Positions 1-64,000 of a stretch of DNA of 64,000 nucleotides are shown here, piece by piece. Source of the DNA: Eledone cirrhosa (lineage: Eukaryota); NCBI GenBank assembly GCA_964016885.1, contig OZ024753.1, positions 22,382,001-22,446,000 of the forward strand, given 5' to 3'. The notes below the pieces were generated by a model. The model ran no database searches, had not been told where the DNA came from, and worked only from the letters and a program-made list of their open reading frames with translations. Position 1 is the first letter of the stretch, and every line of letters begins with the position of its first letter. The translations under genes and the position numbers were made by a program.

Positions 1-3000
1 TGACCAGCAGTCACCCATATCCGAGGTTCAAATCCGGGGCAGGTTGTATTTGTGACCAACAGTCACCCATATCCGAAGCCCAAGTCCGGGGAAGGTTGTA
101 TTTGTGACCAGCAGTCACCCATATCCGAGGCCCAAGGCCGGGGAAGGTTGTATTTGCGACCAGCAGTCACCCATATCCGAGGCCCAAGTCCGGGGAAGGT
201 TGTATTTGTGACCAGCAGTCACCCATATCCGAGGCCCAAGTCCGGGGAAGGTTGTATTTGTGACCAGCAGTCACCCATATCCGAGGCCCAAGTCCGGGGA
301 AGGTTGTATTCGTGACCAGCAGTCACCCATATCCGAGGTTCAAGTCCAGGGAAGGTTGTATTTGTGACCAGCAGTCACCCATATCCGAGGTTCAAGTCCG
401 GGGAAGGTTGTATTTGTGACCAGCAGTCACCCATATCCGAGGCCCAAGTCCGGGGAAGGTTGTATTTGTGACCAGCAGTCACGCATATCCGAGGCCCAAG
501 TCCGGGGAAGGTTGTATTTGTGACCAGCAGTCACCCATATCCGAGGCCCAAGTCCGGGGAAGGTTGTATTTGTGACCAGCAGTCACCCATATCCGAGGTT
601 CAAGTCCGGGGAAGGTTGTATTTGTGACCAGCAGTCACCCATATCCGAGATTCAAGTCCGGGGAAGGTTGTATTTGTGACCTGCAGTCACCCATATCCGA
701 GGTTCAAGTCCGGGGAAGGTTGTATTTGTGACCAGCAGTCACCCATATCCGAGGCCCAAGGCCGGGAAGGTTGTATTTGTGACCAGCAGTCACCCATATC
801 CGAGATTCAAGTCTGGGGAAGGTTGTATTTGTGACCAGCAGTCACCCATATCCGAGGTTCAAGTCCAGGGAAGGTTGTATTTGTGACCAGCAGTCACCCA
901 TATCCGAGGTTCAAGTCCGGGGAAGGTTGTATTTGTGACCAGCAGTCACCCATATCCGAGATTCAAGTCCGGGGAAGGTTGTATTTGTGACCAGCAGTCA
1001 CCCATATCCGAGGTTCAAGTCCGGGGAAGGTTGTATTTGTGACCAGCAGTCACCTATATCCGAGGCCCAAGGCCGGGAAGGTTGTATTTGTGACCAGCAG
1101 TCACCCATACCCGAGATTCAAGTCCGGGGAAGGTTGTATTTGTGACCAGCAGTCACCCATATCCGAGGTTCAAGTCCAGGGAAGGTTGTATTTGTGACCA
1201 GCAGTCACCCATATCAGAGGCCCAAGTCCGGGGAAGGTTGTATTTGTGACCAGCAGTCACCCATATCCGAGGCCCAAGTCCGGGGAAGGTTGTATTTGTG
1301 ACCAGCAGTCACCCATATCCGAGGTTCAAGTCCGGGGAAGGTTGTATTTGTGACCAGCAGTCACCCATATCCGAAGCCCAAGGCCGGGAAGGTTGTATTT
1401 GTTACCAGCAGTCACCCATATCCGAGATTCAAGTCCGGCGAAGGTTGTATTTGTGACCAGCAGTCACCCATATCCGAGGCCCAAGGCCGGGAAGGTTGTA
1501 TTTGTGACCAGCAGTCACCCATATCAGAGATTCAAGTCCGGGGAAGGTTGTATTTGTGACCAGCAGTCACCCATATCCGAGGTTCAAGTCCAGGGAAGGT
1601 TGTATTTGTGACCAGCAGTCACCCATATCCGAGATTCAAGTCCAGGGAAGGTTGTATTTGTGACCAGCAGTCACCCATATCCGAGGTTCAAGTCCGGGGA
1701 AGGTTGTATTTGTGACCAGCAGTCACCCATATCCGAAGCCCAAGTCCGGGGATGTTGTATTTGTGACCAGCAGTCACCCATATCCGAGGTTCAAGTCCAG
1801 GGAAGGTTGTATTTGTGACCAGCAGTCACCCATATCCGAGGCCCAAGGCCGGGAAGGTTGTATTTGTGACCAGCAGTCCCCCATATTCGAGATTCAAGTC
1901 TGGGGAAGGTTGTATTTGTGACCAGCAGTCACCCATATCCGAAATTCAAGTCCAGGGAAGGTTGTATTTGTGACCAGCAGTCACCCATATCCGAGGCCCA
2001 AGTCTGGGGAAGGTTGTATTTGTGACCTGCAGTCACCCATATCCGAGGCCCAAGTCCGGGGAAGGTTGTATTTGTGACCAGCAGTCACCCATATCCGAGG
2101 TTCAAGTCCGGGGCAGGTTGTATTTGTGACCAGCAGTCACCCATATCCGAAGCCCAAGTCCGGGGAAGGTTGTATTTGTGACCAGCAGTCACCCATATCC
2201 GAGGCCCAAGGCCGGGGAAGGTTGTATTTGTGACCAGCAGTCACCCATATCCGAGGCCCAAGTCCGGGGAAGGTTGTATTTGTGACCAGCAGTCACCCAT
2301 ATCCGAGGCCCAAGTCCGGGGAAGGTTGTATTTGTGACCAGCAGTCACCCATATCCGAGGCCCAAGTCCGGGGAAGGTTGTATTTGTGACCAGCAGTCAC
2401 CCATATCCGAGGTTCAAGTCCAGGGAAGGTTGTATTTGTGACCAGCAGTCACCCATATCCGAGGTTCAAGTCAGGGGAAGGTTGTATTTGTGACCAGCAG
2501 TCACCCATATCCGAGGCCCAAGTCCGGGGAAGGTTGTATTTGTGACCAGCAGTCACGCATATCCGAGGCCCAGTCCGGGGAAGGTTGTATTTGTGACCAT
2601 CAGTCACCCATATCCGAGGCCCAAGTCCGGGGAAGGTTGTATTTGTGACCAGCAGTCACCCATATCCGAGGTTCAAGTCCGGGGAAGGTTGTATTTGTGA
2701 CCAGCAGTCACCCATATCCGAGATTCAAGTCCGGGGAAGGTTGTATTTGTGACCTGCAGTCACCCATATCCGAGGTTCAAGTCCGGGGAAGGTTGTATTT
2801 GTGACCAGCAGTCACCCATATCCGAGGCCCAAGGCCGGGAAGGTTGTATTTGTGACTAGCAGTCACCCATATCCGAGATTCAAGTCTGGGGAAGGTTGTA
2901 TTTGTGACCAGCAGTCACCCATATCCGAGGTTCAAGTCCAGGGAAGGTTGTATTTGTGACCAGCAGTCACCCATATCCGAGGTTCAAGTCCGGGGAAGGT

Positions 3001-6000
3001 TGTATTTGTGACCAGCAGTCACCCATATCCGAGATTCAAGTCCGGGGAAGGTTGTATTTGTGACCAGCAGTCACCCATATCCGAGGTTCAAGTCCGGGGA
3101 AGGTTGTATTTGTGACCAGCAGTCACCCATATCCGAGGACCAAGGCCGGGAAGGTTGTATTTGTGACCAGCAGTCACCCATATCCGAGATTCAAGTCCGG
3201 GGAAGGTTGTATTTGTGACCAGCAGTCACCCATATCCGAGGTTCAAGTCCAGGGAAGGTTGTATTTGTGACCAGCAGTCACCCATATCCGAGGCCCAAGT
3301 TCGGGGCAGGTTGTATTTGTGACCAGCAGTCACCCATATCCGAGGCCCAAGTCCGGGGAAGGTTGTATTTGTGACCAGCAGTCACCTATATCCGAGGTTC
3401 AAGTCCGGGGAAGGTTGTATTTGTGACCAGCAGTCACCCATATCCGAGGCCCAAGGCCGGGGAAGGTTGTATTTGTGACCAGCAGTCACCCATATCCGAG
3501 GCCCAAGTCCGGGGAAGGTTGTATTTGTGACCAGCAGTCACCCATATCCGAGGCCCAAGTCCGGGGAAGGTTGTATTTGTGACCAGCAGTCACCCATATC
3601 CGAGGCCCAAGTCCGGGGAAGGTTGTATTTGTGACCAGCAGTCACCCATATCCGAGATTCAAGTCCGGGGAAGGTTGTATTTGTGACCAGCAGTCACCCA
3701 TATCCGAGGTTCAAGTCCGGGGAATCTTGTATTTGTGACCAGCAGTCACCCATATCCGAGGCCCAAGTCCGGGGAAGGTTGTATTTGTGACCAGCAGTCA
3801 CCCATATCCGAGGTTCAAGTCCGGGGCAGGTTGTATTTGTGACCAGCAGTCACCCATATCCGAAGCCCAAGTCCGGGGAAGGTTGTATTTGTGACCAGCC
3901 CTCACCCATATCCGAGGCCCAAGGCCGGGGAAGGTTGTATTTGTGACCAGCCGTCACCCATATCCGAGGCCCAAGTCCGGGGAAGGTTGTATTTGTGACC
4001 AGCAGTCACCCATATCCGAGGTTCAAGTCCGGGGAAGGTGGTATTTGTGACCAGCAGTCACCCATATCTGAGGCCCAAGTCCGGGGAAGGTTGTATTTGT
4101 GACCAGCAGTCACCCATATCCGAGGTTCAAGTCCAGGGAAGGTTGTATTTGTGACCAGCAGTCACCCATATCCGAGGTTCAAGTCCGGGGAAGGTTGTAT
4201 TTGTGACCAGCAGTCACCCATATCCGAGGCCCAAGTCCGGGGAAGGTTGTATTTGTGACCAGCAGTCACGCATATCCGAGGCCCAAGTCCGGGGAAGGTT
4301 GTATTTGTGACCAGCAGTCACCCATATCCGAGGCCCAAGTCCGGGGAAGGTTGTATTTGTGACCAGCAGTCACCCATATCCGAGGTTCAAGTCCGGGGAA
4401 GGTTGTATTTTTGACCAGCAGTCACCCATATCCGAGATTCAAGTCCGGGGAAGGTTGTATTTGTGACCTGCAGTCACCCATATCCGAGGTTCAAGTCCGG
4501 GGAAGGTTGTATTTGTGACCAGCAGTCACCCATATCCGAGGCCCAAGGCCGGGAAGGTTGTATTTGTGACCAGCAGTCACCCATATCCGAGATTCAAGTC
4601 TGGGGAAGGTTGTATTTGTGACCAGCAGTCACCCATATCCGAGGTTCAAGTCCAGGGAAGGTTGTATTTGTGACCAGCAGTCACCCATATCCGAGGTTCA
4701 AGTCCGGGGAAGGTTGTATTTGTGACCAGCAGTCACCCACATCCGAGATTCAAGTCCGGGGAAGGTTGTATTTGTGACCAGCAGTCACCCATATCCGAGG
4801 TTCAAGTCCGGGGAAGGTTGTATTTGTGACCAGCAGTCACCCATATCCGAGGCCCAAGGCCGGGAAGGTTGTATTTGTGACCAGCAGTCACCCATATCAG
4901 AGATTCAAGTCCGGGGAAGGTTGTATTTGTGACCAGCAGTCACCCATATCCGAGGTTCAAGTCCAGGGAAGGTTGTATTTGTGACCAGCAGTCACCCATA
5001 TCAGAGGCCCAAGTCCGGGGAAGGTTGAATTTGTGACCAGCAGTCACCCATATCCGAGGCCCAAGTCCGGGGAAGGTTGCATTTGTGACCAGCAGTCACC
5101 CATATCCGAGGTTCAAGTCCGGGGAAGGTTGTATTTGTGACCAGCAATCACCCATATCCGAGGCCCAAGGCCGGGAAGGTTGTATTTGTTACCAGCAGTC
5201 ACCCATATCCGAGGTTCAAGTCCGGGGAAGGTTGTATTTGTGACCAGCAGTCACCCATATCCGAGGCCCAAGGCCGGGAAGGTTGTATTTGTGACCAGCA
5301 GTCACCCATATCCGAGGCCCAAGGCCGGGAAGGTTGTATTTGTGACCAGCAGTCACCCATATCAGAGATTCAAGTCCGGGGAAGGTTGTATTTGTGACCA
5401 GCAGTCACCCATATCCGAGGTTCAAGTCCAGGGAAGGTTGTATTTGTTACCAGCAGTCACCCATATCCGAGGTTCAAGTCCGGGGAATCTTGTATTTGTG
5501 ACCAGCAGTCACCCATATCCGAGGCCCAAGTCCGGGGAAGGTTGTATTTGTGACCAGCAGTCACCCATATCCGAGGTTCAAGTCCGGGGCAGGTTGTATT
5601 TGTGACCAGCAGTCACCCATATCCGAAGCCCAAGTCCGGGGAAGGTTGTATTTGTGACCAGCCGTCACCCATATCCGAGGCCCAAGGCCGGGGAAGGTTG
5701 TATTTGTGACCAGCAGTCACCCATATCCGAGGCCCAAGTCCGGGGAAGGTTGTATTTGTGACCAGCATTCACCTATATCCGAGGCCCAAGTCCGGGGAAG
5801 GTTGTATTTGTGACCAGCAGTCACCCATATCTGAGGCCCAAGTCCGGGGAAGGTTGTATTTGTGACCAGCAGTCACCCATATCCGAGGTTCAAGTCCAGG
5901 GAAGGTTGTATTTGTGACCAGCAGTCACACATATCCGAGGTTCAAGTCCGGGGAAGGTTGTATTTGTGACCAGCAGTCACCCATATCCGAGGCCCAAGTC

Positions 6001-9000
6001 CGGGGAAGGTTGTATTTGTGACCAGCAGTCACGCATATCCGAGGCCCAAGTCCGGGGAAGGTTGTATTTGTGACCAGCAGTCACCCATATCCGAGGCCCA
6101 AGTCCGGGGAAGGTTGTATTTGTGACCAGCAGTCACCCATATCCGAGGTTCAAGTCCGGGGAAGGTTGTATTTGTGACCAGCAGTCACCCATATCCGAGA
6201 TTCAAGTTCGGGGAAGGTTGTATTTGTGACCTGCAGTCACCCATATCCGAGGTTCAAGTCCGGGGAAGGTTGTATTTGTGACCAGCAGTCACCCATATCC
6301 GAGGCCCAAGGCCGGGAAGGTTGTATTTGTGACCAGCAGTCACCCATATCCGAGATTCAAGTCTGGGGAAGGTTGTATTTGTGACCAGCAGTCACCCATA
6401 TCCGAGGCCCAAGGCCGGGAAGGTTGTATTTGTTACCAGCAGTCACCCATATCCGAGGTTCAAGTCCGGGGAAGGTTGTATTTGTGACCAGCAGTCAACC
6501 ATATCCGAGGCCCAAGGCCGGGAAGGTTGTATTTGTGACCAGCAGTCACCCATATCCGAGGCCCAAGGCCGGGAAGGTTGTATTTGTGACCAGCAGTCAC
6601 TCATATCAGAGATTCAAGTCCGGGGAAGGTTGTATTTGTGACCAGCAGTCACCCATATCCGAGATTCAAGTCCAGGGAAGGTTGTATTTGTGACCAGCAG
6701 TCACCCATATCCGAGGTTCAAGTCCGGGGAAGGTTGTATTTGTGACCAGCAGTCACCCATATCCGAAGCCCAAGTCCGGGGATGTTGTATTTGTGACCAG
6801 CAGTCACCCATATCCGAGGTTCAAGTCCAGGGAAGGTTGTATATGTGACCAGCAGTCACCCATATCCGAGGCCCAAGGCCGGGAAGGTTGTATTTGTGAC
6901 CAGCAGTCACCCATATCCGAGATTCAAGTCTGGGGAAGGTTGTATTTGTGACCAGCAGTCACCCATATCCGAGGTTCAAGTCCAGGGAAGGTTGTATTTG
7001 TGACCAGTAGTCACCCATTTCCGAGGCCCAAGTCTGGGGAAGGTTGTATTTGTGACCTGCAGTCACCCATATCCGAGGCCCAAGTCCGGGGAAGGTTGTA
7101 TTTGTGACCAGCAGTCACCCATATCCGAGGTTCAAGTCCGGGGCAGGTTGTATTTGTGACCAGCAGTCACCCATATCCGAAGCCCAAGTCCGGGGAAGGT
7201 TGTATTTGTGACCAGCAGTCACCCATATCCGAGGCCCAAGGCCGGGGAAGGTTGTATTTGTGACCAGCAGTCACCCATATCCGAGGCCAAAGTCCGGGGA
7301 AGGTTGTATTTGTGACCAGCAGTCACCCATATCCGAGGCCCAAGTCCGGGGAAGGTTGTATTTGTGACCAGCAGTCACCTATATCCGAGGTTCAAGTCCA
7401 GAGAAGGTTGTATTTGTGACCAGCAGTCACCCATATCCGAGGTTCAAGTCCGGGGAAGGTTGTATTTGTGACCAGCAGTCACCCATATCCGAGGCCCAAG
7501 TCCGGGGAAGGTTGTATTTGTGACCAGCAGTCACGCATATCCGAGGCCCAAGTCCGGGGAAGGTTGTATTTGTGACCAGCAGTCACCCATATCCGAGGCC
7601 CAAGTCCGGGGAAGGTTGTATTTGTGACCAGCAGTCACCCATATCCGAGGTTCAAGTCCGGGGAAGGTTGTATTTGTGACCAGCAGTCACCCATATCCGA
7701 GGCCAACGTCTGGGGAAGGTTGTATTTGTGACCAGCAGTCACCCATATCCGAGGTTCAAGTCCAGGGAAGGTTGTATTTGTGACCAGCAGTCACCCATAT
7801 CCGAGGTTCAAGTCCGGGGAAGGTTGTATTTGTGACCAGCAGTCACCCATATCCGAGATTCAAGTCCGGGGAAGGTTGTATTTGTGACCAGCAGTCACCC
7901 ATATCCGAGGTTCAAGTCCGGGGAATGTTGTATTTGTGACCAGCAGTCACCCATATCCGAAATTCAAGTCCAGGGAAGGTTGTATTTGTGACCAGCAGTC
8001 ACCCATATCCGAGGCCCAAGTCTGGGGAAGGTTGTATTTGTGACCAGCAGTCACCCATATCCGAGGCCCAAGTCTGGGGAAGGTTGTATTTGTGACCAGC
8101 AGTCACCCATATCCGAAGCCCAAGTCCGGGGAAGGTTGTATTTGTGACCAGCAGTCACCCATATCCGAGGCCCAAGGCCGGGGAAGGTTGTATTTGTGAC
8201 CAGCAGTCACCCATATCCGAGGCCCAAGTCCGGGGAAGGTTGTATTTGTGACCAGCAGTCACCCATATCCGAGGCCCAAGTCCGGGGAAGGTTGTATTTG
8301 TGACCAGCAGTCACCCATATCCGAGGCCCAAGTCCGGGGAAGGTTGTATTTGTGACCAGCAGTCACCCATATCCGAGGTTCAAGTCCAGGGAAGGTTGTA
8401 TTTGTGACCAGCAGTCACCCATATCCGAGGTTCAAGTCCGGGGAAGGTTGTATTTGTGACCAGCAGTCACCCATATCCGAGGCCCAAGTCCGGGGAAGGT
8501 TGTATTTGTGACCAGCAGTCACGCATATCCGAGGCCCAAGTCCGGGGAAGGTTGTATTTGTGACCAGCAGTCACCCATATCCGAGGCCCAAGTCCGGGGA
8601 AGGTTGTATTTGTGACCAGCAGTCACCCATATCCGAGGTTCAAGTCCGGGGAAGGTTGTATTTGTGACCAGCAGTCACCCATATCCGAGATTCAAGTCCG
8701 GGGAAGGTTGTATTTGTGACCTGCAGTCACCCATATCCGAGGTTCAAGTCCGGGGAAGGTTGTATTTGTGACCAGCAGTCACCCATATCCGAGGCCCAAG
8801 GCCGGGAAGGTTGTATTTGTGACCAGCAGTCACCCATATCCGAGATTCAAGTCTGGGGAAGGTTGTATTTGTGACCAGCAGTCACCCATATCCGAGGTTC
8901 AAGTCCAGGGAAGGTTGTATTTGTGACCAGCAGTCACCCATATCCGAGGTTCAAGTCCGGGGAAGGTTGTATTTGTGACCAGCAGTCACCCATATCCGAG

Positions 9001-12000
9001 ATTCAAGTCCGGGGAAGGTTGTATTTGTGACCAGCAGTCACCCATATCCGAGGTTCAAGTCCGGGGAAGGTTGTATTTGTGACCAGCAGTCACCCATATC
9101 CGAGGACCAAGGCCGGGAAGGTTGTATTTGTGACCAGCAGTCACCCATATCCGAGATTCAAGTCCGGGGAAGGTTGTATTTGTGACCAGCAGTCACCCAT
9201 ATCCGAGGTTCAAGTCCAGGGAAGGTTGTATTTGTGACCAGCAGTCACCCATATCCGAGGCCCAAGTCCGGGGCAGGTTGTATTTGTGACCAGCAGTCAC
9301 CCATATCCGAGGCCCAAGTCCGGGGAAGGTTGTATTTGTGACCAGCAGTCACCTATATCCGAGGTTCAAGTCCGGGGAAGGTTGTATTTGTGACCAGCAG
9401 TCACCCATATCCGAGGCCCAAGGCCGGGGAAGGTTGTATTTGTGACCAGCAGTCACCCATATCCGAGGCCCAAGTCCGGGGAAGGTTGTATTTGTGACCA
9501 GCAGTCACCCATATCCGAGGCCCAAGTCCGGGGAAGGTTGTATTTGTGACCAGCAGTCACCCATATCCGAGGCCCAAGTCCGGGGAAGGTTGTATTTGTG
9601 ACCAGCAGTCACCCATATCCGAGATTCAAGTCCGGGGAAGGTTGTATTTGTGACCAGCAGTCACCCATATCCGAGGTTCAAGTCCGGGGAATCTTGTATT
9701 TGTGACCAGCAGTCACCCATATCCGAGGCCCAAGTCCGGGGAAGGTTGTATTTGTGACCAGCAGTCACCCATATCCGAGGTTCAAGTCCGGGGCAGGTTG
9801 TATTTGTGACCAGCAGTCACCCATATCCGAAGCCCAAGTCCGGGGAAGGTTGTATTTGTGACCAGCCGTCACCCATATCCGAGGCCCAAGGCCGGGGAAG
9901 GTTGTATTTGTGACCAGCAGTCACCCATATCCGAGGCCCAAGTCCGGGGAAGGTTGTATTTGTGACCAGCAGTCACCCATATCCGAGGCCCAAGTCCGGG
10001 GAAGGTTGTATTTGTGACCAGCAGTCACCCATATCTGAGGCCCAAGTCCGGGGAAGGTTGTATTTGTGACCAGCAGTCACCCATATCCGAGGTTCAAGTC
10101 CAGGGAAGGTTGTATTTGTGACCAGCAGTCACCCATATCCGAGGTTCAAGTCCGGGGAAGGTTGTATTTGTGACCAGCAGTCACCCATATCCGAGGCCCA
10201 AGTCCGGGGAAGGTTGTATTTGTGACCAGCAGTCACGCATATCCGAGGCCCAAGTCCGGGGAAGGTTGTATTTGTGACCAGCAGTCACCCATATCCGAGG
10301 CCCAAGTCCGGGGAAGGTTGTATTTGTGACCAGCAGTCACCCATATCCGAGGTTCAAGTCCGGGGAAGGTTGTATTTTTGACCAGCAGTCACCCATATCC
10401 GAGATTCAAGTCCGGGGAAGGTTGTATTTGTGACCTGCAGTCACCCATATCCGAGGTTTAAGTCCGGGGAAGGTTGTATTTGTGACCAGCAGTCACCCAT
10501 ATCCGAGGCCCAAGGCCGGGAAGGTTGTATTTGTGACCAGCAGTCACCCCTATCCGAGATTCAAGTCTGGGGAAGGTTGTATTTGTGACCAGCAGTCACC
10601 CATATCCGAGGTTCAAGGCCAGGGAAGGTTGTATTTGTGACCAGCAGTCACCCATATCCGAGGTTCAAGTCCGGGGAAGGTTGTATTTGTGACCAGCAGT
10701 CACCCACATCCGAGATTCAAGTCCGGGGAAGGTTGTATTTGTGACCAGCAGTCACCCATATCCGAGGTTCAAGTCCGGGGAAGGTTGTATTTGTGACCAG
10801 CAGTCACCCATATCCGAGGCCCAAGGCCGGGAAGGTTGTATTTGTGACCAGCAGTCACCCATATCAGAGATTCAAGTCCGGGGAAGGTTGTATTTGTGAC
10901 CAGCAGTCACCCATATCCGAGGTTCAAGTCCAGGGAAGGTTGTATTTGTGACCAGCAGTCACCCATATCAGAGGCCCAAGTCCGGGGAAGGTTGAATTTG
11001 TGACCAGCAGTCACCCATATCCGAGGCCCAAGTCCGGGGAAGGTTGCATTTGTGACCAGCAGTCACCCATATCCGAGGTTCAAGTCCGGGGAAGGTTGTA
11101 TTTGTGACCAGCAATCACCCATATCCGAGGCCCAAGGCCGGGAAGGTTGTATTTGTTACCAGCAGTCACCCATATCCGAGGTTCAAGTCCGGGGAAGGTT
11201 GTATTTGTGACCAGCAGTCACCCATATCCGAGGCCCAAGGCCGGGAAGGTTGTATTTGTGACCAGCAGTCACCCATATCCGAGGCCCAAGGCCGGGAAGG
11301 TTGTATTTGTGACCAGCAGTCACCCATATCAGAGATTCAAGTCCGGGGAAGGTTGTATTTGTGACCAGCAGTCACCCATATCCGAGGTTCAAGTCCAGGG
11401 AAGGTTGTATTTGTTACCAGCAGTCACCCATATCCGAGGTTCAAGTCCGGGGAATCTTGTATTTGTGACCAGCAGTCACCCATATCCGAGGCCCAAGTCC
11501 GGGGAAGGTTGTATTTGTGACCAGCAGTCACCCATATCCGAGGTTCAAGTCCGGGGCAGGTTGTATTTGTGACCAGCAGTCACCCATATCCGAAGCCCAA
11601 GTCCGGGGAAGGTTGTATTTGTGACCAGCCGTCACCCATATCCGAGGCCCAAGGCCGGGGAAGGTTGTATTTGTGACCAGCAGTCACCCATATCCGAGGC
11701 CCAAGTCCGGGGAAGGTTGTATTTGTGACCAGCATTCACCCATATCCGAGGCCCAAGTCCGGGGAAGGTTGTATTTGTGACCAGCAGTCACCCATATCTG
11801 AGGCCCAAGTCCGGGGAAGGTTGTATTTGTGACCAGCAGTCACCCATATCCGAGGTTCAAGTCCAGGGAAGGTTGTATTTGTGACCAGCAGTCACACATA
11901 TCCGAGGTTCAAGTCCGGGGAAGGTTGTATTTGTGACCAGCAGTCACCCATATCCGAGGCCCAAGTCCGGGGAAGGTTGTATTTGTGACCAGCAGTCACG

Positions 12001-15000
12001 CATATCCGAGGCCCAAGTCCGGGGAAGGTTGTATTTGTGACCAGCAGTCACCCATATCCGAGGCCCAAGTCCGGGGAAGGTTGTATTTGTGACCAGCAGT
12101 CACCCATATCCGAGGTTCAAGTCCGGGGAAGGTTGTATTTGTGACCAGCAGTCACCCATATCCGAGATTCAAGTTCGGGGAAGGTTGTATTTGTGACCTG
12201 CAGTCACCCATATCCGAGGTTCAAGTCCGGGGAAGGTTGTATTTGTGACCAGCAGTCACCCATATCCGAGGCCCAAGGCCGGGAAGGTTTTATTTGTGAC
12301 CAGCAGTCACCCATATCCGAGATTCAAGTCTGGGGAAGGTTGTATTTGTGACCAGCAGTCACCCATATCCGAGGCCCAAGGCCGGGAAGGTTGTATTTGT
12401 TACCAGCAGTCACCCATATCCGAGGTTCAAGTCCGGGGAAGGTTGTATTTGTGACCAGCAGTCAACCATATCCGAGGCCCAAGGCCGGGAAGGTTGTATT
12501 TGTGACCAGCAGTCACCCATATCCGAGGCCCAAGGCCGGGAAGGTTGTATTTGTGACCAGCAGTCACTCATATCAGAGATTCAAGTCCGGGGAAGGTTGT
12601 ATTTGTGACCAGCAGTCACCCATATCCGAGGTTCAAGTCCAGGGAAGGTTGTATTTGTGACCAGCAGTCACCCATATCCGAGATTCAAGTCCAGGGAAGG
12701 TTGTATTTGTGACCAGCAGTCACCCATATCCGAGTTTCAAGTCCGGGGAAGGTTGTATTTGTGACCAGCAGTCACCCATATCCGAAGCCCAAGTCCGGGG
12801 ATGTTGTATTTGTGACCAGCAGTCACCCATATCCGAGGTTCAAGTCCAGGGAAGGTTGTATATGTGACCAGCAGTCACCCATATCCGAGGCCCAAGGCCG
12901 GGAAGGTTGTATTTGTGACCAGCAGTCACCCATATCCGAGATTCAAGTCTGGGGAAGGTTGTATTTGTGACCAGCAGTCACCATATCCGAGGTTCAAGTC
13001 CAGGGAAGGTTGTATTTGTGACCAGTAGTCACCCATTTCCGAGGCCCAAGTCTGGGGAAGGTTGTATTTGTGACCTGCAGTCACCCATATCCGAGGCCCA
13101 AGTCCGGGGAAGGTTGTATTTGTGACCAGCAGTCACCCATATCCGAGGTTCAAGTCCGGGGCAGGTTGTATTTGTGACCAGCAGTCACCCATATCCGAAG
13201 CCCAAGTCCGGGGAAGGTTGTATTTGTGACCAGCAGTCACCCATATCCGAGGCCCAAGGCCGGGGAAGGTTGTATTTGTGACCAGCAGTCACCCATATCC
13301 GAGGCCCAAGTCCGGGGAAGGTTGTATTTGTGACCAGCAGTCACCCATATCCGAGGCCAAAGTCCGGGGAAGGTTGTATTTGTGACCAGCAGTCACCCAT
13401 ATCCGAGGCCCAAGTCCGGGGAAGGTTGTATTTGTGACCAGCAGTCACCCATATCCGAGGTTCAAGTCCAGAGAAGGTTGTATTTGTGACCAGCAGTCAC
13501 CCATATCCGAGGTTCAAGTCCGGGGAAGGTTGTATTTGTGACCAGCAGTCACCCATATCCGAGGCCCAAGTCCGGGGAAGGTTGTATTTGTGACCAGCAG
13601 TCACGCATATCCGAGGCCCAAGTCCGGGGAAGGTTGTATTTGTGACCAGCAGTCACCCATATCCGAGGCCCAAGTCCGGGGAAGGTTGTATTTGTGACCA
13701 GCAGTCACCCATATCCGAGGTTCAAGTCCGGGGAAGGTTGTATTTGTGACCAGCAGTCACCCATATCCGAGGCCAAAGTCTGGGGAAGGTTGTATTTGTG
13801 ACCAGCAGTCACCCATATCCGAGGTTCAAGTCCAGGGAAGGTTGTATTTGTGACCAGCAGTCACCCATATCCGAGGTTCAAGTCCGGGGAAGGTTGTATT
13901 TGTGACCAGCAGTCACCCATATCCGAGATTCAAGTCCGGGGAAGGTTGTATTTGTGACCAGCAGTCACCCATATCCGAGGTTCAAGTCCGGGGAATGTTG
14001 TATTTGTGACCAGCAGTCACCCATATCCGAGGCCCAAGTCCGGGGAAGGTTGTATTTGTGACCAGCAGTCACCCATATCCGAGGTTCAAGTCCGGGGCAG
14101 GTTGTATTTGTGACCAGCAGTCACCCATATCCGAAGCCCAAGTCCGGGGAAGGTTGTATTTGTGACCAGCAGTCACCCATATCCGAGGCCCAAGGCCGGG
14201 GAAGGTTGTATTTGTGACCAGCAGTCACCCATATCCGAGGCCCAAGTCCGGGGAAGGTTGTATTTGTGACCAGCAGTCACCCATATCCGAGGCCCAAGTC
14301 CGGGGAAGGTTGTATTTGTGACCAGCAGTCACCCATATCCGAGGCCCAAGTCCGGGGAAGGTTGTATTTGTGACCAGCAGTCACCCATATCCGAGGTTCA
14401 AGTCCAGGGAAGGTTGTATTTGTGACCAGCAGTCACCCATATCCGAGGTTCAAGTCCGGGGAAGGTTGTATTTGTGACCAGCAGTCACCCATATCCGAGG
14501 CCCAAGTCCGGGGAAGGTTGTATTTGTGACCAGCAGTCACGCATATCCGAGGCCCAAGTCCGGTGAAGGTTGTATTTGTGACCAGCAGTCACCCATATCC
14601 GAGGCCCAAGTCCGGGGAAGGTTGTATTTGTGACCAGCAGTCACCCATATCCGAGGTTCAAGTCCGGGGAAGGTTGTATTTGTGACCAGCAGTCACCCAT
14701 ATCCGAGATTCAAGTCCGGGGAAGGTTGTATTTGTGACCTGCAGTCACCCATATCCGAGGTTCAAGTCCGGGGAAGGTTGTATTTGTGACCAGCAGTCAC
14801 CCATATCCGAGGCCCAAGGCCGGGAAGGTTGTATTTTTGACCAGCAGTCACCCATATCCGAGATTCAAGTCTGGGGAAGGTTGTATTTGTGACCAGCAGT
14901 CACCCATATCCGAGGTTCAAGTCCGGGGAAGGTTGTATTTGTGACCAGCAGTCACCCATATCCGAGGCCCAAGGCCGGGAAGGTTGTATTTGTGACCAGC

Positions 15001-18000
15001 AGTCACCCATATCCGAGATTCAAGTCCGGGGAAGGTTGTATTTGTGACCAGCAGTCACCCATATCCGAGGTTCAAGTCCAGGGAAGGTTGTATTTGTGAC
15101 CAGCAGTCACCCATATCAGAGGCCCAAGTCCGGGGAAGGTTGTATTTGTGACCAGCAGTCACCCATATCCGAGGCCCAAGTCCGGGGAAGGTTGTATTTG
15201 TGACCAGCAGTCACCCATATCCGAGGTTCAAGTCCGGGGAAGGTTGTATTTGTGACCAGCAGTCACCCATATCCGAGGCCCAAGGCCGGGAAGGTTGTAT
15301 TTGTTACCAGCAGTCACCCATATCCGAGATTCAAGTCCGGGGAAGGTTGTATTTGTGACCAGCAGTCACCCATATCCGAGGCCCAAGGTCGGGAAGGTTG
15401 TATTTGTGACCAGCAGTCACCCATATCAGAGATTCAAGTCCGGGGAAGGTTGTATTTGTGACCAGCAGTCACCCATATCCGAGGTTCAAGTCCGGGGTAG
15501 GTTGTATTTGTGACCAGCAGTCACCCATATCCGAACCCCAAGGCCGGGAAGGTTGTATTTGTGACCAGCTGTCACCCATATCCGAGATTCAAGTCCGGGG
15601 AAGGTTGTATTTGTGACCAGCAGTCACCCATATCCGAGGTTCAAGTCCAGGGAAGGTTGTATTTGTGACCAGCAGTCACCCATATCCGAGGCCCAAGTCC
15701 GGGGAAGGTTGTATTTGTGACCAGCAGTCACCCATATCCGAGGCCCAAGTCCGGGGAAGGTTGCATTTGTGACCAGCAGTCACCCATATCCGAGGTTCAA
15801 GTCCGGGGAAGGTTGTATTTGTGACCAGCAGTCACCCATATCCGAGGCCCAAGGCCGGGAAGGTTGTATTTGTTACCAGCAGTCACCCATATCCGAGGTT
15901 CAAGTCCGGGGAAGGTTGTATTTGTGACCAGCAGTCACCCATATCCGAGGTTCAAGTCCAGGGAAGGTTGTATTTGTGACCAGCAGTCACCCATATCCGA
16001 AGCCCAAGTCCGGGGAAGGTTGTATTTGTGACCAGCCGTCACCCATATCCGAGGCCCAAGGCCGGGGAAGGTTGTATTTGTGACCAGCAGTCACCCATAT
16101 CCGAGGCCCAAGTCCGGGGAAGGTTGTATTTGTGACCAGCAGTCACCCATATCCGAGGCCCAAGTCCGGGGAAGGTTGTATTTGTGACCAGCAGTCACCC
16201 ATATCTGAGGCCCAAGTCCGGGGAAGGTTGTATTTGTGACCAGCAGTCACCCATATCCGAGGTTCAAGTCCAGGGAAGGTTGTATTTGTGACCAGCAGTC
16301 ACCCATATCCGAGGTTCAAGTCCGGGGAAGGTTGTATTTGTGACCAGCAGTCACCCATATCCGAGGCCCAAGGCCGGGAAGGTTGTATTTGTGACCAGCA
16401 GTCACCCATATCCGAGGCCCAAGGCCGGGAAGGTTGTATTTGTGACCAGCAGTCACCCATATCAGAGATTCAAGTCCGGGGAAGGTTGTATTTGTGACCA
16501 GCAGTCACCCATATCCGAGGTTCAAGTCCAGGGAAGGTTGTATTTGTGACCAGCAGTCACCCATATCCGAGATTCAAGTCCGGGGAAGGTTGTATTTGTG
16601 ACCAGCAGTCACCCATATCCGAGGCCCAAGGCCGGGAAGGTTGCATTTGTGACCAGCAGTCACCCATATCAGAGATTCAAGTCCGGGGAAGGTTGTATTT
16701 GTGACCAGCAGTCACCCATATCCGAGATTCAAGTCTGGGGAAGGTTGTATTTGTGACCAGCAGTCACCCATATCCGAGGTTCAAGTCCAGGGAAGGTTGT
16801 ATTTGTGACCAGCAGTCACCCATATCCGAGGTTCAAGTCCGGGGAAGGTTGTATTTGTGACCATCAGTCACCCACATCCGAGATTCAAGTCCGGGGAAGG
16901 TTGTATTTGTGACCAGCAGTCACCCATATCCGAGGTTCAAGTCCGGGGAAGGTTGTATTTGTGACCAGCAGTCACCCATATCCGAGGCCCAAGGCCGGGA
17001 AGGTTGTATTTGTGACCAGCAGTCACCCATATCAGAGATTCAAGTCCGGGGAAGGTTGTATTTGTGACCAGCAGTCACCCATATCCGAGGTTCAAGTCCA
17101 GGGAAGGTTGTATTTGTGACCAGCAGTCACCCATATCCGAGGTTCAAGTCCGGGGAATGTTGTATTTGTGACCAGCAGTCACCCATATCCGAGGCCCAAG
17201 TCCGGGGAAGGTTTTATTTGTGACCAGCAGTCACCCATATCCGAGGTTCAAGTCCGGGGCAGGTTGTATTTGTGACCAGCAGTCACCCATATCCGAAGCC
17301 CAAGTCCGGGGAAGGTTGTATTTGTGACCAGCAGTCACCCATATCCGAGGCCCAAGGCCGGGGAAGGTTGTATTTGTGACCAGCAGTCACCCATATCCGA
17401 GGCCCAAGTCCGGGGAAGGTTGTATTTGTGACCAGCAGTCACCCATATCCGAGGCCCAAGTCCGGGGAAGGTTGTATTTGTGACCAGCAGTCACCCATAT
17501 CCGAGGCCCAAGTCCGGGGAAGGTTGTATTTGTGACCAGCAGTCACCCATATCCGAGGTTCAAGTCCAGGGAAGGTTGTATTTGTGACCAGCAGTCACCC
17601 ATATCCGAGGTTCAAGTCCGGGGAAGGTTGTATTTGTGACCAGCAGTCACCCATATCCGAGGCCCAAGTCCGGGGAAGGTTGTATTTGTGACCAGCAGTC
17701 ACGCATATCCGAGGCCCAAGTCCGGTGAAGGTTGTATTTGTGACCAGCAGTCACCCATATCCGAGGCCCAAGTCCGGGGAAGGTTGTATTTGTGACCAGC
17801 AGTCACCCATATCCGAGGTTCAAGTCCGGGGAAGGTTGTATTTGTGACCAGCAGTCACCCATATCCGAGGCCCAAGTCCGGGGAAGGTTGTATTTGTGAC
17901 CAGCAGTCACCCATATCCGAGATTCAAGTCCGGGGAAGGTTGTATTTGTGACCTGCAGTCACCCATATCCGAGGTTCAAGTCCGGGGAAGGTTGTATTTG

Positions 18001-21000
18001 TGACCAGCAGTCACCCATATCCGAGGCCCAAGGCCGGGAAGGTTGTATTTGTGACCAGCAGTCACCCATATCCGAGATTCAAGTCTGGGGAAGGTTGTAT
18101 TTGTGACCAGCAGTCACGCATATCCGAGGCCCAAGTCCGGTGAAGGTTGTATTTGTGACCAGCAGTCACCCATATCCGAGGCCCAAGTCCGGGGAAGGTT
18201 GTATTTGTGACCAGCAGTCACCCATATCCGAGGTTCAAGTCCGGGGAAGGTTGTATTTGTGACCAGCAGTCACCCATATCCGAGATTCAAGTCCGGGGAA
18301 GGTTGTATTTGTGACCTGCAGTCACCCATATCCGAGGTTCAAGTCCGGGGAAGGTTGTATTTGTGACCAGCAGTCACCCATATCCGAGGCCCAAGGCCGG
18401 GAAGGTTGTATTTGTGACCAGCAGTCACCCATATCCGAGATTCAAGTCTGGGGAAGGTTGTATTTGTGACCAGCAGTCACCCATATCCGAGGTTCAAGTC
18501 CAGGGAAGGTTGTATTTGTGACCAGCAGTCACCCATATCCGAGGCCCAAGGCCGGGAAGGTTGTATTTGTGACCAGCAGTCACCCATATCCGAGATTCAA
18601 GTCCGGGGAAGGTTGTATTTGTGACCAGCAGTCACCCATATCCGAGGTTCAAGTCCAGGGAAGGTTGTATTTGTGACCAGCAGTCACCCATATCAGAGGC
18701 CCAAGTCCGGGGAAGGTTGTATTTGTGACCAGCAGTCACCCATATCCGAGGCCCAAGTCCGGGGAAGGTTGTATTTGTGACCAGCAGTCACCCATATCCG
18801 AGGTTCAAGTCCGGGGAAGGTTGTATTTGTGACCAGCAGTCACCCATATCCGAGGCCCAAGGCCGGGAAGGTTGTATTTGTTACCAGCAGTCACCCATAT
18901 CCGAGATTCAAGTCCGGGGAAGGTTGTATTTGTGACCAGCAGTCACCCATATCCGAGGCCCAAGGTCGGGAAGGTTGTATTTGTGACCAGCAGTCACCCA
19001 TATCAGAGATTCAAGTCCGGGGAAGGTTGTATTTGTGACCAGCAGTCACCCATATCCGAGGTTCAAGTCCGGGGTAGGTTGTATTTGTGACCAGCAGTCA
19101 CCCATATCCGAAGCCCAAGGCCGGGAAGGTTGTATTTGTGACCAGCTGTCACCCATATCCGAGATTCAAGTCCGGGGAAGGTTGTATTTGTGACCAGCAG
19201 TCACCCATATCCGAGGTTCAAGTCCAGGGAAGGTTGTATTTGTGACCAGCAGTCACCCATATCCGAGGCCCAAGTCCGGGGAAGGTTGCATTTGTGACCA
19301 GCAGTCACCCATATCCGAGGTTCAAGTCCGGGGAAGGTTGTATTTGTGACCAGCAGTCACCCATATCCGAGGCCCAAGGCCGGGAAGGTTGTATTTGTTA
19401 CCAGCAGTCACCCATATCCGAGGTTCAAGTCCGGGGAAGGTTGTATTTGTGACCAGCAGTCACCCATATCCGAGGCCCAAGGCCGGGAAGGTTGTATTTG
19501 TGACCAGCAGTCACCCATATCCGAGGCCCAAGGCCGGGAAGGTTGTATTTGTGACCAGCAGTCACCCATATCAGAGATTCAAGTCCGGGGAAGGTTGTAT
19601 TTGTGACCAGCAGTCACCCATATCCGAGGTTCAAGTCCAGGGAAGGTTGTATTTGTGACCAGCAGTCACCCATATCCGAGGTTCAAGTCCGGGGAATCTT
19701 GTATTTGTGACCAGCAGTCACCCATATCCGAGGCCCAAGGCCGGGGAAGGTTGTATTTGTGACCAGCAGTCACCCATATCAGAGATTCAAGTCCGGGGAA
19801 GGTTGTATTTGTGACCAGCAGTCACCCATATCCGAGGTTCAAGTCCAGGGAAGGTTGTATTTGTGACCAGCAGTCACCCATATCCGAAGCCCAAGTCCGG
19901 GGAAGGTTGTATTTGTGACCAGCCGTCACCCATATCCGAGGCCCAAGGCCGGGGAAGGTTGTATTTGTGACCAGCAGTCACCCATATCCGAGGCCCAAGT
20001 CCGGGGAAGGTTGTATTTGTGACCAGCAGTCACCCATATCCGAGGCCCAAGTCCGGGGAAGGTTGTATTTGTGACCAGCAGTCACCCATATCTGAGGCCC
20101 AAGTCCGGGGAAGGTTGTATTTGTGACCAGCAGTCACCCATATCCGAGGTTCAAGTCCAGGGAAGGTTGTATTTGTGACCAGCAGTCACCCATATCCGAG
20201 GTTCAAGTCCGGGGAAGGTTGTATTTGTGACCAGCAGTCACCCATATCCGAGGCCCAAGGCCGGGAAGGTTGTATTTGTGACCAGCAGTCACCCATATCC
20301 GAGGCCCAAGGCCGGGAAGGTTGTATTTGTGACCAGCAGTCACCCATATCAGAGATTCAAGTCCGGGGAAGGTTGTATTTGTGACCAGCAGTCACCCATA
20401 TCCGAGGTTCAAGTCCAGGGAAGGTTGTATTTGTGACCAGCAGTCACTCATATCCGAGATTCAAGTCCGGGGAAGGTTGTATTTGTGACCAGCAGTCACC
20501 CATATCCGAGGCCCAAGGCCGGGAAGGTTGTATTTGTGACCAGCAGTCACCCATATCAGAGATTCAAGTCCGGGGAAGGTTGTATTTGTGACCAGCAGTC
20601 ACCCATATCCGAGATTCAAGTCTGGGGAAGGTTGTATTTGTGACCAGCAGTCACCCATATCCGAGGTTCAAGTCCAGGGAAGGTTGTATTTGTGACCAGC
20701 AGTCACCCATATCCGAGGTTCAAGTCCGGGGAAGGTTGTATTTGTGACCATCAGTCACCCACATCCGAGATTCAAGTCCGGGGAAGGTTGTATTTGTGAC
20801 CAGCAGTCACCCATATCCGAGGTTCAAGTCCGGGGAAGGTTGTATTTGTGACCAGCAGTCACCCATATCCGAGGCCCAAGGCCGGGAAGGTTGTATTTGT
20901 GACCAGCAGTCACCCATATCAGAGATTCAAGTCCGGGGAAGGTTGTATTTGTGACCAGCAGTCACCCATATCCGAGGTTCAAGTCCAGGGAAGGTTGTAT

Positions 21001-23147
21001 TTGTGACCAGCAGTCACCCATATCCGAGGTTCAAGTCCGGGGAATGTTGTATTTGTGACCAGCAGTCACCCATATCCGAGGCCCAAGTCCGGGGAAGGTT
21101 GTATTTGTGACCAGCAGTCACCCATATCCGAGGTTCAAGTCCGGGGCAGGTTGTATTTGTGACCAGCAGTCACCCATATCCGAAGCCCAAGTCCGGGGAA
21201 GGTTGTATTTGTGACCAGCAGTCACCCATATCCGAGGCCCAAGGCCGGGGAAGGTTGTATTTGTGACCAGCAGTCACCCATATCCGAGGCCCAAGTCCGG
21301 GGAAGGTTGTATTTGTGACCAGCAGTCACCCATATCCGAGGCCCAAGTCCGGGGAAGGTTGTATTTGTGACCAGCAGTCACCCATATCCGAGGCCCAAGT
21401 CCGGGGAAGGTTGTATTTGTGACCAGCAGTCACCCATATCCGAGGTTCAAGTCCAGGGAAGGTTGTATTTGTGACCAGCAGTCACCCATATCCGAGGTTC
21501 AAGTCCGGGGAAGGTTGTATTTGTGACCAGCAGTCACCCATATCCGAGGCCCAAGTCCGGGGAAGGTTGTATTTGTGACCAGCAGTCACGCATATCCGAG
21601 GCCCAAGTCCGGTGAAGGTTGTATTTGTGACCAGCAGTCACCCATATCCGAGGCCCAAGTCCGGGGAAGGTTGTATTTGTGACCAGCAGTCACCCATATC
21701 CGAGGTTCAAGTCCGGGGAAGGTTGTATTTGTGACCAGCAGTCACCCATATCCGAGGCCCAAGTCCGGGGAAGGTTGTATTTGTGACCAGCAGTCACCCA
21801 TATCCGAGATTCAAGTCCGGGGAAGGTTGTATTTGTGACCTGCAGTCACCCATATCCGAGGTTCAAGTCCGGGGAAGGTTGTATTTGTGACCAGCAGTCA
21901 CCCATATCCGAGGCCCAAGGCCGGGAAGGTTGTATTTGTGACCAGCAGTCACCCATATCCGAGATTCAAGTCTGGGGAAGGTTGTATTTGTGACCAGCAG
22001 TCACCCATATCCGAGGTTCAAGTCCAGGGAAGGTTGTATTTGTGACCAGCAGTCACCCATATCCGAGGTTCATGTCCGGGAAGGTTGTATTTGTGACCAG
22101 CAGTCACCCATATCCGAGATTCAAGTCCGGGGAAGGTTGTATTTGTGACCAGCAGTCACCCATATCCGAGGTTCAAGTCCGGGGAAGGTTGTATTTGTGA
22201 CCAGCAGTCACCCATATCCGAGGCCCAAGGCCGGGAAGGTTGTATTTGTGACCAGCAGTCACCCATATCCGAGATTCAAGTCCGGGGAAGGTTGTATTTG
22301 TGACCAGCAGTCACCCATATCCGAGGTTCAAGTCCAGGGAAGGTTGTATTTGTGACCAGCAGTCACCCATATCAGAGGCCCAAGTCCGGGGAAGGTTGTA
22401 TTTGTGACCAGCAGTCACCCATATCCGAGGCCCAAGTCCGGGGAAGGTTGTATTTGTGACCAGCAGTCACCCATATCCGAGGTTCAAGTCCGGGGAAGGT
22501 TGTATTTGTGACCAGCAGTCACCCATATCCGAGGCCCAAGGCCGGGAAGGTTGTATTTGTTACCAGCAGTCACCCATATCCGAGATTCAAGTCCGGGGAA
22601 GGTTGTATTTGTGACCAGCAGTCACCCATATCCGAGGCCCAAGGCCGGGAAGGTTGTATTTGTGACCAGCAGTCACCCATATCAGAGATTCAAGTCCGGG
22701 GAAGGTTGTATTTGTGACCAGCAGTCACCCATATCCGAGGTTCAAGTCCAGGGAAGGTTGTATTTGTGACCAGCAGTCACCCATATCCGAGATTCAAGTC
22801 CAGGGAAGGTTGTATTTGTGACCAGCAGTCACCCATATCCGAGGTTCAAGTCCGGGGAAGGTTGTATTTGTGACCAGCAGTCACCCATATCCGAAGCCCA
22901 AGTCCGGGGATGTTGTATTTGTGACCAGCAGTCACCCATATCCGAGGTTCAAGTCCAGGGAAGATTGTATTTGTGACCAGCAGTCACCCATATCCGAGGC
23001 CCAAGGCCGGGAAGGTTGTATTTGTGACCAGCAGTCACCCATATCCGAGATTCAAGTCTGGGGAAGGTTGTATTTGTGACCAGCAGTCACCCATATCCGA
23101 GGTTCAAGTCCAGGGAAGGTTGTATTTGTGACCAGCAGTCACCCATA
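1..23147. repeat. 52-bp tandem satellite array (~445 monomers, open at window start) with higher-order structure
   Basis: Monomer TGACCAGCAGTCACCCATATCCGAGG(TT/CC)CAAGTCCGGGGAAGGTTGTATTTG repeated head to tail; a 51-bp variant (...CAAGGCCGGGAAGG) is interspersed; identical ORF-track peptides recur at 5967-bp offsets (5137/11104, 6381/12348). Confidence 0.98.
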
Positions 23148-23335
23148 CCAGTCTCTCTACGCCATGTTGTCCAAGGAAAAAGCAATGGCCGATACATCTT
23201 GGCGCCAGTGATGTCGCTATTTCTACAACTGGAGCAACGTGAAATAAAGTGTATAACACAATGCAAGGCCCGGTCTGAGATTCGAACTCACAATCTCACC
23301 ATTATAAGCCCGACTCTCTAACCATGCCATGCATG
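23100..23335 (-). mobile_element. tRNA-derived SINE with CORE-like centre, continuous with the satellite
   Basis: Minus strand reads GCATGGCATGGTTAGAGAGTCGGGC (decayed A box), GAGTTCGAATC (B box, 23279-23289), then ACACTTTATTTCACGTTGCTCCAGT (CORE-like), then passes directly into the satellite monomer. Confidence 0.8.
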
Positions 23336-23455
23336 TATGTATGTATATATATTTATATGTGTGTGTGTCTGTGTATGTGTGTTATGTATATATGTATATA
23401 TATGTGTGTGTGTGTGTCTGTGTATTATGTATATATGTATATAAATATAGATTTG

Positions 23456-23876
23456 TGAATGGAAAAAATGAAATTTCTTTTGTCACTCTTAGTACGGCTG
23501 ATAACTAAATATAAGTATGTATACGTACATACATATATGTATACAGACGTACAGTAGTATGTATATATATATACATACATGCACACATATATATGTACGT
23601 ATCGGTTTACCGAACATTTATTATAATGCTCGGTTTGTTTGTAAACAAACATCCCGAATTACGCCGTACAGTGTTCGGCAACCATCGTTGTCCTTTTGTA
23701 CTGACAAAGAAACGATTAACTAGTTTCTAGCTTATTAGCTGTCATCAGCACCGTATACCTTCATGTCAGATGATTGAACGTTTGAAAGTATATACTTTCC
23801 TTATGCATATTTAACGGCTGAACAGCCTAATTTGCATATCGAGTGAGTTAGTCGGCCGGTTGTACTGAAAACGATA
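23456..23876. repeat. Unclassified ~420-bp interspersed repeat, copy 1
   Basis: Colinear similarity to 38500-38916 (CACTCTTAGTACGGCTG...GAACATTTATTATAATGCTCGG...TTTGCATATCGAGTG...GAAAACGATA). Confidence 0.8.
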
Positions 23877-23899
23877 TATATTTGTGGATGTTTGAATAT

Positions 23900-24590
23900 A
23901 TGTGTGTATGTATGTATGTGTGTGTGTCTGTGTGTGTGTGTCTGTGTTAGGTATATATGTATATAAATATATATATGTGTGTGTGTGTCTGTGTTAGGTA
24001 TATATGTATATAAATATATGTATGTGTGTATGCATGTGTGTGTGTGTCTGTGTTAGGTATATATATGTATATAAATATATGTATGTGTGTATGTATGTGT
24101 GTGTCTGTGTGTGTGTCTGTGTTAGGTATATATGTATATAAATATATATATGTGTGTATGTATGTGTGGGTATGTATGTGTGTGTGTGTCTGTGTGTGTG
24201 TGTGTCTGTGTTAGGTATATATATATATGTATATAAATATATGTATGTGGGTATGTATGTGTGTGTATGTATGTGTGTGTGTCTGTGTGTCTGTGTTAGG
24301 TATATATATGTATATAAATATATATATGTGTGTATGTATGTGTGTGTATGTATATGTGTGTGTCTGTGTGTGTGTGTGTCTGTGTTAGGTATATATATGT
24401 ATATAAATATATATATGTGTGTATGTATGTGTGTGTATGTATGTGTGTGTGTGTGTGTCTGTGTGTCTGTGTTAGGTATATATATGTATATAAATATATA
24501 TATGTGTGTATGTATGTGTGTGTATGTATGTGTGTGTGTGTCTGTGTTAGGTATATATATGTATATAAATATTTATATGTGTGGATGTTT
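23900..24590. repeat. Compound minisatellite: TCTGTGTTAGGTATATAT..GTATATAAATAT anchor with variable (GT)/(GTAT) runs
   Basis: Anchor motif recurs about nine times with variable-length dinucleotide spacers. Confidence 0.9.
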
Positions 24591-24684
24591 ATATATTGTA
24601 CATTAAAAAGAGAATAAATATCCGAAGATGAAGGCTGAACATGGAAAATATTTGTAGTCTATCTCTGTGTGAATGTCTTAGAAT

Positions 24685-26415
24685 ATGGTGCATGTGTATA
24701 TATGGTGAATGTGTATATATGGTGCATGTATATATATGGTGCATGTATATATATGTTGCATGTATATATATGGTGCATGTATATATATGCTGCATGTATA
24801 TATATGCTGCATGTATATATATGGTGCATGTATATATATGTTGCATGTATATATATGGTGCATGTATATATATGTTGCATGTATATATATGGTGCATGTA
24901 TATATATGCTGCATGTATATATATGCTGCATGTATATATATGGTGCATGTATATATATGTTGCATGTATATATATGGTGCATGTATATATATGGTGCATG
25001 TATATATATGGTGCATGTATATATATGTTGCATGTATATATATGGTGCATGTATATATATGCTGCATGTATATATATGCTGCATGTATATATATGGTGCA
25101 TGTATATATATGTTGCATGTATATATATGGTGCATGTATATATATGTTGCATGTATATATATGGTGCATGTATATATATGGTGCATGTATATATATGGTG
25201 CATGTATATATATGAGGCATGTATATATATGAGGCATGTATATATATTAGGCATGTATATATATCAGGCATGTATATATATTAGGCATGTATATATATGG
25301 TGCATGTATATATATTAGGCATGTATATATATACTGCATGTATATATATGAGGCATGTATATATATTAGGCATGTATATATATATGAGGCATGTATGTAT
25401 ATTAGGCATGTATATATATGAGGCATGTATATATATGAGGCATGTGTATATATGGTGCATGTATATATATGGTGGATGTATATATATTAGGCATGTATAT
25501 ATATATGGTGCATGTATATATATGCTGCATGTATATATATTAGGCATGTATATATATGGTGCATGTATATATATGAGGCATGTATATATATATGAGACAT
25601 GTATATATATTAGGCATGTATATATATTATGCAGGTATATATATGAGGCATGTATATATATTAGGCATGTATATATATGCTGCATGTATATATATGAGGC
25701 ATGTATATATATGGTGCATGTATATATATGAGACATGTATATATATTAGGCATATATATATATGAGGCATGTATATATATGAGGCATGTATATATATGAG
25801 GCATGTATATATATGAGGCATGTATATATATGAGGCATGTATATATATGAGGCATGTATATATATGAGGCATGTATATATATGAGGCATGTATATATATG
25901 CTGCATGTATATATATGAGGCATGTATATATATGAGGCATGTATATATATGAGGCATGTATATATATGCTGCATGTATATATATGAGGCATGTATATATA
26001 TGAGGCATGTATATATATATGAGGCATGTATATATATGGTGGATGTATATATATTAGGCATATATATATATGAGGCATGTATATATATGAGGCATGTATA
26101 TATATGGTGCATGTATATATATGCTGCATGTATATATATGAGGCATGTATATATATGAGGCATGTATATATATGAGGCATATATATATATGAGGCATGTA
26201 TATATATGAGGCATGTATATATATGAGGCATGTATATATATGAGGCATGTATATATATGAGGCATGTATATATATGAGGCATGTATATATATGAGGCATG
26301 CATATATATGAGGCATATATATATATGAGGTATATATATATATGAGGCATATATATATATGGTGCATGTATATATATGAGGCATGTATATATATGAGGCA
26401 TGTATATATATGAGG
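24685..26415. repeat. 17-bp minisatellite (GCATGTATATATAT + variable triplet), ~100 copies
   Basis: Tandem units with variable triplet GGT/GTT/GCT/GAG/TAG. Confidence 0.95.
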
Positions 26416-26468
26416 TATGTATTTTTATACATACCTACGTAGAGAACACTTTCATGTTTCATTGCCAA

Positions 26469-26739
26469 CACACGTAGACAGCTCTATCTACTTCACCTAT
26501 ACACACAGACACGTGGAGCTACATACACGTAGACAGCTCTATCTACTTCACCTATACACACAGACACGTGGAGCTACATACACGTAGACAGCTCTATCTA
26601 CTTCACCTATACACACAGACACGTGGAGCTACATACACGTAGACAGCTCTATCTACTTCACCTATACACACAGACACGTGGAGCTACATACACGTAGACA
26701 GCTCTATCTACTTCACCTATACACACAGACACGTGGAGC
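26469..26739. repeat. 55-bp tandem repeat, ~5 essentially identical copies
   Basis: CACGTAGACAGCTCTATCTACTTCACCTATACACACAGACACGTGGAGCTACATA starts at 26471, 26526, 26581, 26636, 26691. Confidence 0.95.
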
Positions 26740-26850
26740 CACGCAAACGAGAAATTTATTCCGCTAATTGATATTTCCTCCATGTTGCTGATAATATTAC
26801 CAACTCGTTTATGATGTGTCAGCGTGGGAAGAAATTTAAAGCTAAAGTCC

Positions 26851-26888
26851 GTGTGTGTGTGTGCCCCGTGTGTGTGTATGTGTGTGTG

Positions 26889-26932
<44 letters not shown>

Positions 26933-26969
26933 GTGTGTGTATGTGTGTGTGTGTGTGTGTATGTGTGTG

Positions 26970-27001
<32 letters not shown>

Positions 27002-27121
27002 AGTGTGAGTGTGAGTGTGTGTGTGTGTATGTGTGTGTGTGTGTGTATGTGTGTGAGTGTGAGTGTGAGTGTGTGTGTGTATGTGTGTGTGTGTGTGTGT
27101 ATGTGTGTGTGTGTGAGTGTG

Positions 27122-27161
<40 letters not shown>

Positions 27162-27273
27162 TGTGAGTGTGAGTGTGTGTGTGTGTGTGTGTATGTGTGT
27201 GTGTGTGTATGTGTGTGAGTGTGAGTGTGTGTGTCCGTGTGTGTGTGTGTATGTGTGTGTGTGTGTGAGTGTG

Positions 27274-27335
<62 letters not shown>

Positions 27336-27369
27336 TGTGTGTGTATGTGTGTGAGTGTGAGTGTGTGTG

Positions 27370-27401
<32 letters not shown>
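26851..27401. repeat. Interrupted (GT)n / (GAGTGT)n microsatellite
   Basis: Direct reading. Confidence 0.95.
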
Positions 27402-27608
27402 GAGAGAGGGAGAGAATCTGGTAAATAGATGTAAGGAACTAGGATAGATATACAGATGTATTTATTAAGGCACGCGTCCAAGTATGTTTGCAAAATATTG
27501 CCGTGATAAAAAGAGGCAAAACAATCTGTGTAGCGGCACAATATATTGAGTTAGCTGCTGTTTCTTTAGTTTTTACTAAGTTTCTGCGCCTTGGTGTATA
27601 TATATATA

Positions 27609-29787
27609 CTAGCAGAATGGCCCGACGTTGCTCGGGCTTCTAAACATAGATTGGCATGTTTATCCCTCCTTTCTGAAACAGTACAGAGAAGTACGGAATA
27701 CCTCGGCCTGGGGATGGTGTCCACATTCTGTGCTTAGGCAAATAATTTTCCATTAAGATTTTTCAAAAGCATGTAATTGTGTTCCCTCTCTTTTTTGTTG
27801 TTGTTTTTGCTGCTTTTGGTGTGATAGCAGCCGTTGGTCGTACTACCAACACAGTCTCGTCCTTCTTCAGCCAATCGTGTATATCCCCTTCTGCCTCGTC
27901 TACCTAAACAATGATTGTAGCACCTCCTTGTACACAATGTTCCTTGTTCTTCCGTGTCGGGCATATGCAAAGAGATTTTTCTTGCTTCCCACTCTTGAGC
28001 AGCCAACGTATAGTTGCCCGTGTGAAAAACTTGACTCTTCGAATAGAAGACCATCAACAGCTAGGGACTGACCCTGGGATTTGTTGATAGACATTGCAAA
28101 GCTGACACGGTTCGGCGAATGGTTCGTTGGTTGTCTGTTTCAAGTGCTCTTCTGGTGGCAGTACGTTCAGCATCTTGCGACCGTCGAATAGCAGATTCTA
28201 CTGACAATTCGTTTGCTCGCCAAGTTCTTTTTCTTGGCGCTTTCGCAGTATTTCTTCCTTCGAGGCATGACCTAAAAGCAGGATGAAGTACACTAACACC
28301 AACTGGTAGAGTAAGGAGTAAACTCGTCAGTGATGCATGTGATTTCCGAAACGTTTACTATGTAATTGCTGACCTTGTGCCAAAAGTAGTGGGACATTTT
28401 GGGTGGCATATCGGCAGTAACAATGACGATAAGCCGTCTATGCTTTCGTGAAATAAATACGTTTGTTTATATTTTGTTTTTGTGTATGCAAAATTATCTG
28501 TACACGAATATATAATTATATATATATATATATATATACAATAGTACAGCATATTCGAAGTTCGATCAGCAGCTAAGCCAACGAATGCCTTCAGCAGTGC
28601 AGCCAAGCACTCGACGAGGAGTAGACCTTAGAGTAATAAAACATACAGTTTGAAAATAGCGACCGCTAATTCAGCCGCATGATCTGTAGCAACGAAAGAA
28701 CTGACTAGTGAGAAAAGGAAATACACACACACACATACACACACATATATATACATACATATGGTAGCTGCGAACTTGTTTTCGAGTACGGCCACTACTT
28801 TATATCCATTTAGGAGAACCCCTACCGATGGGCTGAACGAGTGTGACTTTTTAGTCCAGCCAGCGACTTGAAAACTCTGATACATACATATAAAAATATA
28901 CATACATACATATATGCACATATCTGTATATATAACATACCTGGACCGACACTTGGAAATTACTGAACACCCAAGTGAGGTTTCTGTAAATCCGAAATCA
29001 ACAAAATCCGCTTGTGGTGTATACAAGTTAGGTTTCTGGAAGATCGAACAGTGGAATTTACTTTCTCAACAGGCTTTCGTTCTAAGCCAAAACCCGGTGT
29101 GGAGTACATGTTACTCCCAAGGGAGGAAACCCCGGTTTCTGGCGGTCAATTAAAAATTATGGGCAATGGAAGAAATTCCATACACAAACCGAATTAAGCA
29201 CTCGACCAGACCGTTATTAAACAAACTTAAATAATTAACCAATCAATGGAATTATATATTAAAATAACAGATTAAAGTTTAAGCAAAGAATCGCTGCTTT
29301 CACCCTTGACGTGATCTTCTGAAACTAAAAAAATCAAACTGTGAATGCAGAAGTAAATATTTCGAAAAACGTTGGAACCGAAAGAAAACAGGAAGGCGAT
29401 ACTTTGGTTCGTCAAGACGTTCCCTGGCAATGAACGGAAAATAGCGAAGATAAAACGTCAGCAATAAGAACAATTTTTGTCATAATCTCGTAATGCAGAC
29501 AGCCAGACATACAGACAGATATTATAAGGGCACGACGTTATAGCAATGTATCTATCTTAAAAGACAGACTAAGAAAGAGAGAGAGAGATCGATAACCGGC
29601 GGCTAACACGCCTTTAACAACAGAAAATTGAAAAATAAGCTGCAATTAATATCTTCAGACCGCAAGAAATAGATAAATGCAAGTTGGGAAGTCAATCGGA
29701 GTAGAAATGTGGATTTTTATATACTTTGCAAAAATTAGGACACACACACAGAGACAATTTCAGTTTTATATATATATATATATATAT
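27609..29787 (-). mobile_element. Non-autonomous, internally deleted Helitron
   Basis: 3' end: hairpin GCCCGA-N6-TCGGGC (27620-27637), then CTAG|T on the minus strand (27609-27612); helicase C-terminal remnant; the minus strand near 29740-29787 reads TATATATAAAACTGAAATTGTCTCTGTGTGTGT, typical of Helitron 5' subtermini. The 5' boundary is uncertain. Confidence 0.75.
27900..28268 (-). pseudogene. Helitron RepHel remnant: N-terminal stub fused to the Pif1-like helicase C-terminus
   Basis: RVSFAMSINKSQGQSL...FSHGQLYVGCSRV...TRNIVYKEVL (SF1 helicase motifs V/VI typical of Helitrons), directly preceded by an MPRRK start and an R/E-rich segment (ESAIRRSQDAERTATRRALETDNQR). Confidence 0.85.
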
Positions 29788-29833
29788 AGTGACGAAACAT
29801 AAGTCAATTGTATGAACTCATAATCCTTTATTT

Positions 29834-29889
29834 ACTGCTATATATATTTCGATGATAGCCATTGAATGGCTATGACCTCATCAGGCAGT
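29834..29889 (-). ncRNA. Type I hammerhead ribozyme in the 3' terminal repeat
   Basis: ACUGC-CUGAUGA-GGUCAUAGCCAU(UCA)AUGGCUAUCAUC-GAAA-UAUAUAUA-GCAGU: intact core, 5-bp stem I, long stem II, minimal palindromic stem III, AUA cleavage triplet. Confidence 0.88.
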
Positions 29890-30504
29890 TAGTCAGTTCT
29901 TAGATATGCCAGTTCTGTGTTTATAGTGTTGATGGTATCAGAGCCTTGGAACATATGAGCTTGTTAGGAATAATTTAATGTTGTCAGCAGGAATAGTCTT
30001 AATTCTCATTGGTCAGTTTGGAGATGCTAGTAGGGTTGGTATTTGACCTCAAAGAGGCAGGTAGTGTTGTAAAGTTCAAACCGTCAGGCAAGATGACAAT
30101 AGTTCCATATGACTGATTTTCACAAAAAGCATTCCTGGTCAGATATATATTCAATTAAGGTTAATAGTATGAAATAGATACTACATGTCATTCTTAAATT
30201 GAGGAATTTATGTGGAGTGGTGCTACTGAAAATTATGGTTAGAGTAGAAAATTTACAAATAAAAAGACTTAATGTAGGTTGGCTTGCACGTACACTCATA
30301 CCCACCTCCACAGACACACACACACATCCACACATACAAATTGAGGGATTAATGTGGGGTGGTAATACTTAAAATAATGGTTAGAGTCAAATACTTAGAT
30401 AGTTTAGAAAATTTAGAAATAAAAGGCTTATGTTGGTTGACTTGTACATACACTCACACCTACCCCCTCAGACACACACACATCTATACACACTAATCCA
30501 TACA

Positions 30505-30805
30505 GGTGTGTATATATACATATGTACGCACAAGTATATATATATATATAAAATATATATATACATAAAATATATATATATATATATAAAATATATATAT
30601 ATATAAAATATATATACATATATAAAATATATATATATATATAAAAAAGATATATATATATATAAAATATACATATATATAAAATTCATATATATATATA
30701 TATATACATATAAAAAAAAAATTTATATATATAAAATACACACATATACACATACAAAATACATACATACATACATATAATACATATACATATATATATA
30801 TAAAA
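30505..30805. repeat. AT-rich interrupted (TA)n tract in the Penelope 3' untranslated region
   Basis: Direct reading. Confidence 0.9.
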
Positions 30806-30967
30806 TCAGGTTCAATAAAACGTGGTTTTGAAGACTCCTAACCAGTATAGGATCCGGTGGACCATCCACCATAGGGACCACAAACTATGGGTGGTTGTTG
30901 TTGTCCATTGGTACGGGGTGTAGGGGATCTACAGGGAGGGGGCGTTGTGGGAGGCCTTAACCGGGGT

Positions 30968-33548
30968 TTATCCATATAGCTTGAGGAAAGTTCCCGTCCT
31001 TAGGTGTCTGCAGGCACCGAATAAGTCGGCCCTTCTGTTTAATAGCTTGGTTCCGCCATGAAGTATCTCGAGTATCTCACTAAGACAGAGGTTGCAAGTA
31101 CCAGACCCGCCTCTGTCTGGGGGAACCTTTCTAACCACGGACCAGACCAGAGAGTGCGGGGTCTTTTCAAGTTTGAGCTTCCAGATCAATTCAGAAAGGG
31201 CCGTACATTTCCTCTCATCTATTCTGTTAAAGGAATGGCGATGGTTATACCACCGATCTTTGAAGCTCGTCGCTGTGGATCCTATGTAGTGGTGCTCCGA
31301 GTTAGGGGTTGTGACCTTGCACCTTTAGACTACGTATTTCGTAATGCATTCATTACTAAGGGGGCATAGTGATGGGTCTCTGCAATTACATGACTTCTTA
31401 AGCCCCACCACATGTACCGCGTGGTTACCATCACTTGGGGTTGGCTGGGTAGCCTCCGAATCAGCAGAGGGTCGTTGTGTTCCGGTGTGCTAATTGGGCC
31501 AGTCCGGGTTCCGGTGCGTCCCGCGTGCTGGTTCTGATGGGTGGCTCCGGGGTTTACGGTGGTATGAGAGGCAGTGAGCCTATTCCTATTTATGCCAGCT
31601 ATGTGCTGGGCTACGGAGCGTTTAACCGTGTGCCTGTTGAATATTTTATGGTACTTGTTGGCCATAGGGAAACATTTATCCAGTACTCTAAAGAATGTTC
31701 TAGCCATCCTGGTACGTAGACTCACCGAGCACGGAGGGTTATACCATGTGACCTTCCTAGTCCTATTCTTGCGGGGTTGTTGGGTGTCCGCCGTGGTCCA
31801 CCGCGTGGTTGTGCACTGTTCAGGTCGAGCTCGGTTGGTGTTACTCAGGTGTGCGGAGCGGTCACTATCATGAGGGTTATATGGGTCCACCGTGGGGCTA
31901 TAAACCTGCAAGGTGCGGCCTCCCTGCTCAATTAGGGTTCGACGGGTGGTGGGGCCGGTGCAGGGGTGCCTATGCTCCGCAGCACAGTGGTCTTCAGCGT
32001 TGTAGATATTAGACCGGTGGGGTATGCGGGACCTTCTACCGGGGGTGGTGACGGATAGGGGTCTGGGAGTGTTACTACTGGTCACTAAGGTATTAGGTGG
32101 TCATCTCGATCATGTCCCTTAGGGTTGTAGCTGATCCCATGGCTGTGGGACGCCTTGGCTAGCGCTGAGTTATAGTAATCAGCGTTACTATTGAAGATCT
32201 CTTTATTGGCCGACAAGTTAGAGATCCTGTCAGAGACACTCTTAACTACGGCCTTAACTATAGATCTAGGGTGATTGGACCCAGCGTTGATATACACCAG
32301 CTTCTCATTGGGTTTATGATATGGGTGGTGTAGCTTGGTGTTGAGGTTGAGGGTTGTTTCCAGGAAATTCACTACTTTTCTATTGGGTTCCTACTTTATG
32401 TCCTACCTTGCTAAAGAAGTGCCTAATTCTCCTCTTCATATTTTCGACCATTGTGCTGCTGTGGTCCACGATGGTGAAGAGTGCGTCGTCTTGGTACAGC
32501 CCGCCACCCAGGTTGGGTATTTCTCTCCTGACCACGTAGAGTATGTATATCCCAACCAAGTCCGTTAGCTGTGCGGAGTCACTGGAGCCCATTGTAATGT
32601 CAAAATTATTTGGCCAGTCGCTCCGGGTTCATATGTCCCCACCGAATCGGATCAGGGTCTTTCTGGCGGCATGTATGATTCGGACCTCGTCGCGTGTTAG
32701 GTCTGTCATATTCATCGCGAATATGAGTGCCTTGTTCAGGACTAAGGGCGAGATAGAGGAGTAGTAATTGTTGATGTCTAGTTGTATGAAGCTAGTCCTA
32801 TGTTTGTCAAGTAAAAATGTAAACCAGTCCAGCACCTGGCTGGTGCAGGACCAGAGTTGTAACCTTATTTTACTCTTAAGTGTGGGCAGGATCCTATCTA
32901 AAATGCTTTAGCTATAATCCCCATATCTGACCGGGAGGGGGCTATCAGTCAGACCGGCAGGTTAGACTCGAAGTTTGGTTTGTGGTCCTTAATCATAATC
33001 CTCGGCTCCCTTTGTTGGTATGGGGCCGTCCTATCATCTATACCCAGACCAGATACGATCTCATAAGCCTTGATGTTGATATCCTCCAGGATAGCCTCGG
33101 GCGTTTTTTTGTAGCTTTTTCTCAATTCCCTGAGGATCAGCTCATGGTAGAGTTGAACGTCCATGCTGTAAAGGTTGTTGGTTTTGTCGGCATGGACGAG
33201 TATTCCTGTAGATTCCTTAAGTTCGGTAATTCCATTTTCCAGTCGTCTAAGGTACTCTCGACCCCGGTATGGTTGGTCAGAAAATTTGATGTTGGAAATG
33301 ATGCTGATCATTTCGTTCTCGAACTATTCCAATAGTTTGATGTGGGGGTGGGGGGTTCTTCTTGATCTGAAGAGGCACTCCATGGTTTTTTGGTTATTAA
33401 TATTGGGGTTTCCTCTATCAAAGTGGTAAGCCCTCCACCTCATCCTGCGTATTAGGGAGTCAGTACTCTTAGTGAGATTCCTGGTGTATTCTATTTTACC
33501 CGGTAATGGAGTGTGCTTCAGTGATGCCAGAGTGGTGAGTTTAATCAT
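30968..33548 (-). pseudogene. Disrupted Penelope-like RT / GIY-YIG endonuclease ORF
   Basis: Fragments in order: SLKHTPLP..IRRMRWRAYHF; ADKTNNLY; IKDHKPNF; FIQLDINNYYSSI; FDITMGS; GLYQDDAL (YxDD); NFLETTLNL..YINAGSNHP; RKVTWYNPP; CNCRDPSLCPLSNEC; VV*(Y)...HYIG...FKDRWYNH; CNLCLSE; LNRRADLFGACRH. Several stops and frameshifts. Confidence 0.92.
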
Positions 33549-33737
33549 ATTGGCTGCGGTCCGCTACTGTATGAAGCGCTCAACAGGGTGTGGAGCATGG
33601 GGTAAGCAAGAAAGTAAGTGTTGGTAAAATTCAGTACTTCAGTATGCGGATAGGTAGCACTCAACGAAGATATAAGTTCCGGAGTTATATTAGTGACGAA
33701 ACATAAGTCAATTGCATGAACTCATAATCCTTTATTT

Positions 33738-33793
33738 ACTGCTATATATATTTCGATGATAGCCATTGAATGGCTATGACCTCATCAGGCAGT
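33738..33793 (-). ncRNA. Type I hammerhead ribozyme in the 5' terminal repeat
   Basis: Same sequence as 29834-29889. Confidence 0.88.
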
Positions 33794-33894
33794 TAGTCAG
33801 TTCTTAGATATGCCAGCTCTGTGTTTATAGTGTTGATGGTATCAGAGCCTTGGGACATATGAGGTTGTTAGAAATAATTTAATATTGTCAGCAG

Positions 33895-34413
<519 letters not shown>

Positions 34414-34849
34414 TATATATATATATATAGATATATATATCCCTCTCCCAGTTACTTACATACATGTTCTTCTCCTCGTGCCCCCCCCCCCCTTATCGGT
34501 ATGTTCTCTGCGTTTATTATGATATATATATATATATATAAATTTATATATATATATATATATATATATACTATAAAGTATGTCCATAGAATCATTTGAT
34601 AATATATATATACACCATTTCCTCTCCCAATTAGCATAATCAACCACATAAATATCAATTAGACCAGGCTATAAGATTAAAAGGCACCTATGAAGAAATA
34701 GTAGATAAATAAACGACAGCAATCTCTTCGCGGCCAACCGCCATAGAATACTTACCCAACATTTCAACAGCACGTGGAAATCGATTAAATATACCGTCAA
34801 CCATACACAATTAGGTATAAAATTAAAGTTAGAAGAAATGCATATACAC

Positions 34850-35156
<307 letters not shown>

Positions 35157-35342
35157 GGAGGGAAAGAGTGTGTATGTAGGAATGCAGGTGTTTAGATGTA
35201 TGTGTTAATATGAACTATACAACGTGGAATTACTATGTTGATAATATATAATATACCAACACACTTGTACACACAATGGTTCTCAATTAGAGAAGATTCC
35301 TTAATAAAGAGACGGCCGTCGGTTATCTCCTCTCATATATTC

Positions 35343-35403
35343 CTTTCTTCTTCTTCTTCTTCTTCTTCTTCTTCTTCTTCTTCTTCTTCTTCTTCTTCTT
35401 CTT
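35343..35403. repeat. (CTT)n microsatellite
   Basis: Direct reading. Confidence 0.95.
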
Positions 35404-35634
35404 TCCGTTTCTTTCTCTTATAATTAATGAAAACAGCTTCTTTTGTTGGGAAACTTAATTTAAGTTCGATAATCAAGAAATCGATATCTAGCACTTTCAA
35501 ATGAATCAAGGCAATATAAGGAAAGCAACAAACCTAACACAACAACAGACAATTTATTACAAAAGATCTCTTTTGGCAGTGAAAACTGGCTTTCCGATTT
35601 CTCTTTCAAAGCGAACTCCTGTACAAACACTCCT

Positions 35635-35754
35635 CTGTATGGAGTATATATATACGTACGTATATGTGTTGGGATGGTTATATATATATATATATATATA
35701 TATAATGTGTGTGTGTATGGCGTGTATACATCTACGTATATGTGTTGGGATGGT

Positions 35755-35787
<33 letters not shown>

Positions 35788-35824
35788 ATGGCGTGTATAC
35801 ATGTACGTATATGTGTTGGGATGG

Positions 35825-35890
<66 letters not shown>

Positions 35891-36086
35891 AGTGTATACA
35901 TACGTACGTATGTGTTGGGATGGTTATATATATATATACATATATATATATATAATGTGTGTGTGTATGGCGTGTATACATACGTACGTATATGTGTTGG
36001 GATGGCTATATATATATATATAATGTGTGTGTGTATGGCGTGTATACATGTACGTATATGTGTTGGGATGGTTATATATATATATA
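35635..36086. repeat. Compound minisatellite (CGTATATGTGTTGGGATGGTTA + variable (TA)n), 6 units
   Basis: Anchor TGTGTTGGGATGG recurs six times. Confidence 0.9.
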
Positions 36087-36448
36087 CAGACTCAGACACA
36101 CACACATCACAGACACACACACACCACAGACACACACATATATATATACTTACACACACACATTGAAGATTACATATTTACACACACACACACACACACA
36201 TATTGTTTTCCTTTGTTAAAGTTTTGTGTTTTTTTTCTCTTTATATTGTCATTTTACTTTGTCGCTTGTTACATCATAAATTCTACTTGAAAGAAACTTG
36301 CCCAAGATATCTCCAGTTATTGGGTGTAAACAGTAAAAATATAGCAATAAAAACACTGAAGATAAAATAAAATAAAATTAAAAAATATAGAATTGTTGGA
36401 TTATTCAGAAGAGTGTGATGCAACGTTATAGAAACATAACGCCTTAAA

Positions 36449-36592
36449 TATAGAGTTAAGGCTCTTTACGGTCTGAGTTCAAATCCCGCCGAGTTTAACT
36501 TTGCCTTTAATCCTTACGGGGTCGATAAAATAAAGTACCAGTAATACACTGGGGTAATTGCTGGCCTTGTGCCAAAAGTAGAAACAATTATT
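36449..36592 (+). mobile_element. tRNA-derived SINE with Deu/Nin-like domain (head decayed)
   Basis: GAGTTCAAATCCCGCCGAG B box; TTTGCCTTTAATCCTTACGGGGTCGATAAAATAAAGTACCAG domain; tail GGCCTTGTGCCAAAAGTAGAAACAATTATT. Confidence 0.8.
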
Positions 36593-36597
36593 GTTAT

Positions 36598-36790
36598 GAG
36601 CGGTGTTTGGCAGAAGCGGTAGAGCGTCAGACACCATGCTTTGCAGCATAGAGTTACGGCCCTTTACGTTCTGATTTCAAATCGTGCCGAGGTCAACTTT
36701 GGCTTTCATCCTTACGGGGTTGATAAAATAAAGCACCAGTAATACACTGAGATAGTTGCTGGCCTTGTGCCTAAACTAGAAGCAATTATT
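36598..36790 (+). mobile_element. tRNA-derived Deu/Nin-like SINE, full length, directly behind the previous copy
   Basis: TGGCAGAAGCGGTAG A box; same domain and (ATT) tail. Confidence 0.82.
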
Positions 36791-37082
36791 AAATCTATTT
36801 TCAGAACTATATTTTTCTGTTCGTCTTCTCCAATATTACCCATTGCTGATATTTACATGTTTAGTATTAATTTGTATTCTTCATAAAGAATAATGCATTT
36901 CTCAAAGATTCTGATGGTGTTTTGGTAATTTGGTTAATCAAAAGATTCCGTTGCTAATTTTAATCTCGTATATACAGCTGATTGGATGGCGTCGTTAAAT
37001 AGCAACATTCTGTCTTAATGGAAGAACAAAATAACAAAGTTGTTGTTGTTGACTATGTAGAGAGATGATATACCTTCACTGT

Positions 37083-37105
37083 CTTTCTTTCTTTCTCTCT
37101 TTCTC

Positions 37106-37180
<75 letters not shown>
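37083..37180. repeat. (CTTT)n microsatellite
   Basis: Direct reading. Confidence 0.95.
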
Positions 37181-37284
37181 ATGTCCTCCTTCCTCTATTT
37201 CCATCTAAGCACTTCACTTCTATCTATTTAACTCTTCTATCCACTTCTTTGGACTTTTGTGATATTATATTTATTTTGGTGGAC

Positions 37285-37470
37285 GGTGGATTGGCAGTAT
37301 CGGTAGGGGGTCGGACGACATGCTTTGACGCATAGAGTTACGGCCCTTGCCATTCTGAGTTCAAATCCTGCCGAGGTTAACTTTGCCTTTCATCCTTATG
37401 GGGTCGATAAAATAAAGCACCAGTAATACACTGGGTAATTGCTGGCCTTGTGCCAAAAGTAGAAACAATT
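37285..37470 (+). mobile_element. tRNA-derived Deu/Nin-like SINE with target-site duplication
   Basis: A box TGGCAGTATCGGTAG, B box GAGTTCAAATCC; flanked by ATTATATTTATTTTGGTGGAC at 37264-37284 and 37468-37488. Confidence 0.88.
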
Positions 37471-37754
37471 ATATTTATTTTGGTGGACATGGTATGATAC
37501 AAATGTCATTCTCTTAACTATTTCTGTGATAAATACGGCTCGTTAACACGGTAAACTATGACTGCATCACATTTATTTCCGTCCCAGATGGATTAGTAAA
37601 CTGGCCAAGCATTATTGCATGGGATTACATACCTTGCGGTATTTGTATCCGCTTTCTGCATATTGAATTCAAATCCCACATTTGAATTCAAATTCCAACT
37701 TTCATCGATGCCTTTCATCCATTCCAGTACTAGGTCGGTTCTTCCTCTTAATCT

Positions 37755-37900
37755 CTTTCTTTTTCTCACTCTCTTTCTTTTTCTCACTCTTTCTTTTTCT
37801 CACTCTCTTTCTTTTTCTCACTCTTTCGTTTTCTCATTCTCTTTCCTTTTCTCACTCTCTTTCTTTTTCTCATTCTCTTTCTTTTTCTCACTCTCTTTCC
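37755..37900. repeat. 18-bp pyrimidine minisatellite (TCTTTCTTTTTCTCACTC)
   Basis: About eight tandem units. Confidence 0.9.
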
Positions 37901-38499
37901 TTCTTCAGAAGAAATCTGCTCTTATTCAGACTTGGAGAGGTTGGACTTCGTTAGGTTTTTAAACAAACCTAGAAACACCGTATGTCAATACGGCGCCCCT
38001 ACGATTCTTTTGGGAGTTACGGGAACATGCAATTAATGTATTAGTCTAGAATGCCTGATTGGCAGAACTGGTAGAGTCTTGATAAGGATGCCCAACGATA
38101 TTAGCTACAGTTCTGTAGGTTCTGAGCTGAAATACTTCAACCTCTCACCGGAAAAATGGTGATATTATGGGGTTAAAACTCACAAGAACCCCCTAAGAGA
38201 TGTATTCGCGTGAAGGCCGGTTAAATCACCGTTAATATGAGCCGTAATATCACTACCACCAATAACAAAATAAATTAAGGATGGAAGTAAATGCGTTCCA
38301 TTTAATTCTCGAAAGTATGTCTCTCTACTTAATCTTCTACAACCCTTTGACGTTCTCCAATATCAAAGGAATGTGGTCCCTAAAAGTGACATATCGATAT
38401 CCGCTGCTTCTTTCAAAGTAGAGTGAAACGATTTAAAGAAATACTATTTCAATACTGAACATAGCGTTATCTTCCGTTTCTTTGAAAATAGAGATATGA

Positions 38500-39232
38500 A
38501 CGGAAAAAATGAAACGATATTTCATTTCCCACTCTTAGTACGGCTGTTACTTAAATATAAGTATGTACACGTACATACATATATGTATACCGACGTACAG
38601 TAGTATGTATATATATATATACATGCACACATATATATATGCACGTATGGATTCACCGAACATTTATTATAATGCTCGGTGTGTTTGTAAACAAACATCC
38701 CGTATTAAGCCGTAGTGTCTAGCAACCACCGTTGCTCGTTTGTTCAACACTGACAAAGGAACGCAGTACTAGTTTCAAGCTTGTTAGCTATCGTCAGCAA
38801 CGTATACCTTCCTGCCAGATTGTTGAACGTATATACTTACCTTATGCATATTAACGGCTGAGTAGCCCAATTTGCATATCGAGTGGGTTAATCGGCCGGG
38901 TGCACCGAAAACGATAAACGGAAAAAATGAAACGATATTTCATTTCCCACTCTTAGTATGGCTGTTACTTAAATATAAGTATGTACACGTACATACATAT
39001 ATGTATACCGACGTACAATAGTATGTATATATATATATACATACATGCACACATATATATATGTACGTATGGATTCACTGAACATTTATTATAATGCTCG
39101 GTGTGTTTGTAAACAAACATCCCGTATTAAGCCGTAGTGTCTAGCAAGGTATACGTCTAGGAAGGTATACGTTGCTGACGATAGCTAACAAGCTTGAAAC
39201 TAGTACAGCGTTCCTTTGTCAGTGTTGAACAA
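38500..39232. repeat. Unclassified repeat: copy 2 (38500-38916), partial tandem copy 3 (38917-39147) and an inverted piece (39161-39232)
   Basis: Similar to 23456-23876; 39161-39232 is the reverse complement of ~38740-38811. Confidence 0.8.
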
Positions 39233-39702
39233 GACAAAGTTATGACGTTTTGTTGCATTGCACTGCAGTGCCCATGACCACCCGGAGTACATAAGTAACC
39301 TATGTCTTAAGTTTGGTGAAAATACTGTAGAAATGCATAAGATTTATACATATGCGCGTGCGTTCGTGTGTGTGTGTATGTGTGTGTGTATGTGTGTGTG
39401 TGTATGTATTTGTGTGTGCGTATGTATGTGTCGGTGTGTGGGGGTGTGTATGTATTTGTGTGTGCTTATGTATGTGTATGTCCGTCGGGGCATACGTATG
39501 TACTGGCCTAAATCTTCACTATTTACTTTTACTATTTTAATAACCTCTGTCATTTTCGTTTTCAATTTTATTTACATCATTCTTAAACTCCGGGGCTGGA
39601 AATCATTCTGTTATTTTAAATAGAATATTAGTCTAACGACTCCATTTATACCATAAACTTGGTCTTGTCTTTGCATGAAATTGTTCTTCATGCTCCACAT
39701 AA

Positions 39703-39830
39703 CGACATATTATCCTCGCTTTTTTCCCGTTCATTGCCAGGGAACGTCTTCACGAACCAAAATATCGTCTTCCTGTTTTCGTTCGGTTGCAAAGTTTCTC
39801 GAAATATTTACTTCTGCGTTCACAGATTAC
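39703..39830 (+). repeat. Inverted copy of the segment at 29335-29460 (inside the inferred Helitron span)
   Basis: Reverse complement matches GCAGAAGTAAATATTTCGA...GAAAACAGGAAG.CGATA...AAGACGTTCCCTGGCAATGAACGG. Confidence 0.7.
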
Positions 39831-41806
39831 TCTCAGTTCAATTTGAATGGGAAATTCCTGTTTCATCGATTTTCTCCGTAACCATGTAGTAGCCAAAAGT
39901 TTATTAACAGCAAAATAACGTTGTCTTTGATATGTTATTTTAAATAAGACAATGATTTGAAAAATACTACTTACTGTTAGTGGTGGTTAACATGTGTTAG
40001 AAATAAAATGAAAATGATATCTGAAAAAACGTACTTGAGAACATGACTCCCTTCTTCGCATTTTAAGGGTTTTATATCTTTTGATGGAAAACAGTGACCG
40101 TTTTCGGATTGGCATTTCGTAAAATGGTACTGTATGTTAATAGCGAAAGAAAGCTGCGAAAGAACGCAGCGAATTAAATTGATGAGTTAATATTAGAACA
40201 GGGGGAAATAACTCACCGAACGCGATAGTTTTGGGGCCCCAGGGACCACATTTTTCAAGTTAGAAATTTGAAACCTCATCTATTTGCTTCCTTGGCACTT
40301 TTTACATAGGTGTGTAAATTTCCATGTCCGTCCGACCACGTCTACTACCATTTAACCGTGCACATCTGAATTTCAACCACCGCCCATTTCACAAATATAT
40401 ATTAGATAAAGGTTATTTCAATACTGTGAAACCGTTATGCAGGACTGAAAAGGACATTATATCAGATTGCAAAACAGGAAGTACCGCTGTACACTATCTC
40501 TCTTAAAGGAGAGGGAAACGATTTAAAGAAAACTTGTTTCAATATTGGACATAGCCTTATCTACTAATACTTTGAAAATAATGTAAAGTGATTTGAAGAA
40601 ACGTTATTCTAATATACCCAGAGACAAGCTTTAACAAAAGTTAAGCGTAGTCTCACTTTCATTTGAACACACCAGACACTAATTCCCTCTGAAACAAAGC
40701 ATGCGGCCTGGATTCTGCAGCTTTGGAAGGCAGCCGAATTACGAGGACAACTCCGAGCAAAATCCCTCATTGCCAGTGTTTGCCCGTATAGAGGCGAAGT
40801 CATCCCCGACAGCAAATCAGGTTGGACGGCTCACCACCACTATTCATGCTGAAGAGTGCATGAAGAGATAAGGAATATTTAATAAATGTCGTGGTTGTGT
40901 CTGGGGCTCTCAAACCTCAAGAGGGACAGTTTTATTTATTATTTCAATCATTCAATAACAAATTAATAGTTGTTTCATGGAAATGAATTCTGAAATTCTA
41001 AGACGAAATAATACCAAAAGGGTTTCAGATGCTATGGCATTAGTAGGTTTTCCCCAAATATAAACTAAGTAAACATCTTTACTTTGGGAATTGCATGTTC
41101 GTCCAAGAGAAAACATTATTTTAGAAGTCATAGACTGCTATTATGAAGGGAGGCTTCCAAATTATTATAAAGTCATGGAGAGGAGTAGAATCTTCAGATC
41201 GTAATATTTCCACCAGGAGTAGTTATGCTGTAAAGGAAACAAATTGAATCTAGGTTATTCACCGAGGGATTTCTTTTATCTCATCATATGAAATAAAACA
41301 ACAACGGGAAATGCATATTATTTCTTCTCAACAATATCACCACATACCATTAATGGCGTGGTGAACAAATCAAACCACTAACAACACCGACTATTTCAGA
41401 TAAGGATATTGGATTACAAAGTAACGAAATAAAATCCCAAACCCACTAGATCTAAATTGATGACTTAGAGATACCAATTCCATGTACTATATCTAGAAAC
41501 AGTTGCGTTTCCAGAGTATATCTATTTCTAATCTACAATAATGCTAACATTCACAATTATCAAATTCTTACAAAAATGTATATAATTAATTTTCCCGATT
41601 GCATGTGACCTTGTTTTACAGAAAAGTACATTACTATATGTTTCTAAAACAGTTGTCTCATGTTGCCAGTTGACAGCTAATATACTCACAACGTTTTTAA
41701 CCTCTTCTCCATTTAAAGTTAAAAAATCATCATGGTAAATTCTTAAAAAAACACCTATAGTTGATCATGAGCAATTAACATAGGATGAATTATTATTATT
41801 ATTATT

Positions 41807-44800
41807 GTTCTTTGAGTCCCAGTCATTGATGTTATTTAACTGGAAAGTTCGTTGAAATGAATATCAATCCGCTACCTGCAGCCTCAGATATTCAGGACGT
41901 ATCGGAGGGTTCTTGCTGTTCCCAGCAAGCATGCCTTTTGAAGTGTTCCAAAAAGCGGGGCTGGACTAACTTTCTTTAACCATCCTTGGAAACTCTTTGA
42001 GACAGTACCTAGTGCGCCTATGACAATCGGGACGACTCTGACTTCATAGCAGTTCCAAATCCTTTTTACCTCCCACTTTAAGTCTTGGTATCGGTTAATT
42101 TTCTCCCTCTCCTTTTCTTGCACTCTCGTGTCAAATGGGCAGGCTACATCTACAATCAGGCACGATCTTTTTTCCTTGTCCAAAACCACCAGGTCAGGCC
42201 TATTGTGTTCCAGCTTCTTATCCGTCTGTATCCTAAAATCCCATAGCACCTTCACCTGATCGTTTACTATCACCGACTCTGGCTTATGCTCATACCACTT
42301 CTCAGAATGTGGTAAATTGTTTACTTTGCACAGGTGCCAATGGATCACCCTTCCCATCATGTCTCCAGCCTTTATAGTGAGTCTGGGCTAGGTGTTTACA
42401 CTCGGATACAATGTGAGCCACAGTCTCCTCTCTCTCTCCACAGATCCTACACAGTGGGCTAGCCTCCACCTTGTAAATATGGTGTTTCAACCACTTCGTT
42501 TTGAGTGCTTGCTCTTGCGCAGCCATTAGCATTCCTTCTGTAGGCTTAAAATAAGGTCTTCTTAAATAAGAGGAGACCTTAAAATAAGGTCTCCTCTTTT
42601 TAACCAGTTCCATGTCTGTGGATCTCTAAATTCAGTTTTCTCAAAGAAGGTACTATGAAAGCATTTTTCACGAAGGTTGGTCTTCCTCCTTGTCTTTATT
42701 TCCTCCTTGGACATCCCCTGGTCTATTGTCCTCTCCTTCAGTACAATTCTGAGCATTGGCTCCCTACTGTCGGTCACGTATTTGTGTAGGTTGTTTTTCT
42801 CCATCTGAACACAGTCCTCTATGCTGATAAGACCTCTTCCACCCTCAGATCTCCTTAAGTAGAGTCTATCGACTTCACTCCTCTTGTGGAACATGTTGTA
42901 GATAGTCAATAGCTTCCTAGACATCCTATCCATTTCTTTTTGTTCAGCAACATTCCATTTCAGAACTCCCGCACTGTACCTAATAATAGACACAGCTCGG
43001 GAATTGACTGCACTTATGGCATTCCTACTATTTAGATGTGATTTTAATACGCTCCTTACTCTCCTAATGTACTTAGATCTTATCAATTCCTTCATTTTTT
43101 TGTTCTTGATGTCATCTGCCTCCAGAAAACCTAAATATTTGTATCCTTCTTCAGTGTCAATTTCCTTTATCATCTCACCTGTTGGTACCAGGATTCCGTT
43201 GCTTCTGCTCAATTTAACCCTCTTCATCACTAGAACTCCACACTTATTAATACCAAATTCCATACATATATCACTGCTGAAAATACGGACAGTGTCAACA
43301 AGTACATCCAACTTCTTCTCACTCTTCCCAAAGAGTGTAAGATCGTCCATAAACTTGTATCCTGCTCTCACTTTTCGCAATGTAAGGGTCAGGGGTATCA
43401 GGGCAAGGACAAACAACAGAGGGGACAGCCTATCTCCCTGGAAGATACCTCTCTTGATCTTCACGCCACCAAAGGATTCTCCACCCGATGTTAATTCTGT
43501 TTCCTAGGACTTCATACTTTTGCTCAACAACTGTCTGATGTTATCTGCCACCTTGAAGATCTCTAGGCTTTTGGTTATCCAAGAATGAGGTACCATGTTG
43601 AATGCCTTTTGTAGTCTATCCATCCCATGGCAAGACCAGTGTGTCTCCTCTTGCAATTCCTCATTACCATCTTATCAATAAGTAACTGGTCCTTTGTACC
43701 ACGTGACTTCTTTCGGCATCCTTTCTGTTCATCTGGTAACAAGTTGTTTGTGTGGAGGTGATGGTAGATTTCCTCAGACACAATGCTTGTCAACAGTTTC
43801 CACATTACGGACAGACATGTGATAGGTCTATAGTTGGTAACATCATTACCCTTGATTCGGTCTTTCATTACCAGGACTGTGGTACCCTTTGTCAACCACT
43901 CTGGTACCTCACCCGACATCAAGCAGTCATTGAACATGGTTGTCAGTTTCGGGTGGAGGGATGTTATATTTTTAATCCAATACCCCTGCACACCATCTGG
44001 GCCTGGTGATTTTCAATTGGTTAGTTTTCTAGCCTGCCCTTTAAGAGTTTCAACTGTGATACTTAAATCAGTTTGTTGGTGTGCTTGTTCACTAATCTCC
44101 TTTTGTACTGTCTCAATCCACACTGCCTGATCAACATCCTGTTCCCAGAATGTCTTACTTGTTCCGCCTCAGGGATCAACTCATTGCCTCTTTCTTTCCC
44201 TTCAAGCTGCCCAAACAACATCTTCTGGTTGTTGTCAAACATGCGGTTCTGTCTATACTGACTGACTCTGCTCTCATACCGCCTAATCTTTGCACTCTTT
44301 GCTACAATGCGTTGCTTCAGTTCCTCTATGATAATATTTAGCTTTTTCCTCCTAGTTTTGTACTTTATTTCCACTCTATTTTTAGTGTCTATGTTTTATA
44401 GTGTCCCATTCAGTAGGGACTCAAGCTTTCCAATGTCATTTCTCATTTCCCTGATTTGACCATTCAGTCGTTTCTTCCACCAAGGTACTGATCTTTCTTG
44501 TTCGTTGTTTCCTCTCGATTTTATGCCAAGTAATTTCCTCACCGCATTTGCTGTTGCTTTGAGGATATTGTTGCATTGGTGAAGGCTCCTCGCCTCAAGG
44601 TATGGGATGACTTTGTTTACCTTAGCTGTTGTTTCTTTTAACTTTTTCCTGTCTACAAATCTTAGGTTCATAGGTTTCCCACTATCATTGTTCAATTCAT
44701 CTACCACTAAGTTTAGGATATCAACCAAATCTTGTCCTAGCCCGTCAGCATTCATCTCCTCAATGGCCGTATCTTTGTTCCAGGTATTATTTATGTCAGC

Positions 44801-45335
44801 ATTCAGATACTTGTCTGTTTCAGATGCTTCCTCCGGTCTCTCAACCTCTTCACCTTCATTTCCCACTGGCTCGTTTGCCTGGCATACTCCACTTTCCATT
44901 TCCAACCTAATCTCTCTGCTCAGTTCCTCCAGTTCCAACTCGCTTATCCATCCATTAGTTCTTATTACCCGAGCCTGCCCGGCCAATTTTTGTTCATCTA
45001 ATTTAAATAGACCAATCTCGTTCCAGATGTTATGCATCCGTTTCCTATAGCCTTTCTCCTTGGGGTTACTCTTCAGGTAACATTGCATAAAAGTTCTATT
45101 CAACTCTTTCGTCCAGTTGGTTCTTGTCCCTTTCCTTCTTCTTCCTCCAACACCAGCAGTATTTGGATGACAGCACTTGCTGGGTGGGAGTCTGTCACAT
45201 GACGTTCCAGTCTCCACTTCACCGTTATTCGAACTGTTTAGGTTCGACATTTAAACACTCATATCGAGGATTGGTGAATGTATGGTTACATAACACCGGT
45301 GATTTTAGTGTGGCACCATCACGCTGTAGACAAAC
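41807..45335 (-). mobile_element. R4/Dong-like RLE non-LTR retrotransposon, family A, near full length, decayed
   Basis: ORF fragments 45250-44396 (N-terminal WTKELN..CY..S.P...GYRKRM..IW), RT (NYRPITCL, QKGC, GIFQGD.LSPLLF, FMDD), CCHC finger (CRICG..ETVAHIVSEC), RLE (NRPDL...VDVACP...EKINRY); (AAT)n tail. Confidence 0.92.
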
Positions 45336-45367
45336 ATAAATAAATAAACAAATAAATAGATAGAAAC

Positions 45368-46779
45368 TGGACATCCCCTGGTCTATTGTCCTCTCCTTCA
45401 GTACAATTCTGAGCATTGGCTCCTTACTATCAGTCACGTATTTGTGTAGGTTGTTTTTCTCCATCTGAACACAGTACTCTATGCTGATAAGACCTCTTCC
45501 ACCTTCAGATCTCCTTAAGTAGAGTCTATCGACATGACTCCTCTTGCGGAACATGTTGTAGATAGTCCATAGCTTCCTAGTCTTCCTATCCATTTCTTTT
45601 TGTTCAGCAACATTCCATCTCAGAATTCCCACACTGTAACTAATAATAGACACAGATCGGGAATTGACTGCACTTATGGCATTCCTACTGTTCAGATGTG
45701 ACTTTAATACGCTCCTTATTCTCCGAATGTATTCAGATCTTATCAATTCCTTCATTTTTTTTGTTCCTAATGTCATCAGCCTCCAGAACACCCAAATACT
45801 TGTATCCTTCTTCAGTGTCAATTTCCTTTATCATCTCACCTGTTGGTACCTGGATTCCGTTGCTTCTGCTCAATTTACCCCTCTTCATCACAAGGACTCC
45901 ACACTTACTAATACCAAATTGCATACATATATCATTGCTGAAAATACGGACAGTGTCAACAAGCCAATCCAAGTTCTTCTCACTCTTCCCGAAGAGCTTA
46001 AGATCGTCCATGAAGAGGAGGTGATTGATGGTAAGCTCTCCTTTTCCCAACTTGTATTCTGCTCTCACTTTTCGCAGTATAATGCTCAGGGGTATCAGGG
46101 CAAGGACAAACAACAGAGGGGACAGACCATCTCCCTAGAAGATACCTCTCTTGATCTTCACGCCTCCCAAGGATTCTGCAGCTGATGTTAACTCTGTTTT
46201 CCAGGACTTCATACTTTTGCCCAACAACTGTCTGATGTTATCTTCCACCTTGAAGATCTCTAGGCTTTTGGTGATCCAAGAATGAGGCAACATGTCAAAT
46301 GCCTTTTTGTAGTTTATCCATCCCATGGCAAGACCAGTGTGTCTCCTCTTGCAATTCCTCATTACCATCTTATCAATAAGTAACTGGTCCTTTGTACCAC
46401 GTGACTTCTTTCGGCATCCTTTCTATTCGTCTGGTAACAAGTGGTTTGTGTGGAGGTGATGGTAGATTTCCTCAGACACAATGCTTGTCAACAGTTTCCA
46501 CATTACGGACAGACATGTGATAGGTCTATAGTTGGTAACATCATTACCCTTGATTCGGTCTTTCATTACCAGAACTGTGGTACCCTTTGTCAAACACTCT
46601 GGTACCTCACCTGACATCAAGCAGTCATTGAACATGGTTGTCAGTTTCGGGTGGAGGGTTGTTATATTTTTAATCCAATACCCCTGAACACCATCTGGGC
46701 AAGGTGATTTCCAGTTGGTTAGTTTTTTGGCCTGCCTCTTAAGAGTTTCAACTGTGATACTCAAATCAGTTTGTTGGTG

Positions 46780-46780
<1 letters not shown>
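45368..46780 (-). mobile_element. R4/Dong-like family A fragment (RT only, truncated at both ends)
   Basis: ORF pieces 46423-46780, 46135-46368, 45733-46113 match the adjacent copy; the 5' junction lies in (AAT)n. Confidence 0.9.
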
Positions 46781-46821
<41 letters not shown>

Positions 46822-46822
46822 G

Positions 46823-47183
46823 TTGCATTTATCTTGCTTTATGTTCATACGAGTTATCACCAAGTCACAACCAGTGACCTCAAGAGACAACAAGGTCCGC
46901 CATGTTCAAGAAAGAACATACATACTCACACATGCATCTTTAGTGTTTAGACTTGTGATGTACTTATATTGACAGAATCTTCCTTAGTATATGGGCAGTT
47001 CCCATTAGTACTATCTTTTGTATTTCTCCTATACGCGGGTTTCCTGGGATTTGCGATAAGTAATCATTAGACCCCTTAGGTATCATTCCCAGAGCGCCTA
47101 CAACCACTGGTATTGTTTTAGTTCTCAATTTCCACAGTTTTCCAATTTCTATCTCCAGGTCCTTATACTTGCTCAATTTTTCA
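46823..47183 (-). mobile_element. R4/Dong-like family B, short 5'-truncated copy
   Basis: EKLSKYKDLEIEI...IPVVVGALG...LRKILSI and 3' UTR nearly identical to 55598-55960; (AAT)n on both sides. Confidence 0.9.
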
Positions 47184-47423
47184 TTATTATTATTATGGCC
47201 GCACATGTGTGAAGACAGACAAGTCTGCGGGGGAAACGGTTCGTAGCTTTAAGCTGTTTTAAAGTGTCTTTTTTTTGTATTTTCTTGTCATTAACGAAAC
47301 TTAAGGTACACGTCTTGATTTAAAGAGAGGGATTCCTCTCAATATTCGGGCTTTAAGCCCGAATATTCAGATTTATTTTTAAAATCTTCGAAAAAAAAAT
47401 CGCTTCCCCACCAAAAGAAAATT

Positions 47424-49397
47424 ATGGAAATTTTCGACCTTGAAACGGTAAACAACGTTCAGGTCAAAAGTTTAAAGGCAGCCACTGCAGATTTCACCAC
47501 GACTACGACGGCTACAGTCATGCCTGTCATCCACTCTACTGAATGTGAAGGCAAAACTAAAAAGCTACCATCACAATCTTCTGGCATAGCAGCAGTATCA
47601 TCTGAAAACGACATCACCACCACCGCCACCACCACCACCACCACAACAACAACAACTCAGAGCAATAACGACAAAAACACCGACAGCTTCAATGTAAACA
47701 AGGATGGCGGTGGCAACAGCAAGAATGACAACAACAACATTAAGAGCATCAGAAACACCACATTTGCTGCAGCAGCAGCAGCAAAAACAAAGCGCTTATT
47801 GAATATCGATATTGATATTAGCGATAAAGACGAACAGTTAGCCAAAGCGTGGAGGCTAATTAAACGGGAGAAGTCCTGGGCAAACCTGACCATCCCGGAC
47901 GAGGCAATAGCGGCCATGCAAAGGAGGACGGTGCTCTTTCGATGTATTTCGGTGCAGACACGAAAAGTGGAACTTGCGAGCCAAGCAGAGGTAGAGGCTG
48001 CGTTGGAGTACATCGGAAGTAACATAGAGTACAAAGCAAGAGGCAAACAGTTCGGTACCATCTCGGTACTGTTCAAATCCGAGGCCCTCGCTATTAAGCA
48101 CTCGGTGATCCCCTGCAGAACGGAACGCATTATCATGCATCCGTCCTATATGGGTAAAAGGACAGTGAAGGTACGCATTCCCAGCATCCCACCAGGAATG
48201 AACATATGGTGGCTGCTGGGATGCGTAATCGAGGAGGGGACAGACACCACCCTCCTGGACACCAAAAGGACAGAGAGAGAAGACTGGTCCGGAATGGATT
48301 TGGAGATTCTTCTCCAAATGAAACCGGAGGATATAAATAACATCCCAGATTTTGCCCGCCTGCAGGACGGGACAACAATCCAACTAATGATTGACGGAAG
48401 TAGGCCACGCTGCTTCGTTTGCGGGGAAGCCACGCATCTTCAAGCCTTCTGCCCTCAGCGCAAAAATGCAGGGGGTCGCAAACCTCCTTTGTTGCCAACG
48501 CCAGTGTCAGCACGGAAAGCTGCAACACCACCACCAACAAAAACATCAACAAAAACACGGACACCAACATCAAAAGCAGCCGGATCACCACCAACACCAA
48601 AACCAATCCAAGGAGAAAACGAGGAAAGCTCTCCCACTCCCCCTACCCCCCAACTATATACATAGACAAAAAAAAAATAAATGCACACACAGACACAGAG
48701 ACACTCACAGACACAGACCCTTTGTCTTCCAGCAGCGAAGATGAAGGAAAACCCCAAAGTGCAAAAAAACAGAGAAAACTCACACAAAAAAAAGCCCCTA
48801 CAAAACACAAAAGCACACACAACAAAAAATACAGACACCACTAACGCAGACACTTCCCCAATAACATCAGCACCATCAGCAACATCGACACCACCTCCAC
48901 AATCCCCGAAACGCAAACAACCTAAACAAACACAAGTACAAATAAACACACAAATACCTGAAATTGCAGACACCACACCTACAACAAACATAGACATACC
49001 CGAAACAACACCACCAAAACCATCGCCACCACCTTCACCAAAACGAAAACAAATAAAACCACACCAACAAAATGTTAAAAACTTCGTGCTTGTCAGAAGG
49101 GCCAACGATAAACTGATGGCCCTCTTAGCGCGAAGCGAGGACATTCAAACAGAGGGGTAGATTTTTGAAATGAGCACATTTTGCGTGCCAGAAGATTTGC
49201 TTCTGGTCCGAATGTCACTCAATTCTTTCAAAGAAATTCGAGAGAGCTTTCCTCAAGACGTGGGAAACCCGAATGTGAAACCCACATCAAGACTTTTAAA
49301 GGGGTTCCCAAAAGAAACCCCACCAACCATGGAGGTCGAACCACCCGACCTTCACAAGACCCGGGAGGTAATTAAACCTTCCCTCTCTCTCTCTTAG
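47424..49397 (+). pseudogene. Tx1-like ORF1 (gag-like), open 47424-48665, then broken
   Basis: Low-complexity N-terminus, putative RRM-like block, CFVCGEATHLQAFC (CX2CX4HX4C), P/T-rich tail; continuation fragments 48681-49160 and 49170-49397 end just before ORF2. Confidence 0.75.
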
Positions 49398-49406
49398 CTT
49401 ACCAAT

Positions 49407-52400
49407 ATGGCCATATTAAGAGTAGGAAGTTTAAATGTTCGCGGCCTGGAGTCACCCTGGAAGCAGGGTCGCCTGCTCAACGACCTCCGGTCGCTGGAAA
49501 TGGATGTGATTGCCGTAAGTGAGACCAGAATTTCCGACACGCGTGCACTAGCCCCCATTTTCGACGACTATCAGATCTTCGCATCTGTTAGCAGGCCGGG
49601 AATGGGGGTGGGGTGGCAGTGCTGTTTAGGAAAGGACTGGATCTCGAGGTAAGGTCGATCTTCCGGGACCCGGACGGTAAGTTGGTGGTCTTGGATGTGA
49701 GCAGTAGCGAAGGTGGTGCCTTTAGACTGCTGGCCGCCTACGCCCCTACAGGGGCCGGACGACCTGACTTCTTTAGGCGCCTGGAGACCTTTCTGGGTAC
49801 GTCTCGCCCTTTACTGTTAGCGGGGGACTGGAATGGCATCTTAGACGCACGCTGGGATTGTGTGGGAGTAGCCGATAGGAGCGGGGGGTGCAAAAGCCTC
49901 AAGCACCTACTCAGCCAGTTCCAACTGTCTGACAGGTATCGACTAGATTTCCCCAATGTGCCAGTATGGACATGGACCAACCGAATGGGGTCATCTAGAT
50001 CGTATATAGACAGAATCTTCATTAGGAAAATAGATAGAAATAGTGTGGGCTGTCCACTTTTTAAAACGGTCGCCTATTCAGATCACAAATTTGTGATCTG
50101 TACGGTCGACCTAAATAAAACGCGTAGGTTAGGACCGGGTTACTGGAAGCTGAACATGTCATTTCCGGCACGTAAGGCTTACAGGGACCGAGTCAATAAG
50201 TTAGTTAAGCAAAAGTTGACAGGGGGATCATCAACAAGAGAGATTAGAGTAACTACGATAGAGTTCAGCAAAGAACTAGCGTTAGAGAAAAATAGAAAGG
50301 AGGGGGAGCTGGTAGATAAGTTAGACGAGGCTATTTGTAGTGGCATCGCAACTGACGTGCTAGCGGCGAGAATGGCATTAGACCATTTCTTCAATGCCAA
50401 ACACGAAGGTTGCATTGTCAGAGCTAAGGCGCGTGCGCTGAGAAACGAGGGAACTAAAGCTGTTCGATGGGCCCGCGTGGCGGAGGCGCAGCGTGGTAAT
50501 AAAACCACAATTCGGTCTTTGGCGGACCGAGACGGACACGAGATAAGCGATTCCAAGCGGATGTGTGAGGCCTTTCGCCAGCACTTTGCTCGGTTGTTCG
50601 GGGAGAGTGGCGGGTCAGAGAGAGTAGCGGATTTCAGTCCCTACCTTGACGGCTTGCCGCGCATCTCGACGGTCGACGCTGAGCGCTGCGAAAGGCCGAT
50701 TACTTCAGCCGAAATTCAGGACGCCCTTGTCGGCTGCATGAGGCGCAAGTCACCAGGCTTGGATGGCCTGCCCTACGAGCTTTACGTAAATATGCCAGAC
50801 TTGTTCTCCGAACTCCTTGAAGCACTCTACTGTAACTGGCAACAGAATGGGAGTATTCCCAGTTCTGTGAGCAGGGGAGTGGTGACGCTGATAAGGAAAG
50901 ACGAGAACAAGAGGGATACATTAGACAACTTCAGGCCCATAACTCTGCTCATCACAGAGTTTAAGATTTTGGCCAAGGTGTTAGCAAAGAGATTGGCGCT
51001 TGTCGTCGAGGATTTGGTTGGGGAGGCGCAAACTTGCGCAATCCCAGCCAGGTCCATACACGACAATCTCCACCTCATGCGATACATCATAGAGAGGGTA
51101 GGGTGTAAACCTGGCTTCGGTGGGGCACTGATCAATTTAGATCAATCGAAAGCATTCGATAGGGTCGACCATCGGTATCTGGAGTTTGTCCTCAAAGCAG
51201 CTGGCTTCGGCCCTGTCTTTAGAAGCTGGATCGTTGCAATGCACAGCGGCACACGCTCGGTGGTCAAAGTTAATGGCCACCTCTCGGAACCATTTCGGCT
51301 CTCCCGATCGGTCCGTCAAGGGTGCCCTCTCTCTTCCCTTCTGTACGTATTGACTCTCGAGCCTTTACTGCGGAAGCTGGAGCTGTTGCAGGGCATCCCG
51401 CTCGAACCGGGACGTGGAAAGGCGGTGTCGGCTTATGCGGACGACATCACCGTGATGGTGTCGAACACCTCAGAAATCGAGGTGGTCGGCACCTTATTGA
51501 AAGAATATGAAAGGTTGACAGGAGCCAAACTTAACCCGGAAAAGTCGGTGGGCTTGCAGCTCGGAACCTGGAGAGGCAAGCCCATGCCGTCCAACAGCGT
51601 CGTGGGGCGCTGGACGGACGGACCAGTAAAGTTGCTCGGGGTTTGGTTCGGACCAGACCTCCAGGTGGAAAAGAATTGGGACGAGGTAACGAGCAGAGTA
51701 GCCAGTCTCACCCAAAAATGGGCTGGGAGGAAGCTATCACTGAAAGGTCGCGCGGAGGTGGCGAATGCGTACATCGCGTCCGTCATCTATTACCGCCTAA
51801 CCGTCGTGCCTTGCCCCCGTCCGCGCCTCGTCAAGTTGGAACGGCTCCTCTTCAAATTCTTGTGGAGGGGACAAGTTCCGTTGGTGAGGCGGTCCATCTG
51901 CTGCCAGCACCCTCTACACGGAGGGCTGGGCATGCTGTGGCTAATGATGCGCAGACATGCGTTGAGGCTGCGACATCTCCAGATATTCTGCCTCAATGGT
52001 GAACAGGTGTGGTCGCCGTTTATCAGACGGGCCTTTCCGCAGCTCATTTCTTTGACTGAGCTGCAGTCCTGGGTCAAGAAGAGACCGAGACTGGGTGACT
52101 GGCACCTGGAATGTTGCCAGGCACTTACTGCCCTCTACCAAGCGGGCAATGCGATCAGTGGAACTTCCACTCTCGAGTTTTATAGAGGATTAGTGGTGGG
52201 CAAGTGCGATGACGCACTCGGAGAAGCTTTGGGCCTCGACGAAGTCGAACTGACCAGTCTGTACCGGAGGACTTTTGAGCCGGGGACGATGGACAATTTC
52301 CAGAAATCCCTCGCTTGGCAGTGCTACCGGGGGGCACTGCCGGTTCGGGATAAACTCTACAGGCACGGAAGTGCTGTCAGATGGACCTGCCCAAGATGCG

Positions 52401-52804
52401 CACAGAACGACGAAACCGTTCTGCACGCACTTGTCCAATGTCCGTGCATTACTGACTTGTGGAGTTATGTCGAACAGCTACTGTCGCGTGTGGAACGAAT
52501 CCAGTTATCGGCCGAGTCCATAGTGAAGATCGAGCCGCCACCTTCCTTAGGTCAGGAAGAGCAGGACATTTTCCTCTGTCTGGTGGCAGTTGCGAAAGAG
52601 ATTATATGGTGGACCAGGTTGAAAGGACTAAAGACAGACACTTTTCTCTTCGGCCAATCCCTCATCAACTTCTTCAAGTTTCACCTGGAAAGGAGGGTGA
52701 GGGTGGAGAGAGAAGTGCTGCCCCCCAGTACATTTGCTAAAAGGTGGGTGAATGTGGCAAGAATGGCTCGTGTGAATGGGCCTACTCTGACCATGCGCCT
52801 ATAA
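49407..52804 (+). CDS. Tx1-like ORF2 (APE endonuclease + reverse transcriptase + zinc finger) with one frameshift at ~49605-49612
   Basis: SLNVRGL, SETR, YAP, GDWN, IDRIF, SDH (APE); KSPGLDG, NFRPITL, DQSKAFDRV, RQGCPLS, AYADD (RT); CPRC...ETVLHALVQC; one G missing in a G-run compared with the second copy (PGSGGGVAVL). Confidence 0.9.
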
Positions 52805-53089
52805 GCTGGCTAACTTGAGGAGAGGGGTGCTCTCCTGGGTGCCCTAGAAGCGCAGGGTGGTTCAGGATTGGTGGGGTACCCGAATCACCCCAGGGTCGTC
52901 CATCCCCTATCGGGGAATTTATTTTGTTTTATTTTGCATAGTTTATTTTATATTTTATATTTTCATTGTTAAATTAGTCTTGCCATTGTACACTTTTACT
53001 CGACCTTATTGTAAACCCACACTGTCCCTGTCTTTGTATTGTCCCCTACATGTCGGCCCTTGTGGCTAATAAATGAAATCATTATTATT

Positions 53090-53200
53090 AATCCCGCCGA
53101 GGTTGACTTTGCCTTTCATCCTTAAGGGTCGATAAAATAAAGTACCAGTAATGTACTGGATAATTGCTGGCCTTGTGCCTAAAGTAGAAACAATTATTAT
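53090..53200 (+). mobile_element. 3' half of a Deu/Nin-like SINE whose (ATT)n tail abuts an R4-like 3' end
   Basis: AATCCCGCCGAGGTTGACTTTGCCTTTCATCC...GGCCTTGTGCCTAAAGTAGAAACAATTATT. Confidence 0.85.
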
Positions 53201-53243
53201 TATTATTGTTATTGTTATTATTATTATTATTATTATTATTGTT

Positions 53244-55470
53244 GTTATTCCTTGAATCTCAGTCATTGATGTTGGTTAACTGGAAAGTCCGTTGGATTGA
53301 ATATCAAGCCACTACCTGCAGCCTCAGATATTCAGGACGTATCGGAGGGTTCTTGCTGTTCCAAGCAAGCATGCCTTTTGAAGCGTTCCAAAAAGCGTGA
53401 AGGGGCTGATTTTCTTTAACCATCCCTGGAAACTTTTGGAGATAGTCCCCAGTGCGCCTATGACAATCGGGATCACTTTGACTTCATGGCAGTTCCAAAT
53501 CCTTTTCACCTCCCACTTTAGGTCCTGGTATCGGTTAATTTTCTCCCTCTCCTTCTCTTGCACTCTCGTGTCGAACGGGCAGGCCACATCCACAATCAGA
53601 CACGATCTTTTTTCTTTGTCCACAACCACCAGGTCAGGTCTATTGTGTTCCAGTTTTTTGTCCGTCTGTATCCTGAAATCCCACAGCACCTTCACCTGAT
53701 TGTTCTCCATCACCGCCTCTGGCCTATGCTCATACCATTTCTCAGAATGTGGTAAATTGTTTACTTTGCACAGGTGCCAGTGGATCACCCTGCCCATCAC
53801 ATCGTGTCTCCAGCCCTTATAGTGGGTCTGGGCTAGGTGTTTACACTCGGACACAATGTGAGCCACAGTCTCCTCTCTCTCTCCACAGATCCTGCACAGT
53901 GGGCTAGCCTCCTCCTTGTAAATATGGTGCTTCAACCACTTCGTTTTGAGGGCCTGCTCCTGCGCAGCCATTAGCATTCCTTCTGTAGCCTTTTTGAGGT
54001 CTCCTCTTCTCAACCAGTTCCATGTCTGTGGATCTCTAAATTCAGTTTTCTCAAAGAAGGTACTATGAAGGGATTTTCCCTTAAGGCTGCTCTTCCTCCT
54101 TGATGTTATTTCCTCCTTGGACATCCCCTGGCCTACTGTCCCCTCCTTCAGTACAGTTCTGAGCATTGGCTCCTTACTATAGGTCACGTATTTGTATAGG
54201 TTGTTTTTCTCCATCTGAACACAGTCCTCTATGCTGATAAGACCTCTTCCACCCTCAGATCTCCTTAGGTAGAGTCTATCGACATCACTCCTCTTGTGGA
54301 ACATGTTGTAGATAGTCAATAGCTTCCTAGTCTTCCTATCCATTTCTTTTTGTTCAGCAACATTCCATCTCAGAATTCCCGCACTGTACCTAATAATAGA
54401 CACAGCTCGGGAATTTACTGCGCTTATGGCATTTCTGCTGTTCAGATGTGACTTCAATACGCTCCTTACTCTCCGAATGTATTCAGTTCTTAACAATTCC
54501 TTCATTTTTTTGTTCTTTATGCCATCAGCCTCCAGAACGCCCAAATACTTGTATCCTTCCTCAGAGTCAATTTCCTTTATCATCTCACCTGTTGGTATCT
54601 GGATCCCGTTACTTCTGCTCAACCTACCCCTCCTCATCACAATGACTCCACATTTACCAATACCAAACTGCATACATATATCACTGCTGAAAATACGGAC
54701 AGTGTCAACAAGCACATCCAACTCCTTCTCACTTTTCCCGAAGAGCTTAAGATCGTCCATGAAGAGGAGGTGATTGATGGTAAGCTCTCCCCTTCCCAAC
54801 TTGTATCCTGCTCTCACTTTTCGCAGCATAATGGTCAAGGGCATCAGGGCAAGGACAAACAACAGAGGGGACAGGCTATCTCCCTGGAAGATACCTCTCT
54901 TGATCTTCACGCTTCCCAAGGATACACCAGTTGATGTCAACTCTGTCTCCCAGGACCCCATACTCCTGCCTAGCAACTGTCTGATGTTATCTGCCACCCT
55001 GAAGATCTCCAGGCTTTTGGTGATCCAAGAATGAGGCACCATGTCAAATGCCTTTCTGTAGTCTATCCATCCCATGGCAAGGTCAGTGTGTCTCCTCCTG
55101 CAATTCCCCATTACCATCTTATCAATAAGTAACTGGTCCTTTGTACCACGTGACTTCTTTCGGCATCCTTTCTGTTCGTCCGGTAACAAGTTGTTTGTGT
55201 GGAGGTGATGGTAGATTTCCTCAGACACAATGCTCGTCAACAGTTTCCACATTACGGACAGACATGTGATAGGTCTATAGTTGGTAACATCATTACTCTT
55301 GATTCGGTCTTTCATTATCAGAACTGTAGTACCTTTTGTCAACCACTCTGGCACCTCACCCGACACCAAGCAGTCATTGAACATGGCCGTCAGCTTCGGG
55401 TGGAGGGATGTTAAATGTTTAATCCAATACCCCTGCACACCATCTGGGCCTGGTGATTTCCAGTTGGTTA

Positions 55471-55473
<3 letters not shown>
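53244..55473 (-). mobile_element. R4/Dong-like family A, 5'-truncated, young
   Basis: Uninterrupted reading frame 55438-53324; 3' UTR shared with the copies at 41807 and 59875; (AAT)n on both sides. Confidence 0.93.
53324..55438 (-). CDS. RT + CCHC finger + restriction-like endonuclease (5'-truncated, lacks the natural start)
   Basis: 704 codons open: NYRPITCL, EQKGC, WIDYRKAFD, GIFQGDSLSPLLF, FMDDLKL, YKYLG, CRIC..H..C, RPD..D..EK..RY. Confidence 0.85.
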   Translation of the reverse strand: MQGYWIKHLTSLHPKLTAMFNDCLVSGEVPEWLTKGTTVLIMKDRIKSNDVTNYRPITCLSVMWKLLTSIVSEEIYHHLHTNNLLPDEQKGCRKKSRGTKDQLLIDKMVMGNCRRRHTDLAMGWIDYRKAFDMVPHSWITKSLEIFRVADNIRQLLGRSMGSWETELTSTGVSLGSVKIKRGIFQGDSLSPLLFVLALMPLTIMLRKVRAGYKLGRGELTINHLLFMDDLKLFGKSEKELDVLVDTVRIFSSDICMQFGIGKCGVIVMRRGRLSRSNGIQIPTGEMIKEIDSEEGYKYLGVLEADGIKNKKMKELLRTEYIRRVRSVLKSHLNSRNAISAVNSRAVSIIRYSAGILRWNVAEQKEMDRKTRKLLTIYNMFHKRSDVDRLYLRRSEGGRGLISIEDCVQMEKNNLYKYVTYSKEPMLRTVLKEGTVGQGMSKEEITSRRKSSLKGKSLHSTFFEKTEFRDPQTWNWLRRGDLKKATEGMLMAAQEQALKTKWLKHHIYKEEASPLCRICGEREETVAHIVSECKHLAQTHYKGWRHDVMGRVIHWHLCKVNNLPHSEKWYEHRPEAVMENNQVKVLWDFRIQTDKKLEHNRPDLVVVDKEKRSCLIVDVACPFDTRVQEKEREKINRYQDLKWEVKRIWNCHEVKVIPIVIGALGTISKSFQGWLKKISPFTLFGTLQKACLLGTARTLRYVLNI

Positions 55474-55544
<71 letters not shown>

Positions 55545-55559
55545 CGGGGTCGATTAATA

Positions 55560-55597
<38 letters not shown>

Positions 55598-55598
<1 letters not shown>

Positions 55599-58500
55599 TG
55601 CATTTATCTTGCTTTATGTTTATACGAGTTATCACCAAGTCACAACCAGTGACCTCAAGAGACAACAAGGTCCGCCATGTTCAAGAAAGAACACACATAT
55701 TCACACATGCATCCTTAGTGTTTAGACTTGTGATGTACTTATATTGACAGGATCTTCCTTAGTATATGGGCAGTTCCCATTAGTACTATCTTTTGTATTT
55801 CTCCTATACACGGGTTTCCTGGGATTTGCGATAAGTAGTCGTTAGACCCCTTAGGTATCATTCCCAGAGCGCCTACAACCACTGGTATTGTTTTAGTTCT
55901 CAATTTCCACATTTTTCCAATTTCTATCTCCAGGTCCTTATACTTGCTCAATTTTTCAAATGTTTTTATAGATACATTCTTGTCTATTGGAACAGACATA
56001 TCAATTAGCAGGCATACCCTCCTTTGAAAGTCCTTCAATATTATATCAGGTCTATTTGCATCTATTTTTCTGTCTATTTGGATGCTAAAGTTCCACAAGA
56101 TTGAGATGTGATCTTTTTCAAGTATGGGAGGTGGTTGATGCTCCCACCAATTCTTTTGATGGGGCAGGTCAAAATGCTTACACATTATCCAATGTATGTA
56201 TTGTGCAGCTCTGTCATGCCTGTTTAGGTATTCGGTTGGAGCTATAGGACTGCACATTGAAATTATATGGTCAATGGTCTCTGGTTGTTTTTTGCATACA
56301 CGGCATAATGGGCTGCACCCATTTTTTATTATGTTGGCTTGGTAATTTTTTGTTGGCAGACACTGATCTTGTGCGGATATAATCAGTCCTTCAGTCTCCG
56401 ATTTCAGTCCAGAGGATTCCAACCACTGATGGGTTAAAGTTTTGTCAACATCAGGATTGTTAGCTCGTTCTGGGTATTTTCCATACAGAGGCTTTTCTTG
56501 CCATTTCTTAGCCAGTTTCTGTAGCAGTTCTTTCTTTGCAGTTACTTTTACCTGCTTTGCTTTTTCTGTGTTTTCCATTTCAGCAGTAAATGGGACTTCT
56601 GAAATTTGTAGTCCATTACTGTATCTTTGTGCATCTTTTGTAATGGAATATGATCTTTTGGTGCTTTCGTGTTTCAAAACGAGTTTGATCATCCAATCAT
56701 GTGATTCCCTTAGATATGTGGATAATCCAATTGTTGCAGTTTTCAACGCAATGTCTAACTGGATTAACCCACGTCCTCCTTCTTTCCTAGGGAGATATAT
56801 TCTATCTATGTCTGCCTTAGGGTGATGCATTCTGTGCATGGTTAAGAATTTTCGGATTTTTGTATCGAGCCTACGGATCTCTGTGCTTGACCAGTTGATG
56901 ACATTGTAACTGTAGGTTACTACTGGTATGGCAAGCGTGTTTATGGCATCGATCCTATTCCTTGCATTCAATTCCGTTCTTAAGATTGCTCTGACTCTGC
57001 GGTAACATTCCTTCCTTATCCTTTCCCTCATTGTCGAGTGCTTGATTCTGTCTCCTTCACAAACACCTAGATATTTGTAAGTTTGTTCTTGATCAAGCTC
57101 TCTTATCACGTTCCCCCGATCAAGATTAATGTCTGAACTCTTCAGCAGCTTTCCTCTGGTGAACGTTGCTTTGGCGCATTTATCCAGTCCAAACTCCATT
57201 TTAATGTCATCACTGAACTGCTTCACAGTGGATAATAGCCCTTGCAATTGTTCATCATTTTTTGCAAATAGTTTCAGGTCATCCATGTAGAACAGGTGAT
57301 TAATGGTTTTGTCATAGACTCTATATCCATGTTTTGTTTCATTGAGCATTTTACTTAATGGTATAAGTGCGATGCAGAATAAAAGCGGTGATAAAGAGTC
57401 ACCCTGAAAAATTCCACAATTAATGTTAACTTCTCCAGCTTCCAGTGATTTTGTTTCACTACTCAAAAGGAGTGTCGTTCTCCATGTCCTCATACTGAAT
57501 GACAAAAACCTCCTGATAACGGGGGATATTTTGAAAATCTCTAAACATTTTTCAATCCAACTGTGTGGCAAACTATCAAATGCTTTTTTATAATCTATCC
57601 AAGCAATCGATAGATTTTTGTGTCTATTATGACAATCTTCCAGTATCATTTTGTTAACCAGAAGCTGATCCTTACAGCCATATGAGCCTCGTTTACACCC
57701 TTTCTGCTCAATGGGAAATAGGTCATTTGTTATCAGGTGGTCATATGTGTATTCAGTTAGGACTGATGTTAAAATTTTATACATTGTGGTCAAGCAGGTT
57801 ATCGGTCTGTAATTTTTGGGATTGTTTGTCTCATCATTCTTCGGTAGCAGGAATGTAATGCCGTTAACTAGCCATGATGGTATCTTTTCTGGCTCCTTAA
57901 CTATTTCATTGTAAAGTTGGGCTAACAGCTCATGAAACTCTGTGAAGGCATTTATCCAAAAGTTTTGTATTTTGTCTTTTCCTGGGGATTTCCATTTGCT
58001 GGTTTTTCTTAGAGCCAAGCGCAGCTGTTCAACTGTTATATTTTCCCATGTTTGTTCTTCAAGGTGAGCTGTTTCTTTCATTTGTCTGTCTATCCATGGG
58101 GCATGTATGTTATGAACTTTTTCTTCGGCCCAGATCTTTTCCCAGAATTCTTGCACTTCCCCCTTGGGTGGTATTGATTTAGCAGTTATTGTTGACTTAC
58201 CAATTTTTCTGTAGAAGTTTCTTTGGTTGTTTTTGAACATATTATTGTCCTTATAGAATCTAGATCGTTTTTCAAAGCGCCTTATACGAGCAGCTTTGGC
58301 CGACACTTTTTGCTTGATTGTTTCTATCAGCATATCTATGTCACATGTTGATCTTATACTGTACTTTTTTTTCAATTTTCTAAGTTTAGTTTGTTTAACA
58401 TGTTCACCTACTTTATAGTTTGTTAAAATTTCTATGTCAGATCGGAGAAGGTTTATTTGGCGATTGATGTTATCTTGCCAAGTAGATTTCTTGTGGGAAT

Positions 58501-59575
58501 TCCTTTGTTTTTTCATCTTCACTCCACATAAGTGAGTGGTGACTTTAGCCGATGCATAATAGAGATGATTTAAGTCAGTAATGTTTAGTTTGTTTGTGAT
58601 GATAATGTTTTTGAGAATTATGTTAGTCTTGTGTATTATCTTTTGGTTCTGTTTGGTGTTCTGGATCTTAGGGAGGGTGTCTCGTTCCCCCATGTCAGAT
58701 TCTTTCATTTTCATCAATTCGATCATAATTTCATCCTTCAAGTTGGCAAGTTCATTCTCATTCATTTCTTTATCATTTACGATCTCATTATTTTCATTTG
58801 GAGTTTAATCCTGAGCATGCACTCCCTCCACTTTTTCGCTCCTTTCTTTAATTTGTTCTGTTGCCAGTGATTCCGCCCCAACTCTGGGATTCGAAGTGTT
58901 ACAGTTTACCTCGTTTTCACTGACACATGCTTCATTTTCCCTTCGCTGAATTTGTGCTACTAGCTTGATCTGATCAATTTCTATATCAGTTAGTAACTTT
59001 TTTCTTACAATATTTCTTCGTATATTGGCTAGTTTGTTACTGTCAATATAGCCTCTGTTTTCGGGATGTTTCTTTTTCCAGTTGATATATGTTTGCTCTG
59101 TATTCGATGTATTTGATGGGTAGTACATGGCAGTGTAGAAAGCCTCAAGGACTTCTTTATTATCTTCCCATGACCATTTTTCTCTCTTTTTCTTTGGATT
59201 TCTTGGTGGTGAGCATGGAGGGCCAACAGTAGGAGTATTCCGGTTATGGGAGGTCTCCAGCTCCGAAGTGATGGGAAGGTTTGAACCATTAGCTGATTTT
59301 TCGACCCCAGTCTGGTTCCTCTCTGAGGGACGCGGCCCTTTTTTTACCCGGGTGACGGCCGATCCGGTATGAGATTTCATCATTAGACATCTACTTTATT
59401 TTGTCGCGTTTTATCCTTATCCGCCAAGGGGTAATCTTTTCGTGTTACCACTTCTAGAACGAGTGTCAACCAAGACTAGAGGGGTCGTTCTCCCCTAGAG
59501 ACATGGCTATTCCCCGCCGGCCGCCATCCCGGTATTTCTTGGTCACGGGGTTTTCCTTTTGTTGTTTTTTTTAAA
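55598..59575 (-). mobile_element. R4/Dong-like family B, full length
   Basis: 5' UTR, single long ORF, 3' UTR and (AAT)n tail. Confidence 0.93.
55739..59383 (-). CDS. R4/Dong-like polyprotein (~1214 codons) with one in-frame TAA at 58805-58807
   Basis: ORFs 59383-58805 and 58765-55739 share a frame (39-nt gap: AQD*TPNENNEIVNDKEM); KKREKWSWEDN N-terminal motif, RT (FYMDDLKL), CRVC..H..C, NRPDIIL..IDMSVP..EKLSKY. Confidence 0.9.
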
Positions 59576-59637
59576 TTGTTATTATCATGAGTGGTTCCTT
59601 AATGTGAGCATTGCGTGGCTTAAGAATGAAATTATTA

Positions 59638-59690
59638 ATAATTGTCTCCACTCGAGGCACAAGGCCAGCAATCACCCAGTGCATTACAAT
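59638..59690 (-). mobile_element. 3' tail fragment of the Deu/Nin-like SINE
   Basis: Reverse complement GTAATGCACTGGGTGATTGCTGGCCTTGTGCCTCGAGTGGAGACAATTATT. Confidence 0.7.
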
Positions 59691-59798
59691 AATATAATAT
59701 ACTTTTTGTTGTAGTTGGCTGTTATTGCTGCTGGCTATGTCGGTGGTGGTGCCGGGGCTTTTTATATTGTTGGTGAGGAAGGGGGGAGCCAGCAGTCC

Positions 59799-59868
<70 letters not shown>

Positions 59869-59874
59869 GTTATT

Positions 59875-60986
59875 GTTATTCCTTGAATCTCAGTCATTGA
59901 TGTTGGTTAACTGGAAAGTCCGTTGGATTGAATATCAAGCCACTACCTGCAGCCTCAGATATTCAGGACGTATCGGAGGGTTCTTGCCGTTCCAAGCAAG
60001 CATGCCTTTTGAAGCGTTCCAAAAAGCGTGAAGGGGCCGATTTTCTTTAACCATCCCTGGAAACCTTTGGAGATAGTCCCCAGTGCGCCTATGACAATCG
60101 GGATCACTTTGACTTCATGGCAGTTCCAAATCCTTTTCACCTCCCACTTTAGGTCCTGGTATCGGTTAATTTTCTCCCTCTCCTTCTCTTGCACTCTCGT
60201 GTCGAACGGGCAGGCCACATCCACAATCAGGCACGATCTTTTTTCTTTGTCCACAACCACCAGGTCAGGTCTATTGTGTTCCAGTTTTTTGTCCGTCTGT
60301 ATCCTAAAATCCCACAGCACCTTCACCTGACTGTTCTCCATCACCGCCTCTGGCCTATGCTCATACCATTTCTCAGAATGTGGTAGATTGTTTACTTTGC
60401 ACAGGTGCCAGTGGATCACCCTGCCCATCACATCGTGTCTCCAGCCCTTATAGTGGGTCTGGGCTAGGTGTTTACACTCGGACACAATGTGAGCCACAGT
60501 CTCCTCTCTCTCTCCACAGATCCTGCACAGTGGGCTAGCCTCCTCCTTGTAGATATGGTGCTTCAACCACTACGTTTTGAGGGCCTGCTTCTGCGCAGCC
60601 ATTAACATTCCTTCTTTAGCCTTTTTGAGGTCTCCTCTTCTCAACCAGTTCCATGTCTGTGGATCTCTAAATTCAGTTTTCTCAAAGAAGGTACTATGAA
60701 GGGATTTTCCCTTAAGGCTGCTCTTCCTCCTTGATGTTATTTCCTCCTTGGATATCCCCTGGCCTACTGTCCCCTCCTTCAGTACAGCTCTGAGCATTGG
60801 CTCCTTACTATAGGTCACGTATTTGTATAGGTTGTTTTTCTCCATCTGAACACAGTCCTCTATGCTGATAAGACCTCTTCCACCCTCAGATCTCCTTAGG
60901 TAGAGTCTATCGACATCACTCCTCTTGTGGAGCATGTTGTAGATAGTCAATAGCTTCCTAGTCTTCCTATCCATTTCTTTTTGTTC
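59875..60986 (-). mobile_element. R4/Dong-like family A, short 5'-truncated copy
   Basis: Nearly identical to 53244-54355; one nonsense change at ~60570; (AAT)n flanks. Confidence 0.92.
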
Positions 60987-61004
60987 CTATCCAATTCCTA
61001 TCCA

Positions 61005-61043
<39 letters not shown>

Positions 61044-61256
61044 GAATGCCATGGTTGACGGAGGCTCGGCTCTGTAAGGTATAGTAATTTTTAACCGTTA
61101 AAACAATTGTAAATTGTTTAAAACTTGAACCAAATTGTTGATAAAGACACCCTCCTCCTCGTGAGAGGGGTCTTTCTGTCCGTTATTTGGCCCTTCGGGG
61201 TTAAATAACCAGTTATTGGGGTTTTGTACCCAAAATTTCATTTTAAACAAAAAAAC

Positions 61257-63356
61257 ATGGCTACCAAAAAAAAAAAATTTCATACGTCACTCCCACTCAT
61301 TCCGTCTTCTTCTTCCTCAATCATCACTACAGGAGAGAGAAGATTGTCTCTCTCCCTCCCTTCTTTAAATGTGTCTCTCTCCCTACCTTCTCTTTCGCAA
61401 GCGACGAAAGAAAAGAAAAGTCTCGTGCAAAGCGTGCAAGGTTTCTCCACGACGACGACGACAGCGACGAAACAGGTGTGCGGGAAATACGAAAACCCAG
61501 TTCATTCGTCTGACGTCAGGAATAATAGCAGTAGCAGCCGTAATAACAACAGCAACAGTGACAATGAAAACAACAGTAGCAGCCGCAACAGCATCACCAG
61601 CAGCATAAACAACAACAGCATTAGCAGCAGCAACACCAACAACAACCACAGCAACAGCGGCGGAGGCAGTAGTCGTAGTACCTGCAGCAACAACAAAAGT
61701 ACCAGCAGCTCTGACGACAACAACAACAGCAGAGAAAAACCAATCTCATTTGCAGGTATTGCGAAAAACCTGGAAACAATCCTCATAACAAATGAGGAAT
61801 TAGAGGAAGCGAAGAAGATGGTGACAAAGAACGGACACCGAGCAATCTGCAAGGCAGCGAAAAATTTTTTCGAAACCCAAGAGCACTGTACGGTCACGTA
61901 CCGTACAGTAAGTACAAAATCCCGTAGGGTGGAAAGAGCCACAGAGGCCCAAATACAAAAAGCCTTGGGGTCTGTGTGGCAGAGGAAAACGCACATCACC
62001 CGAGGCAAAAAATACGCCACCGTAGACGTACTTTTTGCCACACCCCAGGAGGCAAAGGCCCAATCAGTAGTGACCCTAAGGAGCGAGGAAATGGTGTTGG
62101 TGCCCTCCTACTGCGGGCAAAAAATTGTGAGGGTCAAACTGACCCACGTCCCCCCCGGAATGACCCCTTCTTGGCTGGCCGCGTCTGTCCTCGTCGGAAT
62201 CGAGGACAAAACAACTGTACTGCAAGTACAGAAAAAAGTAAGAGAAGATTGGGTCGGCTCCTCCATTGAGATGCTAATCCAAACCAACCAGGAGTGCATC
62301 GAAGCTATCCCGGATGTGATAGACTTCGATAACGGCACTCAACTGCCCATAAGTGTTGAGGGCAAACGCCCGAAATGCTTTCGCTGTGGATCGAAGACTC
62401 ACCTCAGGGCCTTCTGCAACGAGAAGACCCTGAGAAAGGAGAAAACCCCCCTCCTCCCGAATCCGGTTCCACGGCTACCAGCAACAGGACAAGCGGCAAC
62501 CAGGAACGATAGGTCCGTGGCACCCATACCCACTCCACGGAAATCAAAGACAGCAGCAGCAGTGGAAATATTAACAACAACAACAGCAATACCAAATGCA
62601 GCTGCAACAGAGACTCCAGTGCAAACATCACCAACAACAACAAGTGAAAGAGTGGAGCTGGTACCCCTCCCCGACCTTACAGAATCAGACATGGAGTGTG
62701 AGGTGGGAGAGGGATGGCAAAAGGTCTCAAGAAGGCACAAACGCAGAAGCAGCGCATCGTCGCCTTTGAAAAGGGAGGAAAGAAATGAGAAAAGGGTAAA
62801 GTCTACTGCAAAGAGACCCACAGCAGCAACACCACCAACACCATCACCACCCACACCAGCACCACCATCACCACCGGCGACAACCCCACCGCCAACAACA
62901 CCTTCAACACCACCACCACAAGCACCAACATCGCAAACACAACAACAAAACACACACACCCAGCAACAACGACAAGAAAATAGCAGAACCACACCCCACC
63001 CCCAGAAAAACAAATGCACGGCAATAAACACACACAACAAGAAACTAATGACTTACATAATTGAACACACAGACATTTCACAACAGGACTACATAATACC
63101 AGCACCAATCAAAACGCCAACTAACATAAGACTGCTAAAAATAGCACAGAAACAATACACAAACATTAAAACGAAATTCCCCAACGCAGTTGGTGATTTC
63201 AGGGACCTAGGAGGAACCATTAATCGAAGAGTATATTCAGACATTCTCTTAGAAGAGCCGACGACCAGCCGAAGGGACGATTCAACGGTCCCTTCACCAG
63301 ACGATCAAGTGAAAAGGGATGTAAAAACCATCCCTCCTCTACCAAAAATACGGTAA
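61257..63356 (+). CDS. Tx1-like ORF1 nucleic-acid-binding protein
   Basis: ATG at 61257; S/N-rich N-terminus, block homologous to the first ORF1, CFRCGSKTHLRAFC zinc knuckle, P/T-rich tail. Confidence 0.85.
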   Translation: MATKKKKFHTSLPLIPSSSSSIITTGERRLSLSLPSLNVSLSLPSLSQATKEKKSLVQSVQGFSTTTTTATKQVCGKYENPVHSSDVRNNSSSSRNNNSNSDNENNSSSRNSITSSINNNSISSSNTNNNHSNSGGGSSRSTCSNNKSTSSSDDNNNSREKPISFAGIAKNLETILITNEELEEAKKMVTKNGHRAICKAAKNFFETQEHCTVTYRTVSTKSRRVERATEAQIQKALGSVWQRKTHITRGKKYATVDVLFATPQEAKAQSVVTLRSEEMVLVPSYCGQKIVRVKLTHVPPGMTPSWLAASVLVGIEDKTTVLQVQKKVREDWVGSSIEMLIQTNQECIEAIPDVIDFDNGTQLPISVEGKRPKCFRCGSKTHLRAFCNEKTLRKEKTPLLPNPVPRLPATGQAATRNDRSVAPIPTPRKSKTAAAVEILTTTTAIPNAAATETPVQTSPTTTSERVELVPLPDLTESDMECEVGEGWQKVSRRHKRRSSASSPLKREERNEKRVKSTAKRPTAATPPTPSPPTPAPPSPPATTPPPTTPSTPPPQAPTSQTQQQNTHTQQQRQENSRTTPHPQKNKCTAINTHNKKLMTYIIEHTDISQQDYIIPAPIKTPTNIRLLKIAQKQYTNIKTKFPNAVGDFRDLGGTINRRVYSDILLEEPTTSRRDDSTVPSPDDQVKRDVKTIPPLPKIR

Positions 63357-63391
63357 GTGGTCTTTCCCATCTTTTCCACTCTATTTTAAAC

Positions 63392-64000
63392 ATGACCTCA
63401 CTCAGAATAGGCAGCATAAATGCGCGTGGCTTGGGGTCGTCATGGAAGCAGGGTCACCTGCTCAACGACCTCAGGTCACTAAACATAGATGTAGTGGCCA
63501 TCAGCGAGACCAGAATCTCCGAAGCACGGGCCTTCGCACCGATCTTCGGCGGCTACGATGTGTACGCATCTCCCAGCCGTCCTGGATCGGGTGGAGGAGT
63601 TGCTGTGCTTTTTCGGAGAGGTTTGGATCTCGCCATACGGGCCATCTTCCTGGACCCAGAGGGTAAGCTGGTGGTGCTGGACGTGACCAGCGGAGACGGG
63701 CAAGCTTTCAGGCTAGTGGCCGTCTATGCCCCGACAGGAGCAGGGCGGCCTGATTTCTTCCGGCGTCTGGAGACCTTTCTTGGAACGTCGCGCTCTTTAG
63801 TGTTAGTGGGCGACTGGAACGGGATCTTAGATGCACGCTGGGACTGTGTGGGATTAGCGGATAGGGGTGGAGGGTGCAAGAGCCTCACCAACCTGCTCAG
63901 GCGTTTTGAACTGTCTGACAGGTACCGATTGGATTTCCCGAATGTGCCAATGTGGACTTGGACAAACCGCATAGGGTCATCCAGATCATATCTAGATAGA
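63392..64000 (+). CDS. Tx1-like ORF2, APE endonuclease N-terminus (partial; not in the ORF track because it has no stop inside the window)
   Basis: MTSLRIGSINARGLGSSWKQGHLLNDLRSLNIDVVAISETR...GGGVAVLF...VYAPTG...VGDWNG. Confidence 0.9.
   Translation, partial: MTSLRIGSINARGLGSSWKQGHLLNDLRSLNIDVVAISETRISEARAFAPIFGGYDVYASPSRPGSGGGVAVLFRRGLDLAIRAIFLDPEGKLVVLDVTSGDGQAFRLVAVYAPTGAGRPDFFRRLETFLGTSRSLVLVGDWNGILDARWDCVGLADRGGGCKSLTNLLRRFELSDRYRLDFPNVPMWTWTNRIGSSRSYLDR

What the first reader, a model, noticed from the sequence alone, without database searches (positions are those of the whole stretch)
22900..23335. A 23-kb satellite grows directly out of a SINE body
Seen: read on the minus strand, a tRNA-like head and CORE-like domain continue with no linker into ...GGTATGGGTGACTGCTGGTCACAAATACAACCTTCCC..., the first satellite monomer. 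Inference: the monomer is a 52-bp segment of the SINE's 3' half that amplified in place, so the founder element survives at the array edge. A Pol III promoter would then point into the array and could drive satellite transcripts.
Basis: partly seen in the sequence, partly recalled or inferred. Interest (0 to 1): 0.75.

Follow-up and report, generated by a model that had tools for sequence, protein, structure and literature searches.

The report
Giant satellite nested inside one SINE
A 136,000-base block of a 52-base repeat sits inside a single old jumping-element copy whose front and back ends still cap it, so the repeat likely grew in place from one piece of that copy; it is an unusually large and clean new example of a known process, likely in an octopus.

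Summary
Confirmed, and larger than reported. The array is 135,687 bp (2,616 monomers), not 23 kb. The SINE head is at one edge, and its 3' tail resumes in register at the far edge, outside the window. Head + one monomer + tail aligns to the family consensus at 238 of 261 bases. 27 of 29 dispersed copies hold one monomer-like segment. All 1,986 genome-wide matches to a monomer 26-mer lie in this array. So it very likely grew in place from one decayed tRNA/CORE-type SINE.

The Pol III idea is not supported: the A box is broken and a T5 run lies 30 nt before the first monomer. Transcription is untested.

The kind is known: SINE-derived satellites of squamates (PMC10702118). Here the array is about twice their longest locus, keeps both SINE ends (a minor type there), and is likely in an octopus. 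Smaller arrays of 2-111 copies sit in other copies of this SINE. The giant lies in a satellite-rich zone, so position may decide growth.

Oddity: 885 monomers carry an antisense B box, with no sign of selection. The scan earlier noted LINE-born satellites elsewhere in this genome.

The parts
23262..23332 (-). tRNA-like head of the host SINE copy; begins at consensus position 9; A box damaged, B box intact
   Evidence: Alignment to consensus of 29 dispersed copies. A dispersed copy (L007) gives a weak Rfam tRNA match, 16.3 bits, E 1.8, below the gathering score. ARAGORN finds no tRNA gene in the window.
23322..23329 (-). Remnant of the Pol III A box, 3 nt shorter than consensus
   Evidence: Consensus matches the A-box pattern at position 12; the host does not. 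16 of 29 dispersed copies keep it. The pattern is recalled.
23279..23287 (-). Pol III B box of the SINE, intact
   Evidence: pattern recalled
23220..23261 (-). CORE-like central domain, with 8-nt and 9-nt deletions in this copy
   Evidence: The family consensus matches the published BivaCORE-SINE2 forward primer at 23 of 25 bases, consensus 115-139.
23148..23219 (-). SINE body leading directly into the first monomer
23177..23181 (-). T5 run (T3 in the consensus), a likely Pol III terminator 30 nt before the array
   Evidence: terminator role from general knowledge, not tested
1..23147 (-). 52-bp satellite = SINE consensus positions about 227-284 with copy-specific indels. 446 monomers lie in the window. 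The array continues to G000:C13:22269461 (2,616 monomers, 135,687 bp), where the SINE 3' tail (consensus 286-315, then the terminal motif) resumes outside the window.
23101..23111 (+). Example of the antisense B-box-like 11-mer carried by 885 of 2,616 monomers (150 in the window); no A box on this strand
   Evidence: pattern recalled
23334..23345 (-). Possible left target-site duplication: 12 nt of ACAT-type simple repeat also found just after the far tail
   Evidence: low complexity, so inconclusive

Best explanation
A 135.7-kb array of 2,616 copies of a 52-bp unit lies inside one SINE copy, between that SINE's 5' head and its 3' tail, and likely grew there by DNA-level tandem duplication of one segment of the SINE's 3' half. 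Shown: (1) the unit is homologous to SINE positions about 227-284; (2) head, unit and tail are colinear with the family consensus; (3) the unit occurs at this locus only; (4) rare monomer variants recur in the same order in blocks, and runs of up to 60 identical monomers recur about 43-48 kb apart. Inferred order of events: an old SINE copy inserted and decayed (about 9% substitutions, ten small indels); one 52-bp piece was duplicated; two sub-types (AA and GG at monomer positions 44-45, each about half) split early; unequal exchange or break repair then copied blocks of tens to hundreds of monomers. The satellite-rich setting likely tolerated the growth. It most likely has no dedicated job, and Pol III read-through from the SINE promoter is unlikely.
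For: Far edge continues into the SINE tail. Head + first monomer + tail aligns at 238 of 261 bases over consensus 9-315. Monomer score 74 versus shuffle maximum 37 of 2,000; 27 of 29 dispersed copies carry one such segment, second-best score never above 20. 1,986 exact 26-mer matches genome-wide equal the 1,986 inside the array. Mean pairwise monomer difference 6.1%, 223 distinct monomers. Longest identical run 60 monomers versus 5 in one shuffle that tested every fifth lag. Independent small arrays with other boundaries have SINE sequence in register on both sides in 7 of 15 loci examined (6 by alignment, 1 by eye): 38 bp x111, 68 bp x51, 32 bp x11, 52 bp x4, 28 bp x4, 135 bp x3, 67 bp x2. 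11 of 20 probes over C13 20.0-22.26 Mb are other tandem arrays, versus 17 of 116 control chunks (Fisher p 0.0002, or 0.004 after collapsing probes that look like one array). Monomer loops are very deep in run X1 (up to 5,105 versus 9.85 for the unique head contig).
Against: The pre-expansion allele (this SINE copy with one monomer) was not seen in any run laid, so the order of events is inferred. No perfect microhomology is left at the monomer junction (read), whereas two sister arrays use a 7-nt repeat at consensus 214 and 283. The recombination mechanism cannot be read from one haplotype. No single dominant higher-order period exists (best lag 0.116 identical versus baseline 0.066). 2 of 29 dispersed copies failed the monomer test and several passes are partial. 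8 of 15 sister loci lack one or both SINE sides or had no unit called. The 29 copies are top BLAST hits among 40 scored of 2,744 candidates and built the consensus themselves. The regional probes are few and not independent.
Confidence: 0.93

Rival explanations
1. The SINE's Pol III promoter drives transcription into the array and produces satellite RNA.
For: The B box is intact, the head points into the array, and the array has no T4 run on that strand, so a polymerase that got in would not be stopped.
Against: The A box is broken. A T5 run lies 30 nt upstream of the first monomer. The copy is about 9% diverged, with five gaps in its first 215 consensus positions.
Confidence: 0.08
2. The first duplication arose during retrotransposition (template slippage by reverse transcriptase), and only the later growth was DNA-level.
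For: Several sister copies carry short internal duplications. The junction has no clean microhomology.
Against: The monomers share indels and substitutions not in the consensus, in the same style as the copy-specific decay of the head. This suggests the copy aged as single-copy DNA before duplicating.
Confidence: 0.08
3. The satellite arose elsewhere, or was amplified as a circle, and entered this SINE by homologous recombination.
For: An earlier unchecked note (e1-8673048) reports a satellite-bearing insertion splitting a SINE in this genome. Circle re-integration cannot be excluded as a growth step.
Against: No exact 26-mer copy exists outside the array. Both junctions are in register with no foreign sequence.
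Confidence: 0.04
4. The length or nesting is an assembly artefact.
For: Long arrays are hard to assemble. No laid contig spans the whole junction stretch. Run X1 may be the assembly's own sample.
Against: 223 distinct monomers in ordered blocks, and no N. Monomer contigs are 100-500 times deeper than the unique head contig in X1. Three runs of other studies hold an 82-bp contig, the size expected for a 52-bp loop at k=31.
Confidence: 0.03

Closest known systems
SINE-derived satellites (sSat1-3) of squamate reptiles, Vassetzky, Kosushkin and Ryskov 2023, PMC10702118 (parts 1-4 of 5 read: abstract, results, discussion, start of methods; figures and supplements not seen)
   Same: Tandem unit is a sub-segment of a tRNA-SINE. 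SINE sequence continues at the array edge. Long loci are homogeneous (94% in their 320-mer locus; 94% pairwise here). Locus-specific subvariants alternate. A library of short, heterogeneous loci accompanies them.
   Different: Unit 52 bp versus about 70-290 nt. 2,616 monomers versus up to about 950 (glossy snake) and over 1,200 (fence lizard). Both SINE ends are kept, which that paper calls a minor variant. One locus, not hundreds sharing a unit. Mid-contig (22.3 of 47.3 Mb), not subtelomeric. Likely a mollusc; the authors leave open whether sSats are confined to squamates.
TE-derived minisatellites: Alu-derived human minisatellites, mouse B1-derived VNTR, Ms6-hm and Hm-2 in MaLR LTRs (seen as passages and a table in review PMC9659126; PMC3389668 as search listing only)
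   Same: A short stretch inside a retroelement copy expands in place as a single-locus tandem repeat.
   Different: The units named in that table for mouse B1 and Alu tails are very short; array sizes were not in the passages read. From recall these arrays are far below 136 kb.
CORE-SINE superfamily, octopus OR1/OR2 (PMC4824008 and PMC4758252, passages; one supplement table row of the former)
   Same: tRNA-like head, a central domain matching a CORE-SINE primer at 23 of 25, and at least 62,823 dispersed exact matches to an 18-mer of that domain.
   Different: The two papers disagree on whether OR1 or OR2 is the CORE member.
Tandem SINE arrays in bivalves, PMC11481361 (passages)
   Same: Mollusc SINEs in tandem.
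   Different: Those were counted from hits of at least 150 bp in arrays of 2-15 units, not a 52-bp internal segment amplified thousands of times.

Membership tests
SINE-derived satellite (sSat) | Repeat unit homologous to, and shorter than, a dispersed SINE | tested here: met
   44 of 49 aligned bases to consensus 232-284; score far above 2,000 shuffles
SINE-derived satellite (sSat) | At least four middle monomers, head to tail | tested here: met
   2,616 monomers
SINE-derived satellite (sSat) | Terminal unit extends into SINE sequence up to its end | tested here: met
   Both ends do
SINE-derived satellite (sSat) | Parent is a true dispersed SINE family | tested here: met
   2,744 candidates, 40 scored, on many contigs; 62,823 exact 18-mer matches versus 1 control, some possibly from sister families
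SINE-derived satellite (sSat) | Subtelomeric preference (a tendency in snakes, not part of the definition) | tested here: not met
   Array at 22.27-22.41 Mb of a 47.3-Mb contig
tRNA-derived SINE | tRNA-like head with A and B boxes | tested here: met
   Consensus has both boxes; 16 and 20 of 29 copies keep them (recalled patterns). The Rfam tRNA match is weak, E 1.8. The host copy has lost the A box.
tRNA-derived SINE | Target-site duplication | tested here: inconclusive
   12-nt match on both sides, but simple repeat
tRNA-derived SINE | 3' tail shared with a partner LINE | tested here: inconclusive
   Consensus has no match to LINEs in the 194 kb examined; not searched genome-wide
CORE-SINE superfamily | About 60-65-bp CORE domain after the tRNA head | tested here: inconclusive
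   A 25-nt BivaCORE-SINE2 primer matches at 23 of 25 in the expected place. The full CORE consensus was not available to align; wider resemblance is recalled.
Octopus OR1/OR2 SINE | Sequence identity with the published family consensus | not testable with these tools
   Source papers not held; resemblance recalled only
Centromeric satellite | CENP-A binding; usually present on most chromosomes | not testable with these tools
   No chromatin data. The monomer is confined to one locus, so it is not a shared centromeric repeat.

The most novel reading that the evidence does not exclude
The array, born inside a SINE whose own promoter is broken, has built a new landing pad for the Pol III factor TFIIIC on the opposite strand. 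A two-base change in one of its two founding sub-types created a B box, now present in 885 monomers with no A box, which would make a 136-kb cluster of TFIIIC sites that organises chromatin in a satellite-rich, possibly pericentromeric zone. Shuffled monomers give such a box in 148 of 50,000 trials (1,586 for a looser pattern), but the motif was noticed after the fact, and 32% of that sub-type carries a change that destroys it.
Probability: 0.08. Interest if true: 0.75.

Novelty: new member of a known kind. Interest (0 to 1): 0.45.

Why it matters
Satellite origins are usually guessed because the founder is lost. Here the ancestor, both boundaries and the whole 136-kb array are in hand. Sister copies of the same SINE also show earlier stages (2, 4, 11, 51 and 111 units). 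This gives a series for testing the library model, in particular whether local chromatin setting rather than unit sequence decides which seed grows. It likely extends SINE-derived satellites beyond reptiles to a mollusc, a question the 2023 paper left open, and exceeds their longest locus about two-fold. My paper searches listed no report of SINE-derived satellites in cephalopods; subscription journals and Repbase/Dfam were not searchable. The process itself is known, and no function is shown.

Tried and rejected
Expression: the run search returned 'no RNA holder listed'; this is no evidence either way.

RAD-seq runs X21-X23, with the same species label as X1, gave mostly paralogous SINE reads (18-24 laid each) and do not test the array.

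Runs X4-X6 (organisms B, C, D) each gave one 82-bp monomer contig and no SINE contigs, so trace DNA and shared ancestry cannot be told apart. X7 (organism E) gave SINE pieces and no monomer, which is not proof of absence.

Unusual folding of the monomer as a driver: z = 0.22, -0.69 and -1.00 for three dimers; rejected.

A fixed higher-order repeat: none; only irregular block duplications.

A hotspot in the SINE 3' segment: tandem-anchor searches gave 6 loci for the 3' anchor, 4 for the middle and 6 for the head (3 not fetched, anchor may be shared with other SINEs). There is no clear excess by locus count, although the three longest arrays are all from the 3' segment. These searches need exact 13-mers and periods of 38-68 bp, so they are lower bounds.

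Three tandem hits (L077-L079) had units with no SINE match and were dropped before the count of 15.

Purifying selection on the antisense B box: not seen; non-majority frequency 0.040 inside versus 0.018 outside in the AA class.

A paper search for satellite + B box + TFIIIC + tandem array listed 0 papers. The original CORE-SINE paper was not held. One supplement file of PMC4824008 could not be searched, and the supplements of PMC10702118 were not read; they may bear on the family name and on how rare the two-ended type is.

The organism was not tested directly. 'Likely octopus' rests on recall of the SINE, the 3.0-Gb genome size and earlier AI notes.

Full report
Observation. The minus strand of window 23332-23148 reads as a tRNA-like head, a CORE-like stretch and a SINE body that run straight into the first 52-bp monomer at 23147. 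TRF calls one array at 1-23147, with 446 copies and 93% matches. The window is G000:C13:22382001-22446000 of a 3.0-Gb genome. Fetching the neighbouring DNA showed that the array goes on for another 112 kb: 135,687 bp, 2,616 monomers (2,260 of 52 bp, 349 of 51 bp, 7 others), no N and no interruption.

The parent SINE. The 186 bp before the array found 2,744 candidates, of which 40 were scored and 30 returned as loci, one being the window itself. The other 29 give a 339-bp consensus. An 18-mer of its central domain has 62,823 exact matches versus 1 for the control. The consensus has an A box at 12 and a B box at 57 (recalled patterns). One copy matches Rfam tRNA weakly (16.3 bits, E 1.8). Positions 115-139 match the BivaCORE-SINE2 primer of PMC4824008 at 23 of 25 bases. 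That paper (passages) says the 3' CORE of that family resembles octopus CORE-SINEs. The family is therefore likely a CORE-type tRNA SINE akin to octopus OR1/OR2; the name is recalled and was not tested.

Test 1: is the monomer part of the SINE? Yes. The commonest monomer scores 74 against the consensus, versus mean 20.4, SD 3.1 and maximum 37 in 2,000 shuffles. 27 of 29 dispersed copies have a segment scoring above the best of 200 shuffles each, and none has a second such segment. The two failures are L016, whose segment lies further on behind its own internal repeat (L121), and L027, which has a deletion there. Several passes are partial.

Test 2: the far edge. After the last monomer the sequence continues into the SINE 3' tail and its terminal motif. 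Head + first monomer + tail aligns to consensus 9-315 at 238 of 261 bases with ten small gaps. A 12-nt simple-repeat match on both flanks may be a target-site duplication but is inconclusive.

Test 3: one locus? A 26-mer of the monomer has 1,986 exact matches in the genome, and 1,986 are inside this array. So no donor array with this exact word exists elsewhere in the assembly.

How it grew (inferred). The host head is 90.5% identical to consensus with five gaps; the dispersed copies are 87-96% with 0-4 gaps, biased upward because they built the consensus. The monomers share indels absent from the consensus, so the copy likely aged before duplicating. Monomers differ by 6.1% pairwise, 223 are distinct and 91 occur once. 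Two sub-types, AA and GG at positions 44-45 (1,333 and 1,261), stay near half and half along the array, which suggests an early split. Rare variants recur in the same order in about 8-11 blocks. Runs of 60, 55 and 52 identical monomers recur at lags of 818-852 monomers, versus a longest run of 5 in one shuffle at every fifth lag. There is no dominant period. This fits unequal exchange or break repair copying large blocks; the mechanism itself is not shown. Folding of monomer dimers is unremarkable.

Is it real DNA? In run X1, monomer contigs have depths of about 940-5,100 versus 9.85 for the exact unique head contig. This is an order-of-magnitude check only, and X1 may be the assembly's own sample. 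Three runs of other studies each hold one 82-bp monomer contig, the length of a 52-bp loop at k=31, but no SINE contigs, so they may be trace DNA. No laid contig spans the whole junction stretch.

Not an isolated event. Tandem-anchor searches found other arrays made from pieces of this SINE. Of 15 loci examined, 7 have SINE sequence in register on both sides (C9 38 bp x111, C18 68 bp x51, C6 32 bp x11, C6 52 bp x4, C17 28 bp x4 by eye, C24 135 bp x3, C11 67 bp x2). Four keep one side, two keep neither, one lies beside an inverted SINE piece, and one had no unit called. Units and junctions differ, so these are independent births. Three further hits were dropped as not SINE-derived, and three head-anchor hits were not fetched. 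The giant sits in a satellite-rich zone: 11 of 20 probes over 20.0-22.26 Mb are other tandem arrays, versus 17 of 116 control chunks. The rest of the window is LINE-like ORFs and simple repeats (LINE labels recalled). Position, more than sequence, is my preferred reason for its size; this is inference from few probes.

Pol III idea. The B box at 23287-23279 is intact, but the A box is 3 nt short and fails the pattern that 16 of 29 dispersed copies meet. A T5 run at 23181-23177 lies 30 nt before the array; runs of four or more T end Pol III transcripts (general knowledge). No RNA run could be laid. I put read-through at about 8%.

An oddity. On the plus strand 885 monomers read a B box, made by the AA sub-type; there is no A box. 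Shuffles give this in 148 of 50,000 (strict) or 1,586 (loose). It was noticed after the fact, and 32% of AA monomers carry a change that breaks it, so selection is not indicated. It is the novel case, at 8%.

Comparison. Vassetzky et al. 2023 (PMC10702118, parts 1-4 of 5 read) describe the same kind in squamates: units of about 70-290 nt, loci up to about 950 and over 1,200 monomers, usually one SINE end kept, two ends as a minor variant, and a subtelomeric bias. They leave open whether it occurs outside squamates. TE-derived minisatellites are reviewed in PMC9659126 (passages). Bivalve tandem SINEs are arrays of 2-15 units (PMC11481361, passages). PMC12054243 (passages) cites only reptiles as described cases. 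Searches listed no cephalopod case. Earlier AI notes report LINE-born satellites elsewhere in this genome; look-ups by sequence and nearby place were empty.

Verdict. The observation and the origin are right, the size was under-read, and the promoter idea is weak. It is a new member of a known kind, notable for its size, its complete nesting and its series of smaller siblings. Interest 0.45.

Noticed in passing
window 1-23147 (+ strand) and the rest of the array: 885 of 2,616 monomers carry a B-box-like 11-mer antisense to the SINE, created by the AA sub-type; no A box; no sign of selection.
   Followed up: partly
L110 983-5201 (G000:C9 about 41.9995-42.0037 Mb): 38-bp x111 array from the same SINE segment, with SINE body upstream (weak match) and the full tail downstream.
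   Followed up: yes
G000:C18:15618698-15622163 (L113, L122): 68-bp x51 array inside a near-complete SINE; its junction uses a 7-nt direct repeat of the consensus, as does the 67-bp duplication at C11 (L111).
   Followed up: yes
L076 717-1345 (G000:C2 about 19.552 Mb): 15-bp x34 array from the same SINE motif, abutting an inverted SINE 3' half back to back.
   Followed up: partly
L002, L016/L121, L117: SINE copies in which a middle segment is repeated together with a TA microsatellite that arose inside the element.
   Followed up: partly
L042, L046-L048, L050-L052, L055-L057, L059 (G000:C13 20.5-22.24 Mb): Many unrelated tandem arrays, including a 28-bp repeat seen at 21.90, 21.95 and 22.00 Mb and an 18-bp array over 12 kb; the zone may be pericentromeric.
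   Followed up: partly
window 49592-52804 (+), 53324-55471 (-), 55739-58804 (-): Long open frames (1,070, 715 and 1,021 aa) that look like non-LTR retrotransposon polyproteins (label recalled, no family search run).
   Followed up: no
window 24690-26422 and 26470-26739: 17-bp x101 array and a perfect 55-bp x4.9 repeat right beside the SINE head.
   Followed up: no
window 23044-23147 in runs X4-X6: Three runs labelled as other organisms hold the monomer as an 82-bp contig but no SINE contigs; trace DNA or a shared array, unresolved.
   Followed up: partly
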